A stretch of DNA of 63,218 nucleotides, filler included, from Kipferlia bialata (Eukaryota): assembly GCA_003568945.1 (NCBI GenBank). It is 5 parts of 5 records of this genome, joined end to end, with 100 filler letters (N's around TTAATTAATTAA, not from the genome) between each part and the next. Parts side by side here need not be neighbours in the genome. Positions count along the whole stretch, not along the records: positions 54,821 to 59,668 come from BDIP01000501.1; 4 more parts are not named here. One strand, written 5' to 3'. The translations under genes were made by a program, and so were the position numbers. The notes beneath the pieces are model-generated. The model did no database searches and was not told the origin of the DNA. It was given only the letters and a program-made list of their open reading frames with translations. How positions within the stretch are numbered: the first letter of the stretch is position 1; each line of letters opens with the position of its first letter. This document shows positions 1 to 63,218 of the stretch, in pieces.

Positions 1-11
1 GGGGGGGGGGG

Positions 12-57
<46 letters not shown>

Positions 58-662
58 GTTCCAATACAATATCATTGTCGATACCCGCATATACAGGGGA
101 CGGGCGCTGTATGTATGACACAGGCAGAGAGAGAGAGAGAGCGTCTCACACGCCAAAGTACCTTTCAACGATATACAAGTGCCATATGCACAAGTATAAA
201 TATATATGTATATACTTACTTCCACACTAATATTCTACTAGAGAGAGAGAGAGAGAGAGACCACCTGCACCCAGGCACCCACAAGGGGTGTTCCGGCTGG
301 AACTGCTTCTGTTCCGGTGCATCAGATAGATAACAAAAGAAAAGAGACGAAAGTAGGAAGATGCCTCTGAAGGACGTCTGGAAAGTGAGACGTCCAGGAT
401 CTAAATTGGGAACATCCCCCAACACTTTGTGTCTATTTTTAGTCCCATTTAGTCCTCGTTGTCCGCGGCTGTAATGCAGGTACATGACGCGGTTCATGTA
501 TCTACGTTGTGTCAACGAAATGAGTACCATATACACTACTAATAGTAATGGATCATGTCTATAATTTACTAACAAGTGACAGCCTGTTCGATATATGGCT
601 GATAGAAATGGCTGCTTCGTCCAAGGTCATACTGTCATGCCTGTGCTAGTGTGGACATACAA

Positions 663-703
663 CCATCATTAACGCCATCATTAACGCCATCATTAACGCC
701 ATT
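663..703. repeat. 12-bp tandem repeat (CCATCATTAACG)x3
   Basis: Directly visible in intergenic sequence. Confidence 0.85.
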
Positions 704-803
704 AGCGGCTTGTACACTCGGGTGTGAAACTACAGTGCAGTACACACACTCTACTACTACTGTTACTCTCTCTCCCCCCCTCTCTCTCTCTCTGTCTCTT
801 TCT

Positions 804-3800
804 CTACTGTACTAGGTCCATAGGCAGAGAGGGCTTCCCACTGCAGTGGATGGTGCCATCAAACTGGGGTGAGTACACGGATAAGAACCTGGCAGATACA
901 TGGAGTACAATGAGAACAACATTGAAGTGGTAAGTCAATTGGACTAAGTATAATAGATCTATCTCTAAGTGTACCCTTGAGCTGTCTGACCCCTCTGACC
1001 CATGGGTATGATACAGAGTATAGAGTATAGCAAAGTATATATATATTATACATAGTATATAGACATATACATACCCTTGAGCTGTCTGACCCCTCTGACC
1101 GGTGGGGATAGGATATAGAGTATATAGTATAGCAAAGTATATAAAAACTATGTTATATATAGAATATTATATATAGTATATGCTATATGCGTACCCTTGA
1201 GCTGTCTGACCCCTCTGACCCATGGGGATAGGATATCCTGACACCATACATAGATACAGTATACATAGTATATATATACATATACATATATACATACCCT
1301 TGAGCTGTCTGACCCCTCTGACCCTGGTGGGTATGATATCCTGACACACCCCATAAACAGGGGGACCTGTGGTATGAGTAGAGAATGGTAAATATGAATA
1401 GATAAACTGTTATAGGTAATAATATACTAGTATAGTATATATATAGAAATACATGTTGTCACTTAAGGATATCCTGACACAGCCCATGAACAGCGGGACC
1501 TGATGCATAAGAATCAATGTATAGTTAGATTAGTGTGTATACAAAAATGGGTACTATATATGTACAACAAATGGAATATATCCTGACCCTGCCTGTGAAG
1601 AGGGGAACCTGGGGTATGATAATGAATAGTATCAACACAAAATACTTTGGAATGTATTAAATACCTGTTCCCTCAGCCAGTCCACGTGTCTGAGCAGTAT
1701 CTCTCTCTCTCTCTCTCTCATCAAAAGTATATATATACATACATATACTTGGACTACCTGATCTCTCAGCCAGTCCACGCGTCTCAGCAGTGTCTGCACA
1801 TTGACATCCCCCCTTCTCTCTCTCCCCCTATATATATGGATATTAATATATATATATATATCTATCTATATACCTGTTCCCTCAGCCACTCGACGTGTCT
1901 GAGCAGTCTCTGCACATTGGCGTCTCTCCTCTCCTCCCTCACTCTCTGTCTCTCTCTCTCCCTAGCAGCTTCTCTCTCTCTCTTATCCTTGTCGCCAAAG
2001 TGCACGGCAGTGCCATCGGCTGAGATGTACTCGATGCCTGAGGTCAGACACACATTTATAATAATAGTGATATAACAATACACACACATATACTACTACA
2101 TGTCTATATATTTATGACAGTGCACGGCAGTGCCATCAGCCGATATGTACTCAAAACCAAGAGTAAGACACGATTCTCCACATATCCCCTGTCTTTACAA
2201 CATATCATTTACAATACAACACTAACTGTATTGAATTATAGATGCTCATACCCTGGTCGATGTCCCCTGCTATGTCATCATGCACAGTGGCAGAGGTGTT
2301 GCCATGGCCGGCCTGGAGGGTGAGAGGTTACAAAGGAGTTACATGTGTATATATAGAAAGACAGACAGAGAGAGAGAGTGGTGTTGCCATGGCCGGCCTG
2401 GAGAGTGAGAGGAATATCCAATGATGAAGGCTCTTTCACATGAAGTGGGGCATGAATATATACCCACCTGGTACCCCGAGGGAGCCTCTATGTGCCATAT
2501 CTGCTCCATCCACGCAGCATACAGCACATCAAGTCTCTAAGGGTAAGCTAATGATAATAGAATAGTGTGACATGATACAATTTGTCGATCCACATATATA
2601 TACATCATACAGCACATCAAGTCTCTGAAGGTGAGAAACTCCTATGTGTAACATACTAACCAAGCAGCATAGAGGACGTCGAGTCTCTGTCTGAAAGCTA
2701 ATGGGCTAATGGTACTAATTTCACTCTACACGTACCGGCTTCCTCCTTGGCTTGGGCATGGTGCTAGGCAGTCTGAAGAGAGGGTTCCTGCCAGGCCTGG
2801 GTGAGTGACATGCAACCGAGTACAAACAACCAGAGACAATACACGCAATTAAAACAATTGGATAGTGTACTGTACCTAGGTGCTCTGTGCATCGGTGTGG
2901 GTTGTATGTAGTTGGGGTCCAGCTCCTTGAGTCTCTGCTTCTCTCTCGCACGCTCCTTCCTGGCCTGTCTCTCTCTCTCCTCTGCCTCCTGAAGTATTAG
3001 GGGTGAAGCAGATGATATAGATGGTATAGAATAGAGCATGCAATTTAGAAACACTAATGATCAATGACTGTGTTGTGTGTTCCTTCTCTCCCTGTGGATA
3101 ATGGTCCAAGCCTCCTATGACCCATTCTCTCTCTCTCTCTCTCAACGTATATCTTCTATCCAATAAGTATATATATACTCATTCATACCTCCTTCTCCCT
3201 CTCTGGGTCCCACCCCCCCATGACCCACTCGAAGAACTCGTCCATCAGCCTAGGGTCAGCAGAAGATTACACAAAAGGTATATATACACTTTACCCTAGC
3301 CCTACTATGGAAGTGTATTGAATATCTGACCATCTCAGGGTACACACATATGTCAAGGAACAAACTTCTCTGGGTACCTGCCGGACTATACTACAGGAGA
3401 GTAGTGATACTCCTACTAATATACATAAAAGTATAATATTACAATACAAATATTATGTAAGTATAATATATATACAATAATACAATATTTGTAATATATA
3501 AACACACCTGTACTGCACCACAGCTGGGACTGGCACACAGACACAAGAGTAATACCGTGTGTATATGCATATATATATGAATATACACTATATATACATA
3601 TATATATATGTATACTATGTATACCTGTACTGCACCACAGCTGGCACTGGCACATAGACACAACAGCAATACCGTGTGTATATGTATATATATATATATA
3701 TGTATACTATACATATATATATATATATATATGTATCCTATATACACCTGTACTGCACCACAGCTGGCACTGGCACATAGACTGAGGGTGGGTTGGAGTC

Positions 3801-6800
3801 AGGGCCCACACCTCCACTGTTGTCTCCCTCTCCCTGTCTCTCAATCACAGAGAATGCCCTCTCCAGTGGGAGCCACTGCTCCATGTAGAACCTGGTCTGG
3901 AGTTAGGGATNCCCTCTCCAGTGGGAGCCACTGCTCCATGTAGAACCTGGTCTGGAGTTAGGGATACACTACACATATGCATATACACATACAGAGAAAG
4001 TGTGTGCGTGTACCTCTGCATCTGAGTTGATGGCCTCCCTGGTTGGTCCTTCTGTCTCTCCACTCTGTCCATAGAACCTGTCTATCAGTATAAATATAGA
4101 TGGACACATATATAGATATATATTATATACATATCATATGGATACTGATACTGATTCTGATACTGATACCCATAGAACCTGTCTATATGTATATACCTAT
4201 CTATGTAGCTGCGCTCAGCTGCCTTGACATCGATGGTCATGCCCTGGGGTGAGGATACTTAAGCATAACTTAAGGATATGTAACTGAGAGACCAAGAAAG
4301 AGAGAGGTGCCAGGCAATCAAAACTCATGTACTGAAGATAGCAGATATAGTCTTGCTCATGCATGTCAATACCATATAATAGTATGGCTGTACCTCCAAT
4401 ATTGTACTTCCAAGTATTCTTGCTCACCTCCCCGAAGTTCCCTATCATAGCGTTCTTGATCATGTCTGTCCAGTTCATGGTCATGCCATCACGCCACACA
4501 TGCCTCTGGGCACTGGCCTGGTGGGGTAGAGGTACACTCTATACAGATGTATATATACCAATATGTATATACATAGAGAGAGAGAGAGAGAGAGAGATCA
4601 TGGCCATGCCACACATGGCGCTGGGCACTGGCCTGGGGGGTTAGAGTGTACATCATAATACTCACATTAATATATATGCATGTCTAAATATAGAATGCTA
4701 CTGTTATATTCAATACATCTAAAGAAAGGGCTTCACGCCACACATGCCTCTGGGCACTGGCCTGGGGGGTCAGCAGACGGCAAATGTACAGGCATGTATA
4801 TATATAAGGAGAGGTTATGTACTATATATATGGAGAGCTCATGGTCGTAATGCCACACATGCCACTAAGCACTGGCCTAGGGGCTAGGGAGGAGAATTGA
4901 ACACCGTACTATCGCAAACTGCCGATCTCTGTCCATTAACCTTTGGAAGCATTCATACCTGTCTGAAGTGGTCACTGACCATGGCGTAGATGCCCTGGGA
5001 GCCTGGGAGGGTCAGGTATTACGCGATAATGGGAAATACCATACGTTAACGCGAGATAGATATATGTATACTTTACCTGTTGTCTGGTAACAGAGGACGA
5101 AGAACAGTCTTGAGAGCAGGTCTGTGTTGAAGACCTTGAGTGACTCATATGCATTGAGGTAGAGTGTCTCTCTCTCTCCCTCTCTCTCCCCTTGAATGTG
5201 TGCGAGTGCCATCTCTCTCATGAGGGTGTAGGAGGCATCGGCCGCAGCTGAGATTAGATTCTATAATAGTGTATTACAACATATATATATAGGTTTTGTA
5301 ACTACTTTTCAATGAGTAGATACATGCTCTCTCATGAGGGAGTAGGAGGCATCGGCGGCAGCTGGGGTAAGCATTGCGAATATCACACATTTCTATAACA
5401 ATTACTGGACTATAGAGAGACAAATATATCGAGTATAGGAGGGTAGGAGGCGTCTGTGGTGGCTGGTGTAAACATAGGGTAAGAGACGCCATACAAAATT
5501 CATGTAAATAGAGATACACATATCCACACCTGGTATGTTTGTCATTGAATACATACAGTTCTAAATATATACTATATAAATACACACACATATATATATA
5601 TACACATACACCCATATCCACACCTGGTATGTTTGTCATTATAATAATATTATATTATATATATCTATATATATCGCCCTCACGCCTCTGCTCTGGGTGG
5701 AGTCACCTGGAGGGTTAGACTAATGAAGGATAATAAGAATAGATTCAGGATAATAATGGACAAATTGCCAGGGGTTGGAGGGAAGCATTTATATGCTCAA
5801 TTCACCACGATAACAACATATAAAGAAATGTATGCAGACATGTGTATGTGACTCTGGCTGGAGTCACCTGGGGTTAAGCTACTCAATAGAACAAAATATA
5901 CATATATCCACTCTGGAGGTAATGTATTAATAATGTAATAATCAAATACTTCATTCTCAGCAGTATTCCACTTGTCTCATACCTGTCCCGAAGCTAAATC
6001 CCTGATATATACGCTCCATTGTATCCCTGTCCCAATATGTATACTTATAATATACATATATACCTGTCCCAAAGCACGAGTTCAGGATGAGACTGAAGAG
6101 GGCAGCCCTGTCCAGCAGAGAGGGCACAATCTACGCGGTGAGTACACAACATACTACACGATGACGTAACACTGTGAAATGTGTCAATTCTACGCGACGT
6201 GTACCTTGAACACGCTGTACATCTCGTGTCTGGTGTATGGGCATCCAGTGAGAGAGGCAGATGGTAGGTCGGCTGGGGAGATGCCGCTCTCCCTCTCTCT
6301 CTCCTTCTCCCTCTCCCTCTCCATGTCTTGCTGGTGCAGTCTCCTGCCACCCTCCACAGAGTGCAACAGCCTGGGTGTAAAGATAGAGTAGCTAACAAAG
6401 CTTAATAATATGATGTGCATGTGATATAACAATATGTACATTGTGCCTTCTGCCACCTGTCCTGCCACCTGTGTATATAGTGTAAATATAGGAAAATACT
6501 TGTAAATACGCATCACTACCTTGACATGATTGAGTCTATGATCCCCCCCAGTCTTGTGTATGCCTCACATCCTGTGCCACACTCACTGGCACAGGCAGAC
6601 TGGACCTCCCTGGCAACCCTAGTGTTAAGGTATAGAGGGATAATAGGAGTATCTATTGCACAGGAGTTACCTTGGCAACCCTAGTGGTTAGAATGGAATG
6701 GAGTATACAACAATATAGCATTATCACTACTCTCATATTCAGAGGCACAGGCAGACTGGACCTCCCTGGCAACCCTAGTGTTAAGGTATATATACATATA

Positions 6801-8815
6801 CACGATATCTATATACATTTGTATATATATACACTGGTATACATGATATCTAGGGCACAGGCAGACTGGACCTCCCTGGCAACCCTGGTGGTAAGGTATA
6901 TACATATACACGATATAAATACACATATATAATTAGATGCACATATACACTGGTATAAATGATATCTAGGGTACATGCAGACTGGACCTCCCTGGCAACT
7001 CTGGGTGTAAGGCATATATATATATACGATTAACATATATATCAACAGTACATATGATCACTATAATCATATTAATGGCACAGGCAGACTGGACCTTGCA
7101 ACCCTAGGTGTATGATATATATGGCGAGGTATAGAGGAGAGATAAATACATACATATATACGATATATAAATATACGACTACCATCCTACCTGACCCCTG
7201 CACACAGCATAGTGGTGACACAAGTCAGTCTCTGCTGGCCATCGATGACCTGGGGGTAAGGGACTATAGGATAGGGTAAAGTTCTCAGTAAGAGTATTCA
7301 TGTATATGCGAGTATATATTTGGAATCAGATACACTCATACCTCCAGGGTGTTGATGCCCTCGTCTGATGTCCCGTCTGTCAGTCTCTCTCTCCCCCTGG
7401 CAGATTAGCACGATGGGAACATATTTATACATAGTATCATGACACTATTCTACGCCAATAGGGTCAATGTGAATCCGCTGACTTCAATTTTTACCTGTGC
7501 TATGCTCCCACATGGACGGATGTACAGTAGTATACATATATACAAATACATATGTATGTATATGTGACACTATCGAGAGCGTCTATATATAATACTAAGG
7601 TACCTGTACACGTGTATGCTTCCACATGGATGGGTGGTGCCCTGCCTGGTGCCTAGGATAAGAAGATGTGTATACATGGGTAAAGGTACAAAACATGAAG
7701 TACAAATTAGGGCTATCCACCTTGCTTGGCCACCTCTGACAGACGCTGCACGTCTCTAAAGTATATACATTAGATATATGAACAGAGTAAGTATATAGTA
7801 TAATACAATATAGTAGAGTACAGTATATATATATAAATATATATGTACCTTGCTTGGCCACCTCTGACAGATGCTGCACATCTCTTGAATAGATATATGA
7901 GATATACATACAGAGTCTACATAGAGTATATACAGTATGTATAGTATAGTAAATATTTACATATATACCTTGCTTGGCCACCTCTGACAGATGTTGCACA
8001 TCTCTAAAGAGTGTCTCCACATGTTTCTCAGTCCAGCAGAAGCGTCTGAAGGGGTGAGCAGCATCGTAGTATATACCGAAATGCAATATTTCACAATATT
8101 TGATATAATAAAATACGTTATGAGGAAGAGAGTCCAGCTGAAGCGTCTGGAGGGGTGATCATAAATGTGAGAGCTATACATATACGTTGAAGCGCCAAGA
8201 GGGATGGTATGTCATACTATATATATGACTACATATACAAGAGAGAGAGAGAGTGATATATACCTCTGGAACAGGGGAATGGTCACTGCCAGGGGTGCAG
8301 TGTCACAGGTGCCCTCAGGGAGTAGCTCGCCAAAGGTACACCTTGATTGTAAGCAGACAGATAGAGACAGACAGACATACAGACAGAGAGAGAGAGAGAA
8401 AAGGGGGGGGGAGGCATATATACAGGCATACAGACAGAGAGAGATGTGCTGTCAGGGAGTAGCTCGTCAAAGGCACACCTACGGAATAAGAGGTATATCG
8501 TTGGCATAAGAACAAAAATATTTATAACTGGGAGATAGAAACTATGTCAGTGATATGGAGTCGCTAATATGGGAAAGAATATGATAGGAGGGAGAGGGTG
8601 TGAATAATGGTGATAGACAAGGGGAGAGAATATAAAACTTTCAGGGGGGGTCCCATGAATATACAAAATGTATACTAACACACTATCTCCCTGTCTTTGT
8701 GATTGAGGAGAGGGGGGGGAATCACACCATACTCCTACCACCAATGCTATTATATATCCATACATATACCCTACCTCCCTGCCTCGACTGTGATGCGGTC
8801 AGGGTCATAGGGCAT
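804..8815 (-). CDS. DUF262 (GmrSD N-terminal, ParB/Srx-fold) domain protein, about 24 exons, no HNH/DUF1524 domain seen
   Basis: Hand-spliced GT-AG exons stay in frame from MPYDPDRITVEAGR (ATG 8815) to FDGTIHCSGKPSLPMDLVQ* (TAG 804-806). They carry the DUF262 motifs in order: IPLFQR-RFCWTEKHVETLFRDV (about 8280-8000), HPCGSIHVY (about 7620), LEVIDGQQRLT (about 7345-7225), IVPSLLDR, and GIYAMVS...RDGMTMNWTDMIKN (about 4990-4450). An upstream exon may exist, and one junction near 5550-5680 is less certain. Confidence 0.8.
973..1612 (-). repeat. Exon-edge echoes around the VPLFMGCVRISYPPGSEGSDSSR exon
   Basis: ACCCTTGAGCTGTCTGACCCCTCTGACC occurs at 973, 1073, 1193 and 1296. Acceptor-side copies lie at about 1468-1500 and 1579-1610. 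Confidence 0.9.
6588..7106 (-). repeat. Acceptor-edge echoes of the RVAREVQSAC exon
   Basis: GGCACAGGCAGACTGGACCTCCCTGGCAACCCT-like units occur at about 6588 (real exon), 6744, 6854, 6976 and 7077, with a short unit at 6670. Confidence 0.9.
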
Positions 8816-9131
8816 GGCTGGGGGTGAGACAGACAGAGAGAGAGAGAGAGAGAGGGAGAGAGGTGCGGTCAGGGTCATAGGGCATGGCTGGGGGTGAGGT
8901 ATAATGAATTGTAGTAAAGTATATGGGTATATGGGAATCTCTGTAGATAGGGAAACAGAAAGAGAGGGAGAGGTCAGGGTCATAGGGCATGGCTGGGGGT
9001 GAGGTATTGAATAGAATACAAAACACATTTACTATCAGCAGTAAGGGAATAATTGTATACAGGGAGAGAGACAGAGAGAGAGAGGTCAGGGTCATAGGGC
9101 ATGGCTGGCGGTGAGACAAAGGGAGAGAGAT

Positions 9132-9174
<43 letters not shown>

Positions 9175-9196
9175 GAGAGAGGGGGGGGGGGTATAC

Positions 9197-9962
9197 AGAG
9201 GAACTTGGTATCCATTACTATCAAACTAGAGTAATGTAGTCGTAGGGAGTAAAGTGAAGGGAGGGAAGAGAGGTATATACTCAGAGAAGGATATAATGGA
9301 TATAATATAGTATATGTGAGTACAATCCAGGACCAACCTGTCCGCCCACCCGTGCTCTGCCACCATGCTGGATATGTCAGGGTGCATGATACGCATCCCG
9401 GCAGAGGGTGCAAGGGCCCGGAGGGCAGATCTGGACTGAGACCAAAACGGTACCGGTACCGAACATGATACCCACAAATAACACATGCACACAATACATA
9501 CCTCTTTCCACCCCCGGCCACCCCCGAGAGGATGAGTATGGAGGGTCTCTCTGTCATCCAGGAGGTCAGACGGCTGAGGTGAGTGCAATGAGGGTGGCTA
9601 TGGGGTATTGGGATACAGACACTTGGGAATGATATTATTGCAAGAACCGACACTGGAGCTGTCCCCATATACTTATCATATTGCATACACTACCTCTTTG
9701 TCTTGTCTCTGATCATATCTAGGTTGGGTGCAAGGGTCATTGGGAATGGATATCGCTTCACACTGGTCTGTTTTCGCTGGAACCGGGGTCTCCTCAGGCT
9801 GTTCTGAGACATCTTCTGCGACGTGGCTTGACGCTGTGACGCCCGAGGAGGAGACACCGAGAGGGAGAGAGAGCTGGAGCTGGAGAGAGACAGAGTGGAC
9901 TGTTGGAAGGTCATCGTCTCACTGGACTGGGAGTCCTCAACCACGCGTCTGGACCGCTTCAT
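9197..9962 (-). CDS. P-loop NTPase N-terminal fragment, Rad17/clamp-loader AAA+-like (partial, or fused to the DUF262 gene)
   Basis: Exons 9962-9694, about 9573-9502 and about 9430-9337 splice in frame to ...KRYPFPMTLAPNLDMIRDKTKSRLTSWMTERPSILILSGVAGGGKRSALRALAPSAGMRIMH, a Walker A-like motif after a hydrophobic strand. A possible 29-nt exon at 9225-9197 adds SLIVMDTKFL. Confidence 0.5.
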
Positions 9963-10364
9963 CCCGAGGGTATATCGGGCTCACCACCCAGGAAACAACC
10001 TCACGTAGTTCGTACTCGGCTTATAAACTGATATATATACCGACTTAAGAAGAGACTAGGACCAGCGAATATCTCACCCTACACCCCTAAGCCAAAAAGT
10101 AGAATGTTCGTGAGCGAACATTATGTTCGGAACATACAGGTGCATCGACCAGCCAATGATTCACATAGACTATTTGACCTAATGACACCGCATACCACGG
10201 AGCAACCTCATTTAATCACAAGACACACAACACAAAGTACACATAAACAACCCTCACCCAAGAAAGGGGGCTAACACACATACATACAAGGTGGTATCAA
10301 AACAACGACACCTAATGACGACTAACATACACAATACAATCTCACTCCCAGAACGGGACTCCCC

Positions 10365-13199
10365 CTACTTCCTGATGGCTGTGGGCTTCACCTTGTAGGA
10401 CATCTCCCACAGCTCTTCGGCGTCTGTGTCCTCTGCGGTGATGAAGTCACACAGCCTGGGGTGAGAGGGGGGGAGGGGAGGGAAAGACTACATAATATGG
10501 ATATATGGTCAGTGCATACACACCTAGGGTCCACCGTGTAGTGCACGGGCCTGAGCTGAGGGGCTAGGTACCCCAACACATGGGCGTATATCTGACAGCA
10601 CCGGGTGAAGTTGACCTAGAATGAGAGAGAGTTAGAAGAGTCTGTACAAACACATTTGTATAGTCTTCCCACCTGTCCGTGCTCCACCTTCTCGCTCCCC
10701 TCCTCAACCATGATCAGGTCCTTGCACGTCAGACCACTGTAGGGGACATAGGAGCCTGTGCCTGCAAAGGTGACCTCCTTCTGCACCACACCCTCGGCAG
10801 GGGGGTGGAGCAGGGCCACCATTGCCTTCCTGTATGCCGCATAGTTGTGCTCAATGTCGATGAAGGCAGCCAGGGCATCCAGGCTGCGCTGTGCCTTAGA
10901 GGTGACTGCAATGTCGCTGGACTGGATCAGACGCTTGACCTAGGGTGAGTGAGGGTATGAGGTCTAGAGCATAAATGAACCATAAAGATATACAGATGTA
11001 CAGATACATAGATTTGATATTATTGTCTTATCAAAGTGTACCTGTGGGCATCTGAGGCCACTGAACACTGCAAACAGGGCCTCGAACTGCCTCATGGCCT
11101 TGAGCTCACAGGCCACAGCCACAAAGTGGGAGAAGGCCTGGGACCGGTAGGAGCTGTCCTGGGGTTGGACTAGAGGGTATACATATACACATATACATAC
11201 ATGGGAGAGAGATGGAAGTAAGGCCGTACCTCCGATGTGATGAGCACCCTGGACACCCATGCGGATATGGAGTTGTGCCTCTGGATCAGTATGCGCACAT
11301 GGGGGCACAGGTGGTACTGGGACGCCTTGGTGAAGATCTGGTTCACTAGCTCTCTGGGGGTCAGATTGCAATGCAATAACAGACACACTTAACTGTCACA
11401 TACCCCTACTAAGAAGGTAACGTGCCATGTGCACCTCTTACATATACATATATACACATACATACCTAGGGTGTATGTGTGAGTATGCCTCGTGCAGGAT
11501 GTATCCGACGTGGTGTGCCAGGGTGGAGGGGGACAGACCCAGGAGCACATGGGAGGGAAGGTCCCTCTTGCTCCCTGGCGTCTCTCCCTCCTGTGTGGTC
11601 TCCTCGGGAGGCAGGATGGTGGTGACGGTATGGGGGGGAGTGAGGTGGTACCCCGTCTCCCTGTGCTCCCTCTCCCCGTCTCTCTCCCCCATCAGCTCCC
11701 TATACCTGCCGCCAACCTCGTCTATCTCAGCCACACCCAGACAGGCCAGGGCCGGCACAGAGGGTGCGTGTGGGTAGGGCGTCTCTATCTGCTGGGCTGG
11801 GAAGGGGTGGGGCTGGACACCAGGCAACACAATGGCGGTGGGCACACACATGGTGGGGAGGGTCGCCTCTGTAGCAGGGGAACCCTCCTCCCCTACCACA
11901 GTGGCTAAGGAGGCAGAGGGGGAGGCCGGGGTGACTGCTGGGGACGTGGCCCCTGGGTATGTGTCAGCCAGGGTGGCGTCCAGCCGCTCCATGTCTGACA
12001 GTATCAGCTCAGACAGAGACCCAAACACAGAGGTCGACAGGGACACAGCAAACTCAGCCACCTGCTCCAGGAGGGGCAGGGAGAAGTCATCAAAGTACGA
12101 TGTCAGCCACTTGTGCAGCAGCAGAATGACACACCGCTGCCTGGGCAGCTGCTGGTCCACCACGTAGCTCTGGCGCTCCATCTCGGACAGACCCTCGGGT
12201 ACGGGCAGGGCATACACGTCGAGTAGCTTCTCCAGCAGAGACTCAGCCGAGAGGTAGACTGGGTACACGAGGAGGAACACATTCTGGGTGTATGCACGGG
12301 CACTGAGAGTGAGAATCACAAAGAGATTCATAAATCCTCACTTATATGTCTATACTGATGACAAAATATATGGACTAACCTAGGCGTCTGCTTTGTGTCT
12401 GTCATTGTGAGGACTACCCTGTTGACATAGCATCTGCGGAGGATCCTTGGGTGAGGGATAAGTGAAGGAAGGGAAAGAGAGGTAGAGAGAGATCTGTGCA
12501 CCTGACTGACTCTGGCACTGGCATCCACCCCCCTGGGAGTGCAATGGCATTGCCCCAGTGGGTGTTGGCATCAGAGGCGGCGGGCTCTGCCATGACAGGC
12601 CTGGACAGGGCCACCTTCTTGGAGACAAACCCATCTGGGGGTGGAAGACACAAGAGAGAGAGACACTTTGCGGAGGGGGGGGAGGGGGGGGGGGCTTCAT
12701 TAGTAACAATAACACTGTACCTGTTCCTATGTGCTTCTTGAAGATTAGGAGCAGAGCATCGTCCTTGAACTCACATGCCCTGAGGTGGGAGAGAGGGTGC
12801 AAAGACAATCACAATAGTGCTGCACCTTGACACGCATACACCAGACATTGCCAAAGGTACGTGACAGATCATGTAACAGACACGTAACTACAAGGGTTGT
12901 GAGTGTATCTGAACAGCCAGTGTCTAGTATAGAAGGACGAAAGCTCAGACTGGATACCTCACGAGCTCCAACTTGTAGGGAGTGTCTCCAAGCTTGGCCA
13001 GACGGCCGAATGTGCGTGTGGCAAGGTCCTTGTACTGCACCATGTCATATCCAACAGGAACATCAAGCCTATAGGGCTCATAAGACTCAACCTGCACATA
13101 TAGAGCGAGTGTCTCGCTCTTAGGGGCTTCCTCAGCGATAGCCTTGGTCTCTGGGCCATCCTGCGACACTACTGGCACATCATCCTCGATTTCGGGCAT
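10365..13199 (-). CDS. Ras guanine-nucleotide exchange factor (REM + CDC25 domains)
   Basis: The spliced product has the REM signature VFLLVYPVYLSAESLLEKLLDVY...RCVILLLHKWLTSYFDDF. It also has CDC25 signatures LSPSTLAHHVGYILHEAYSHIHPREL, IQRHNSISAWVS, RQFEALFAVFSGL, VPYSGLTCKDLIMVEEG, VNFTR and LWEMSYKVKP. Stop at 10365-10367. Confidence 0.9.
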
Positions 13200-24477: not shown

Positions 24478-26984
24478 CTACTCTGGGCTACCGGGAATGA
24501 ACGCTGCAGTCATGAGGTCCAGTTGCTGGCGTGAGGCACAGGACACCGTGAGATATGTCAGAGAGATGTCACCAGTGTACAGTCCCAAGAGTACCTTCTT
24601 CCACTGCTTCTGCTGCTTCTTGAGTGCCTTTCTGCTCTTCTCCTTGTGCTCTGCCAGCTCAGTCTCCACCCTCTCCTTCTCACACCTGGCATAAGGGGGG
24701 GGGAGTGCTTGTCAATACAAAAAAATAGTTAGGGGATTCCAGTGGTAGCAACGTCAAAGTTGACACATCAGCTTATGATACATAGAGATACGGTAGTATC
24801 CCAATGACACCCGTACTTGAAGAAGCTGAGCTGTAGGAGCACCCCAGCCCCTCGGACCTTGTGGCCCTGGGGGTCAGAGTGAAGGTGGTAGAGGGTAGGG
24901 TAGATAGTACACACCAGTAAGTGTAAGTGGCCAATATGCGAAACGGTGAATACTACTGCGTACAGCCCGTGTCAACCCACCTCTATGTCTGCCAGCACCA
25001 TGGACAGTCTGTTGCCACTCTGGAAGGCAGCATCCTTCCACTCCTCCCTCTCCCTCTCCCTCTCCTCGTGCAGGGCAGCCAGGGTCTGGTGTGAATGGAC
25101 TAGGGGAAGAGGCCAGAGAGACGCATAGCTAGATGATTGTACAGTAGATGACCATAAACTGACACAAGGAACTCACCTCCTTCTCTCTAGCCAAGGCCAC
25201 CTGCCTCTCTCTCTCCCTCTCCGCTGCCCTGGCATCCTCCTCCTCCATCTGCTTGAAGGCCAGGTATCCCTTCTCTCTCTCCACCTCGTCCCTGATCTCA
25301 GCCTCCCTCCTCGCACTCTCTGCCTCCTGCTCTGCCAGACATGTCTGCAGACGAAGCTCAGCGGCCTGGGAGTGAGAGCAAGAGACGGTACAAAATGTGT
25401 GCTTGACTGCCAGAGACTGTGGCCCACAGTATATACAATCAAATGTGACGGATGCTGTACCTCCTCTAGGTCCCTCAGTGCCTGTGCTGCCCTGGCTGTC
25501 TCCTCCTCTCTCTCTCTCTCTGTCTCTCTCTGGATGGTCTGAATCTGGATGTTAGGTGGACACATGAGAGGGAGAGTACAGAAGGTAATACTCCCGTAAC
25601 CAAGAATACCCCAGTGTGACTACCCCCACCCCACCTGTCTCTGTGCCTCTGCTCTCTTGTGTGCCAGGGTCACCACCTCCACACACAGCTTGGACATCAG
25701 GTCCTCATACATAGCACACCGAGCAGACTGGGCAAAGGCCTGAGTGAGATATAGGCACCATTCAGATTGGATATAGAGAGGCACCGCCACTAATTGCACA
25801 ACACAACCACACATATCCCCCACCTTTGACGCGTACTCTGCCACCTGTCTCTCGGCCATCTTGCGGTCGGCATTGGCAGCCTGGCAGTGAGAACACGAGG
25901 GAGGTGTACTATAACTGTCATCTACTGCCATGTAACCAGACCAGTATGTAGAGAATATAACACCCGGCAAGCATCCCCCACACCTTGAGGTCTGCGCCCA
26001 GCTTGAGCACCAGCGAGTCCGTGATGTGGTGCCTCTCCCCCTGGGTGATGTCCTGGGGCAGGTCCATGTCGATGGACAGAGAGGTCAGGAGCGAGGTGAC
26101 GCGGGAGTAGTGGGACAGAGCGCTGTCTGTCCCAGGTGTGTCATCGGCAGAGGTCTCGACGTCAGAGTTGGGCGCACCCTCCTCCTGCATGTCGGATATA
26201 CCCACTCCAGAGTCACTCTCACAGGGCACAGGGGCTCCGTCTGTTGGACGCAGTGTGTGTGGGACGGTGGGGGTGATGGCACTAAAGGTCAGAGTGGTCA
26301 CTGTCAATACATCAGTATTGGGGGGGGGGCGGGCAGACAGAGAGGGACAGAGAGACACACAGAGAGAGAGAGACTACGAGAGTATCCCACCTGAGTGTCC
26401 TAGTGAGGGTGGGCACCCCAGACAGACTGGACAGACCAGAGGCACAGGAGGAGGGGGTGTCGGCATCAGCCACAGGGCACATGGCCACTGTACCTTGGGT
26501 CTCTGGAGACACCCCAGCGGTGCCTACACCTAACTCTGGGGTGTCACCCTTGGCCGTGAGGGTCTCAGTCTCAGGTGTGACATGCAGATCTGACACCCCA
26601 AGGCCAGACCCCCCAGAGAGGGATGGGGTGGCGACAGGACACACAGCCCCTGGGATAGACGGTGTCTCGAAGGCAGAATGGGCCTCCTCCGAAGGGACAG
26701 TGGGTACAGGCCTGGAGGTATCTGATGGTGAGTGAGCTGAATGGCTATATAGCTATTTGACACACAGGAGGAATATGTGAGTGGAGGAGGGTAGAACATC
26801 CTTCACTGGATGTAGTTTGAAACTGAGTGACCATACTGTCAGTGAACCAAAGGACATATGATAGTGGGCATACGCCTAGTGGGTATGGATGTCACTCACC
26901 CAGGGTTCGCTTTGCAAGTGGGCCACTGGCCAGGAGCACAGTTGGGGTAGCTACCTCGGCACGAAACCGCTTGCTGGGGGCCAT
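24478..26984 (-). CDS. Hypothetical protein: low-complexity N-terminus plus long coiled coil, about 10 exons
   Basis: In-frame exons run from MAPSKRFRAEVATP through E/R/A-rich heptad-like segments (IQTIQRETEREREEETARAAQALRDLEE) to ...DLMTAAFIPGSPE*. Confidence 0.65.
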
Positions 26985-27343
26985 TGCAGGTCAATGTTGT
27001 GCTCAAAGACTAGGTTCACTGTCGCAGCCCTTACGGACACTGGAGGGATGGCGTGGCTATAGCAGTGGCGTTAACAATACAGGTGGCAGTGCGCGGACGT
27101 TGTTGGGATCTGTGAGTCTTGTGCTCAAGTGGGTCATCCGAAGAGAGGAGCTAGGACATTCTCTCAGGGCTGTCTCACTGGGCAAAAGTGTGACGAGCTT
27201 TGCGGCTCAAGGTTTTTGGTTAAATAAACCCTTTTCGGCTTCTACACCCTTTTCCAAGTTTCTTGCCATCTTTCTGAGAATGGCTACTCAGTCTTCTTTG
27301 TGCACTTTAGTCAGCCTTACACACTTGGTAAAGACATACGGGC

Positions 27344-29649
27344 ATGCAAAGGCGCCAAGGGAGAGGCCGTGGGCAGAGCCAGGCGCAGCATGATGGGTTT
27401 GAGGCTGAGATCAGCTCCCAGATGCAGGTGAGTGATAACAGTTATTTGTCAGTGGGTAGGATGAATACTGGGATCCCTCACACCAGGCCACAGAGGCTGC
27501 GTTCTTGCTGAGGCAGATTGCCACTAGGGCAAGGCTGAGACTTCTAGCCCGTAAGGCATGTGGGCTATAGCGTTCATAGAGCTGTCTGCTTCCTTGACTG
27601 TACTCTATATGTGGTATACATGGACCCCCAGTCACCCCAGGGAGAACCACTCGATGTATTTGCTCGGCTGGGAGCTGGTATTCGCCACAGGACTGCGGCT
27701 GGTGTGGGACACAAGCTGTGTGAGGCCATTGCATCTGTAGGTACGGTGGTTGTATATATATATATACACCAACACAGATAGTGCACTCAGTATATGGTGG
27801 TGCATGGTAGATACTTCTGAGAGTTATCGATATGAATGTGGTCATATCCCCCCCCCCCTCCAACCACTTACCCCAGACCTGGAGCGTGCTCTGGCTGAGC
27901 TGTGTCTCGTGCCCCTGGACCTCACAGGTCTGGAGGGCGAGGGGGGCCTGGAGGGGTTTCTCAGGTATGTGGCATGTGTGACGTCGGTATGTATAGGGCA
28001 TATCCCATAGTATGTACCCCCCCCCTTACCCCAGGAGTATGGATGCCGAGGGTGTCAAGGACGTGGCCGACTCCATCGAGCCCATCCTGGCATGTGCCAG
28101 AGACACAGGCAGTGGCAGGGGGGCAGTGGGGGGAGTGCCGGGTCTGCCGCCTCTGCAGAGTGCGTACTGGACTGCTGTGGCCGTGTACACATCCAGCGTA
28201 GGGGCAGCAGGGAGTGCCGAGGGCCTGCACCCGGCTGTTGCCCAGGCCATGACCAACGCCCTGGCCAAGCAGAGCCTGACGGACATGAGGTGCGGACAGC
28301 ATGGTGATGCTGCATGTATATAGTGACAGCCTATCAGTATACCGATCCTGTCCACTTCCCATCCCTCTCTCACCCCAGGGAGACGCTGTCCAAGATCAGA
28401 AGGGGGGCAATCACATTCTCAGACCCAGGTGGGGGAACTCTGTGTGTAAGTGTGGGACACATTTAGATATTCTATCATATCATTAATCAATCACCAATAG
28501 TATTTCTGTATCTCTATTTCGTATTCAGTGTATAGCTATGTCTGACCGCAGGGTATGACAGTGTGGTTGGGGACCATGTGGCCTGTGCCGCAGCCAAGGT
28601 AAGCCAGTGAGTGCTGTTGGTATTATCCATCCCGCCTTATACTCTCCACAGTAGCATTGATACCCCCACCCCAGCTAGCCCTGTCCAAGTGGGTGGCCAG
28701 GGCCATCCAGCACGACTCAGTGATGCAGGGCGGCATCCCAGAGCTGACAGGGCCAGCCCAGACAGCAGTCGACAGGTACCAATGACCCACACACTGTACA
28801 TTGTGATACCCCCCCCCTGACCTTCCAGATGCCTTGTCCCGCCCATGAACCTGGAGGATGCACCCGAGAACAAGTGCTCTGCGGCACTCAAGGCAGGCAG
28901 GGCCATGCTCGCATCATACCAGGTGGGTCTGGGTCCGTGTGTCTATATCTATGCAACCCCTCTCACCCCAGGACCACGTCACCCTGGCTGAGGAGGAGGA
29001 GCTGATAGAGATCAGGGCCGAGGAGGAGGGTGTGGTGGTGGGGGCAGATGGGTCTGAGCGGGTGAGGCCTGTTCATATTGCCAGGGTCATCATGGGAGTG
29101 GACTGGAACCAGTACAACAAGGCCCACTACACAAAGTGAGTGGGGGTGGTGATATTAAGACATTTGATACTACTTCTGCTTCTCTATACCCCTGACCTGG
29201 CCTTCTTACCAACCAGGGAGAACCCCCCACCCAAGGTGGTGCGTGGGTACCGCTTTGCTGTGTTCCTGCCCAACCTGGACAGAGAGGCCATGGGGAGGAG
29301 GACACCCAGGTGTGCGGCTTGACATGTAATCCTGTCACTCTTGGACTAGTTCTCTCACATATATATACATATGCGCTCTAACCCTAGCTGGAGCATCCTG
29401 GAGAGGGGAGACGATTCCGAGAACACGCACCTGCTGTGCTTCAAGACTGGCCCCCCCTATGCCCCCATTGTGTTTGAGATTGTCAGGAAGCAGTGGGTGA
29501 AGGGAGCCAGGTGAGACAGATGTGTGTATTGGGTATATGTTCAGCCACCCTCTCTCCGCCTCACCCTCAGGTCTGGCTTCCGGAGTGAGTGGAGGGACAA
29601 CACCCTCTTCCTCGACTTCAACCTCAGATACATCTCGTACAAGAGGTAG
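27344..29649 (+). CDS. CACTIN: Cactin (spliceosome C*/P complex factor)
   Basis: The C-terminus RVIMGVDWNQYNKAHYTKENPPPKVVRGYRFAVFLPNL...LLCFKTGPPYAPIVFEIVRKQW...GFRSEWRDNTLFLDFNLRYISYKR* matches the cactin C-terminal consensus (RVxTGFEWNKYNQTHY..DNPPPKIVQGYKFNIFYPDL..AGPPYEDIAF). The N-terminal EAAFLLRQIATRARLRL..GEPLDVFA matches the cactin mid domain. Confidence 0.9.
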
Positions 29650-29851
29650 ACGGGTACAGCAGGGTGTGCTGCAGGCATAAAGATAGTTACCCCTTCGGAC
29701 AGGTCATTCAGTCATTATATTGTCACCTAGATTCATTTGGAGTGAGCATTATAGTATAAACATATGTGAATAAGACTGTCAGACACGTTCATGTGCTGGT
29801 CTATTGAGTCAACGCTGTCCATGGCACTCTTCAAGTGCCCAGGTGGCACCT

Positions 29852-31079
29852 CTACCCCGTGACCCCCCCCAGCACCTGTGCCTCCACTCTAACTGTGACA
29901 TCGGACACCCATGCGGCAGTCTCCTCAGACACAAACACAGGGTTGGCACCCGCAGTCCGGCGGTTGGCCTGGGGTGAGGGGAGAGAAAGGGTGCATGTCA
30001 TACATAATAATATCCGCATAGATTTATGCACTCCCACCCACCTGCTCCTTGATGGAACTGAACCGGCCCTCGATCTCCTGGGGGTTAGGGAGAGATATAG
30101 GCAGCAAATACATGTACATGTGATAGACCAGAGCCCTACCTTGGTGAATCCGTCATAGACACTAGGCATGGACTGAAGGGCCTGGTATAGGGCAGCTACC
30201 TTCGGTAAGGAAAGGGAACATGGAGGCACTCAATGAGAAGGATCTCCTAGATCTGTCACTGTCTACTGTGTATATGTATGTATGTGTGTGTATGCATGCG
30301 TACCTGGTAGGGCAGGTACTTGTGTGTGGGCATGTCCAGTCCACCCCTGAGGGCACGGGCATAGTCCAGAACCTGGCAGGGAGAGAGGGGTTCACACAGA
30401 GAAGGGAGAGAAGAGTAGACAGAGAGAGAGACAGAGAGAGAGACAGCACCCACCTTGTTCCTCTGAGCTGTCTTGATGAGAGGGTGTCCCTCCCTGGGAG
30501 GGGGGCACTCCACACCCACAGCCCGGCACACAGTGGGGAACCTAGGGGGAGAGAGAGAGAGAGCTAAAAGACATCACAGTCAACCCCCACAGGTAATAGT
30601 GATATATATCCCGGGCAGCCACTGTCACACCCCTGCCTAGTTAATGCCCTGCCCCACCTGTTTCTGAGTGATGTGCCTAGTGCCCTCTCCAGTGCCTGGT
30701 GGGACTCAATCCCAAACATGGCCAAGTCTAGGGCAGACAGGGGGACGCCGCTCTTCATCATGGTCTGGGGTGGGGCAGGGGGGGGGAGATGGGAGTGGGG
30801 GCCGTTAGTTGAAAGTTGGAGGGGTATGAGGAGAGAGAGAGAGAGAGTCTATATACATATGGCTCTGAGCTTACATACCTCCAATGCATGCAGTGATGCT
30901 GTGGTAGTGTGTCCACCAGAGGTGGGTCCATGAAGCTGACAGGTAACTGGGTCAGAGAGATACAAGTAGTAGCTGTAGACAGTGGCATCAGCATATATAG
31001 CACTCCATGACTGTGTGTCACCTGGTCTGGCCAGACACGGCAGATAGGGCCGCAGCGTCACAAGGGGACCTCCAGACAT
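29852..31079 (-). CDS. Hypothetical protein, about 8 exons
   Basis: Regular short exons with YTNACCCCAG acceptors run from MSGGPLVTLRPYLP to ...VEAQVLGGVTG*. No family was recognised. Confidence 0.6.
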
Positions 31080-31397
31080 CTCAGTAGACTTGTGTGTGTG
31101 TGGGTGTGTGTGCAAACAATGTGGCTGAAGCCAAAGGTGAAAGAGAAGGTGACACTCTTTGAGTCACAGAGAAGCCCCACGCGTTTCAAACGAGTCGGAT
31201 AGAATCAGAGAGAGAGAGTGACTCCGACACTGTCAGTGACAAGAGTCAAATACCACGGTCTGTGTTGATCATCCATTTATTAAACACAGAACACACACAC
31301 ACACACAACACAATAAATACTGATCACATAAGGTAACAGTGAGTAACAATTCTGAATAACGATTGACGAACACCTCTCTCTCTCTCTCTCTCTCTCT

Positions 31398-33425
31398 CTA
31401 CCTCTGGCCTGCCCTTGCACTAACGGCAGCCACAGCATCCAGGACGTCCCCTCCCTCGACCCCTGCCCACAGCATGGGACGGGCCTGGGGTGGGGCAGAG
31501 GGGGATCGATATAACACATAGGATATAGTATTGTATATATATATATATGCATCTGCTGCCCCCACCTCCTCTATGACCTGCTCCACCGCCCTGTCCGACG
31601 CATGGCTAGACACTGCGGCCAGGGCATCGCCCAGAGGGGTCTCATACCTAGGGGGTCAGAGAGGGAGGGGGTATGGTCTGAGTCAGTACTAGGCCTAGTG
31701 TATATATGTGTGTACCTCTGCCCCCCTATGAAGTGTGACACATGGGAAGCACCACAGGCCTCAAGGGTCTTGAGAGCGGTCAGGAATCCTCTGGGATATA
31801 AGGGTGATGTACGTGGGTCAAAAGGAAATCAGAGTGGAAACATCTCCCTAGTGCAAATAGTAAGGTATTCTACATGCTATATGGTATACGCCCCGAACCT
31901 TCCGACGTGCTCAGGTCTGTGGGCATCAGAGGATAGGACCAGGGGGATGCCACGCTCCACTGCTGCCCTGGGGTGAGGGAGAGGGAGGGGGTGAGAGTGA
32001 GAGTGAGAGATAGATGAAGGGGACCTCTTCGTCCAGACACCCCACATGCCCCCCTAACCTGATGATGGGCTCCGATGGGAAGTGGTCCTTGAACCCCTTG
32101 GCGACCGATGATGTGTTGATCTCCACAGCCACCCCAGCGGCCTTGATGGCGTCAAGACAGGTCAGGACATGTCTAGGGGTCAAGGGAGAGGATATACACA
32201 CATAATGTATAGGTATCAGAGTTAATATATCCATGATACTGAGTATGGTAGCGATAGTCCCGCACCTGAAGTGTGCATCCTCAGGTGTCAGAGTGAAGTC
32301 GCGGTGGCCAATGGATATCATCCTGGGGGTGAGCATATTCAAATGATGAATAATAAATAATACAATCTGTGCCACACAGTATCTCTCTCGCTCCCACCCT
32401 CTGTACCTGAATCTTATGAAGTCAAGGTGGGCCATCACATTGAAGAGACCGGAGGAGGCAGCCTCACCAACCTGTGCGTGAGAGATAATGGTTGTGGTCA
32501 AACACTTATGCAGACATAGAGAAAGAGAGAGGGAACACCGGACACACCTGGGAGAAGTATGCCTCTACACACCCATCCACATCTAGGGCACGCAGCCTGG
32601 GGGTGAGAGAGATATGGATACATATATATGGAGAGCACACTACTCATGACATGACATCTGACACGCACCTTGCCTGCTCCTCGGGCTGGTTGAAGTGGAC
32701 GCTGCCCAGCACACAGTCAAGGCATGGGGTGAGGGGGGGGGGGAGGGGCAGGGTATGGACTGTGTACCTCCAGGTTGAATGTGGTTGTGATGTCTGGGTA
32801 CATCTGTGCACACAGCTCTCTCTCCCTAGCTACCACATCCACAAACGAAGGCCACTCCTCCATGGTCATCCTGAGGTGGGGGGGGGGATAACAGAGGGTG
32901 CAATTAGATACAAACACACCTGTGCTTGTAGTCGTACTGCTCCGGCATGGGACAGTGGCAACACATGGCAACTGAGTGTAAGAGGGAGCAGAACAGGGGC
33001 AGTGAGTGTACGAAAGAGATGTGACCGTCACACACAGGGAAACAGCCAACATACAGGAGAAACAGCAAGGGAATATGGTAGCAGCTCGAATGCCAATGTG
33101 AGAACACTTCACAAGGATGTATGGCGGAGGAGGACACTTGGAGAGTAACAGTCAGAAATGTAGATATCCACTCATACGTTCAGACCCGATTTCATCCATA
33201 GAGCATGAAATTTGCATATGTGTGGCTGTACAATATCATCATGCATGGGATGACGATCAGCTGCCGCAGGGGAAGTAAGGACAGCCACTACACTAGGTAT
33301 ATTTGATCTCACGTAATCTCACCTCCCTTCAGCCCACGGGCATTTGCTGCAGCAACCACTGCACGTGGCATGTAAAGAGCTGCATGACGGCAGAACAGTG
33401 TGTGTGTGTGTGTGTCAAAGACCAT
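31398..33425 (-). CDS. PHP-domain histidinol-phosphate phosphatase, HisJ/HisK family
   Basis: The PHP metal motifs appear in order: MVFDTHTHTLFCRHA, GLKGVAMCCHCP, FNLE, DCVLGSVHF, FNVMAHLDFIR, AVEINTSS, FPSEPII and SSDAHRPEHVG. One junction near 32717-32770 is anomalous. Confidence 0.85.
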
Positions 33426-33613
33426 TGCCTTGGTGGAGAGCACAACACATGGAATCCTAGTTGATTGGTTCATCAATCAAAAACTCTACACCCTTTGGTG
33501 TTTCTGCTTCCACTCTATCTACACCCTTTGCCATCGGTCGAGTGACTGTACAGTTAGCTACACATCGTCCTTTCTACCCCAAATACGACCCCACAGCAAC
33601 ACTCACGGTCGCA

Positions 33614-34283
33614 ATGGGAGACGTACGTATAGTTCTATAGCTTTTATAGGTTCCTGGTGCCTCTAACCCCCTAGATTTTCAGCATGAATGGCTCTGCCAT
33701 TGTTGGCATGGCCGGCAAGGACAGTGTGGCCATTGCTACTGATCTCCGCTACGGCAACAGCTACCAGACGATAGGAACGAATATGAGGAAGGTTTTCAGG
33801 CTGTCAGACAACCTGATGGTGGCCCTGGGAGGCCTTGCCACTGACATCCAGACCCTGTCTGCCAAGCTGAGGTTCCGTGTCAACCTATACGAGCTGGAGG
33901 AGAAGCGCCCAATGTCCCCCAAGGTGGCCACTCGCATGCTGTCGCAGCTGCTGTACAAGCACCGGTTTGGCCCATTCTTTGTGTCCCCTATTGTGGCTGG
34001 ACTGTCCAAGGAGGGGGAGCCCTGGGTGGCCTCCATGGACTCCATCGGAGCTGTGTCGGATGTGGATGCTTACTACTCGGAGGGGACTGCTGCTGAGACC
34101 CTCATGGGTGCTTGTGAGACATACTGGAAGGAGGATATGACCCCAGAGCAGCTGGGTGGGACTGTGGAGAGGGTTATCCAGGCTGGTATGGGTAGGGATG
34201 CATTCAGTGGATGGGGTGCAGAGGTGTGGCTCCTCACATCCGAGGGACTGGAGGTGCGGGAGGTGAAGACAAGGCAGGATTAA
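33614..34283 (+). CDS. PSMB3: 20S proteasome subunit beta type-3
   Basis: Exon 1 encodes MGD (33614-33622), followed by an intron at 33623-33674. Exon 2 reads IFSMNGSAIVGMAGKDSVAIATDLRYG...GLATDIQT...LLYKHRFGPFFVSPIVAGL...GRDAFSGWG...KTRQD*, the PSMB3/PUP3 signature. Confidence 0.95.
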
Positions 34284-34715
34284 TTAGATTGACTCGCAGG
34301 GTCACCTGCCAGTATCCAGTCATTTATTCATTTCTTCTGTGTCACATAGGTTATGTGTATGGTGGGTTCTCTTGGACCCCGATACAGGGACAGACTGGAA
34401 GAGAATTATTGAATGTATATCATTTCCAGTATTCCGTACTGTGACTCGCAGTGTGTAAGAAAATTATAATAACGTGAGGCTATGCATGTGCAAGCTATCC
34501 CGCTCCCGATACTGAAACCTGAGAGAGTCCCTTACTTGAAACCACCCAATGGGAGAGAGGGAAGACCTCTTTAAGAACTATTATAGAGGAAATGCGACAG
34601 ACAGTCATAAGAATATAAGGCAAAATGCAGAGAGCCACCGAAACCACACAGCAAACACCATAACAAATCCAATCCGACACTTACATCATTTTGAATCTAT
34701 TAAAGACTCAACACA

Positions 34716-34913
34716 TTAACGAAGGCGCTTAGCCTCACGCTCAGTCTCCATGAGAGCGAGGTAGTCGTTGACGCGCACGGGTCCGATAACGTTACGGATG
34801 ATGGTACGGTTGGGGTTGTCGACAATGCCAACACGGACCTGGGTGATACCTCCCCTAGAGCCAGTACGGCCGAAGATCTCAGTCACACGTGCAAGGGTAG
34901 CCTCCTCAGACAT
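34716..34913 (-). CDS. RPS28: 40S ribosomal protein S28 (eS28)
   Basis: Sequence [28 protein letters not shown]...[30 protein letters not shown]. The ATG immediately follows a CCCAG acceptor, indicating a 5' UTR intron. Confidence 0.97.
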
Positions 34914-35433
34914 CTGGGAGGTAAGAACACTTAGTGAAAGACAACATAAACACCACAATCCACCAAATGGCCCTACATCATGCGCCACCATCTCAAAACG
35001 CCCCATCTCCACCCTACACACAGAACACCCACGAGCAACACTCCCCCGACCACATTACCGACCTACACACCTTGTTTCTGCTGGAACGGTACGAAAAACA
35101 GGCCCCAGTCCCATATCCCTTGGCTCGCCTCTGCTCTTCGCTACAATGTCCGATTCTCCTGTCGGAGATTGTGCTAAAAGTGAACAAATCCAAAAACTCT
35201 CGCTCAGATGCAACTCCAGATTGAGTTCTAAAAGGGTTTGTAGCAACTCGTTGGCAACGGTTGATTTTCATGCAATATCGGTTCAGCAATCGTTGCAGAG
35301 TGAACCCAACGACATTGTCAACAGTGTATAAATATCATGTGACCAGGTCTCATTCACTCTCTTTCTACCATCATACCAAACACGCATTTAGCCAGAAACA
35401 GACATTACAAAGGGTCACAGTGGATATCTGCCC

Positions 35434-36392
35434 ATGGAAAGGGAGTCTGAGATGCAGTTGACTCTACTCTTCTTTCCTTCAGTGATTCCCCCGCTCTCTG
35501 TAACACTTGAGGGGACAGACACTGTCGGTGACATTAGGAGTGCGGTGAGTCATATTCGGTAATCCAGCACTACTAAATAGTCATCCAAGCAGTGTAACCA
35601 CAGCACAAGCGGCATATCATTGTCAGTAATTCGGTTCACTGTGTATGGCTGTGACTATAATGACAGATGATGCTCATGTTCAGGCCTTAAATGCTCTTCC
35701 TGCCGACCACCAACGCGTGAGGGTAGTGTTTGAGGGTCGTCCACTGACTGATACTGAGGCAACTCTGGAAGCTGTCCATATGAGGTCGGGCGAATTGTTC
35801 TTAGAGTGTGTTCCCACTCATTCTTCTCTTCTCACCTCAGGAACGAAGGCAATGTACACATATTTGTCCAGTCTTCCAAACCAGTCGGCGAAGGTATGTA
35901 TATTTTCCTGGTCCTCTTGATATTAGCGACTGAGTGGTTGAGAGAGAGACATATAGTGTAGACCTTAACCCCCAGCTGCAGACGGAGCAGTGGTGGAGCC
36001 TGGTCGCAACAGGGGCCTACAGACCTTTTTGGAGAGCGGTGTTGACAGGCAGAGTGTGTTGATGATGAGACTCACCCTTCTGGCCAGGACTGGGTACCTC
36101 ACGGAGGAGCAGGTACAGACGTTGACTCATCGCCATTATTGTTCTGTCTTCTCTCATATTATGATTCTCACCCGCCTAGTCCTCCATCTTCAGTTCCAAC
36201 GGGGTGGTGACTGCTGTGGCCCAGTTCGAGGCACCAGGTGAGAATACAGGAATAGCTTACTCTAGCACCACACTGTGATTCGCTGTCTATTGTTTCCATG
36301 TATCGTCTGTGTCTAACATAATAGGGGAGGCACAGATAAGGACATATCTCACCCAGCACCTACCCGAGAGGTACAGAGACATTCCCGCTCAG
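35434..36392 (+). CDS. Ubiquitin-like domain protein, DSC3/DUF2407-like; truncated at contig end
   Basis: It has a Ubl pattern, DTVGDIRSA...QRVRVVFEGRPLTDTEATLEAVHM. This is followed by RGLQTFLESGVDRQSVLMMR, which resembles the Dsc3 motif RGFDRLxxxGFSxxEVxxLR. Confidence 0.55.
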
Positions 36393-36414
36393 GTATCATA
36401 TGTTTGTATTTCTC

Positions 36415-36463
<49 letters not shown>

Positions 36464-36707
36464 NNNNNNNNNNNNNNNNNNNNNNNNNNNNNNNNNNNNN
36501 NNNNNNNTTAATTAATTAANNNNNNNNNNNNNNNNNNNNNNNNNNNNNNNNNNNNNNNNNNNNATAATCGTTATTCTATATAGAATACGGCATTATTCTA
36601 TATTTTTGAAAGCCTATAATAGTGTAGTGTGTTTGATTGAATATATACTTATTATATTGTATATATATTCAATATTTTATTGTATATATATGTATCATTA
36701 ACCCCAG

Positions 36708-39700
36708 GTGTGCGGGTGCTGTCTTCCACAGGGTCAGTGATCAGATGAGGAGCACAGAGGTACGATGGATACTGTGTGTGATATATATATGGTATATTGT
36801 TATACAAGGCGCTGTATGTAATAAGGCTATATATATATATATATATATATAAGGTGACCAGATGAGGAGCACAGAGGTATGGCGCATACTGTATATGTTT
36901 TAATAGTAGTATTTATATAGTCGATATATAGCGCCTGATCTTCATCGAGAGATTGTATTCTTTTGGTCCATTGATGACTGTTCATATTCGTACATCACTC
37001 ATCTCTAATTGTCAGGGCCCCATGGACGATGACCTTACCCAGGACAGCTCCCTTATACTGTGGCACTTCTTGGGTATGTTCATATGTTAGAGTATATGTG
37101 TATATTCTATTATTATATATATACTATTAGTATTTCTATATACATGAATTAGCTCCATCATACTGTGACACTTCCTGGGTATGTGTGTGTTTGATACCAT
37201 ATATATACCATATATTCTTTATGTTACTGATAATCATTGTATATACTAACACTCAGGTCAGAGTGCCCGTGACGTGTGTGAGTCCTTGTATGAATGTATA
37301 ATGTAATGTATAATAGTGTATATGTATATATATATATGTGAATATATACACAGCCTTCTCACTCCCAGGCCAGAGTGCCCGTGACGTGTGTGTGTCCCTG
37401 TTGTCCAGGGGTGCAGACTCATTCATACCAGACAACGCAGGCCTCACACCTCGGTACGGGAGGGATTCATTTGCTTCGCATTTATGCTACATTACCTTCA
37501 ATTGATATATACAATTCAATGTTGGTACAGATACTGACTCCCAGTGACTATGTTGTCCTCTTCCTCAAGGGTCAGCGGCTTCTATCAGGACCAGACTTCG
37601 AAAACCAGGTATATATGCATGTATATATATCAAAGTATATATAGAGAGAGAGAAAGACAGAGAGAGGGGGGGGGGTATACGAGGATAGCGGTTCTTCTCC
37701 TCTTCTTACCCCCAGCCCATCCCCACTGCTGACAACGAGTACTCAACCGGACAAGAACAGTCAGGTAGTGAGTAGCATTACGTTCTAGTGATACCCCAAT
37801 AAGATGGTAGTTGTGTATTTGGAACATTCAGTTGAGTTTGTGTTTGTGTCAGTACCGGTGCCAATGTGTATACGGTATTTGTATACTGTGGGATATTTGT
37901 ACCTCAATATCACTCTATTAACGTTGTTGAACCTACTACTAGAGAGACGTACGCATTGTCTCCTTCCTCACCCCAGTCAACACTGAGGCCGTGCTAGTCA
38001 GACTGTACCCTCTGCTCCTGCAGCAGAAGGGGGCCAAGAAGACATTCAAGGCAGCCGTGACTCAGGTAGGCTTCTATAATAGTATATATTTGTATATATA
38101 TACAGAGAGAGAGAGATGACATTCAAGGCAGCTGGGACACATGTAATGCTGGATACATACATTACCCCAATATTCCAACACGTGTCTCACCCAGGCCTCC
38201 AAGTACCTCCCCCACCATGTCTCCACACAAATATTCATGCTCATTTACATATATGTACTATAATAGTATGTATAGTGTATCTATCTAAGTGAGACTNNNN
38301 NNNNNNNNNNNNNNNNNNNNNNNNNNNNNNNNNNNNNNNNNNNNNNNNNNNNNNNNNNNNNNNNNNNNNNNNNNNNNNNNNNNNNNNNNNNNNNNNNNNN
38401 NNNNNNNNNNNNNNNNNNNNNNNNNNNNNNNNNNNNNNNNNNNNNNNNNNNNNNNNNNNNNNNNNNNNNNNNNNNNNNNNNNNNNNNNNNNNNNNNNNNN
38501 NNNNNNNNNNNNNNNNNNNNNNNNNNNNNNNNNNNNNNNNNNNNNNNNNNNNNNNNNNNNNNNNNNNNNNNNNNNNNNNNNNNNNNNNNNNNNNNNNNNN
38601 NNNNNNNNNNNNNNNNNNNNNNNNNNNNNNNNNNNNNNNNNNNNNNNNNNNNNNNNNNNNNNNNNNNNNNNNNNNNNNNNNNNNNNNNNNNNNNNNNNNN
38701 NNNNNNNNNNNNNNNNNNNNNNNNNNNNNNNNNNNNNNNNNNNNNNNNNNNNNNNNNNNNNNNNNNNNNNNNNNNNNNNNNNNNNNNNNNNNNNNNNNNN
38801 NNNNNNNNNNNNNNNNNNNNNNNNNNNNNNNNNNNNNNNNNNNNNNNNNNNNNNNNNNNNNNNNNNNNNNNNNNNNNNNNNNNNNNNNNNNNNNNNNNNN
38901 NNNNNNNNNNNNNNNNNNNNNNNNNNNNNNNNNNNNNNNNNNNNNNNNNNNNNNNNNNNNNNNNNNNNNNNNNNNNNNNNNNNNNNNNNNNNNNNNNNNN
39001 NNNNNNNNNNNNNNNNNNNNNNNNNNNNNNNNNNNNNNNNNNNNNNNNNNNNNNNNNNNNNNNNNNNNNNNNNNNNNNNNNNNNNNNNNNNNNNNNNNNN
39101 NNNNNNNNNNNNNNNNNNNNNNNNNNNNNNNNNNNNNNNNNNNNNNNNNNNNNNNNNNNNNNNNNNNNNNNNNNNNNNNNNNNNNNNNNNNNTACCTGCT
39201 GCACCCAGCATATCGGGCATGGGGGCCGCATTCCCACAGGTACTAATGTATATATACATATATAGGTTCATACCAATATATATGTATATATATATATATG
39301 GTGTATGACCTACCTGCTGCATTTCTGCTTGATCTACCTGCTCTACCCAGCATATCGGGCATGGGGGCAGCATTCCCACAGGTATTAAGTATTGGACATT
39401 GATTATTAATTATTACACATAGTAGATTAGAGTTATGAACAGTAATAGAGTTACGATAGTTAGGTGTATGTGACTTGTTTGTTCCATCTTAGAATGAATC
39501 TTACAACAGGCCGGCCCAGATATCCGGTCCTGTCGGGAGCGCCTGATCCCCACCCCCGAGCCAGAGATGCTCAGCACACGCACACTCAGAGGTAGGGGTG
39601 TGTATGATTCGCAGACTGCTGACTATTCATCTTTCGTTACTCACTCAGTTTCCACGTTTGAAGTGTATTCTTCTATGTCATTGTAATCAATATATATATT

Positions 39701-42700
39701 TCTAAGACTCATAACCAGCTGCCCGTCCCATAGCCCCCCTATCCCCCGGTGCAGTGGCCACCATAGCCACATACAGAGTGCGGAGGCTGATGGCACTCCC
39801 TGATAGGTATATTGTGTATAGTATATATATATGTGTGTGTGTGTGTGTATATATGTGCCACCATAGCCACGTACAGGGTGCGGAGGCTGATGGCACTGCC
39901 AGACAGGTATAAATAGTATGTATATATATATAGTACACCCAGTATATATAGATATATGATGATTGTTGTGACTTATCGATCTTACCCTTTCAGGTTCTTC
40001 AAGCCGCCCCTGGTGTCTGACGACTCCGAGTCGGAGGGAGACAGCATATACAGTTCCTACGGCACTCCTTCTAGTCCATCCAGCACCTCTAGCACACCCA
40101 GGGGTGGGAGGGGTAGGAGAGGACCCAAGGGTAGAGCGGCCCTAGGCCTTTACGTGGACTCTGAGTTTGAAGGGGAGGGAGAGAGAGAGTTTGAGAGAGA
40201 GAGAGAGTCTGATGAGAGTGGTATTGATCGTCAGAAGAGGGACTCTGGAGTGAGGCTGCTGAGTGGAAAGGTAGGGGTTGTGTCCTCGTTTGGAACAGTG
40301 AACCTTTAACTACCATATCCTACGACATGGATACATCTCGAAATGTATAACAGCAGTGATGTAATGCTGGTATATGTATTATGACTAAGTATACTTGTCA
40401 CATACTTATGTGTAGGACAGACAGGCCAGACAGTCCAAGGACATCATGCGGAGGTTCACATCAAGGTATGTGTCTTGCCATAATCGTATTTCATCTCTTA
40501 GTGACTGCATTGTGTACCTTTCCATAATAGCATACCCACAAGCCATTCGTTAGGTCCCCAGCACACTCACTTCTATTGAATCATTGATAGTGTTAACCAC
40601 TACCCCCAGAATGATCTCTGCTGCGGGTACCCCTGTCCCTGAGAATGCCATTGCATCAGATAGTGAGCTGGAGGCTAGGGCATCCAGGTATATGGGACAT
40701 ATCATACACTATAGATTGATATGTATTTACATATATACGGGTATGTCATTGCATCGGACAGTGAGCTGGAGGCTAGGGCATCCAGGTATCATAGTGTCTG
40801 GAATTAGCCTCACTGTTGTTGATGACACTGAGGTCAACGCTGGGGTATTAGTGTGATGAGTGGTGATGTTTCCTATTCCCATTCCTGTAACTGTTCACTT
40901 ATACCCAGGGTCCGTCGTGCCGAGCTCTTTGCAGCCAAGGTCCGGAACCCAGGTAAAAGAGTACAAGGAGTTCCCATATGCACGTGTTTTTAAGAGTCTA
41001 CAGTGTTTACACTCCCTCACCCTCAGGCCTAGCCTTCTGGCCCCTGGCCCCCTCGTGCTCTCTCCCAGTGGCGGAAGGGTCTGATACACCATGCTTCAGA
41101 TACAGGGTGGGTGTATGTTAAATAGATATATACACATGTATATATATATATATATATTGTGTCTCTATATTCTCTGCCCGGGCTTCCTATACAGGGTGGG
41201 TGTACATTGTATTACCTGTCCAGTCGATATATCGGATACTGTATCACATACTCCTCTGACTGGTAGGTGCGTGGCTCCACCCTTGGTGAGCAGCTGTCCC
41301 ACCTCATGAGACCAGACGGAACAGCAACAGGTATATTTATATGTGTGTATACATGTATGTATCTGTATATATATAGTCCTGGTGGGTATAGTGTATATGG
41401 TGTCCCACCTGATGAGACCAGACGGAACAGCGACAGGTATATTTATATGGGTGTATACATGTATGTATTTGTATATATATAGTCCTGNCAGGTATATTTA
41501 TATGGGTGTATACATGTATGTATTTGTATATATATAGTCCTGGTGGGTATAGTGTATATGGTGTCCCACTTGATGAGACCAGACACAACAGTACCAGGAA
41601 TACACATATTACTTAACAACTGTATATGTCGGCAATATAGTACATAGAGTATTATGTATACTTGTCTGACCTCAGGATCCTTTGGTGTAGTTGGTGTTGG
41701 ATCAGCATTCTGTGGCAGAGACTTCAAGGATGGTGAGTGTCCATCATTTACCCTTGCTATATACCCTTGCTTCCGCCATTTACTTCACCAGTCAGAGAAT
41801 GAAGATATGTCACTCTACTTCGTTGCTCTCTCCAGGTCCTGAGGCTCTCTCTAGTTAGTGTGTAGGTTACAATTGTCATTATATATATCTTACCCCAGGC
41901 CCTGACGCTCTGTCCTGGGAGGACCTCCCCGATGATGGGTGGGCAGAGGCAGACATGGAGACGGAGAGAGAGAGAGAGAGGCAGCTGGAGGAGGAGGACG
42001 CCATGGAGAGCGAGCTCGAGCGGGAGATGGAGAGAGAGATGGAGAGGGAGATGTTAGGTGGTGATCTCGGGCTCGGTGGTGACGATATTGCCTCCAACCT
42101 AGCTGCTCTCGAGCACTTTGGGGCTGATATCACGGACTCTGAGCCAGAGACCCCAGAGGGTGCAGAGGGAGAGAGCGACACCAGCAGAGAGAGGGAGAGA
42201 GAGAGAGCTGCCTCCCATGAGAGGGAGAGAGAGAGAGAGAGTAGGGCAAGGGCGTCCAGTCTCGCCAGTGAGGGGGGCTACATGAGGGACCTGGCTGCTG
42301 AGACAGACAGTGTGTCCACTCTCACCATGGCACTCGGGAAGCTCTTAGGTACGCGTATATACATATACATGTGTGTATGTGTGTGTGGTTAATTGTTTGT
42401 GCATCTCCTGTATGTATGTTTCACTGTCTCTGATACCAGGCACCGCCTTCAATGTAGGTGGTCTCCGTGCTCCCTCCAACATACCCTCCGGCCACAGGCC
42501 CCCTGGGTCTCTATTCGACTCTCTGGCATACAGTCTGGCACCTATCAGGGGTGCCATTGGAGCCCTCTCCCCCTTTGTCCCCGTTCTCCCACCCCTGCCT
42601 TTCATAGAGGGCGACACTACCTCAGTCAACGAGGGGAGGGGAGGCAACGAAGGGAGTGAGAAGGAGGCGGATACATCTCCTGCGGACGAGGATGATGGGG

Positions 42701-43068
42701 AGAGTGTCTCAACCAGTACACACGGTGCCTTCTCCGTGTACGAACCCAGGAGTGCACTGCACTGGTCTGCGGGTGAGAGAGAGAGAGAGAGGCAGAGAGA
42801 GAGGGAGAGACAGAGGGACAGGGGCGTTGGAGACATTCCAGACCTTCCCGGAGAGAGGGAGAGGGAGAGAGAGAGGCTTGTCCTGGGTATGCGCATGTTT
42901 GGTGAGGCGGAGAGGCCCAGGGGCAGGGAGAGAGTGGATGTGACGGAGAGAGAGATCCTGAGCCGGCTAGGAGCCAGGCTCGAGGGCCACCTCATGTCTG
43001 CTGTACACAGTGATACAGGCGGTATGTTCAGAGGCGGTGACTCTTCCATGTACGAGTGGATCGAATAG
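36708..43068 (+). CDS. Large multi-exon hypothetical protein with an ankyrin-like repeat and E/R-rich tracts (5' partial, spans an N gap)
   Basis: The exon at about 37370-37452 encodes RDVCVSLLSRGADSFIPDNAGLTP, matching the ankyrin pattern LLxxGAD...D..G.TP. Many further AG/GT-bounded exons end at ...SSMYEWIE* (43068). Continuity across the 38297-39191 gap is assumed. Confidence 0.55.
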
Positions 43069-43148
43069 ACAATCTCGTCAACTATCCAGCTACTCTGATC
43101 AATGTGTACAAACATCTATTCAATTGTACTATGTTTATTGACCATTGG

Positions 43149-46100
43149 TTATACTGACTCCTCTAGGTCGTATGGTGTGACATGGCTGCACCCCGGACAT
43201 CTCACTGAGCGTATACCCCTGCCATGCAGTCCTACCCCCCACTCCTCACTGTTATCCCTGGCCCTTCTCCCTATCTCTTGCCCAGCCTTAGATGCCTGAG
43301 TCATGCCTAGCTGGCTGGCCTTCTTGGTGAACTCTCTCAGCAGAGGAATCACCTATGATGTAAGTCACTCAATTGGAAAGATGTAGTGTATGGTTACCTG
43401 TGTATCTAGGTGGCACTTCTGACAGATGCAGAGTGATACCTCAGGGTCCATCCCCTGTATGCACCTGCGAATCAGACAACCATGATACTGATACTGATAT
43501 ACTGATACTCTATGCACCTGCGGAAGGGCACTATCAGCCCAGCATGTGTCTCCTGCTCCCCTGATCCCATGCCCTCCCTCATGTACTGTCTCCCAAACCT
43601 GTAGTATTAGTATCTTATTATTGTGATATTGATACTGATACTGATACAAACCTGGACGCCACTTTGAAGGGCCTTGCCGCATTACCCAGTGACGCGATCA
43701 GGAAGATAGACCTAGCAATCCCAATCTCAGCTTGGCCTGTGTTAGCAAGGACTCACTCACCAGGACTTATACAAGTATATAAATAGGATAGTACAAGTAT
43801 ATCTCTCACCCAGAGATCCCTGTGGGTCTGACAGGGCACTAGGAAGAATGGTCTGTGACCTCAGATGGTCAAGGCAGGGTTGGATGTCCCCTACCAGTCT
43901 CAGCTGGGTATGTACACTATCGATATCCGTCTCTACTAGGAGATCCCGCATGAAGGCGATGTAGGTGGCTTGTGTTGGGAACACCCTGAGCCTTGCCATC
44001 AGACCAGCAAGAAGAGAGGCTGCCTGAGTGTGAGAGTAAACGTACACCATGTTGTACATATCTGAGTAGTTATCTAGATGATTAGAGTTCTAGTTGTACA
44101 GCACTAACCTGTCTCTCCTTTGGCTTCCACCTCCCGTGTATTATAGTGACTGGGTTGTTGGTGCCGACTAGATAGTCAGTCGACAGACCAGGGTTGTCGA
44201 GGTTCTTGGCACATGCCGCAAACATCACCAGGAGCTGCATCAGTGGTGAGAGTAGAACCTTGCCCACAAAGCTCCTACGTATAGCATGTGACAGAGTAAG
44301 TGTCATCTGAAGCATGTCGAGTGTGTGTACAGAGTTGTGGAAGGGGACAGATCGGTGGAGCCTATTAGGTAAGACATATTGTATGTTGGAGAGATATGCT
44401 GAGGTACTATAAACTGTGCGATCTCGAAATAGATTCCTCCCACCTGAACATACTGAAGAGCACCCTAGCCAGTGCCCTGACTCCAATGTGCATGTGGATT
44501 GGGCATGAACCTACTAACTGGACATGTGCGTAGAGGAACAGCCATCCGAAGGAGAAGGGACCCATCTGCTCATGGAACCCATGTGCGTCGAAGGCTGTGT
44601 TGTTGAGTGACTCATCGAGTAGAGTGTGGGCAGACCAGTTCTCTGGTGTCAGACTAAGAACGCAACTGAAATATACTAGCAATATCGCTTACAGTAAAAG
44701 CAGAATCGACTTCAGCAAAAGTAATATACGTACCATGTAGATCGTGAGACTTCCTGAGGATACTGTCCACGCAGTAGTGACAGGTGTTAATGTGGTTGCT
44801 TGGAGAGAACATCCTCTCCGGAAGAGTAGGTGGGTAGTTATCCACTGGACCTCCCTCTTTAGGAAGGAAGTAAAGAGCTGGCTTTCTCCTCTGCATCCAA
44901 GGGGAGAATGGGATGGACTGCGGTTTGAGCTTACTGCGCTTGCCATTGAACTTACAGGGAGATGACCCATGCGTGGGGTTGCGACTGATGGCAGAGAGGA
45001 TCGACTCAAGAGGGTCGGTGGCCTTGATGTTGGCAGGTAGACGTTCAACGTATCCGGCAATGAGTTCTGGTTTACCGTCCTTTCCATACCGGACGACGGA
45101 CCTAGAATGGGATTTGATGGAGTGATTTACTGATGCGGGAATGGTAGTTCTATTAGAGGAGTAGTAGTACTACTCTTGTTACAATAATTGATTGTACTTA
45201 CCCTGTGTCTCGGATCCAGTAGTATATGTCCTTTGGGACACGTTGGGCATAACATACGAAGAAGGGGGTGCCAATCTCGTGGCAGTCAGCCATACACTTT
45301 GTGACCTGTGTGTTAGAATGGGAGTCTGGAAACAAGTCCAGAGACAACAATGAGGACAATACGTATGAAAGACATGATTAATGTCTCATAAATAGACTAT
45401 ACCCTGGGAATATCCATTGGGCGAATGTGTGCCGGAAATGCATAGAGTTCCTCTGTCTCAGCATCATCTCCCACAATGCCACAGAGATCACACCACTTGC
45501 GATATAGCCATGTCCTAGTGTTCTGGGCCTTGCCTAGATGTTAGTCAGACGCACAAAAGAGATATATCTGTCGCTGTATATATTGTATATACTATAGATT
45601 TTGAATACCAGTTGTGCTACTATGTCAGAGTAGACGTACCATCAACCACATTGTATGCCCAGCTGCGCACTAGAGGACGGCAGTTATCTGCTAGGTATGT
45701 GTGTCTGCACTTGGCGGGTTGTCTGTGTGTGTCTACCTCGGGCACCATTGTCACTGATCCCATCTCACCATGGCCGTGGACAGTACCGTCCTTGTCAGAT
45801 GGAGACTGAGAGGGGGCCTGGTGTTAGATTGGAAAGAACATAGTATATACATACGATGATCTTTGAGGCTGGATACCAATTCATAACACACATGCCAGTC
45901 TGCCAAGATGTACGGAGCCCTGTCTTGGTAGTCAAGCTTGGTGACTCTTGACACAGTCGGGTAGACAGGCTTGAGCGCTGAGTGGGAAGGCTCTCCAACG
46001 GCCTGCATCTCAGCACTGACCCTTGCCTGTATACCATGGAACTCCGAGTAAGACCGACCCCCTGTGGTAGCATCATGCCCATTGCGGTGCGTGTAGATAC

Positions 46101-47700
46101 ACCCGGATGCAACTGATCCCGCCAAGAGGCGAAGGTGCGTAACCAAGTGGAGGTAGACGGGATCGGCTGTCATCATCTGTAGATGAGAACATATATGCTC
46201 TAAATTATACTTTGTATAGTGCGTAGGATACAGTATACATAGTGAAGGGTGCAATGAGGTATATCGTGTAGAGCTCTACACTGTTCGAATGGTATACCTG
46301 CAACAGTGCCAGGATGTCGTCTGCCCCTGTGACAAAGACTGGGCCAGAGAAGCCAAATGCATCAGACTGCAGGAGATAGGGCATAGTCCCTGACAGAGCT
46401 GTCACTGTCATGGAAGATATGCTGTCAAGGAGTATCTGACCAAGCACTGGAGATTGTGGATATAGGCGCTTCAGCAGTGATGTGTAGGCAAGTGTGAGCA
46501 GGGATACCGGGTATACTTCGGCCTCAACACCTTCCACTCCCTCGATCTCAATTCCACTGTACAATGCATGGAGACAGAGTGTCACCATGTACTCCTCCTG
46601 TTTCGACAGGGACCACTCGTCATTCCCTACTGGGACATACGGCAGGAGAGAGTTGCACACCTCACAAGACACACCCGGACTGTGGATCTCACCTACCACA
46701 GCATTGAATATGTCCTTGAGCATATCAACTCTCAGTCTTGGGTCGGGGTGGTGCACTGTTCTGAGACGTACATACCGCCCACACTGGTGCAAGATACCGT
46801 TCATGTGTTCACATGGAGTGAACACTGGGCCAAACGATCTACCTTTGATCAGTATCAGTATCAGTACCAGTATCTAGATAGGTACAGATTGAATCTGTCA
46901 GATTTACCTTTGATGCAGAAACTGGCCATGAGGTATGCCTGCTGGGATATGAACAGTGGCGCAGTTACAGCCACCCCAGCATCGAACACCAGACAAACTA
47001 TACTTGTGACCACGGCAAGTGTGGTTGGCCCAGCTCGACCCAAGGAACAAAACGACATCAACATACACACCACTTGAGCAATGCAACAAGCCCATCCGTA
47101 CATGGGTCGGTATCCAGAACAGAATGGACCGGTACCGGTCTTGGACATCAACACAGTACGGATACTACTAGGTATTGCACAGAGTGAACCAATTAGTGAC
47201 ATCAAGGATACCAGAATATTGTAAGCCAGGGTATGCTCCACAGACTGCAGACCAGCTATAACAACAGCCCCCAACAGTAAAAGCCCATGGAGTGAGTGTG
47301 CGATGAGCATATGTCTCATATCGGTTATGCCCTTTAGGTAACTACTGTCGTTGTCAGACTGCAGTAGGAGAACCCACAGTAGCTGTCTGGAGTGCAACAG
47401 GTAGACAATGACCCCAAGAGTCATGTGTCTAGATAGTACCAACATGGGTCCTACTGTAAACAAGCACAATGCTCCCCAGGCCACAACAACTGGCTTCGAA
47501 CAGACAAACATAGTCTTTAGGAGACGGTATCAACACCCAGTACCGTTTCTATGCAGTGGTGGAGCTCACCAGTAATCGCTAGTGCTTGAGTCAAGCCTTG
47601 AATTGATAGAATAGTAGTATCACACAAACTTGATTGCCGAAACATCATGTTGAGGGTATCATTCCGATAAGACTTCAATGTGTTGAACCAGCAAGTATCA
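43149..47700 (-). CDS. Multi-pass membrane protein with degenerate class I cyclic-nucleotide phosphodiesterase domain(s); start upstream unresolved
   Basis: Several hydrophobic helices lie at 47511-46900. The C-terminal PFHNSVHTLDMLQ...FAACAKNLDNPGLSTDYLV...PKERQAA...LLVETDI...IASLGNAARPF...REGMGSGEQETHAGL...CQKCHLDT follows the PDEase_I motif order (YHN..HA.DV, HDLDHPG, LENHH, ILATD, ADISN..RP, EFF.QGD.E...GL, Q.GFID). Confidence 0.7.
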
Positions 47701-48622
47701 ATATTCCTCTATATGGGTGATCTTTACGTCTACAGTACAAATAGTGTAACATATTGCTGAGTGGGCTATTGATGTTTACCAAAACTGACATCATCACACA
47801 TACAGGAGCCTGATCCTGGCAGCTGGTGGAGTAGTGATAGAGACTGTAAGTTACAGTCTGTAAGAGAGTGAAGCTGCTTCACTGAAGCTGCTTCACTGAA
47901 GCATTGTTAGTGGTCTCAGTAACAAATCAAAGTTGTCACTCACAACCACCATTATGATGATGGTCCACTATCTTGTGAATAGGAAGAGTACCAACTCTCT
48001 GGGTTGAGAGTACTCCCTCAATGGTGACAGATTCCATTGAATGGGAAAGTTTGCAATCTTCGCTGCCTTCTTTCCACTGATTTCCAAACAGTGTGGCTGG
48101 ATATGGTGTTACACCATATTATGGTGTAGAGAATGTTTTGATGCATATCAGAACACTGTAAGTGTGCTGCCAGTCGCTTGTTAACGGAGTGTATTTATGT
48201 CTCACAGGAAACAGTACCTACACAGATGTCCACTTTACAAAACGTTAAATCTAATCAAGTGTTTGGAGAACGCTGGCACATAATGACCACACTCAATGAG
48301 GTAAGTCGGACCTACGTCGTAAGTCCCCTAGTGAGTCTCTTTATACAGCTAGGCAAAGGTGTGAGTGTAATTGATCACCCTACTTGATCATGGAAGGTTG
48401 CACCGTTGCACCCTGTTACAGGGCCTGTAGACCTGCCTTCTCTCCCTTCAAAGAGGCTTTCTCAACACGTCATGCTTCTCAGTGAGAAGTTCTCACTGTA
48501 ATGCTCCGCAGTTCGGAGCTAGAACTCTCTTACAACGCCTGAGAGACTTGGCAAGCCACTATACCCAAGTGGAAACAGTGGCCTATATACACTGAGAGAG
48601 ACAGAAAAACAGGAAGAGAGGG

Positions 48623-49178
48623 ATGCAGAGAGAGAGAAACATCAAGAAGGTAACTCTTGTTTGACCTATTTACATGTAGACGTATTGACCCTGCTACTCC
48701 GCCTTCCTGTATCATGTCTCTCACCCTAGGACAGCCGCGCTGGCGTCTCCCAGCCATCCCTCGATATTTGCCAATTGGTCCCCCTTAACTACTCCTACGA
48801 GGTCAACGGGGGCAAGCTACACTCGTTCTCCTCCCAGTAGTACGTGTGTCCTATTTCTTCCATATGTTGGAATATGTACGAGTGTGTATTTGTATATACT
48901 CAGTCAGCATCTCTCCATGCCGAGCCGGCACTAGATCTACAACAGAGTCCTATTGCCACTATGTGTACATCTACTTCACCCACAGCTGAGAGTGACTATG
49001 TATCTTTCAGCATAGGGTCCCTTACATCTGCTCACCCCTCCCCTCTCTTGTTTTAATCACCATTCAGTCCGGTATATATGTGTGCCTTACCCATAGCCAT
49101 CATGAGTCCCGTGCTCTCAACTTGCTACTTAGTGACCACGCCGTGTGCTGGTACGTCTTCCTCTCTCTCTCTTTCTCT

Positions 49179-49213
<35 letters not shown>

Positions 49214-52001
49214 GGTGTGCCTGTGTATCTTCCATTAGATAGGGAGTTACCAGCCTGGCACAGGTACTTCAGCCTCAACTATTCTCGGTCACTCTACATC
49301 TGTTACTACTGTAATTATATCAGAGTGTAGATACAGTCGTCTATTTAAGCAATGGTTGTGTTTGATGACCATTTACTTGCAAACCCGATGTCCTTTGTCT
49401 CTCTCTTTCTCTCTCACACCTGACAATCCAGGTTCACCTCTGCCACTGAGCCCCTCCCTGCCAATGTGGTCATTGACATGGGGCAGAAGATATCCCTTAT
49501 CAGGTTGGTAGCTCCAACCCCGTCTAGTGTATCCTATATGTATACAACTATGGTCATTAGCACGAAGCAGTATATTCCTGAACATGTACCTCCGACCCCC
49601 CGACACCCCACCTTTAACACACCCTCCACTGTCTCCATATATATGGTCTGCTCACCTTATAAATCCATTCACTTCTCTATATGGATGTCTCCCCTCCTAT
49701 GTCCCATTCTATGACTAAATGCATTTACATCGTACGACACAGATACCTAGCCTTCTACCCTCCGTCCCTCCTATCTCCCACCTCGATTACTACAAGAGTA
49801 ATATATATTCCCCATATAGGCACGGCTTCCTAGTAGTCTAGCCCTTCTACTTACCCTATCTCACTCATTTCTCGTCCTCTATTCCCGCCTCTAGACGAGG
49901 CATCTTCCCCCACGAAGAGTCCAATCAAACCTTCTCTCTCTCACACACACACCCGACCCCCGTCCTTTCTCCCTCACGAACTGTATACTAACCTCAGACT
50001 AGGCATCTTCCTCCACGGAGAGTCCAACCAGAACCCAGCCCGTGTCAGATACGAGGTATCCTCGGTGTGTATATAAATTGTCAGTAATTGGAAGGATAGT
50101 CATTGTGTATGGGGACCATGTGTATATACTCTAACACCTAGGTCAGTGTGGAGGCCCCTGAGGATGAGGGTTTCGAGTGGGTCACATTGGTGGACACACC
50201 CCTGCCACAGGTAAGCACAGGTTCTTACTCGGTTGTACTATGTGTCAATATGTGTTTCATACTACTGTATGTTCCGAGCGACTGGTGCACATCCAACTCC
50301 CTGAGGAACTGTACTACGTGTCGTGCTATCCCCCTGCGGATTGATGGCCTCTCTCCCCTATTACTCTCCCCATGCATGACTCTCTAATCCCCAGAGAGGA
50401 GGAGCGTTCATGTGGAATATCGTCGATATTCCAAATATCGAGGACAAGCCATGTTACAAGGTCAGCATCCCCATTCGTTTTGTTAACATTGTGTTTAGAG
50501 TGTGACGACATGTGGATGTTCTAGAGAGAGTCACATTCTCTCCTTCATCACCTTAGCGTTACGTCAAGTACCCTATTTCAGCACATATCAATGGTGATAT
50601 GAATGCTACTTACTTTCTGCAACTCCAGCAACGCTCCAATGCATAGTCACTTTCTCTCGCTTACATGCAGACTGCCCGCTATGTCAGGTACACCATTGTC
50701 TCCAACTATGGGGGTTCAGGTGCATACACCACCAAACTCTACCTATTCGGTACTCCAGCCTTGTCACTGCCCACCCTGACAGAGCCTCGGTCCACACTTC
50801 AGGTCCGTTCTAACCACTCTATCTACAAATCTATCCATTCATCAATCACACATCAGGGCCCTTTCAGTTGTGCAGACTCTATGTGTGGCCAGGAGTTCGA
50901 CACAGAAGGTAAAGCCTCTCACTGACTCTCTCTATGTATATCTTCCTTGAACACAGACCATCGTGAGTTGCCTCACACAAGCAGTCTCTCTCTCTCTATC
51001 TCTCACACACACTCCCTCGACATATACATATGTGCTCTTAGAGTAGGTGACCGTGACCTGCACCACACGGAGGTCCATGGGGGCAAGCCCTACCGGTGCG
51101 GAGTAGCGCTATCAGGTGAGAAGGAGAAACTTTCACTCAATTAAGTCATTAATCAATCCTCCTCACTGTCGCAGTGGGTCACTATGAGGCACGTGCTCAC
51201 CCACAGGTGGGAAGAACAGTCTGTCAGGCACTGGACGGGGTAGAAGACTGACCACCTGTCCCCAGTGCTTTGGAACAACAGGTTAGTATTCATTCCACCC
51301 CGTTCCTGTAACCCTGTCTTTCACTCCCCCAAACCACCCCAAGCCATGACGATCATTGGGGCGTATGTAACATCTCTCTATCATTAGTAATGATTCATTA
51401 CGACTAGTGCCTAGTATTGCTGCTGTATTTGTGTATATTCGTGACCTCAGAGGAACTGGCCGCTCACATGCCTCTCCACAGATTCCGCTGTACCCACACC
51501 CAGTGCTCAGACAGAGAGAGTTTCCTCACCCTGGCAGGTATCAATCAACATATACGTATTCAAGAGCCACTAGCAGTGATATCCGATGATTGTGAGTTTG
51601 AGTCAAGCTTTGACCAGAATGGTCCTTCTACTCCTGTCCGAAGCATTCTCACGCACACAGTCTCTGTCAGGTTCTCCCATTCCCTTGTATATGTGCCACA
51701 GCTCTCTCTGCATCTAACCCTAGCACTCCAGGAGCACATGAAAGAGGTGCACAGTGTGTGGCAGTGCCCTATTTGTAATGCGTGCGTTGCTTTCTCTTTC
51801 TCTTAATGAAACTCTTGGGTGAACCGCCCAGGGAAACAGTGGTACTGGAAGACAGATAACAACTATTCCTTAAAAATTCTAGGTTTTACTCATTGGCAGT
51901 GCAAGGATGACCCTAGAGGAGGCACTATTCCACATGAACCAGGCTCACGAGGTATGTAGTAAGGTGTACCATATTAGTACCGAATAACTCTCATTCAGTA
52001 G
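48623..52001 (+). CDS. Discoidin/F5-8 type C (galactose-binding-like) domain plus C2H2 zinc-finger protein
   Basis: The spliced N-terminus reads SFSSQYHHESRALNLL...CWFTSATEPLPANVVIDMG...NPARVRYEVS...WVTLV...TARYVRYTIVSNYGGSGAYTTKLYLFG. It is followed by the fingers FSCADSMCGQEF..LHHTEVH, FRCTHTQC..SFLTLAALQEHMKEVH and WQCPICNAARMTLEEALFHMNQAH (C-x2-C-x12-H-x4-H). Confidence 0.75.
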
Positions 52002-52297
52002 CTTCTACGAGCGTATCAAAACATCATAATGGTTATGGTGTATTAGGTATACAATTAAGTATATATATGCCACATGTTACCTGCAACATGTTTGTTTTAG
52101 TATACTATGACAACATTAGGTGTAACCATAGTGTTGCACGTAGTATTTATTGCGTATTGTGGTTCATATCGAGATATCTGCCCCACTGCCTTCACACAGA
52201 ATGCCAATATCAATATCAATATCGTCACTGTCACTGACTATCCCATGACCCCTCATGTATACGTAGAATACACGATTTAGGCGAATTGACCAATCAG

Positions 52298-53895
52298 GCA
52301 GAGTACAGGAGTATGTGCTCCTTACAGAAGAAGAAGCACCCTGGAATCGTGCTATGTGCATCGTACTACCACGCTGGGAGTCCTGTTTGGGAGGTACAGC
52401 CTTGTAAATTTCTAGATTGGTGTGGTATACGTTCTTCCTGGAGGCCCAGTACTTGACTCTCTTTCTCCAATTCTTTCGATGATTGAGAGTATCTGTCTAC
52501 CACGCTCCTTTCCTCCCTTATGCAGGAAACAGAGGACGACAGGGGAAAGAAGGCCAAGAGATCACTATGTGCATCGTACAACCATGGGAGGAGACCCATA
52601 GAGGCACCAGTGTGGGAGGTGATTAATTCATAAGATTCGTTGATCTTACTCTTTGATATCAGTAATCAGTGGAGTCTGTATTTATGTGTAGTATCTGTTG
52701 GTGACCGCCCAGTCACAGTCCTTCTTGCTCTCTCTCTCTACTCTCTTTTCTCCCCTCTCACCACGCACTCTGCTGGGAAGAGTCTGTAACTCTCACGCCT
52801 TTTCTCACAAAGTGTCTCCCTAAAGAATAGTAAATGAATACATACTCTAACTACAAGGCCTTCCCTCCCATTCGGACCTGGAATACACGCCGGTCAGAGG
52901 TGCGTTTCAATTGGTTGCGGAATCTATTACCTATGTACGTCTTCCTTACACCCAGCACTTCTGTCTTACTGGAACCCCAGACTATCCAGAGAGACTGCCG
53001 GGGAGGTGAGTGTCATGGAAGTGTGCTAAGAGGCAGAGATTGTCCTGAGTATACAAAGTTAGAGATTTAGTTACTCTATCATATAGTATAGTAGTCTTGT
53101 TGTATATGCCGTCTTGTTGGAAAACAGTCTCCCTATTGTCAGTGGCCAGTTACAGCCACAACATGTTTGGCGAATCATATTATCGTAGACAAGATGTAAA
53201 TTACAACCACCCCAGAGGTTCTACTATAGCTGTCCCAACAAAGAAATTAGCCAATCAATGAACAATCTCTCTAACCTCCAGTCCCAATGAGCAAGGGACA
53301 GAGAGAGAGAGCCAGACCGAGGAAGCTCTCCACATTCCTGAGGTGTGATTTGCCCAAACGAGGAGTTCAAGTTGGAACTTCCAACCTGATCTGTGTCTCA
53401 TCCCTCTCTCTCTCTTTCTTTCTCTCTTCTCACACCCTAGGACAGCATTGCACCCCTCTCCAATGTATCTGTCATTGGGGGCCTCGCTGTGTCCTCTGGG
53501 GCCCGCAGTCCAGTGCTGCCGACGGATATCAACATCCAGGAGGCCATAGTGAGGCCTGTGGTGGGAGCACCAAAGGTACATGTAACGCGATCAAGCAATC
53601 CATCTCTATATCAACCAAGCCCATAACCCCAAATTATTCAGTGACACTTCATGACTCCAGGTTGAGGATGGCACACTGCCTGAGAGAGAAGGTGTCACTG
53701 CACCCTCTACTGGTACTCCCAGTGACTCTGAGAGCTCTCTGTCCAAGGACTGGCCCTCGTGTTAGTGTTCACTCGTCACCCATTCCCGAGCAGACTGTCC
53801 CTCTCAACCCACCTACCATCACCATTACGATGGGCCAGCTGGTCAACCTGCTGACGAAGCTGCTGAGGGAGCTTGGAGTGGATGTGACGGAGTGA
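52298..53895 (+). CDS. Poorly resolved hypothetical gene or pseudogene
   Basis: AG/GT-bounded GC-rich segments are present, and two related exons both contain LCASY.H....PVWE. The frames at the 3' end could not be reconciled. Confidence 0.3.
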
Positions 53896-54321
53896 AGTGT
53901 CTATCTCTCCCTACCTTCCCAGTCTATAGACAATCAGCACTTTCGTCTCTTAACTCTCTTAAGGTACCTGAACAATGTATCTGCCGTATACGTTGTTGTG
54001 TGAACGGTATCACCAGACCCTATTACCCAGAACGTCACACATTCCCATGACCCTGCTGCAGGAAACCTCTATCAATCAGTAGCCACGAAGAAATGTCTGG
54101 ATGTCTCTGTGTATCTCTCTATCTCAACCTGCCGATACTCAGCGCCATATTGACAAGGTAACACTCCATTCAATCTGTCACACCTGAGTGAGGCTTCAGA
54201 ATTATTGCCATGGAACAAGAGAGACGATATTAATATATTTGGAGCCAAAAAGTGGAACAATGTGAGTCCACAAATACATTATGACAGAGACGTTCTGTCA
54301 GAGCTGATCTCTTTCACTGAC

Positions 54322-54651
54322 ATGCGTGCCTCTGTCCTGGTTGTGCTTCTTTGTGCTGCCCTTGCTCTCTGCAAGGTACTCCCCACATCTTATTGATATA
54401 CCTGTATTGGGGTGGGAGAACACAGAGTTGTGTATGTATAGAGTGTGGTGTGTCATCCACTTGCCCCATAGCTTAGTGTGTATATGGGATCCCTCTCATG
54501 CCAGATCTCGTACCCCCAGGCCTACTACGGATGGTGTGACTGGTGCCAGGCATCTGCTGTCACCATGGAGGTATGTATAGACACGATTGGTAGAAGTCTC
54601 TCTCTCTGTTTATGAAAATCCTTATATATAGGCATCAACCGTGACCAAGGA
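54322..54651 (+). CDS. Secreted protein N-terminus (signal peptide, CxxC); truncated at contig end
   Basis: MRASVLVVLLCAALALCK|AYYGWCDWCQASAVTME, with canonical splice sites. Confidence 0.5.
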
Positions 54652-54982
54652 GGTATGTGTGCAAGATTGATAGAAAATGAATCCCCCCCCCCCCCCCCCC
54701 CCCCCCCACCCCCACCCCCANNNNNNNNNNNNNNNNNNNNNNNNNNNNNNNNNNNNNNNNNNNNTTAATTAATTAANNNNNNNNNNNNNNNNNNNNNNNN
54801 NNNNNNNNNNNNNNNNNNNNCCAAAAAACCTGGGGTGTAAGGAGGGGCCCCCCCCCCCCCCCCCTTCCTTTGTATCTGGAAGAGTCTTTCCCTCAGGACC
54901 CACTCCACATCCTCTCCCTCAGTCTCTCTCTGAATATTCACTCAGTTAATTTACACCCTGTATACATGTTCTGATCCCCCAG

Positions 54983-55278
54983 GACCCACTCCACCTCCAC
55001 ACACAGACGGGACAACACACGGGGGACATCATCAGGTAGTCATACTATATATATATATATTCATTGTATGTCAGACTCTATGTGGCATGTGTAGTATTAT
55101 GTGTACATAGTGTATACCCAGACGGGACAACACACGGGGGACAGTATCAGGTATACACATTGAATATATTGTCTATCAGACTATAGTGGTACATAGTCAG
55201 TCTGGGTCTAGATTCTCTCTCAATGTATATATTGAGCGAGTTAACATTAGGCCTAGGTCGCACCTTCCAGATGAGTGC

Positions 55279-55317
<39 letters not shown>

Positions 55318-55627
55318 CTTTCTCTCGATTCATGTATATATATTTTAACATATAGGTCTTGGTCGCACCTTCCAGATGAGTGCCTGTGGCTCCTGAGGTT
55401 AGGAAGGGAGGGGTGTATACATCATAAGGAGTCATATAGGAGGTGTACCTTCTCTAGAGAGAGAGAAAGAGAGAGAGAGGCCCCACTGTGAAGATGATTG
55501 CTTCGTGATATTACATCCTTCCCTACTCTTCTCCTGTAAGAGGGAAGATAGAGAGAGAGAGCGTATCTGTGAGTGGTTGATGGTACATGGCCTAAACCCC
55601 TATTGTAGGGGAGCCTGTGCTGGACAC

Positions 55628-55658
<31 letters not shown>

Positions 55659-55726
55659 ATAGAGAGTTAATGAGTGTAATGAATAGAGTTCTGAAGCAAT
55701 GTAGGGGAGCCTGTGCTGGACACTAA
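54983..55726 (+). CDS. 3' fragment of an unknown gene with echo-rich introns
   Basis: The exons DPLHLHTQTGQHTGDII|RSWSHLPDECLWLL|RGACAGH each have partial duplicate copies. The reading frame is not certain. Confidence 0.35.
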
Positions 55727-56145
55727 AGGACAGTGTGTGTGTGTGTGTGTGTGAAAGAGAGAGACAATATAGAGAGAAGACATAGTTTGACACAGAATAG
55801 TATTGTTGGGAATACTGAGAGAGGGGAACCTGTGCTGCACACTCAGAGGGAGAGAGAAAGAGAGAGAGAGGGACAAGAACAGAGAGAATAGAGATGAGAC
55901 AGAAGAGTACTGTTTGGAATACAGAGTGTTTCAAGTATTACCGATATCAAGTTTCCCATTATCAAAGGTCATACTACTACCGGCATAGCATTGACATCCA
56001 GGCAGTGCTATCAGCTAATGGGTCCACCTATATACGACATTCATCATTTGTATGAACTCTAAGTTCTTTGTCATGACTTCTCTCTCTATTCACACAAAAG
56101 GGCACAGTAAATAATGAATGATGTTATATATATCAGTTGTCAGTC

Positions 56146-56190
<45 letters not shown>

Positions 56191-56191
<1 letters not shown>

Positions 56192-58710
56192 TAGTCCAGG
56201 ATATCCGTCACAGCAGCACTGAGGGTGCGCTGAAGTCCTGGAATAAGGGTCTAGCAGAGTAAGAAGGTCTCGCCAATACTATAATCTATATATATGCACA
56301 CTATATACCTGGCATTGATGTGAGTCTGGACACACTCCCAGGGTCAAGGAACTCAGCAACGCCTATGGGTGAATATAGGATGTGGAAGGGGAGAGGGATG
56401 CGGACAGAGGGGCAAATATCTAGAAGAGTAAAATAGTCCATATGCACACATATATTTACACTATGCACACTATATACCTAGTAACAACAGCACATCGTGT
56501 GTCATGGATGATATGGATGGACTCCACCCCCCACACACAGGGGCAGTCACTCTATATACATATTCATACTATATATATAATACACACATATATATGTACA
56601 GAATACATATATCTACCTAGTAACAGCAACACGTCATGAGTGAGTGAGGATATACTGGGACTCCACCCCCCACACACAGGGGCAGTCACATCTAGGACCT
56701 TCACCTGGGCCTGGGAATTAGTGGAGTAGCTATAGTAATAATATCATAATTATGGGTGTAGTGGAGGTATTAAGGGTTGAGTGAGTATATGTAGTACCTT
56801 GACTCCTAGTATTGGCTTCTTGAGCGAGTATCCGTACTGCTGCAGCATGTCTGTGTCCTTGGTGCAGGAGGGGGGGACAACATCGCCTATATATTAGAAT
56901 ATACCAAAGTGTAAAGTGTATACAGTATGTGTCCATAGTATATATGTTGGAGCATGTCTGTGNNNNNNNNNNNNNNNNNNNNNNNNNNNNNAGTATATAT
57001 GTTGGAGCATGTCTGTGTCCTTGGTGCAGGAGGGGGGGACAACATCGCCTTATGTTAGTATATATCAAAGTGTATAGTGTATACAGTATGTGTATCCATA
57101 GTATATATGTTGGAGCATGTCTGTGTCCTTGGTGCATGAGGGGGGCACTACATCGCCTGGTATTAGTATATATGCATAATATATACATGCATAATATATA
57201 CATGTATATGGTATACTATGTGTATGTGTATATGATTGAGGGTAAGTTAGTGTCCTTGGTGCAGGAGGGGGGCACAACATCACCTGGGTGTTAGTATACA
57301 TAGTATATAGAGTACATATACATGTATATATGTCGTATATATATGCAGCATGTCTGTGTCCTTGGTGCAGGAGGGGGGGACTACATCACCTGATGTATAA
57401 GTATATATGTATATATATACATGTATATATATGTGTATGGTATACTTAGTATATGTGTACATGATTGAGGGTATGTCTGTGTCATGGGTGGAACTACATA
57501 TGTGTATATACCTTCGTAGTTACTGCTACACCGCATGTTGCTACTGACTGTCTGCCTCTTGTCCATGTCTAGTATAGATATATCATATATAAATACTAAT
57601 GCCCATATATATAATTATATATACACATATGTGTACACTCATACCTTCATAATTGCTACTGCATCTCATGTTTGATGACACTGTCTGCCTCTTGTCCATG
57701 TCGAGTATGGGCAGATGAAGAATATATATATTGATATATAATAATACATACTGTATAGTATATACCTTCATAGTTACTGCTACAGCGCATGTTACTAGAC
57801 ACTGTCTGTCTCTTGTCCATGTCGAGTATATAGTCATGAGTATACAATCAGAATAGTACCTTCATAATTGCTACTGCATCTCATGTTGCTAGACACTGTC
57901 TGTCTCTTGTCCATGTCGAGTATGGGCAGGTGGGACCGGGTCAGATAGGGGTTGATACTACTGTTAGTAATAAATACATATAACTGTATATAATATATGA
58001 TATGCAGTAAATACAATATATAATAGTCCAGTATGGGCAGGTGGGACCGGGTCAGGTAGGGGTTGATACTACTGTTAGTAATGCATATATATATAATTGT
58101 AGATAATTCATAGTACGCAATATAGTATGTATAATCAATGTAGTATATACAGTATATATAGTATATTGTATAAATAATATATAGGGGTGATGCTGGAGTG
58201 AGCAACATTAAAAAATATATACATTTATACAAATGTATATAATAGAGAATATGCAAAATATAGTATGTATAATCAATGTAGTATATAGTATATAGTATGT
58301 ATAGTATATAGTGTGTAAAATCAATGTAGTAGTCTAGTATGGGCAGGTGGGATCGGGTCAGGTAGGGGGTGATGATACAGGTAAGACACGGAGATAATGT
58401 GAAGGATACACACGCAAAGTGAATATATATATATATACTTCACATATATAGAGAGAGAGGACTAACAATTACCTGAACACACTGTCCCCAGACAAGGTGC
58501 CCTTCCTAGTTACTAGGGACCTCTCCTGCACAAGAGTGGCACTGACTGACATTAGGGGGGTAGAGAGAGAGGAAGAGAGAGAGGGCTCTCCTGCACAAGA
58601 GGAATATGCATATATACTAACCTAGTTTCTCATCACTCTCCGTGTGTCTCCTTGTCTGCATCAGTGCACCTCTCTTCTGTAGCAAAGACATGGCTGGTAT
58701 TAGGGGTGTA

Positions 58711-58741
<31 letters not shown>

Positions 58742-59278
58742 TATACGGGAAAGAGACATGTCTGGGTGTTAAGGGTGTAGAGAGAGGGAGATAGTAACTG
58801 AGACTGCATTGTTGTCATAATCATATACATTGGTAGAGATATATAGATAGTCTATGGTACAAGGAAAGTATATATAGTTATGGACATGCAATACACACAT
58901 GCATACCTGACTCTAGCAATGGGTCGTTGGGGTCAGGTGTCTCCTTGTCATCTGGCACAGAGGCGCCCTTGGCAAAGGCTACGATAAGGGTATGAGAATA
59001 CGAAGATAGTACGTAGAATAGCATATACAGGTCCAAAAATGAAATGAAAAAACCTTCACAATAGTCCACTAGCAATGCCCCACTGCTGAGTAGTTCATAG
59101 ACCCAGGCATTGATGTCGTTGGCCAGGTACAGACCGCTGATGCCTGGGGTGAGTATATATATACTTACGTACACTTGTATATATGTATCTACATGACCAC
59201 ACATACCGGCTAATGGGTGTCTGGGCGATGCCCTCAAGAAGAGACTGTCCAGAAGGGAGGACTTGATATGCCTTGGGT

Positions 59279-59311
<33 letters not shown>

Positions 59312-59392
59312 GGAGGAGATACCACACAGAATTAACACTCACCGCATGTCCACCGACTCAAAGAGCTCTGCCCCCACTCTGCTGTGCCTGAC
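56191..59392 (-). CDS. Hypothetical multi-exon protein (5' partial) with heavily echo-filled introns
   Basis: In-frame exons: VRHSRVGAELFESVDM, GISGLYLANDINAWVYELLSSG, SINPYLTRSHLPILDMDKRQTVSSNMRCSSNYE, GDVVPPSCTKDTDMLQQYGYSLKKP, DVTAPVCGGWSPSISSLTHDVLLLL and GLQRTLSAAVTDILD*. Confidence 0.65.
56845..58365 (-). repeat. Stacked partial exon/splice-site duplications ('echoes')
   Basis: Five or more copies of the DVVPPSCTKDT acceptor edge, four copies of the ILDMDKRQTVSSNMRCSSNYEG donor edge and three copies of the PYLTRSHLPILD edge, separated by TA-rich spacers. Confidence 0.9.
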
Positions 59393-59824
59393 CTGGGGTG
59401 AATAAAGGGTGTAGGAGGATGGAATAAGGGTGTAGGAGGATGGATTATGGGTGTAGGAGGGTGAACAAAGGATGTAGCATGAATACAATATACTATATTG
59501 GGATGATGCATTTCTCTCTTTGTAGTAGGTAGTCTTCTTTACGGAGCGGGGTTATCTATAGAGTGATTGAATAGAATAAATGGTGAAATTGAAAACAATG
59601 TGGGGATATTCACACAAGAAGAACGTACCTTCCACCCCCTTCTGACCGTGGAGTCTCTATGTTTAAAGNNNNNNNNNNNNNNNNNNNNNNNNNNNNNNNN
59701 NNNNNNNNNNNNTTAATTAATTAANNNNNNNNNNNNNNNNNNNNNNNNNNNNNNNNNNNNNNNNNNNNGTTGGGGGGGGGGGGGGGGGGGGGGGGAGAGA
59801 TGAAAGAATCCAGTGGTAAGTCAC

Positions 59825-60311
59825 CTGGCGTGCTCTGATGCGCTCCCTCTCGGCTGCTTCCCGGGCCTTCCTGAGGGTAAGAGTGAGTGAGTGTTCATAT
59901 ATACACTGAGATGGTACATGCCAGCTTATGTCCTGCGATACTCTAGTCTGTATAGGCAGACGAGTCCTGTACCTCTCGTCGTCCTCAGCCTTCTTCTGCT
60001 TCTTGGCGGCCACGGCCTGCCTCTGCTCGTCTAGGGAGGCCCGTCTGGCAGCATTGACCCCGTGCTGGGTCAGATACCTGGCAGTGAGGCCACAGAGAGC
60101 ATACACATATATCGATAGGATGTATTAAGCCAAGGGTGGGGTAGGGGGGGGGGCGAGAGCGGGAGAGATGGGGGAGAGAGAGAGAGAAAGACTCCCATCC
60201 GAGTCACCTTGCAATGTAGTCAATGGCATCCTCAGGCCGCCTCTCCACAACCTCTGCAATAGCACGAGACAGGACGGGTCCGACCGTCTCCTTCAGGTAC
60301 TCTGCGTTCAT
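59825..60311 (-). CDS. Dpy-30 motif protein (DYDC/radial-spoke-like) with coiled coil; truncated at contig end
   Basis: MNAEYLKETVGPVLSRAIAEVVERRPEDAIDYIARYL matches the Dpy-30 motif YL...V...L..GL.EV...RP.DPI.YLA.YL. Confidence 0.8.
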
Positions 60312-60544
60312 CTGTCAGAAGACGGTGCCGAGTGGTGTGGTGTATGGGGGACACTGGCTACTGAGAAGGCACTCAGAATATTCAATACAGAAACACCCGT
60401 AATATAATGCCACGCACACATTGCATATGACAGTTTCATTATTTTATGGACCATATGAAAAATAGTGAGAGGGGTTAGCCATACTCAACAGCTACCCTTC
60501 ATCCACACACCCGTCTCCAAGCAGTCCCCTCTCCAGATACACAA

Positions 60545-62066
60545 ATGGACTCAGTGTTTGGATTCCAGGGCGAAGGCTACGTGTGCCTTGCCGGGGATGC
60601 CCGTGCCATCAACTCTATCTTTGTGCTGAAGCAGCACCATGACAAGATTGTGCAGGTGTGTGTATGTGTGATATGTGGTATGGAGGTCTGGGTGGCTCGT
60701 TCTCCTGATGTATAGTGAGTAATGTAGAGTGTTCTACCTGTATAGAGGTGGGTCCTATATATGTGTTGCTTTTACGACTGTTTGGCGTATTCCGTGCTTA
60801 CCTTACTTCGAGTGGGATCATCATACTCTATGTATAGATTGATATGTGACAGCGTAGTGCGAGGGATAGGTGTTCGTCTGAGATAACCCACTGATGATGA
60901 CTGTTAGAGATGGTTGTGAAGTCGTTGTTGGGGTGCCAGTGTGTACAGTGAGGCGTATTGCCTTTGTTCTCCACACTCACTAAGTATGAGCATTATAGGT
61001 TCCTACTATTCCCATACAGTGCTCCTATACCACCTCACCCCCCCCCTCCCCCCCAACCCCCCACCCCAGGTGTCTGACCGTATGCTGCTGGCCATGGTGG
61101 GAGAGGCCGGAGACACAGAGCAGCTGAGCGAGTTCGTCAAGGTATGAGTGGTATATTAAAGCCACACGCAAGTATGAATGTATGTATTTTTTTATATACC
61201 TAAACATATACATGTAATTGTGTGTATACTATCTTAGGTGTATATATAAAGTACCCCTGACCCCAGGTCAACCTGCGCCTCCTCGAGCTGCGTCTGGGCC
61301 ACCTGTCCACACACATGGCCGCCAACTGGCTAAGGACAAAGATGGCAGAGAGCCTCAGGAAGAGCCCATACCAGGTGGGGTGTTGTGTGGATATGTATAT
61401 ATATAGTCATATTCAGTATACAATGGGGATATATATGTATTGACCCCCCCCCCAGTCAGTCAGTCGTTCCCTCTCTACACATGCCCCTCTCCCAACCCCT
61501 CAGGTGAACTGCCTTCTGGCCGGCATGGATGCCGAGACCCCCGCTCTGTACCACCTAGACTTCTACGGCACTCTGGCCAAGCTGTCCTTCGGTGCACACG
61601 GGTACTGCGGCCACTTCCTACTGTCCCTGTTTGACAAGCACTGGCACGAGGGCATGACGAAGGAGGAGGCGCTGCCTCTGGTGGAGCTGCTGGGGGGGGA
61701 GCTGAAGGGCAGGTTCCTGCTGCACCAGGTAGGGACAGGGTGTGTGATGTATATACACTGTTTGATACTGCTTGGCACTGACCCCAGGACACCTTCATTG
61801 TCAAGATCATCTCCACAGAGGGAGTCGAGACCCACGAGGTCAACATCAAGGGCCACCAGGTATAGAGACATGCCATATTATAGGGGATTGTGTACATGGC
61901 AGGTTCATAGAGGGGGTTGTGGTTAAGTAGTCTCCCTGTCTCTCTCTCTCCTCTCTCACCCTAGGACGTTGGGCGCCCCCCTGTGGCTGAGGAGCCAGTG
62001 GCTGAGGCTGAGGCAGAGACAGAGATGTCAGCCCAGAGGCCAGCCCTGACCATTCAGGCCGAGTAG
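60545..62066 (+). CDS. PSMB2: 20S proteasome subunit beta type-2 (beta4/PRE1), 6 exons
   Basis: Spliced sequence MDSVFGFQGEGYVCLAGD...SIFVLKQHHDKI...VGEAGDTEQLSEFVKVNLRL...AANWLR..MAESLRKSPYQVNCLLAG...LYHLDFYGTL...AHGYCGHFLLSLFDKHW...ELKGRF. Confidence 0.95.
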
Positions 62067-62348
62067 GAGGGGTATATTGAAATAGAAACACTTAGTTATG
62101 GTACTGATGGTTTGCATGGCTAATAGTAGCACACACACATCGAGTAATCACAGCCGATCTATTATGCACATATCACACAGAGACCTAGGGAACACATACC
62201 CAGGCCTATACACTAACCACAACGAGAGTAACAAAGAGCAGCCCCCTTCTCCAAAAGGGGGGAGGGAACAACATAAGGAACAGGTGACACAAGAACACTC
62301 ACAGATCCAGCTGGTATAAGGCAGGTGGCCCAAGCATCGCTAGTACGG

Positions 62349-63176
62349 CTAGTACGGCTGCTGCCCCATCCTGATGCTCCTGCCGCTGCTGACACTCCTG
62401 TATACCCCGGGCCTCTGGTGGTGACCGTGGCCTACCGCATGGCCCCTCTTGTCGTTGTAGGATATGTGCTGGGGGAGGGGCTTGGGCTTAGGGGGGCGCC
62501 CGAGGTCTCCTCTGGAGCCTCTGGAACCATACCCCGACCCTGCCTTGGATATGGCATTGACCCCCAGCACCCCCTCAAGAGGCCTCTTGCTCCTGCCGCC
62601 CCTGTCCTCTCTCTCTCTCTCCCTCATGTGGGAGGAGTGGCCTGTCAGCTTGGGCATGGACACAGAGGGCAGGGAGGGCAGCCCAGAGTCACCTCCCATG
62701 TTGCGCCCACTGGCAGGTCTGGAGTGGGAGTGGGAGTGGGCTCTGTTTGTGCTTCTGGCCCTGCCCCCATAGGACCCGTGCCTGCCCATCTCGATGGCCT
62801 GGCCCCTGTCTGAGGACTGGGCGTGCCCCCCCCTGCCCAGCACCTGCTGCCCCACATACCCAGTCCCCCTCACAGGCACAGCGGCAGACCGATCCCACTG
62901 GTCCCTCTCCCTATCCGCCTTGGGGGGCTTCCCCTGCCCCCCATTGGCGTAGTGGGAGGAGGACACAACCAGACCACCCCGCGTCTCCTGCACCTCCTCG
63001 CCGGCCTTCTTACGCACTGGGTGTGCCACATAGTGTCTCACCAGGATGTCGCAGGCCTCGACAATGCCAAGACGGGTCAGGGCACGGTATCTCTGGGCCA
63101 TCTCACTGCGGGACAGCTTCTCCAGCCTCTCGTCCCTCTGCACACCCTGCGGCAGAAGGACAGGGCCGTCGACACC
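62349..63176 (-). CDS. Last exon of an unknown protein (helical segment followed by a G/R/S-rich tail)
   Basis: An open frame of more than 260 codons follows an acceptor at about 63177 and ends ...IRMGQQPY*. Confidence 0.55.
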   Translation of the reverse strand, partial: GVDGPVLLPQGVQRDERLEKLSRSEMAQRYRALTRLGIVEACDILVRHYVAHPVRKKAGEEVQETRGGLVVSSSHYANGGQGKPPKADRERDQWDRSAAVPVRGTGYVGQQVLGRGGHAQSSDRGQAIEMGRHGSYGGRARSTNRAHSHSHSRPASGRNMGGDSGLPSLPSVSMPKLTGHSSHMREREREDRGGRSKRPLEGVLGVNAISKAGSGYGSRGSRGDLGRPPKPKPLPQHISYNDKRGHAVGHGHHQRPGVYRSVSSGRSIRMGQQPY

Positions 63177-63218
63177 TGCTGTAAGGGGGGGGGGGGGGGG
63201 CTGGTATGAGATGCCGCA

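What the first reader, a model, noticed from the sequence alone, without database searches (positions are those of the whole stretch)
973..2695. The same synonymous-echo pattern in the 3' part of the DUF262 gene
Seen: the real RLDVLYAAW is AGA CTT GAT GTG CTG TAT GCT GCG TGG, and the echo at about 2661-2687 is AGA CTC GAC GTC CTC TAT GCT GCT TGG (5 silent changes, 0 replacement). The VPLFMGCVRIS echo at about 1468-1500 has 4 silent and 0 replacement changes, and the farther echo at about 1579-1610 has 4 silent and 2 replacement. The LLRHVEWLREQ echoes are biased to third-position changes with conservative E/D swaps. An independent gene on an independent contig shows the process is general.
Basis: seen in the sequence. 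Interest (0 to 1): 0.7.

Follow-up and report, generated by a model that had tools for sequence, protein, structure and literature searches.

The report
Introns holding fossil exon alleles
Introns of this free-living protist carry short, spliced-out copies of neighbouring exon ends that differ from the working exon mostly by silent changes, more than dead copies should, so they are likely displaced pieces of other working alleles and would record recombination in a very diverse population.

Summary
In detail: every codon claim checks out. The gene encodes Kipferlia bialata KIPB_002770, with a GmrSD_N/DUF262 domain upstream of this range. Eleven intronic echoes lie in 973-2695. Each copies an exon end, nearly always with its AG or GT, in units of about 113 bp. 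An RNA-type contig skips them all; DNA contigs reproduce those in 810-1690 without differences at even depth.

An unbiased count over three genes gives 89 silent versus 38 replacement codons in 47 echoes (pN/pS 0.18). Copies that die at birth predict 0.5 or more, and 0 of 400 simulations reached the observed share. The signal is extreme in a contig-4 gene (43:2, mosaic), clear in this range (22:13), weak over this whole gene (31:27).

Best reading: ordinary tandem duplications across splice junctions, refreshed by misaligned exchange with diverged working alleles (silent divergence about 0.2), then decaying. The geometry is known (human F7 minisatellite). This scan noted junction echoes in two other genomes, reportedly without such an excess. 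I found no report of the excess or mosaicism. The allelic origin is inferred; no second allele was seen.

The parts
804..8817 (-). Gene for P0001 (NCBI name: hypothetical protein KIPB_002770, Kipferlia bialata), 23 coding exons in this span; GmrSD_N (DUF262) domain at residues 54-175
   Evidence: the joined exons match P0001 and all 22 introns are GT-AG; the annotated protein starts slightly upstream, at 8878
804..863 (-). last coding exon
   Evidence: RNA-type contig record 9 joins 1298 to 863
975..1013 (-). donor-side echo 3 of exon 1298-1366; no codon change in 975-1001, 2-nt deletion beyond it, keeps the live TCA TAC codons
   Evidence: DNA contigs 810-1000 and 977-1094
1075..1116 (-). donor-side echo 2 (3 silent, 2 replacement codons), followed by GT
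   Evidence: DNA contig 1071-1220
1195..1244 (-). donor-side echo 1 (3 silent, 1 replacement), followed by GT
   Evidence: DNA contig 1197-1263
1298..1366 (-). live exon beginning VPLFMGCVRIS
1467..1499 (-). acceptor-side echo (4 silent, 0 replacement), preceded by CAG
   Evidence: inside one DNA contig with the live exon, 1303-1690
1579..1608 (-). farther acceptor-side echo (4 silent, 2 replacement), preceded by CAG
   Evidence: same DNA contig
1665..1702 (-). far donor-side echo of exon 1874-2037 (1 silent, 2 replacement)
1758..1814 (-). near donor-side echo of exon 1874-2037 (4 silent, 6 replacement)
1874..2037 (-). live exon ending LLRHVEWLREQ
2119..2152 (-). acceptor-side echo that has lost its AG (3 silent, 0 replacement)
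2252..2312 (-). live exon
   Evidence: RNA joints
2377..2397 (-). acceptor-side echo (1 terminal replacement)
2468..2536 (-). live exon beginning RLDVLYAAW
   Evidence: RNA joints
2603..2624 (-). near acceptor-side echo (identical for 19 nt, then 1 replacement)
2660..2686 (-). far acceptor-side echo (5 silent, 0 replacement)
   Evidence: not covered by a listed DNA contig
57512..58373 (-). contig-4 gene: live exon 57860-57960 with 3 donor-side and 2 acceptor-side echoes, 25 silent and 1 replacement codon, including Ser TCN/AGY and Arg AGA/CGN switches; mosaic
   Evidence: frame from the only open exon chain, not RNA-checked
56478..57387 (-). contig-4 gene: four acceptor-side echoes of exon 56798-56886 (9 silent, 0 replacement) and a donor-side echo of exon 56617-56710 (9 silent, 1 replacement)
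36854..41597 (+). contig-3 gene: 8 echoes (15 silent, 9 replacement including 1 stop); 39857-39906 has 5 silent, 0 replacement

Best explanation
The echoes are real intronic copies of an exon end, nearly always with its splice site, which the main transcript splices out; they likely began as tandem duplications of about 110 bp across a splice junction and are likely refreshed by misaligned recombination with other working alleles, so each would be a displaced piece of a formerly functional allele that now decays. Geometry (shown): a duplication spanning one splice site must leave an acceptor plus exon start upstream of the live exon, or an exon end plus donor downstream, and only the outermost donor and acceptor are used. 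Refreshing (inferred): the exon part is the best homology between diverged alleles. When an allele's live exon end pairs with a homolog's echo and crosses over, the working end is pushed into the echo position. Differences from the neighbouring live exon are then allelic (silent) divergence plus a shorter period of neutral decay (replacements, stops, small deletions). The implied silent divergence between alleles is about 0.18 (0.07-0.28). Enabling context (inferred from the literature): metamonads lack Ku-dependent end joining, and the fornicates examined lack Rad51A and keep two Dmc1 paralogs, a recombinase that tolerates mismatches.
For: Silent excess: 89:38 codons and pN/pS 0.18 (exon bootstrap 0.11-0.33; 0.18-0.45 without the contig-4 gene). 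A dead-at-birth null gives a 34-39% silent share against 70% observed, 0 of 400 runs; with one echo per exon, 41:25 and 38:25, 0 of 1000 each. Echo-versus-echo codons are 63 silent to 20 replacement. Codons where an echo differs while another copy equals the live exon are silent-biased in both orders (17:6 and 26:9, neutral share 0.25), so no serial age order explains them. Four-gamete conflicts occur in 7 of 24 informative site pairs, one pair only 3 nt apart. Seven of 13 multi-base codon changes keep the amino acid. Decay is also present: 2 stops, non-conservative replacements and frameshifting deletions. Flanks are mostly no more alike than unrelated introns (35 of 42). In a toy forward model, exchange between homologs at theta 0.2-0.4 and 150-300 times the site mutation rate gave pS 0.12-0.29 and ratio 0.09-0.28 in 12 of 12 runs; sister-only exchange never combined pS of 0.13 or more with a ratio under 0.5. 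Literature: crossovers favour exons in hypervariable S. commune (PMC4209137, abstract); repair gene losses (PMC8516963, section 8); Dmc1 mismatch tolerance (PMC8682777, abstract).
Against: No second allele was seen: the laid DNA contigs list no other letters. The strongest signal and all four-gamete conflicts come from one gene whose exons are inferred, not RNA-checked. In the finding's own gene the excess dS-2dN is 0.076 with an interval that includes zero (-0.014 to 0.155). Outside 973-2695 that gene does not reject the dead-at-birth null (p 0.18-0.27), and its 'near differs' class is 4 silent to 6 replacement. The predicted distal excess of replacements vanishes when the last 6 nt are trimmed (p=0.27), and flank identity does not track silent divergence (rho -0.06). 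The toy model fails at exchange rates of 50 times mu or less (ratio 0.38-0.83). The contig-4 value (0.39) is about double the 0.20 reported for S. commune (PMC4576712). Recurrent mutation at near-saturated sites can mimic four-gamete conflicts.
Confidence: 0.6

Rival explanations
1. Plain tandem duplication with copies dead from birth. Silent bias arises only because the live exon rejects replacement changes, so pN/pS should be at least 0.5.
For: Explains the geometry, the regular spacing (median 113 nt), intron growth of about 119 nt per echo and the 10 of 47 unchanged echoes. Not rejected for the 5' part of the finding's gene. An earlier AI note found it sufficient in a sea urchin gene (e1-9861148, unchecked).
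Against: 0 of 400 simulations reach the overall 70% silent share; 0, 0 and 1 of 400 for the finding's range; 43:2 in the contig-4 gene. Polarised and echo-echo changes are also silent-biased.
Confidence: 0.1
2. Same copying mechanism, but the donor was a diverged paralog or the homeolog of a past hybridisation, not alleles of one freely recombining population.
For: Two deeply diverged types alternate along the contig-4 exon-7 array, and a divergence of 0.39 is high for alleles.
Against: No paralog of P0001 in three protein searches. No variant DNA contig at 85% identity or more was listed over the laid exons. Some codons have three or more states, more than two donors would give.
Confidence: 0.14
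3. The echoes are under selection now, as rarely used alternative exon halves or as spare exon ends swapped in by frequent recombination or pop-out.
For: Near-perfect protein conservation in the contig-4 gene. AG is kept in 22 of 26 and GT in 19 of 21 echoes. Contigs drop rare isoforms.
Against: The RNA-type contig skips every echo in 810-3540. Spacings are multiples of 3 in 14 of 42, as by chance, and no echo is a whole exon. Stops, frameshifts and non-conservative replacements occur. Splice-site retention (41 of 47) is about what decay at pN 0.04 leaves. Sister-only exchange with selection on reactivated copies did not give the pattern.
Confidence: 0.11
4. Assembly artefact: haplotypes or strains stitched in tandem.
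For: The window has gaps and two exact 54-bp duplications around a single N (3911, 41488). The DNA run may be the source of the assembly. No long reads or read pairs were available.
Against: Separately assembled DNA contigs match 810-1000, 977-1094, 1071-1220, 1197-1263 and 1303-1690 with 0 differences at depth 435-489. One of them holds the live exon, both acceptor echoes and part of a third echo.
Confidence: 0.04

Closest known systems
Minisatellites whose first monomer spans an exon-intron boundary: human F7 intron 7 (37 bp), LMNB2 (100 bp), PDGF (81 bp), CBS, 6-16 (PMC1557585; abstract and passages read)
   Same: Tandem units reiterate a splice site inside the intron; pseudo-sites stay silent and the authentic outer site is used; unit size is similar to the LMNB2 case.
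   Different: Here both acceptor and donor sides are affected, in 23 of 48 modelled introns; 1-4 units per exon side; 16-73 nt of exon is copied; flanks are mostly unalignable; the exon parts are silent recodings and mosaic.
Tandem duplication across an intron-exon boundary in potato RdRp (PMC4974935; abstract read)
   Same: A duplication crossing an intron-exon boundary inherits the acceptor and part of the exon.
   Different: There it created a new intron; here the copy stays inside an enlarged intron and is skipped.
Exon-biased crossing-over in hyperpolymorphic Schizophyllum commune (PMC4209137, PMC4576712; abstracts read)
   Same: Would supply the proposed ingredients: silent diversity near 0.2 and exchange confined to conserved exon sequence.
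   Different: Those abstracts describe aligned crossovers between isolates, not intronic remnants; neither diversity nor crossing-over was measured here.
Tandem mutually exclusive exons (recalled, own knowledge)
   Same: Duplicated coding segments in introns with a silent bias.
   Different: No echo is a full exon with both splice sites, and the protein sequence is unchanged, leaving nothing to choose between.
GmrSD_N (PF03235, formerly DUF262) proteins
   Same: Residues 54-175 of P0001 pass the Pfam cut-off (64.6 bits versus 33.2).
   Different: The rest of the protein, including the part in this finding, has no family match; the host gene's function is incidental to the echoes.

Membership tests
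Splice-junction-spanning tandem repeats (F7 type) | Repeat unit includes an exon end and its splice site | tested here: met
   42 of 47 echoes reach the exon end; AG 22 of 26, GT 19 of 21
Splice-junction-spanning tandem repeats (F7 type) | Only the authentic outer site is used | tested here: met
   RNA-type contig joints skip all echoes in 810-3540; contigs cannot show rare isoforms
Splice-junction-spanning tandem repeats (F7 type) | Near-identical head-to-tail monomers over the whole unit | tested here: not met
   only 7 of 42 flanks exceed the unrelated-intron control, although spacing is regular (62-162 nt)
Splice-junction-spanning tandem repeats (F7 type) | Copy number varies between individuals | not testable with these tools
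   one sample only
Dead duplicated sequence (pseudo-exon decaying from birth) | pN/pS against the live exon of 0.5 or more | tested here: not met
   0.18 overall and 0.21 in the range; inconclusive for the 5' part of the gene
Mutually exclusive exons | Complete exon copy with both splice sites | tested here: not met
   0 of 47 echoes cover a whole exon
Mutually exclusive exons | Alternative inclusion in mRNA | tested here: inconclusive
   one RNA-type contig shows skipping only
Intron gain by tandem duplication | Duplication creates an additional spliced intron | tested here: not met
   echo-bearing introns in 810-3540 are removed as single introns in the contig
Displaced alleles (proposed) | Echo variants occur as live alleles in other isolates | not testable with these tools
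   no second isolate listed
Displaced alleles (proposed) | Mosaic, non-tree-like variation among copies | tested here: met
   7 of 24 site pairs incompatible, all in the contig-4 gene; no informative sites in the finding's gene
GmrSD_N / DUF262 | Pfam PF03235 above the curated cut-off | tested here: met
   E 1.8e-17, 64.6 bits, profile positions 12-78 of 199

The most novel reading that the evidence does not exclude
With no Ku or Rad51A and only Dmc1, this fornicate exchanges DNA between widely diverged alleles so routinely that its introns form a standing archive of working exon ends that cycle in and out of use. One genome would then reveal sex or parasex, a recombination rate, and silent diversity up to about 0.4, above the 0.20 reported for the most polymorphic species, and this process would be a main driver of intron growth.
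Probability: 0.22. Interest if true: 0.85.

Novelty: new variant of a known kind. Interest (0 to 1): 0.63.

Why it matters
If the echoes are displaced alleles, a single draft genome carries a sample of its population's past alleles. Whether free-living fornicates recombine, and how diverse they are, becomes testable by counting echoes genome-wide with no new sequencing. The process would also explain much of intron length here (about 119 nt per echo, r=0.83) and offers many natural tests of how a reduced spliceosome ignores near-perfect decoy splice sites. It links a reported repair inventory (no Ku, no Rad51A, two Dmc1) to a visible genomic footprint.

Tried and rejected
No whole genome is held for this window, so no genome-wide count was possible. 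Reads were laid only on 700-3540; the rest of the gene and the other genes have no read support here. No run is on record as RNA; X2 is RNA by guess, though its GT-AG joints behave like mRNA. Bins without DNA cover (1745-1934, most of 2030-2884) prove nothing, because a filter drops records and 170 pieces were not shown.

Paralog searches: near-length found only P0001; shorter, residues 200-658, found none of 6515 candidates; representatives gave 33 distant hits at 26-53% identity, centred on the N-terminal domain. PADLOC hits (SspE, HEC-06, Orf5) reflect the same domain.

Null tests: position gradient of replacements (p 0.023, then 0.27 after trimming), flank identity versus divergence, and distance versus divergence (rho -0.07); conservative-replacement test. 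The first simulation grid (exchange 2-50 times mu) did not reproduce the pattern.

Rows dropped before counting: 2 of 49 segments (the single-N duplicate at 3909-3951 and a gap-edge duplicate at 56945-56962), plus low-complexity segments removed inside the script. In one search, 6 of 36 were dropped (single-N duplicate, four GA-repeat hits, one 9-mer). Exons at 9962-9339 and a candidate exon at 5706-5624 did not give an open frame in my first model and were left out. The plus-strand gene at 54983-55400 was excluded because its frame is ambiguous.

Literature searches that did not show a description of this pattern (judged from listings). The genome paper has 0 occurrences of 'duplicat'. Supplements were not read, and subscription papers are not in the library.

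Full report
WHAT THE WINDOW IS. The window is five contigs joined by N spacers. The finding lies in the 3' part of a minus-strand, intron-rich gene on contig 1. One exon query retrieved an identical 658-aa protein named KIPB_002770 of Kipferlia bialata. Twenty-three exons between 8817 and 804 translate to that protein with 22 GT-AG introns. The finding's range encodes unrelated C-terminal sequence.

THE OBSERVATION. All codon claims were reproduced. A codon-blind local-alignment finder run on four exon chains (this gene, two parts of a contig-3 gene, a contig-4 gene) found 49 segments; two were dropped as probable gap artefacts. The frames of the contig-3 and contig-4 chains come from the only open reading of each chain, not from RNA. 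Echoes occur in 27 of 91 adjacent exon-intron pairs and 0 of 551 sampled non-adjacent pairs. Upstream echoes are acceptor plus exon start, and downstream echoes are exon end plus donor; 42 of 47 reach the exon end. In the three introns that hold both kinds, donor echoes come first. Units are spaced 62-162 nt (median 113). Intron length is about 125 + 119 nt per echo, and echo introns are richer in TA repeats (0.107 versus 0.061, p=0.002).

REAL, AND SPLICED OUT. Two coded runs were laid on 700-3540. An RNA-type contig joins 3507>3248, 3188>2987, 2875>2795, 2736>2536, 2467>2311 and 2251>2036, and by record arithmetic 1874>1366 and 1298>863, so it skips every echo. DNA contigs match 810-1000, 977-1094, 1071-1220, 1197-1263 and 1303-1690 with no difference at depth 435-489; the last holds the live exon and both VPLF echoes. 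The RLDVLYAAW echo is not among the listed DNA pieces. The DNA run may be the assembly's own source, so this tests the assembler and not a second individual.

THE KEY TEST. A copy that dies at birth mutates freely while the live exon keeps mainly silent changes, so pN/pS should be at least 0.5. Observed over 47 echoes and 537 codons: 89 silent and 38 replacement codons, codon positions 25/23/94, pN/pS 0.185, exon bootstrap 0.11-0.33. No simulated null (omega 0, kappa 1-4, 400 runs each) reached the observed share. By part: finding range 22:13 (0, 0 and 1 of 400); whole gene 31:27 (1, 1 and 8 of 400); contig 3 15:9 (2-4 of 400); contig 4 43:2. Against this, an anchored count in the finding's gene gave p 0.01-0.07, and p 0.18-0.27 outside the finding's range. 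The excess dS-2dN is 0.18 overall (0.07-0.28), 0.21 in the range (0.04-0.34), 0.076 for the gene (-0.014 to 0.155) and 0.39 on contig 4.

THE ECHO LINEAGES THEMSELVES WERE CONSTRAINED. Echo-echo differences are 63 silent to 20 replacement. Changes in an echo at codons where another copy equals the live exon are 17:6 (near differs) and 26:9 (far differs) against a neutral share of 0.25; most come from contig 4, and in the finding's gene they are 4:6 and 8:6. Three serine codons switch between TCN and AGY, and three arginine codons between AGR and CGN, without changing the protein. Seven of 24 informative site pairs fail the four-gamete test, all on contig 4. In the finding's range, two donor echoes and an acceptor echo share TCC where the live exon and the farthest donor echo have TCA, which is suggestive of two allelic types. 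Decay is also plain: 2 stops, deletions of 2-4 nt, and replacements no milder than random. The history therefore has two phases, functional and then dead.

MECHANISM. Shown: junction-spanning partial copies, regular spacing, skipping, silent excess and mosaicism. Inferred: birth by short tandem duplication; only duplications spanning one splice site are harmless; afterwards, misaligned exchange between homologs, guided by the exon homology, pushes working exon ends into echo positions. A toy Wright-Fisher model tested this. With exchange at 2-50 times the site mutation rate it failed (ratio 0.44-0.83; 0.38-0.48). At 150-300 times and theta 0.2-0.4 it gave pS 0.12-0.29 and ratio 0.09-0.28, bracketing the data. 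Sister-only exchange gave ratios of 0.42-0.87 in 14 of 15 runs at those theta values (one run 0.13 at pS 0.03). The model is crude and its parameters were chosen after the first grid failed; it shows feasibility, not proof. Context from papers: metamonads lack Ku70/80 and DNA-PKcs, and all fornicates examined lost Rad51A and have two Dmc1 paralogs (PMC8516963, section 8 and passages read; K. bialata is among its genomes; its supplementary tables were not read). Dmc1 tolerates mismatches (PMC8682777, abstract). Crossovers favour exons in S. commune (PMC4209137, abstract), whose silent diversity is 0.20 (PMC4576712, abstract). K. bialata is suggested to be diploid from k-mer peaks (PMC5874029, passages). 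Passages of PMC6679479 and PMC12895298 added nothing used here.

COMPARISON AND NOVELTY. It works like the known junction-spanning minisatellites (PMC1557585) but fails their near-identical-monomer feature. It is neither a set of mutually exclusive exons nor an intron gain. Seven literature searches showed no description of protein-preserving, mosaic junction copies, in Kipferlia or elsewhere; this is judged from listings of an open-access library. Two earlier AI notes of this scan report the same geometry in other genomes with a silent share near the dead-copy expectation; I did not check them, but they suggest the geometry is common and the excess is what is special here.

VERDICT. A real feature and a new variant of a known kind. 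Displaced diverged alleles are the best explanation (0.6), with a paralog or hybrid donor (0.14), present function (0.11), plain dead duplication (0.10) and artefact (0.04) as rivals. Interest 0.63.

Noticed in passing
window 5515-5875, minus strand: Two acceptor-type copies (about 5868 and 5706) and two donor-type copies (about 5624 and 5530) of an exon with no intact in-frame version in the assembly. The annotated protein skips from 6064 to 5247 (phase 1 to phase 1). Either orphan echoes of a lost exon or a collapsed assembly.
   Followed up: partly
window 19210-19570, minus strand: Echoes of a gene's 3' end including its stop codon, not a splice site, suggesting the process acts at any coding border.
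   Followed up: partly
window 3857-3965 and 41434-41542: Exact 54-bp duplications on either side of a single N; probable gap-closing artefacts.
   Followed up: partly
window 4077-4197, minus strand: The intron ends in 8 letters that match the end of the upstream exon at 7 positions, as in tandem-duplication intron gain; could be chance.
   Followed up: no
window 9339-9962, minus strand: Upstream exons with a Walker-A-like GxxGxGK stretch (motif recalled) that are not in the annotated protein and did not join it in frame; possibly a separate gene or a missed 5' part.
   Followed up: no
window 10370-13200, minus strand: A multi-exon gene that looks RasGEF-like (label recalled, not tested) has no echoes in the repeat scan; echoes cluster in genes with short exons and TA-rich introns.
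   Followed up: partly
window 54889-55392 (+), 54548-54658 (+), 52352-52584, 49893-50027, 55604-55860, 39193-39388 (+), 18517-18628, 20585-20668: Further echo-like repeats not included in the counts (frame unknown or live exon in a gap).
   Followed up: no
P0001: A GmrSD_N domain, typical of bacterial anti-phage systems (best PADLOC hits Orf5, HEC-06, SspE), in a protist gene with 22 introns and no close relative; a candidate old lateral transfer.
   Followed up: partly

What the first reader, a model, noticed from the sequence alone, without database searches (positions are those of the whole stretch)
804..8815. Intron-rich eukaryotic DUF262/GmrS-type gene without the nuclease domain
Seen: IPLFQRRFCW, GSI, VIDGQQRLT and DMIKN motifs are split over many spliceosomal exons, so this is a resident nuclear gene and not bacterial contamination. 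Established: DUF262 is the ParB/Srx-fold NTPase module of the prokaryotic GmrSD type IV restriction and SspE defence proteins, usually paired with the DUF1524 HNH domain, and some eukaryotic homologues are known. Here the usual FxxxN position reads YAMVS, and I see no HNH motif. Inference: a domesticated, probably laterally acquired defence-derived nucleotide or modified-DNA sensor.
Basis: partly seen in the sequence, partly recalled or inferred. Interest (0 to 1): 0.72.

Follow-up and report, generated by a model that had tools for sequence, protein, structure and literature searches.

The report
Nuclease-free GmrS-type gene of protists
A free-living protist has a real 23-exon gene for the nucleotide-hydrolysing half of a bacterial anti-phage restriction enzyme with the DNA-cutting half missing; it belongs to a branch shared by distantly related microbial eukaryotes and likely works as a nucleic-acid-sensing switch, though no activity has been measured.

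Summary
Observation confirmed. A 23-exon, all GT-AG chain (8815-804, minus strand) encodes 637 aa, identical to residues 22-658 of Kipferlia bialata KIPB_002770. It passes the PF03235 cut-off, its predicted fold matches the SspE/DndI N-terminal domain (Z 19), YAMVS aligns to FxxxN, and there is no HNH domain. The C-terminal third is mostly the helical middle part of GmrSD with low-complexity inserts, not a new domain. The gene is not a Kipferlia-specific acquisition: it sits in one HNH-less branch (96/88 support) with Naegleria, Micromonas, a diplonemid and dozens of environmental sequences, many with eukaryotic neighbours. The branch lost the FxxxN Asn, gained an insertion of about 12 residues right behind it, keeps DGQQR, and is under purifying selection. 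Best reading: an old domesticated NTPase switch that binds nucleic acid and signals without cutting (inferred). Eukaryotic GmrS homologues were listed in 2015, and this scan noted the branch before in Naegleria. I found no paper describing it as a clade. No RNA evidence was obtained.

The parts
804..8815 (-). Gene KIPB_002770, 23 coding exons: 8815-8775, 8341-8264, 8045-7969, 7652-7604, 7396-7342, 7249-7191, 6618-6520, 6370-6205, 6130-6064, 5247-5077, 5002-4959, 4517-4428, 4243-4197, 4077-4014, 3896-3748, 3249-3189, 2988-2876, 2796-2736, 2536-2468, 2312-2252, 2037-1874, 1366-1298, 863-804
   Evidence: identical to P0001 residues 22-658
8033..8280 (-). Motif I, P-x-F-Q-R-R-F-C-W, split by an intron; equivalent of the SspE P/Y/Q/R patch
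   Evidence: role of the patch in SspE from PMC9646914 passages
7615..7632 (-). H-x-x-G strand motif (His94 invariant in the branch)
7223..7249 (-). Motif II, DGQQR (Asp124-Arg128), the NTP-hydrolysis motif of SspE and DndI, intact
   Evidence: PMC11662687 and PMC13251355 passages
4452..4988 (-). Degenerate motif III (YAMVS for FxxxN), the branch-specific insertion, then DMIKN; spacing 27 residues against 14 in prokaryote-type proteins
1874..3896 (-). Helical tail homologous to the first part of the GmrSD middle domain, interrupted by E/R-rich and Pro-rich inserts; the homology ends before the HNH domain
972..9117 (-). Partial copies of exon ends with their splice sites lying in the adjacent introns ('mirage'-like repeats), 86-100% identical to the used exon
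   Evidence: 13 of 22 introns; 0 of 462 non-adjacent controls
9132..9192 (.). Poly-G tract between the gene's first acceptor and the next upstream reading frame; possible assembly join
   Evidence: poly-G and poly-C also end the scaffold
9338..9962 (-). Upstream three-exon reading frame with a Walker-A-like stretch; no good in-frame donor links it to the DUF262 gene
10365..12337 (-). Neighbouring RasGEF gene (3' part), eukaryotic context on the same 18,197-base scaffold

Best explanation
This is an intact protist nuclear gene for the N-terminal part of a GmrSD-type protein (DUF262 domain plus part of the helical middle domain, no HNH nuclease), it groups with a nuclease-free branch found in several eukaryotic lineages, and it likely works as a nucleic-acid-stimulated NTPase switch that signals to other proteins instead of cutting DNA. 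Shown: exon chain, domain, predicted fold, truncation before the HNH, intact DGQQR, loss of the FxxxN Asn with an adjacent insertion, grouping with the eukaryote-associated branch, purifying selection on relatives. Inferred: one old transfer of a bacterial gmrSD into eukaryotes, followed by loss of the toxic nuclease; binding of DNA or RNA (possibly modified) at the PxFQR patch and middle helices; stimulation of NTP hydrolysis at Arg128; changed nucleotide handling because motif III is rebuilt; output through a conformational change to a partner encoded elsewhere, as proposed for NsnA of Menshen.
For: PF03235 above cut-off, no PF07510. The model matches SspE 1-327 at Z 19.0, rmsd 3.4 over 242 residues, and DndI 5-379 at Z 18.3. 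The profile of 42 branch members aligns to residues 1-350 of a 619-residue GmrSD and stops before its HNH residues at 512-559; 42 of 42 hit PF03235 and 0 of 42 hit PF07510. DGQQR is present in 51 of 51 branch rows; its Arg is needed for hydrolysis in SspE and DndI (passages). Motif III to Asp spacing is 14 in 71 of 71 scorable prokaryote-type rows and 23-72 in 48 of 48 scorable branch rows, 27 here. Trees without the trait columns put all branch rows on one side: 51 of 51 (SH-aLRT 85) and 29 of 29 (96/88). With P0001 left out, the branch profile scores it 127 bits over residues 30-495, the prokaryote profile 71 bits over 50-167. Named members: Naegleria lovaniensis, Micromonas commoda, Namystynia karyoxenos; top Atlas cluster 87% eukaryotic, mostly diatoms. 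The signature pattern gives 1 confirmed locus in 185,579 prokaryote genomes, and that one is prokaryote-type. pN is well below pS in 13 of 13 pairs. Nuclease-free DUF262 plus helical domain has a precedent in NsnA (PMC12065111 section 13).
Against: No activity, localisation or partner was tested. The Kipferlia protein has no close relative (best other hit E 2e-6, at most 32% identity over tree columns) and a long branch, so its place inside the branch is unresolved. Only part of the middle domain is kept; whether the SspE DNA-binding residues survive was not tested. Loss of the motif III Asn could lower or abolish hydrolysis. Only four members carry a species name, and 9 of 20 scanned environmental loci had no informative neighbour. 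Inside the branch the tree does not follow the species tree (the diplonemid groups with Micromonas, not Naegleria), so transfers between eukaryotes or hidden paralogy are possible. Giant-virus DUF262 proteins exist and were not in my trees. My branch label and the metagenome search pattern both used the Cys of motif I, so that residue is not an independent trait.
Confidence: 0.55

Rival explanations
1. The branch has become a housekeeping enzyme of the ParB/sulfiredoxin fold that uses ATP to modify a small molecule, protein or nucleic-acid end, with its newly fixed Cys, His, Arg and Asp residues forming a new active site.
For: Residues fixed in the branch but variable in prokaryote-type rows: His94 51 of 51 against 33 of 72, Pro232 51 against 25, Asp236 51 against 40, Arg237 49 against 15. 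The Cys is invariant in the 18 members found without a pattern. Neighbours are unrelated housekeeping genes with no shared order. Sulfiredoxin and SerK show the fold can be an enzyme (passages).
Against: The helices tied to DNA binding and dimer formation in relatives are kept; no substrate-binding domain is common to the branch.
Confidence: 0.22
2. The protein is still an antiviral sensor: it recognises modified DNA of giant viruses or other invaders and switches on a separately encoded effector.
For: All characterised close structural matches are defence proteins. The P/aromatic/Q/R patch that reads phosphorothioate in SspE is conserved. Giant viruses carry DUF262 proteins of their own. C-terminal add-ons vary between members.
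Against: No HNH or defence family among 72 neighbouring frames scanned, apart from a methylase beside the one bacterial locus. Strong conservation over deep splits and purifying selection fit a steady cellular role better than an arms race. This overlaps with the best explanation and differs only in trigger and purpose.
Confidence: 0.15
3. Kipferlia took the gene from bacteria on its own, and the likeness to other eukaryotic copies is convergence or long-branch attraction.
For: Long end branch (1.4) and no supported sister group inside the branch; motif I and the GSI strand look partly bacterial (Ser after the Gly).
Against: It shares the insertion that 0 of 71 prokaryote-type rows have; leave-out profile scores; AU test rejects joining it to one bacterial subclade (p 0.013, group chosen after seeing the tree).
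Confidence: 0.05
4. The gene is a decaying, catalytically dead remnant or a mis-predicted chain.
For: Motif III is lost; many inserts; many introns hold decoy splice sites; the 5' end is unresolved; no RNA could be checked.
Against: Open frame over 23 exons, all 18 columns invariant in the 42-member alignment are kept (which includes this protein), and motif III loss is branch-wide.
Confidence: 0.03

Closest known systems
SspE (PDB 7DRS, 6JIV) and DndI (PDB 9JFL), phosphorothioate-sensing DUF262-HNH effectors
   Same: DUF262 fold (Z 18-19), DGQQR, P/aromatic/Q/R patch, start of the helical domain behind it
   Different: No HNH domain, no FxxxN Asn, an insertion of about 12 residues, no ssp/dnd modification genes nearby, 22 introns, 13-14% identity
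GmrSD / BrxU type IV restriction enzymes (PF03235 + PF07510; PMC4619093)
   Same: PF03235 above cut-off; collinear with the first 350 of 619 residues of a GmrSD
   Different: GmrD/HNH half absent; motif III absent; BrxU itself is a weak structural match (Z 5.2)
NsnA of the Menshen system (PMC12065111)
   Same: Architecture: DUF262 plus helical ParB-associated domain, no nuclease in the same chain
   Different: NsnA keeps FxxxN per the paper and sits in an operon with its effectors; the PADLOC NsnA model hits only 15 residues at E 0.01
Eukaryotic GmrS homologues listed by Machnicka et al. 2015 (diatoms, green algae, Heterolobosea)
   Same: The same three groups turn up in this branch
   Different: In the passages and sections I read they are only counted; no clade, motif change or metamonad member is described

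Membership tests
DUF262 / GmrS domain (PF03235) | Pfam score above the curated cut-off | tested here: met
   64.6 bits against 33.2, profile positions 12-78 of 199
DUF262 / GmrS domain (PF03235) | Motif I QRxxxW and motif II DGxQR | tested here: met
   residues 60-65 and 124-128
DUF262 / GmrS domain (PF03235) | Motif III FxxxN | tested here: not met
   reads YAMVS; Asn in 70 of 72 prokaryote-type rows, absent from at least 49 of 51 branch rows
DUF262 / GmrS domain (PF03235) | ParB/Srx-type fold over the whole domain | tested here: met
   predicted model against SspE: Z 19.0, 242 residues, rmsd 3.4
GmrSD type IV restriction enzymes | GmrD / DUF1524 HNH domain in the same chain | tested here: not met
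   no PF07510, no E/D-H-x-x-P motif, homology ends before the HNH
GmrSD type IV restriction enzymes | Separately encoded GmrD partner in the genome | not testable with these tools
   no genome held; none among the long frames scanned in the window, but short exons would be missed
GmrSD type IV restriction enzymes | NTP-dependent cleavage of modified DNA | not testable with these tools
   needs biochemistry
SspE / DndI | Linked phosphorothioate modification genes | tested here: not met
   neighbours are RasGEF and unannotated eukaryotic genes
Menshen NsnA | Operon with NsnB ATPase and NsnC effector | tested here: not met
   no such neighbours; PADLOC NsnA E 0.01 over 15 residues
HNH-less eukaryote-associated DUF262 branch (defined here) | Insertion behind motif III, no Asn, ends after the helical tail, groups in the tree | tested here: met

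The most novel reading that the evidence does not exclude
A bacterial anti-phage NTPase module was disarmed and domesticated once, at or near the root of eukaryotes, and has been kept ever since in metamonads, discobans, green algae and stramenopiles as an undescribed nucleic-acid-sensing switch or enzyme with a rebuilt active site.
Probability: 0.35. Interest if true: 0.75.

Novelty: new variant of a known kind. Interest (0 to 1): 0.52.

Why it matters
Eukaryotic heirs of bacterial defence proteins are a productive source of new immune and nucleic-acid biology. This branch gives a defined, testable case: it has a clean molecular signature, members in culturable algae and amoebae, and a predicted catalytic residue. 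Its presence in a metamonad as well as in discobans and algae makes an early-eukaryote origin a real possibility. The single gene is ordinary in itself; the value lies in the branch.

Tried and rejected
RNA support: the run search listed one DNA holder and one possible RNA run with a small share; no reads or contigs could be laid, so this is no evidence either way. Whole-genome search for paralogues or a GmrD partner: no genome held. Word-index search with the whole protein found only itself. New C-terminal domain: rejected; Atlas hits for residues 500-658 were all under 0.85 and TM under 0.4, and the region aligns to the GmrSD middle helices; the last 40 residues have low confidence and were not folded alone. 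Homodimer prediction: no answer, score 0.00, alignment not used. Fusion with the upstream frame: the only in-frame donor scores -4.7 against 3.7-12.0 for the gene's own donors; no Pfam hit. Sequence search of the PDB with the single protein gave only two chance hits to Spire; NCBIfam gave none. The wide VIA search was not run. Supplements of PMC4619093 held as text gave no hit for five taxon terms; its alignment file may not be among them and could show which eukaryotic sequences it used.
Full report
Observation. The window is a chain of scaffolds joined by N linkers; the first runs 1-18197. On its minus strand I built by hand a 23-exon chain from ATG 8815 to TAG 804, all 22 introns GT-AG, with C-rich 3' ends. 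A search with one exon returned a single protein, KIPB_002770 of Kipferlia bialata, 658 aa, on a contig of 18,197 bases. My chain matched it at 635 of 637 positions, and fully after I moved one donor by 6 bases to the public position. The public model starts 21 codons earlier in a microsatellite, which the fold model leaves unstructured. The genome paper says over 97% of its models had transcriptome support (PMC5874029, passages); that is not specific to this gene, and I obtained no RNA evidence.

Domain anatomy. PF03235 scores 64.6 bits (cut-off 33.2); PF07510 is not hit. PADLOC hits cover only residues 52-157. An AlphaFold2 model from a 40-row alignment (pLDDT 70, pTM 0.71) matches SspE and DndI (Foldseek E 4e-7 to 4e-6; Z 19.0 over 242 residues to SspE 1-327 and Z 18.3 over 330 residues to DndI 5-379). 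A second model from 42 branch members gave the same elements. Profile comparison aligns residues 31-616 with residues 1-350 of a 619-residue GmrSD (probability 100), whose HNH residues lie at 512-559. So the protein is DUF262 plus the first helices of the middle domain, stretched by low-complexity inserts. The last 40 residues have no counterpart.

Relatives. phmmer over 1.84 billion proteins gave 33 other hits at E<=0.001, the best at 2e-6. Cluster look-ups of 20 of the 33 named Naegleria lovaniensis, Micromonas commoda, Namystynia karyoxenos (a transcript-derived protein) and one Bifidobacterium GmrSD. A profile search added ten proteins, one in a cluster with a EukProt entry. The best Atlas cluster by features and by structure has 50 members, 87% eukaryotic, mostly diatoms, PF03235 only. 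The pattern PxFQR[RK][YF]CW gave 73 confirmed loci of 150 matches in metagenomes and 1 of 43 in 185,579 prokaryote genomes. That one locus keeps the Asn and the 14-residue spacing and groups with prokaryote-type rows. Of 20 environmental loci whose long frames I scanned (72 of 79 listed frames, including the bacterial locus; near-duplicates dropped), 11 have neighbours I judge eukaryotic from my own knowledge, such as holocytochrome c synthase, ArfGAP, Ras, importin and PIH1. The rest are uninformative, and none has an HNH neighbour.

A distinct branch. From 287 candidates I kept 130 after a 65% identity filter, then dropped six fragments and one frameshifted row. I labelled 51 rows as branch members by the motif I Cys and moved five Cys-bearing rows to the prokaryote type by hand (P0007, P0015, P0020, L001, L150). 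Independent traits then split cleanly. The spacing from motif III to the following Asp is 14 in 71 of 71 scorable prokaryote-type rows and 23-72 in 48 of 48 scorable branch rows (41 at 26-28; 27 here). The Asn is in 70 of 72 prokaryote-type rows and missing from at least 49 of 51 branch rows. An E/D-H-x-x-P pattern occurs in 57 of 72 against 1 of 51, and 0 of 42 branch proteins hit PF07510. Trees on 227 columns, without the Cys, motif III and insertion columns, put the branch on one side: SH-aLRT 85 with 123 rows and 96/88 with 59 rows. Kipferlia lies within, on a long branch with no supported sister. An AU test rejected joining it to one bacterial subclade (p 0.013; one alternative, chosen afterwards). 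With itself left out it scores 127 bits on the branch profile and 71 on the prokaryote profile. In 13 of 13 pairs of related loci pN is well below pS; the one unsaturated close pair gives dN 0.06 and dS 0.21.

Mechanism. In SspE and DndI the DGQQR Arg is required for NTP hydrolysis, and a P/Y/Q/R patch in motif I couples modified DNA to hydrolysis (PMC9646914, PMC11662687, PMC13251355; passages). Both elements are kept here, with Phe for Tyr. The helical domain behind DUF262 is tied to DNA binding and the dimer groove, and NsnA shows the two-domain form without a nuclease (PMC12065111, section 13). In ParB proteins the third box contacts phosphates and magnesium and is often lost in divergent members, and nucleotide choice cannot be predicted from sequence (bioRxiv 10.1101/2025.10.10.680097, passages); equating that box with FxxxN is my inference. 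I therefore favour a nucleic-acid-stimulated NTPase switch acting through partners (0.55), over a housekeeping enzyme with a new active site (0.22) and a retained antiviral sensor (0.15). None of this is tested.

Against my reading. Only four members are named to species. The internal tree does not follow the species tree. Giant viruses carry DUF262 proteins that were not in the trees and could be donors or go-betweens. Prokaryote sampling came from prophage contigs and top hits and is not exhaustive.

What is known. Machnicka et al. 2015 list homologues in diatoms, green algae and Heterolobosea (PMC4619093; section 12, section 15 and passages). Six full-text searches (DUF262+eukaryot; GmrSD+eukaryotic homolog; antiphage+eukaryotic homologs+GmrS; PF03235+eukaryot; GmrSD+protist; GmrS with taxon terms) showed no paper on a eukaryotic HNH-less clade; I saw most hits only as listings, and the library lacks most subscription papers.

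Side finding. Thirteen of 22 introns hold partial copies of the flanking exon end, often with its splice site, against 0 of 462 non-adjacent controls. One of the 13 is an exact overlap around a single N and is probably an assembly artefact. Similar local repeats occur on other scaffolds of the window. They resemble the amphioxus 'mirages' (PMC3087553, passages), a lead taken from note e1-7787465. PMC6679479 (passages) and the genome paper passages did not mention them.

Verdict. Real gene, correct domain call, and a new variant of a known kind. The interest lies in an old, nuclease-free eukaryotic branch of DUF262, not in a recent transfer. Interest 0.52.

Noticed in passing
window 972-9117: Partial exon copies with splice sites fill 12 of the 16 introns longer than 140 bases, up to five copies per junction, 86-100% identical; mirage-like repeats in a metamonad, which may explain intron growth in this genome.
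   Followed up: partly
window 18508-19545, 36737-41602, 49888-50035, 55001-58373: Twenty-one further short local direct repeats, many ending at GT or starting at AG, on other scaffolds; the pattern looks genome-wide.
   Followed up: no
window 9338-9962 (-): Three-exon frame with a basic, serine-rich start and a Walker-A-like stretch that recalls clamp-loader ATPases (recalled, no Pfam hit); it breaks off before a poly-G tract, which may be an assembly join.
   Followed up: partly
window 5600-5870 (-): Two acceptor-like copies and two donor-like copies inside the 816-base intron match no used exon; possibly a skipped or lost exon.
   Followed up: no
window 3896-3965: Exact 54-base duplication around a single N; likely a scaffolding overlap.
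   Followed up: yes
window 33675-34280 (+): Proteasome subunit frame without long introns on another scaffold (PF00227).
   Followed up: no
L101, L107, L083, L095, L108, P0074; P0097, L096, L093, P0067, P0068, P0027: Two subgroups of the branch end in different four-cysteine clusters, one RanBP2-finger-like by pattern (name recalled; Pfam did not call it).
   Followed up: partly
L131:134-2437: One branch member lies in the same stop-to-stop frame as a class I methyltransferase domain; fusion not verified.
   Followed up: no
L001:2809-4635: Dehalococcoidia DUF262 protein with the branch-like motif I but prokaryote-type motif III, no PF07510 hit, near a DNA methylase.
   Followed up: partly

What the first reader, a model, noticed from the sequence alone, without database searches (positions are those of the whole stretch)
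57509..57930. Non-spliceable intronic exon copies recoded only synonymously: four versions of one 21-codon peptide
Seen: after the real exon's donor (about 57860), the intron holds three more copies of the exon 3' end plus GT donor (about 57763-57830, 57642-57712 and 57509-57575). All four encode ILDMDKRQTVSSNMRCSSNYE with no amino-acid change, but with different codons. Real: GTG TCT AGC AAC ATG AGA TGC AGT AGC AAT TAT. Copy 1: GTG TCT AGT AAC ATG CGC TGT AGC AGT AAC TAT. Copy 2: GTG TCA TCA AAC ATG AGA. Copy 3: GTC AGT AGC AAC ATG CGG TGT AGC AGT AAC TAC. The changes include multi-nucleotide TCN<->AGY and AGR<->CGN switches. For the two copies nearest the exon I found no AG acceptor directly upstream. 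Established: neutrally decaying duplicates accumulate more replacement than silent changes. Inference: these pieces evolved under protein-level selection elsewhere and were inserted recently. Candidate mechanisms are capture of deeply diverged alleles by one-sided homologous invasion resolved in microsatellites (introns archiving population variants), a gene-conversion template library, or an unknown splicing or template-switch use. I am not aware of a description of this.
Basis: partly seen in the sequence, partly recalled or inferred. Interest (0 to 1): 0.93.

Follow-up and report, generated by a model that had tools for sequence, protein, structure and literature searches.

The report
Introns storing pieces of other alleles
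Introns of this free-living protist (Kipferlia) hold rows of half-exon copies that spell the same protein in different codons; some match the cell's second, very different gene copy better than the exon beside them, so they are likely left by recombination or repair between alleles and would record past genetic exchange.

Summary
Confirmed and extended. Four versions of the 21-codon peptide exist, 5-15 nt apart with no amino-acid change. DNA contigs from a public run join them in tandem, so they are not stacked haplotypes. The gene matches Kipferlia bialata KIPB_002836. A second expressed copy (KIPB_008906) is identical at 251 of 252 residues, differs densely at silent sites and has a 50-nt intron here instead of 973. 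Copy 3 is 4 nt from that second copy but 12 from its own exon, and a neighbouring echo carries the second copy's only amino-acid variant (Met). Three genes hold 53 echoes; dN/dS is 0.054 in this gene and 0.16 pooled, below the 0.5 expected from in-place duplication. Support is weaker in the other two genes. Four codons show three silent states, so more than two source lineages contributed. Best reading: exon-limited exchange between deeply diverged alleles deposits half-exons, and splicing uses the outermost sites. Allele versus paralogue, and the repair route, are not shown. The scan noted similar echoes in a sea urchin, explained there by one-sided selection; that null fails here.

The parts
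57860..57957 (-). Live exon (INPYLTRSHLPILDMDKRQTVSSNMRCSSNYE), AG..GT
   Evidence: Matches P0001; RNA contigs 9, 11, 12 lie on it with 0 differences
57766..57829 (-). Donor echo 1: exon 3' part plus GT; 6 codons changed, all silent
   Evidence: bridged to neighbours by DNA contigs 4 and 5
57645..57717 (-). Donor echo 2: exon 3' part plus GT; 4 codons changed, all silent, including AGC to TCA
   Evidence: DNA contigs 3 and 4
57512..57575 (-). Donor echo 3: 12 nt from the live exon, 4 nt from the second gene copy's transcript
   Evidence: record 10
58026..58068 (-). Acceptor echo of the same exon (AG kept); 2 silent changes
   Evidence: DNA contigs 6 and 7
58332..58374 (-). Outer acceptor echo of the same exon (AG lost); 3 silent changes, 1 replacement
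57344..57389 (-). Acceptor echo of the next exon (AG kept)
57250..57283 (-). Acceptor echo of the next exon; the second copy's intron end aligns here, 12 intron letters included
   Evidence: joint 57295-57504
57108..57156 (-). Acceptor echo of the next exon; 5 silent changes, 0 replacements
57000..57048 (-). Acceptor echo of the next exon; 2 silent changes
56945..56962 (-). Part of a further acceptor echo beside a 29-N gap; more collapsed copies likely
   Evidence: contig 1 at depth 683 against about 400
57473..57490 (-). Decayed inner fragment of the next exon (1 replacement)
56798..56886 (-). Next live exon (DVVPPSCTKDTDMLQQYGYSLKKPILGVK)
   Evidence: loose letters of RNA record 9 match it
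56617..56710 (-). Following live exon, carrying Leu at the one site where the two gene copies differ
56478..56550 (-). Donor echo of that exon: 13 nt and 10 codons changed; the only replacement is Leu to Met, the residue of the second gene copy
56194..59658 (-). Host gene, 12 modelled exons, orphan protein P0001 / P0002

Best explanation
The intron carries tandem half-exon copies with their splice sites, and they likely come from other working alleles of the same gene, deposited by recombination or break repair between homologous chromosomes that can likely pair only in exons. Shown: tandem linkage; a second gene copy at equal DNA depth, expressed, almost identical in protein, densely different at silent sites, with a short echo-free intron; one echo closer to that copy than to its own exon and one carrying its private residue; the main transcript spliced from the first donor to the last acceptor. 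Inferred: the second copy is the homologue of a diploid; introns of the two alleles are too different to pair, so an exchange that begins in an exon and ends out of register (one-sided invasion with a non-homologous end, then unequal exchange among existing echoes) leaves a half-exon plus splice site from the partner. Deletion products lose a splice site and would be removed; duplication products survive because splicing ignores inner sites. Echoes would be gained and lost much faster than alleles coalesce, so their differences from the live exon are mostly inherited silent allelic differences, with decay added in older ones. Some echoes are then re-duplicated in place.
For: Linkage: DNA contigs 57685-57824, 57800-57886, 57441-57671 and 57915-58059 have 0 differences at depth 395-440 and cross the spacers. 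Second copy: DNA joint at depth 410 with a 50-nt intron (8+30+12 letters); RNA records 10 and 13 at depth 57 and 88 against 78 and 97 for the window's copy; P0002 identical at 251 of 252 residues. Copy 3: 4 differences to RNA record 10, 12 to the live exon; informative sites lie between 8:0 and 11:3 for the second copy, P 0.004 to 0.029. Met echo. At least 16 nt differ between the copies over 158 coding nt that could be compared, none changing a residue. This gene: 45 of 48 changed codons silent, dN/dS 0.054, P 4e-11 against 0.5; codons private to one echo 11 silent of 13, P 3e-4 against 0.5; 4 of 4 three-state codons all silent. One echo per exon side only: P 2e-5, and 0.011 without this gene. 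Literature: two k-mer peaks suggest diploidy (PMC5874029, passages); crossovers in a hypervariable fungus fall in exons (PMC4209137, abstract); fornicates lack NHEJ and Rad51A and keep two Dmc1 paralogues (PMC8516963, passages).
Against: The second copy's DNA could not be fetched, so synteny and allelism are untested and its letters in this exon are known only as counts. Only 6 of 75 complete BUSCO genes are duplicated in the published assembly, and no second copy of gene g1 was found, so deep two-copy divergence is not genome-wide. The signal is weaker elsewhere: dN/dS 0.26 (g1, P 0.009) and 0.23 (g3, P 0.06); private codons 14 silent of 26 in g1 (P 0.08) and 0 of 2 in g3; three-state codons all silent in 0 of 3 (g1) and 1 of 2 (g3). 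52 of 156 changed codons overall change the residue, and 10 of 53 echoes are identical to their exon, which fits plain in-place duplication. Echoes are not independent. The flank matches to the second copy (8 and 12 nt) are near the splice consensus and weak. The DNA run may be the sample behind the assembly. No other isolate was found.
Confidence: 0.62

Rival explanations
1. Echoes are themselves under purifying selection because they are recycled: array contraction or gene conversion often turns an echo into the live exon end, so each intron is a reservoir of working spare exon halves.
For: Near-zero decay in this gene even for inner echoes; further echoes are no more decayed than nearest ones, pN/pS 0.16 vs 0.22; GT kept in 20 of 21 and AG in 24 of 26 anchored echoes.
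Against: Splice-site retention is about what pN 0.05 predicts without selection; two echoes carry stops and several are clearly decayed; conversion frequent enough to purge replacements should also erase silent differences unless diversity is very high, when this merges with the best explanation (inference).
Confidence: 0.15
2. The second copy is a paralogue or a homeologue of a hybrid, and echoes come from ectopic exchange between these two lineages.
For: Silent divergence of about 0.4-0.5 per site is over twice the 0.20 reported for Schizophyllum commune (PMC4576712, abstract); both copies are annotated as separate genes on separate scaffolds; synteny untested.
Against: 251 of 252 residues identical in a protein with no detected relative; the cluster has 2 members only; four codons hold three silent states, and at one Leu codon two echoes carry states found in neither present copy, which two lineages cannot supply without decay.
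Confidence: 0.12
3. Plain in-place tandem duplication across exon-intron junctions; only the live exon is protected, giving a mild silent bias (dN/dS about 0.5).
For: Layout is that of direct tandem repeats; 10 of 53 echoes are identical to their exon; g3 does not reject 0.5 by the NG86 count (P 0.06); earlier finding e1-9861148 reached this reading in a sea urchin.
Against: Rejected for this gene (P 4e-11; 0 of 20,000 simulations for copy 3); cannot make copy 3 closer to the other gene copy than to its neighbour; spacers after the four donors are unrelated beyond the first letters.
Confidence: 0.06
4. Echo codons reach mRNA through unusual splicing or template switching, which keeps them under selection.
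For: Donors and acceptors are intact, several with ACTAAC-like branch motifs; the upstream echoes lie in one stop-free frame with the live exon; the species has a reduced spliceosome (PMC6679479, passages).
Against: RNA record 9 matches the live exon with 0 differences and joins across all three donor echoes to the live next exon; record 10 differs from copy 3 at 4 sites and continues in letters also present in the second copy's DNA. Contigs drop rare forms, so minor use is not excluded.
Confidence: 0.03
5. Assembly artefact: separate haplotypes stacked in a row.
For: Short-read draft with gaps; a 29-N gap and a collapsed repeat lie in this intron; no single contig spans the whole stretch.
Against: Independently assembled contigs at uniform depth cross each spacer with 0 differences, and the other haplotype appears separately as a short-intron joint.
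Confidence: 0.02

Closest known systems
Junction-spanning intronic minisatellite with silent pseudo splice sites (human F7 intron 7, 37-bp VNTR; PMC1557585, abstract seen)
   Same: Repeat unit crosses the exon-intron boundary; downstream donors are intact but the most upstream one is used; copy number differs between gene copies.
   Different: F7 pseudo-sites are identical in sequence. Here units have unrelated spacers, differ by silent recoding, occur on the acceptor side too and in half the introns of three genes, and match another allele.
Recombination between hyperdiverged alleles confined to exons (Schizophyllum commune; PMC4209137 and PMC4576712, abstracts seen)
   Same: Alleles too different to pair outside conserved sequence; exchange falls in exons.
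   Different: Describes equal crossovers, not half-exon deposits in introns; silent diversity 0.20 genome-wide against about 0.4-0.5 at one locus pair here, and apparently regional.
Intron gain by tandem genomic duplication (PMC4974935, search listing only)
   Same: Short tandem duplication inside a gene that splicing removes.
   Different: No new intron arises; an existing intron grows by about 100 nt per echo, and the donor is another allele.
Silent gene-conversion cassettes (trypanosome VSG, Borrelia vls, chicken Ig pseudogenes; recalled, no call)
   Same: Unexpressed partial copies beside an expressed gene.
   Different: Those diversify the protein; these leave it unchanged, and no conversion event was observed.
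Tandem exon duplication and mutually exclusive exons (recalled, no call)
   Same: Neighbouring exon-like copies with low dN/dS.
   Different: Echoes have one splice site only and were not seen in transcript contigs.

Membership tests
Junction-spanning minisatellite (F7 IVS7 type) | Unit spans the exon-intron boundary in direct tandem order | tested here: met
   21 anchored echoes downstream carry exon ends, 26 upstream carry exon starts
Junction-spanning minisatellite (F7 IVS7 type) | Pseudo splice sites normally silent | tested here: met
   RNA joint runs from the live donor across three echoes; rare use not visible in contigs
Junction-spanning minisatellite (F7 IVS7 type) | Units near-identical, fixed period | tested here: not met
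   Spacers 30, 48, 69 nt and unrelated; exon parts differ at 5-15 of 63 nt
Junction-spanning minisatellite (F7 IVS7 type) | Copy number varies between gene copies | tested here: met
   973-nt intron with 9 echoes against a 50-nt intron in the second copy
Mutually exclusive duplicated exons | Each copy is a whole exon with acceptor and donor | tested here: not met
   Half-exons; no AG at the start of copies 1-3
Mutually exclusive duplicated exons | Copies appear in mRNA | tested here: inconclusive
   Main contig uses the live exon; contigs drop rare forms
Intron gain by tandem duplication | A new intron position is created | tested here: not met
   Both gene copies have an intron at this junction
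Silent conversion cassettes | Templates change the protein | tested here: not met
   45 of 48 changed codons silent in this gene
Silent conversion cassettes | Conversion into the expressed copy observed | not testable with these tools
   Needs clones or isolates
Hyperpolymorphic species (S. commune type) | High silent diversity genome-wide in a population sample | not testable with these tools
   One locus pair only; no genome held, no other isolate; 6 of 75 BUSCO duplicated argues for a regional pattern
Allelic pair (against paralogues) | Same chromosomal position, one copy per homologue | tested here: inconclusive

The most novel reading that the evidence does not exclude
In AT-rich domains of this genome, Dmc1-only, mismatch-tolerant repair between alleles whose silent sites are near saturation keeps depositing and recycling half-exons, so each intron is a dated archive of several alleles from the wild population and one cultured strain holds direct evidence of repeated outcrossing in a lineage where sex has not been observed, with allelic silent divergence above any value I found reported for a eukaryote.
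Probability: 0.4. Interest if true: 0.9.

Novelty: new variant of a known kind. Interest (0 to 1): 0.78.

Why it matters
[quoted passage not shown] Undecayed echoes from more than two allele lineages on one chromosome would be a record of repeated exchange, readable from one strain. Second, two expressed copies that differ at 1 of 252 residues yet at roughly 0.4-0.5 of silent sites, in a protein with no detected relative, is extreme; echoes in the same gene add serine codon-set switches. It makes questions on diversity limits and codon-set switching testable. Third, it gives a route of intron growth (about 100 nt per echo) tied to repair in a lineage without NHEJ and Rad51A. Fourth, a reduced spliceosome skips several intact upstream acceptors, a natural test of splice-site choice with built-in silent barcodes. 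Fifth, some gene pairs in the published gene set may be alleles counted twice.

Tried and rejected
The protein atlas did not answer. Reads were laid on 56992-58270 only; the live next exon lay outside, so RNA record 10's 3-difference match to the echo at 57344-57388 is not evidence of closeness and was dropped. No RNA contig lay on copies 1 and 2 (depth 0 in 6 of 6 bins from 57594 to 57851); this is not counted as evidence of silence. One search listed no holder on record as RNA; X2 is a guess, taken as RNA because of its GT-AG joint. Pfam: 0 families for 2 of 2 proteins. Representative search: 2 hits, itself and P0007, a tandem-repeat protein matching 12 of 30 residues, rejected as summed chance hits. 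Metagenome scans: 0 of 56 and 0 of 21 candidate stretches confirmed. No protein record found for gene g3 (0 of 850 candidates), so its model is manual. Exact look-up of the proteasome ORF failed. PMC12783039 (passages) was not relevant; one search returned unrelated papers. One site count used a wrong frame and was redone. Microhomology at echo ends could not be tested without parental sequences (contexts listed). Inverted echoes were not searched exon by exon.

Full report
Setting. The window is eukaryotic DNA in pieces joined by N-linker spacers. The finding lies in a minus-strand gene of 12 modelled short GT-AG exons. A 42-aa query over the exon found 1 protein among 1 candidate: KIPB_002836 of Kipferlia bialata. 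Another exon of the window matched KIPB_002770, whose contig length, 18,197, equals the window's first piece. The organism is thus named by these records. The host protein has no Pfam family and no credible relative among 1.84 billion representatives.

Observation. The four versions are there. They differ pairwise at 5-15 of 63 nt with no residue change in 6 of 6 pairs. The same 973-nt intron holds 3 donor-side and 6 acceptor-side echoes, and the upstream intron 2 more.

Is it real DNA? Contigs of run X1 lie on the stretch with 0 differences at depth 395-440 and cross each spacer (records 3-7). The live exon and copy 2 share their last 31 letters, so no contig reads through both; the order follows from the contig ends, and no listed piece spans the whole stretch. 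X1 may be the sample behind the assembly, so this tests the assembler, not other strains. Table 8 showed 15 pieces and withheld 38.

A second gene copy. X1 also gives a joint at depth 410 in which an exon end like copy 3 is followed by a 50-nt intron. Run X2 gives two transcript forms. Record 9 (depth 78) matches the live exon exactly and joins with GT-AG ends to letters of the live next exon. Record 10 (depth 57) has the same length, shares its first 30 letters, continues as a whole exon, and fits copy 3 best with 4 differences; the live exon differs from copy 3 at 12. The protein cluster has 2 members, identical at 251 of 252 residues. The one difference, Leu/Met, is the one replacement among 10 changed codons in the echo at 56550-56478, and the echo has the other copy's Met. 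From loose ends and counts, the two copies differ at 5 of 30 nt in the upstream exon, at 9 or more of 98 in this exon and at 2 of 30 in the next, all silent: 16 or more differences over about 33 silent sites, some being multi-base switches. These stretches were not chosen at random.

Selection test. I modelled three genes (g1 from P0006, this gene from P0001/P0002, g3 by hand) and took ungapped exon-to-flanking-intron matches scoring 14 or more, leaving out low-complexity ones (number not counted). This gave 53 echoes, with echoes in 25 of 48 introns; shuffled exons gave 0 of 520. Two unanchored g1 hits may be chance and were kept. Pooled over 606 codons dN/dS is 0.16; this gene 0.054, g1 0.26, g3 0.23. 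The null from earlier finding e1-9861148 (only the live exon protected, about 0.5) is rejected here (P 4e-11), weakly in g1 (0.009) and not in g3 (0.06). By whole codons the P values are 4e-17, 0.003 and 0.03. Codons private to one echo are silent in 11 of 13 here, 14 of 26 in g1 and 0 of 2 in g3. Three-state codons are all silent in 4 of 4 here, 0 of 3 in g1 and 1 of 2 in g3. So this gene is the clean case; elsewhere decay and in-place duplication are mixed in (10 of 53 echoes identical).

Distribution. Intron length rises about 100 nt per echo (Spearman 0.79; medians 107 and 270 nt). An annotation-free census put echoes in low-GC, TATA-rich stretches and none in 10-18 kb or 20-36 kb (rho -0.75 with GC over 32 bins); this is partly circular because spacers are TA-rich.

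Mechanism. A dead copy cannot collect 6-10 silent codon changes and no replacement, and an in-place copy cannot be closer to another gene copy than to its neighbour. The pieces therefore came from working copies. Two lineages cannot give three silent states without decay, so there were more than two sources; population alleles are the simplest. I infer exchange between homologues that pair only in exons and resolve out of register. Crossovers in exons are reported for a hypervariable fungus (PMC4209137, abstract). Metamonads lack NHEJ, and fornicates lack Rad51A and keep two Dmc1 paralogues (PMC8516963, passages). That Dmc1 tolerates mismatches within base triplets and favours homologues is recalled, from no call. 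One-sided invasion and unequal crossover cannot be told apart here. Splicing to the outermost sites is shown for the main contig; upstream-donor choice is known for F7 (PMC1557585, abstract), while skipping intact upstream acceptors suggests exon definition (inference).

Against. Allelism is untested. Only 6 of 75 complete BUSCO genes are duplicated (PMC5874029 supplement) and g1 showed no second copy, so the divergence looks regional. Recycling of echoes, or a hybrid origin, remain open.

Literature. Ten searches of open PubMed Central papers and bioRxiv found no description of allele-derived half-exon echoes; most subscription journals are not covered and most hits were seen as listings only. 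The genome paper's main text has 0 hits for 'heterozyg', 'allel', 'duplicat', 'polymorph' and 'meio' and notes diploidy from k-mers (passages, plus a term search of 3 supplement files). PMC6679479, PMC8516963 and PMC12783039 were seen as passages; PMC1557585, PMC4576712 and PMC4209137 as abstracts; supplements of these six were not opened and may bear on repair-gene lists.

Verdict. The parts are known kinds (junction repeats, unequal exchange, hyperdiverged alleles); their combination as an intronic allele archive is a new variant. Interest 0.78.

Noticed in passing
window 807-9117 (-): Gene matching KIPB_002770 (source label: GmrSD N-terminal domain, PF03235) with 31 echoes; its annotated first exon seems to run through an acceptor echo and a microsatellite, so echoes can corrupt gene models.
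   Followed up: partly
window 36708-42348 (+): Unannotated-by-search gene with 9 echoes; the one at 39857-39906 has 5 changes, all silent; an unscored likely acceptor echo near 41837.
   Followed up: partly
window 57834-58439 (-): A 201-codon stop-free frame runs through both upstream acceptor echoes into the live exon, so use of an echo acceptor would not truncate the protein; TA repeats lack stops, so chance is plausible.
   Followed up: no
window 57923-57915 (-): Upstream echoes end, and two downstream echoes begin, at the same exon spot (ATA CTN GAC), which resembles the TATACT of the introns; a possible breakpoint hot spot.
   Followed up: partly
window 54980-55890 (+): Further echo-rich gene fragment on the opposite strand, not modelled.
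   Followed up: no
window 56963-57136: A contig at depth 683 with 4 differences and 3 gaps suggests more acceptor echoes collapsed in the 29-N gap.
   Followed up: partly
window 10000-18200 and 20000-36000: GC-rich, echo-free stretches; they include an apparently intronless proteasome beta-like ORF at 33675-34283 (label from recall). Possibly homozygous or low-divergence domains.
   Followed up: partly
window 59830-60311 (-): Exons for a Dpy-30-like N-terminus (label from recall) beyond a linker; relation to the finding's gene unknown.
   Followed up: no
window 19356-19545 and 49888-50035: Isolated echoes in two other genes.
   Followed up: no

What the first reader, a model, noticed from the sequence alone, without database searches (positions are those of the whole stretch)
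56845..57395. Acceptor-side echoes of the GDVVPPSCTKDTDML exon, also purely synonymous
Seen: four clear upstream copies of acceptor plus exon start (about 57005, 57113, 57250 and 57345), and one cut by Ns. They vary GGC/GGT, GTT/GTA, GTC/GTG, TCC/TCA, CTG/CTC and CAG/CAA without changing residues, then break off into TA-rich sequence. Most keep a branch-like CTAAC/CTAAT and an AG. Inference: the spliceosome must skip several intact 3' splice sites, which implies strict exon definition or frequent unproductive splicing.
Basis: partly seen in the sequence, partly recalled or inferred. Interest (0 to 1): 0.75.

Follow-up and report, generated by a model that had tools for sequence, protein, structure and literature searches.

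The report
Intronic exon echoes refreshed by alleles
In a protist gene, introns hold truncated copies of neighbouring exons that the assembled transcripts skip yet that still spell the same amino acids, likely because recombination keeps overwriting them with working exons from other, very divergent versions of the gene.

Summary
Real. A 973-nt intron (56887-57859, minus strand) of a gene whose protein matches a Kipferlia bialata entry holds four acceptor-plus-exon-start copies, three donor-side copies and one decayed copy; the fifth, N-cut copy is probably a scaffold overlap. Spliced contigs join the outermost sites and skip all copies. Across the gene 32 of 34 distinct codon changes are silent (0.39 expected if only the live exon were protected; P 2e-11). 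A second haplotype differs at about 9% of exon letters but 1 of 252 residues, and that residue sits in one echo. Copies are mosaics and their spacers have diverged 7-23%. Best reading: tandem duplications that keep one splice site are tolerated, then likely overwritten by out-of-register recombination with live exons of divergent alleles. Unproductive splicing cannot explain the silence; exon-definition-like pairing has modest support. A second echo-rich gene in the window fits the ordinary one-sided model (25 of 50 silent). The scan noted similar echoes in a sea urchin (e1-9861148), there with only ordinary silent bias.

The parts
56191..59668 (-). Host gene, 5' end cut by the contig end; 11 modelled exons from 59392 on; protein of no known family
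   Evidence: Exon model reproduces P0001; no Pfam family
56798..56886 (-). Live exon GDVVPP...LGVK, acceptor TAG with CTAAT
   Evidence: X2 contig 11, 0 other letters
56887..57859 (-). 973-nt GT-AG intron holding the echoes
   Evidence: Joint 56885>57859, CT..AC, cut +1
57344..57391 (-). Acceptor echo A1 (CAG|GT; CTTAT upstream)
57250..57295 (-). Acceptor echo A2 (CTAAC...CAG|GT); a second-haplotype DNA contig fits best here
   Evidence: joint 57295>57504
57108..57158 (-). Acceptor echo A3 (CTAAT...CAG)
57000..57050 (-). Acceptor echo A4 (CTAAC...AAG); first 14 codons identical to the live exon, end like A3
56937..56991 (-). Partial fifth copy and N gap; probably scaffold overlap of A4's end
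   Evidence: 26-nt identical run on both sides of the gap
57470..57499 (-). Decayed echo A0 with a 10-nt deletion, sharing its downstream spacer with A2
   Evidence: p 0.007; spacer alignment
57512..57575 (-). Donor echo D4 (10 silent, 0 replacement); second-haplotype transcript fits best here, 4 other letters in 65
57645..57717 (-). Donor echo D3 (4 silent, 0 replacement)
57766..57829 (-). Donor echo D2 (6 silent, 0 replacement)
57860..57957 (-). Live upstream exon INPYL...NYE; second AG of a CAGTAG acceptor is used
58026..58071 (-). Acceptor echo of the upstream exon (2 silent)
58332..58373 (-). Older echo of the upstream exon start (3 silent, 1 replacement at its edge)
56478..56550 (-). Donor echo of the next exon; 9 silent changes and one Leu>Met, the residue that P0002 has
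56617..56710 (-). Live next exon AQVKV...LLL (annotated; its 3' junction was not seen in RNA contigs for this haplotype)

Best explanation
The echoes are truncated intronic copies of an exon start that the assembled transcripts skip, and they likely stay silent because out-of-register recombination keeps overwriting them with live exon sequence from divergent alleles of the same gene. Steps: (1) shown: each unit is intron end + AG + exon start + spacer, with two shared breakpoints, so the array grew by tandem duplication; (2) shown for the major transcripts: splicing joins the outermost donor and acceptor; inferred: only duplicates with one splice site survive, because sites are paired across a complete exon; (3) shown: a second haplotype exists with many silent and almost no replacement differences; (4) inferred: a homolog's live exon pairs with an echo as readily as with the live exon, so conversion or unequal exchange writes protein-preserving sequence into echoes faster than they decay; copies that miss this decay, as A0 did; (5) speculative: Dmc1-only, mismatch-tolerant recombination in fornicates favours this.
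For: 32 of 34 distinct codon changes in 10 echoes are silent; pS 0.335, pN 0.005; expected share 0.24 (neutral) or 0.39 (only live exon protected), P 2e-11. P0001 and P0002 differ at 1 of 252 residues, Leu>Met, and echo 56478-56550 has that Met. Second haplotype in both DNA (depth 427) and RNA contigs: 8 other letters in 89 of the live exon, the 5 listed all silent third positions, about the same silent distance as echo to live exon. A DNA contig at depth 410 joins a D4-like donor through 30 unrelated letters to an A2-like acceptor, i.e. probably the other haplotype's short, echo-free intron. Codons 197, 199 and 200 give all three conflicting 2|2 splits among live, A1, A2, A3; independent mutation on a tree gave this in 0.0004-0.03 of runs over 15 settings. 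Homologous spacers differ at 7-23% of aligned sites with 2-6 gap runs while the adjoining echoes have no replacement. 0 of 36 echoes scored in two genes span both ends of their exon. Fornicata lack Rad51A and NHEJ and keep two Dmc1 paralogs (PMC8516963, passages); Dmc1 stabilises mismatched triplets (PMC6719624, abstract).
Against: Recombination itself was not observed; only two haplotypes of one sample are seen, and the second only as difference tables, not as sequence. It may be a paralog or homeolog. It is not identical to any echo (4 other letters against D4, 8 against the 56478 echo), so further unseen alleles are required. In gene P0004 of the same window 25 of 50 distinct changes are silent, which fits the ordinary one-sided model (0.41, P 0.12), so strong purity is shown for one gene only; with a lax alignment penalty the focal gene falls to 33 of 40 and P0004 to 34 of 108. 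TA-rich spacers may mutate faster than echoes. The three-split test was chosen after seeing the pattern. Why a protein with no detected relatives is so constrained is unexplained.
Confidence: 0.58

Rival explanations
1. One-off capture: each echo was copied once from a different allele during break repair (one-sided invasion, microhomology join) and is simply young; there is no continuing refresh.
For: Same allele-like silent pattern and the shared Met; D4 and A2 resemble the second haplotype's donor and acceptor; spacer divergence could be allelic divergence.
Against: A1, A3 and A4 end at one shared CA|TATATA breakpoint with homologous spacers, and A0 and A2 share another, so the truncations are few and older than the copies; A4 is live-like in front and A3-like behind.
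Confidence: 0.2
2. Echoes are themselves under selection because they are sometimes spliced in or used in nested or recursive splicing and translated.
For: Echo sites score as well as or better than live ones; A1 and A2 begin AG|GT and could act as ratchet points; D4 to A1 is a normal-sized 122-nt intron.
Against: Spliced contigs show only the two outermost-type forms (rare forms would be lost). Read-through from echo acceptors stops after 19-36 codons, so no full-length protein would select on them. Nested or recursive removal would not translate them.
Confidence: 0.1
3. Plain tandem duplicates decaying neutrally while only the live exon is protected (the reading given for sea urchin echoes in e1-9861148).
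For: Fits gene P0004 in this window (25 of 50 silent) and the decayed A0.
Against: Predicts 0.39 silent; the focal gene has 32 of 34, and echoes differ from each other only silently.
Confidence: 0.05
4. Assembly artefact: pieces of two haplotypes strung in tandem.
For: Second haplotype exists; the N-gap copy is probably an overlap.
Against: A separately assembled contig spans 57107-57371 without a difference; other contigs span 57441-57671 and 56663-56870; copies show three or more states per codon, more than two haplotypes give.
Confidence: 0.05

Closest known systems
Intron gain by tandem genomic duplication (PMC3443670, passages read; PMC3265369, listing only)
   Same: A tandem duplication inside a gene is removed by splicing, leaving the protein unchanged and exon-like sequence in an intron.
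   Different: There an exonic AGGT segment is duplicated and makes a new intron; here an existing junction is duplicated, no intron is gained, arrays build up, and the intronic part stays silent instead of decaying.
Gene conversion among paralogs or from silent cassettes (e.g. vls, pilS, chicken Ig pseudogenes; recalled, not from a call)
   Same: Partial, untranslated copies beside a live gene exchange sequence with it and become mosaics.
   Different: Inferred flow is from live alleles into dead copies, the variation is silent, and no programmed function is evident.
Mutually exclusive tandem exons (e.g. Dscam; recalled)
   Same: Tandem exon-like copies with protein-preserving divergence.
   Different: Echoes lack one splice site and are truncated; none is seen in transcripts.
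Sea urchin exon-junction echoes, scan note e1-9861148 (AI note, not checked)
   Same: Many short tandem copies of exon-intron junctions in introns.
   Different: There 43 of 107 differences were silent, as one-sided selection predicts; here 32 of 34, with a second haplotype as a likely source.

Membership tests
Mutually exclusive / cassette tandem exons | Each copy has its own acceptor and donor | tested here: not met
   0 of 36 echoes span both exon ends; 1 of 5 focal acceptor echoes has a downstream G|GT(A/G), 144 nt away
Mutually exclusive / cassette tandem exons | Copies appear in spliced transcripts | tested here: inconclusive
   Not in the contigs shown, but contigs drop rare forms
Intron gain by tandem genomic duplication | Direct repeat created by tandem duplication within the gene | tested here: met
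   Shared breakpoints and homologous spacers
Intron gain by tandem genomic duplication | New intron bounded by a duplicated exonic AGGT | tested here: not met
   Splicing uses the pre-existing junction, which the second haplotype's transcript also has
Gene-conversion-maintained copies (concerted or mosaic evolution) | Phylogenetically incompatible sites among copies | tested here: met
   All three splits at codons 197, 199, 200; 0.0004-0.03 under independent mutation; post hoc
Gene-conversion-maintained copies (concerted or mosaic evolution) | Donor sequence identified for a tract | tested here: inconclusive
   Shared Met and best fit of second-haplotype contigs to D4 and A2, but no exact donor
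Gene-conversion-maintained copies (concerted or mosaic evolution) | Conversion events seen in pedigrees or populations | not testable with these tools
   One sample only
Recursive splicing | AG|GT ratchet points used, shown by lariats or saw-tooth reads | not testable with these tools
   A1 and A2 have AG|GT; only contigs were available
Exon definition | Acceptor use depends on a downstream donor across the exon | tested here: inconclusive
   Correlative: 3 of 20 against 7.8 expected; 9 of 31 live exons hold an unused internal GGT(A/G)

The most novel reading that the evidence does not exclude
Introns of this fornicate act as an archive of the population's alleles: mismatch-tolerant, Dmc1-only recombination that can pair mainly through exons writes patches of other individuals' live exons into skipped intronic echoes genome-wide, so one diploid genome records three or more coexisting alleles and thus genetic exchange in a group where sex has not been observed, while short-intron splicing copes by pairing sites across exons.
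Probability: 0.33. Interest if true: 0.82.

Novelty: new variant of a known kind. Interest (0 to 1): 0.63.

Why it matters
Silent-only divergence is normally taken as proof that a sequence is translated; here skipped intronic DNA shows it, so recombination with live alleles can fake purifying selection. [quoted passage not shown] The arrays are also natural tests of splice-site choice in a reduced spliceosome (87 of 174 proteins found, PMC6679479, passages): strong inner sites are ignored in favour of weaker outer ones. The two haplotypes also appear as two separate annotated genes, so gene counts for the species may be inflated.

Tried and rejected
No whole genome is held, so no genome-wide count and no second-haplotype DNA. 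Reads were laid on 54830-58270 only; exons upstream of that were not checked in RNA, and only contigs, no raw reads, were available. No RNA holder on record was listed; X2 is a guessed RNA run, treated as RNA because its contigs join across GT..AG ends. Function of the protein: no Pfam family, no solved relative below E 0.8, no Atlas hit, single-sequence model unusable (pLDDT 36), so no fold search was run. Allele test in other genes failed: the search from the first exon at 9696-9962 found nothing, the hit for P0004 has a one-member cluster, and the 42.4-kb exon gave only two weak hits, E 1.6e-9 and 9.4e-4, over short stretches. Best-frame test of 25 echo families outside the focal gene: 50 of 86 silent against 0.35 by simulation; above neutral but not compared with the one-sided model, so not used as support. 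The perfect 54-nt duplicate at 3857-3965 was left out of all counts as an overlap artefact; two offsets (X7, G116) aligned only 5-7 nt and are not among the 36 echoes. Strictly nested pairing from the inside out was rejected as a complete account: three donor echoes cannot pair off four acceptor echoes. Literature: nine searches listed no paper that by title or abstract start describes such echoes; the library lacks most subscription papers. Supplements were not read; Supplementary Data 2 of PMC8516963 bears on this species' own repair genes.

Full report
What is there. The window is intron-rich eukaryotic DNA in several pieces. The finding lies in a minus-strand gene (56191 to beyond 59668). 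A search with one exon found P0001, named by its source as a Kipferlia bialata hypothetical protein; an 11-exon model from the window reproduces it. The exon that begins GDVVPP runs 56886-56798. Upstream, in a 973-nt intron, lie four copies of its acceptor and first 34-49 nt (A1 57389, A2 57283, A3 57156, A4 57048), three copies of the previous exon's last 64-73 nt with its GT (D2-D4), and a decayed copy A0 near 57470-57499. Three more echoes lie in neighbouring introns. The copy beside the N gap is doubtful: 26 identical letters flank the gap.

Is it real? One X1 contig covers 57107-57371 without a difference at depth 404, and others cover 57441-57671 and 56663-56870. X1 may be the window's own source, so this guards against mis-assembly, not against sample error; no piece spans the whole array.

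Is the silence more than chance? In A1-A4, 12 of 12 codon differences from the live exon are silent. To avoid choosing ends by peptide match I redefined them by nucleotides alone: over 10 echoes of the gene, 32 of 34 distinct codon changes are silent, pS 0.335 and pN 0.005. Neutral change predicts 0.24. The stricter null, taken from an earlier scan note on sea urchin echoes, is that only the live exon is protected; it predicts 0.39 and is rejected at P 2e-11 (33 of 40, P 2e-8, with the laxest ends). The same test on the echo-rich gene P0004 (GmrSD N-terminal domain) gives 25 of 50 and does not reject that null (P 0.12). So echoes are common in the window, but near-pure silence is shown for this gene only.

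Are they spliced in? X2 contig 11 joins 57860 to 56886 with no other letter in either exon, skipping all copies. In the plus-strand neighbour a contig joins 55033 to 55354 across two more echoes. Contigs drop rare forms, so minor use is open. For the next intron only the second-haplotype path was seen. The live acceptor scores lowest in a matrix from 30 window acceptors (-1.0 against 2.8-9.8) and the live donor lower than D2-D4 in one from 22 donors (5.9 against 9.9-11.1); 4 and 12 of 34 sites were dropped for off-by-one coordinates. Site strength therefore does not explain the choice. All 32 modelled live donors are G|GT; 3 of 20 echo acceptors have G|GT(A/G) before the next acceptor, against 7.8 in shuffles (P 0.004); none of 36 echoes spans both exon ends. 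This fits pairing across exons and loss of complete duplicates, but is correlative: 9 of 31 live exons hold an unused internal GGT(A/G). Read-through from the echo acceptors stops after 19-36 codons, so translation is an unlikely source of selection.

A second haplotype. P0001's cluster holds P0002 from another contig; they differ at 1 of 252 residues, Leu to Met. That Met is present in the echo at 56478-56550, its only replacement among 10 changed codons. RNA contig 12 differs from the live exon at 8 of 89 letters; the five listed are silent third positions and also occur in a DNA contig at depth 427. That is about 0.3-0.4 per silent site, close to the echo-to-live distance. A DNA contig at depth 410 joins sequence fitting D4 through 30 unrelated letters to sequence fitting A2 and its acceptor; I read it as the other haplotype's roughly 49-nt intron without echoes, though an inner echo pair is possible. 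K-mer peaks suggested diploidy for the species (PMC5874029, passages). Allele, homeolog and paralog cannot be told apart here. The second haplotype equals no echo exactly (4 of 65 and 8 of 74 letters differ), and several codons show three or more states among copies, so more than two versions of the live exon seem to have contributed.

History of the array. A1, A3 and A4 end at one breakpoint with homologous spacers; A0 and A2 share another. Spacer pairs differ at 7, 10, 17 and 23% of aligned sites with 2-6 gap runs, while the echoes beside them have no replacement, though TA-rich DNA may mutate faster. Codons 197, 199 and 200 support three different trees for live, A1, A2 and A3; independent mutation gave that in 0.0004-0.03 of simulated cases (post hoc). 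A4 is identical to the live exon for 14 codons and then matches A3. A0 shows what happens without renewal.

Mechanism. Short tandem duplications that cross one exon-intron junction leave one whole exon and an orphan site, and are tolerated (inferred). Because haplotypes agree best in exons and differ in echo number, a homolog's live exon can pair with an echo, and conversion or unequal exchange then writes in sequence that selection has already filtered (inferred). This predicts silent-only mosaics at allele-level distance in a strongly constrained gene and a weaker bias in a less constrained one, as seen. Fornicata lack Rad51A and NHEJ and keep two Dmc1 paralogs (PMC8516963, passages), and Dmc1 stabilises mismatched triplets (PMC6719624, abstract); a link to the echoes is speculation. 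One-off capture from alleles is the nearest rival and shares most of the evidence.

Comparison and verdict. It resembles intron gain by tandem duplication (PMC3443670, passages) but gains no intron; it resembles conversion among partial copies (recalled) but with silent flow into dead DNA; it is not a set of alternative exons by anatomy. Nine paper searches listed no description of it, in a library that lacks most subscription journals. The parts are known, the combination is unusual and testable: new variant of a known kind, interest 0.63.

Noticed in passing
window 800-9900 (minus): Gene matching P0004 (GmrSD N-terminal domain) has about 26 echoes; silent share 25 of 50, but one echo at 2660-2686 has 5 silent and 0 replacement changes in 9 codons.
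   Followed up: partly
window 36700-41600 (plus): Another echo-rich gene; the echo at 39857-39911 has five differences, all in one codon position.
   Followed up: partly
window 54830-55622 (plus): Neighbouring gene with donor and acceptor echoes (55116-55169, 55241-55287) that an RNA contig skips.
   Followed up: partly
window 10500-18200 and 60540-62070: No near repeats were found here by the scan; the second stretch holds a proteasome subunit gene. Echoes cluster in genes with TA-rich introns.
   Followed up: no
window 3857-3965, 41488, 56963-56991: Perfect or near-perfect duplicates around Ns, probably scaffold overlaps.
   Followed up: partly
window 57958-57963: Tandem CAGTAG acceptor; the RNA contig and P0001 use the second AG.
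   Followed up: yes
window 57645-57829 and 56478-56550: Three serine switches between TCN and AGY codons among echoes against one amino-acid replacement; two lie in a Ser-Ser pair and may come from codon slippage.
   Followed up: no
P0001 / P0002: A protein with no detected relatives shows 1 replacement in 252 residues between haplotypes whose exon letters differ by 6-9%; the two are annotated as separate genes.
   Followed up: partly
window 56766-56803: The second haplotype shows no listed difference over the first 31 nt of this intron while the exon beside it differs at many silent sites, like a conversion tract running from exon into intron (unlisted differences are possible).
   Followed up: no

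What the first reader, a model, noticed from the sequence alone, without database searches (positions are those of the whole stretch)
56477..56700. Mosaic echo: identical on the exon-interior half, heavily recoded next to the donor
Seen: the copy at about 56477-56550 matches the real exon exactly for 10 codons (VTAPVCGGWS). It then differs in 10 of the next 14 codons: 9 changes are synonymous (including AGT->TCC) and one is L->M. Inference: such a sharp step in identity is what a recombination or conversion tract between diverged alleles would leave, not uniform decay after duplication.
Basis: partly seen in the sequence, partly recalled or inferred. Interest (0 to 1): 0.7.

Follow-up and report, generated by a model that had tools for sequence, protein, structure and literature searches.

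The report
Introns hoarding other alleles' exon ends
In a free-living relative of Giardia, an intron holds a likely spliced-out copy of the preceding exon's end whose changes are almost all silent and include the single amino acid that marks a second, diverged copy of the gene; it is likely a scar of recombination between very different alleles, which would be a trace of sex in a group where sex has not been observed.

Summary
Observation exact: on the minus strand the last 73 nt of exon 56710-56617 recur at 56550-56478, with 10 identical codons, then 10 of 14 differing (9 silent, Leu>Met). The gene maps to Kipferlia bialata KIPB_002836. A second copy (B, KIPB_008906, another contig) differs at 1 of 252 residues, and that residue is the echo's Met. 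A spliced B-type contig fits the echo better than the live exon. Echoes are common: 44 at 25 of 90 exon ends in four echo-rich gene models. 77 of 107 differing codons are silent (35 of 37 in this gene), against 36-44% if only the live exon were protected, so the echoes come from once-coding, diverged versions. Three codon states and a four-gamete conflict point to at least three donor versions and recombination. The step is real alone (p 0.003-0.011) but borderline after correction (0.06). B probably shares most of the identical block, the live exon is the odd one out near the donor, and the gradient is absent in the other genes. Best reading: tandem duplication across a splice site, then exchange with diverged alleles. 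Alleles versus paralogues is unsettled. No description was found in the searches run.

The parts
56617..56710 (-). Live exon (94 nt, AQVK...LLLL+G) of copy A of an orphan gene (P0001, KIPB_002836)
   Evidence: Spliced mapping of P0001; acceptor confirmed by the joint 56709-56797 in X2 contigs; its donor rests on the annotation only
56660..56689 (-). Codons 1-10 of the duplicated part, identical in live exon and echo; codons 1-9 inferred identical in copy B too
   Evidence: contig ends at 56663 and start equivalent to 56692 (inference)
56618..56659 (-). Donor-side 14 codons of the live exon; at least 4 of codons 14-22 differ from both echo and B
56551..56616 (-). Live donor and first 66 nt of the intron (TA-rich spacer ending at the duplication junction)
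56478..56550 (-). The echo: 73-nt copy of the exon's 3' end; 32 nt identical, then 13 differences in 41 nt; carries the Met of copy B
56363..56477 (-). Echo's own GT donor and the rest of the intron; its first 16 nt equal those of the next intron
   Evidence: longest shared start of 2080 donor-flank pairs
56309..56362 (-). Next exon; the B-type contig differs at 3 of 54 nt here
56194..56237 (-). Last coding exon
   Evidence: joint 56236-56308
56798..56886 (-). Previous exon; B differs at 8 of 89 nt, the 5 listed ones all third-position silent; B also present in DNA at equal depth (427 vs 419)
57000..57389 (-). Four acceptor-side echoes of exon 56886-56798 (starts 57389, 57283, 57156, 57048), skipped by A transcripts
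   Evidence: joint 56885-57859
57512..57829 (-). Three donor-side echoes of exon 57957-57860 (ends 57766, 57645, 57512); with the live copy, four versions encoding the same 21 residues, 0 non-synonymous codons in all 6 pairs, four-gamete conflict
   Evidence: B contig laid on 57511-57575 with 4 differences
57860..57957 (-). Live exon whose first donor is used in RNA
58026..58068 (-). Nearer of two acceptor-side echoes of exon 57957-57860 (the other starts at 58374); a B-type RNA contig is laid on it

Best explanation
The echo is a copy of the exon's last 73 bases plus donor lying in the intron, likely ignored by splicing, and it likely came from a once-coding, diverged allele of the gene that recombination placed behind the live exon, the identity step likely marking the edge of an exchanged tract. 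Proposed steps. (1) A short tandem duplication (units about 115 nt) spans an exon-intron boundary. The duplications are shown; the cause is inferred, perhaps break repair by polymerase theta in a lineage lacking Ku. (2) It is tolerated because the first donor and last acceptor are used; this is shown in RNA for intron 57859-56887 and inferred for the focal intron. (3) Alleles have near-identical proteins, about 8% different exons and unalignable introns, so exon sequence is the only homology; an allele's live exon can pair with the echo or with the live exon and cross over or convert inside an identical patch (inferred). (4) The result is two adjacent exon ends that agree on the junction side and differ silently on the donor side, each followed by its own intron start. 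Repeated events build arrays of allelic exon ends. The echo does nothing for the protein; it is a record of past exchange. Odds by step: once-coding diverged source about 0.9; tract edge between codons 10 and 14 about 0.6; population alleles rather than paralogues alone about 0.6.
For: Echo has the Met that is the only difference between P0001 and P0002 in 252 residues. B-type spliced contig is laid on the echo with 8 differences, while echo and live exon differ by 13. B also fits echoes better than live sites at 57511-57575, at 58070 and, in DNA, at the acceptor flank 57295. 77 of 107 differing codons are silent in 44 echoes (98 of 149 untrimmed), 35 of 37 in this gene and 42 of 70 in the others, against 36-44% under one-sided selection; the live exon would have to change about 64 times faster than the echo here. 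Echo-to-echo pairs at 57766/57645/57512 have 0 non-synonymous among 8, 7 and 10 differing codons; three codon states occur at three positions, while only two versions are seen in DNA and RNA; site 21 conflicts with sites 43-57. Several echoes are identical in the exon part but unrelated in the intron flank, and flank similarity falls as splice-side divergence rises (rho -0.29, p 0.056). K. bialata is listed with Spo11, Dmc1, Msh2 and PolQ and without Ku70 (PMC8516963 supplement rows).
Against: B probably shares codons 1-9, and runs of 10 identical codons between two copies this diverged are common (58-93% per 100 codons), so the breakpoint cannot be placed in the echo. The step is p 0.06 after correction, and no gradient exists outside this gene. 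B's full DNA was not obtained; 4 of its 8 differences from the echo are unlisted. Most genes are single-copy in the assembly (BUSCO 69 single, 6 duplicated; P0003 alone in its cluster), so A and B are not simply two homologues of a heterozygous diploid. The four-gamete conflict rests on one transition on one side. Window sequence downstream of the echo is not significantly closer to B than upstream (3/54 vs 8/89, p 0.53). About 1 amino-acid change against roughly 0.3 silent changes per silent site in an orphan protein is unexplained.
Confidence: 0.52

Rival explanations
1. Ectopic gene conversion between resident paralogues (A, B and possibly lost copies) refreshes the echoes; no exchange between individuals is needed.
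For: The silent excess and the gradient are strongest in the one gene with a known second copy (35/37; 7/63 vs 30/63). B is in the same DNA sample at equal depth. The assembly is mostly single-copy.
Against: Two donors give at most two states per site, but three occur at three codons, and the echo's codons 11-12 match neither A nor B. A silent excess also holds in models with no second copy found (42/70, p 0.001-0.003; untrimmed 0.001-0.013).
Confidence: 0.18
2. The echo came whole from one other functional version in a single misregistered exchange at the intron/exon junction; the step only reflects a block that happens to be invariant among all versions (chance, junction ascertainment or a splicing enhancer).
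For: B inferred identical to A over 56692-56663; such runs are common; Bonferroni p 0.06 and no gradient in other genes.
Against: Changes private to the live exon cluster in codons 14-22 (at least 4 of 9, against 0 of the 14 before; p 0.014). The first 10 codons have ample synonymous opportunity.
Confidence: 0.17
3. The echo is still used, as an in-frame 72-nt extra exon or an alternative exon end, and is kept by purifying selection.
For: Silent-biased change; an AG directly before the echo would give a 72-nt phase-1 exon; 39 of 44 echoes keep their GT or AG.
Against: That acceptor is GAG, seen in 0 of 44 modelled introns; the TAG two bases upstream gives a frameshift. A transcripts skip all seven echoes of intron 57859-56887. 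Neither annotated protein has the repeat.
Confidence: 0.07
4. Assembly artefact: pieces of different haplotypes or paralogues joined in tandem through TA repeats.
For: Short-read assembly; contigs seem cut at the repeat 56568-56598; the contig over the focal left junction is not listed.
Against: Echo junctions lie inside single DNA contigs with 0 differences at about 400 depth (57441-57671, 57685-57824, 57107-57371, 56199-56525). The echo starts mid-exon after intron sequence and differs from B.
Confidence: 0.04
5. Plain tandem duplication followed by decay, with only the live exon protected by selection.
For: Some echoes do look like this: near-identical flanks (41401, 3659) and decayed inner copies with stops (7107, 4876); nearer echoes share more flank (p 0.02).
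Against: Predicts 36-44% silent; observed 9/10 here, 35/37 in the gene and 77/107 overall. It does not explain the Met shared with B.
Confidence: 0.02

Closest known systems
Human F7 intron 7 37-bp VNTR with 5' pseudo-sites (PMC1557585; abstract and outline read)
   Same: Tandem units spanning an exon-intron boundary give extra donor copies downstream that stay silent while the most upstream donor is used.
   Different: There the pseudo-sites are described as identical in sequence, at one locus. Here units are about 115 nt, occur at donors and acceptors at 25 of 90 ends modelled, and differ almost only silently, with unrelated intron flanks.
Intron gain by tandem genomic duplication (Rogers model, recalled; PMC3265369, PMC4974935, PMC3443670 seen as search listings only)
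   Same: Short internal duplication neutralised by splicing.
   Different: That model creates a new intron from an AG|GT in duplicated exon sequence. Here an existing splice site is duplicated and an existing intron grows.
Unequal crossing-over and gene conversion between diverged alleles or paralogues (general knowledge, recalled)
   Same: Mosaic tracts, silent-biased differences, incompatible sites.
   Different: The products are parked as dead half-exons in introns, so one apparently single-copy genome holds several versions of the same exon end.
Break-repair tandem duplications (polymerase theta or Pol alpha-primase; PMC7368036, PMC5730883, PMC8355091 seen as search listings only)
   Same: Plausible source of the first duplication; PolQ is listed and Ku70 absent in K. 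bialata.
   Different: These make identical copies and cannot by themselves give silent divergence.

Membership tests
Splice-junction-spanning tandem repeat with silent pseudo-sites (F7 IVS7 type) | Unit spans exon end plus splice site, head to tail | tested here: met
   39 of 44 echoes keep GT or AG
Splice-junction-spanning tandem repeat with silent pseudo-sites (F7 IVS7 type) | Pseudo-sites are skipped in mRNA | tested here: inconclusive
   Met for the seven echoes of intron 57859-56887; for the focal echo no A-type contig covers the junction
Splice-junction-spanning tandem repeat with silent pseudo-sites (F7 IVS7 type) | Units near-identical or neutrally decayed | tested here: not met
   35 of 37 differing codons silent in this gene; flank scores mostly within the range of unrelated pairs
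Recombination or conversion tract between diverged functional copies | A diverged functional donor version exists and shares derived states with the tract | tested here: met
   Met of P0002; B contig laid on the echo
Recombination or conversion tract between diverged functional copies | Significant clustering of differences | tested here: inconclusive
   p 0.0025-0.011 alone, 0.06 corrected over 10 echoes
Recombination or conversion tract between diverged functional copies | Switch of phylogenetic affinity across the breakpoint, or incompatible sites | tested here: inconclusive
   Not testable at the focal echo without B's DNA and an outgroup; four-gamete conflict at the 57860 exon end rests on one site
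Allelic (sexual or parasexual) exchange | Donor versions are alleles segregating in the population | not testable with these tools
   One sample only; indirect support from three states per codon
Intron gain by tandem duplication | New intron bounded by a duplicated exonic AG|GT | tested here: not met
   The duplicated site is an existing donor; B has an intron at the same place (joint 56361-56477)
Cassette or mutually exclusive exon | Own canonical acceptor and in-frame length | tested here: not met
   In frame only with a GAG acceptor, 0 of 44 introns
Retro-copied (cDNA) insertion | Exon joined to next exon without intron | tested here: not met
   Echo is followed by GT and intron sequence

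The most novel reading that the evidence does not exclude
Kipferlia introns are a genome-wide archive of alleles. Because only exons are homologous between hyper-diverged partners, misregistered exchanges during cryptic sex stack exon ends from different individuals inside introns. One genome would then record the population's silent diversity (about 0.3 per silent site) and its recombination, and intron growth in this lineage would be a by-product of sex.
Probability: 0.38. Interest if true: 0.86.

Novelty: new variant of a known kind. Interest (0 to 1): 0.64.

Why it matters
[quoted passage not shown] If the echoes are exon ends of other alleles, a single existing assembly gives a direct test for recombination, population diversity and its timing in a free-living fornicate, and a mechanism for intron lengthening in the only intron-rich fornicate known to the genome paper. 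It also shows a spliceosome that ignores near-perfect donor and acceptor copies about 115 nt away. Practically, such echoes mislead read mapping: B transcripts were laid on echoes rather than on live exons.

Tried and rejected
No whole genome is held for this window, so copy B's DNA could not be read. No RNA holder was listed as such; X2 is a guessed RNA run, though its contigs skip GT-AG introns. No X2 contig was laid on 56617-56662 or on A-type downstream exons; the tool says such a hole proves nothing, so it is not used. Function of the host protein: 0 Pfam families for P0001 and P0002; the 50%-cluster search returned only P0001 and P0004, a repetitive sequence matching one 32-residue stretch that I judge unrelated; the protein atlas gave no answer. 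Genome-wide second copies: 0 of 10 single-ORF look-ups were in the collection and one more missed; the search with the 42445-42642 exon found nothing, not even itself; P0003 is alone in its cluster. A two-haplotype assembly was rejected from BUSCO 69 single, 6 duplicated. Age order of echoes: no correlation of rank with divergence (rho 0.05) or with non-synonymous change (rho 0.01). Frequent echo-exon swapping on one chromosome was rejected by argument, since it would homogenise the copies. A cDNA origin was rejected because the echo keeps its intron start. The copy at 3951 was dropped as a gap-made duplicate (1 of 45).

Full report
Setting. The window is several contigs joined by N-linkers. 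The focal stretch lies in 54821-59668 and holds an intron-rich minus-strand gene. A search with the focal exon returned one protein, P0001, named K. bialata KIPB_002836. It maps exactly on nine exons between 59144 and 56194 with GT-AG introns. A second gene of the window maps to KIPB_002770. P0001 has no Pfam family and no convincing relative outside the species.

Observation. It is confirmed codon by codon: 10 identical codons, then 10 of 14 differing, 9 silent and one Leu>Met, 13 nt in all, each copy ending at a phase-1 GT donor 139 nt apart. A breakpoint scan gives p = 0.0025, or 0.006-0.011 after dropping 2-3 junction codons. It is the best of 10 testable echoes, 0.06 after Bonferroni.

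A second copy exists. The 90% cluster of P0001 holds P0002 (KIPB_008906, a 5,206-nt contig). Over 252 residues they differ once, Leu versus Met, at the very codon where the echo has Met. By my reading of the sequence, no GT-AG path yields P0002 from this window's DNA. Laying runs X1 (DNA?) and X2 (RNA?) on 55950-58270 (contigs only; 44 and 6 laid, 52 pieces not shown) shows two spliced versions. A has 0 differences and skips 56887-57859 and 56711-56797. B has 8 differences in the 89-nt exon; the 5 listed are all silent third positions. B is also in DNA at depth 427 against 419. Listed and visible B differences total 18 in 220 exon nt (8/89, 2/47, 3/54, and 5/30 read by eye from the loose ends).

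What B says about the step. B's downstream contig was laid on the echo (8 differences) and spliced from the echo-equivalent donor. It reads like the live exon at codons 11-12 and like the echo at codon 14. Met forces identity with the echo at codon 16. Four differences are unlisted because they lie near the piece ends. The A and B upstream contigs both stop at 56663, and B's next contig starts 3 nt before the echo start, a 30-nt overlap. With 31-letter words (recalled for these contigs) this implies that A and B share 56692-56663. So codons 1-9 are invariant in all three versions, codons 11-12 are private to the echo, and at least 4 of codons 14-22 are private to the live exon against 0 of the preceding 14 (p 0.014). 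The echo is a B-related third version, and the tract may sit in the live exon rather than in the echo. If an A continuation exists in the RNA graph, B must also differ at codon 10, making the echo A-like there; this is conditional. B likewise fits echoes better than live sites at 57511-57575 (4 differences; that echo differs from the live exon by 12), at 58070 and at the acceptor flank 57295, where B's intron appears short and free of echoes.

The wider pattern. I modelled four echo-rich stretches: two from the annotated proteins, and two by hand with a single open frame. They were chosen for being echo-rich, and the rest of the window was not modelled. A nucleotide-only scan found 45 echoes at 26 of 90 exon ends, with 1 of 4,142 non-cognate pairs passing the threshold; one gap-made copy was dropped. 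Unit length has median 115 nt. After trimming the junction end to a 6-nt match, 77 of 107 differing codons are silent (98 of 149 untrimmed); by codon position the differences are 25/16/87. An earlier scan note on a sea urchin (e1-9861148) explained a milder excess by selection on the live exon only, so I simulated that null. It gives 36-44% silent. Observed values are 9/10 for this echo (p 0.001-0.003), 35/37 for this gene (0 of 1,500 simulations) and 42/70 for the other models (p 0.001-0.003; 0.001-0.013 untrimmed; 0.003-0.03 for untrimmed nearest-only). Four copies of the exon end at 57860 encode the same 21 residues with no non-synonymous codon in any of 6 pairs, three states at three codons, and one site in conflict with five linked sites. 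The echoes were therefore under coding constraint during most of their divergence, and more than two donor versions are needed, while only two are seen in this sample.

Differences lean toward the splice site in this gene (7/63 vs 30/63; 8 of 9 echoes, but only 4 exon ends) and not in the others (31/105 vs 26/105; 8 of 22). Ascertainment at the junction favours the lean. Some echoes look like ordinary young or decayed duplications.

Mechanism. A duplication with one end in the exon and one in the intron leaves the protein intact if the first donor or last acceptor is used, as A transcripts show for seven echoes and as described for the human F7 VNTR (PMC1557585, abstract). Between versions whose introns cannot be aligned, exon sequence is the only homology, and the echo is an extra target. 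A crossover or conversion starting in an identical patch gives copies that agree on the junction side and differ on the donor side with a foreign intron start. The weak link between foreign flank and splice-side divergence fits this (rho -0.29, p 0.056). K. bialata is listed with Spo11, Dmc1, Msh2 and PolQ and no Ku70 (PMC8516963 supplement 6 rows; NHEJ passage). The assembly is mostly single-copy (PMC5874029 S1 figure text: 69 single, 6 duplicated), so A and B are a local duplicate or a locally retained second allele. The excess in genes with no second copy found and the three-state codons favour population alleles, but lost or unannotated paralogues are not excluded.

Rivals. Paralogue-only conversion 0.18; whole-piece import with a chance step 0.17; functional use 0.07 (in frame only through a GAG acceptor, 0 of 44 introns); assembly artefact 0.04 (other echo junctions lie inside single contigs, but the focal left junction's contig is not listed); plain decay 0.02.

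Literature. Searches listed no description of such echoes in Kipferlia or of allele-derived echoes; most subscription journals are not covered. The genome paper's main text has 0 hits for 'duplicat', 'heterozyg' and 'ploid'. Seen: PMC5874029 passages, section 12 and supplement 1 (supplements 2-3 unread); PMC8516963 passages, part 1 of 4 of supplement 5, part 1 of 8 and searched rows of supplement 6; PMC6679479 passages; PMC1557585 abstract and outline; all others as listings only.

Verdict. The single step is moderate evidence; the strong result is that the echo, and many like it, derive from other functional versions of the exon. New variant of a known kind; interest 0.64.

Noticed in passing
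window 56477-56462 and 56308-56293 (-): The echo's intron start and the next intron's start share 16 nt, the longest of 2,080 donor-flank pairs; this suggests local copying between neighbouring donors or a duplicated origin of that intron.
   Followed up: partly
window 56194-59144 (-): Copies A and B differ at 1 of 252 residues but about 8% of exon bases, an extreme constraint for an orphan protein with no Pfam family; unexplained.
   Followed up: partly
window 56515-56517 and 57512-57900 (-): Serine switches between TCN and AGY codons in 3 of 57 serine codons compared, all in this gene, suggesting deep divergence or multi-base mutation.
   Followed up: no
window 807-9130 (-): GmrSD N-terminal (PF03235) domain gene KIPB_002770 with 22 mapped exons and 25 echoes; the annotation skips possible exon pieces at about 5870-5530, where further weak echoes lie.
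   Followed up: partly
window 36708-43068 (+): Long multi-exon gene with open reading frames across hand-built models and 9 echoes; no database protein was found with its 42445-42642 exon.
   Followed up: partly
window-wide: Echo unit lengths are tightly grouped (42 of 44 between 77 and 162 nt, median 115), hinting at a fixed physical scale such as nick spacing or lagging-strand fragments (interpretation speculative).
   Followed up: no
window 33614-34283 (+) and about 60570-61860 (+ strand reading): Proteasome subunit genes: PF00227 confirmed for the first; the second recognised by eye from its reading frame only.
   Followed up: no
window about 59800-60318 (-): Exons encoding a short helical motif resembling Dpy-30 (recalled, not tested), upstream of the focal gene across a gap; may or may not be the same gene.
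   Followed up: no
window 54880-55900 (+): Further echo pairs in an unmodelled plus-strand gene facing the focal gene.
   Followed up: no
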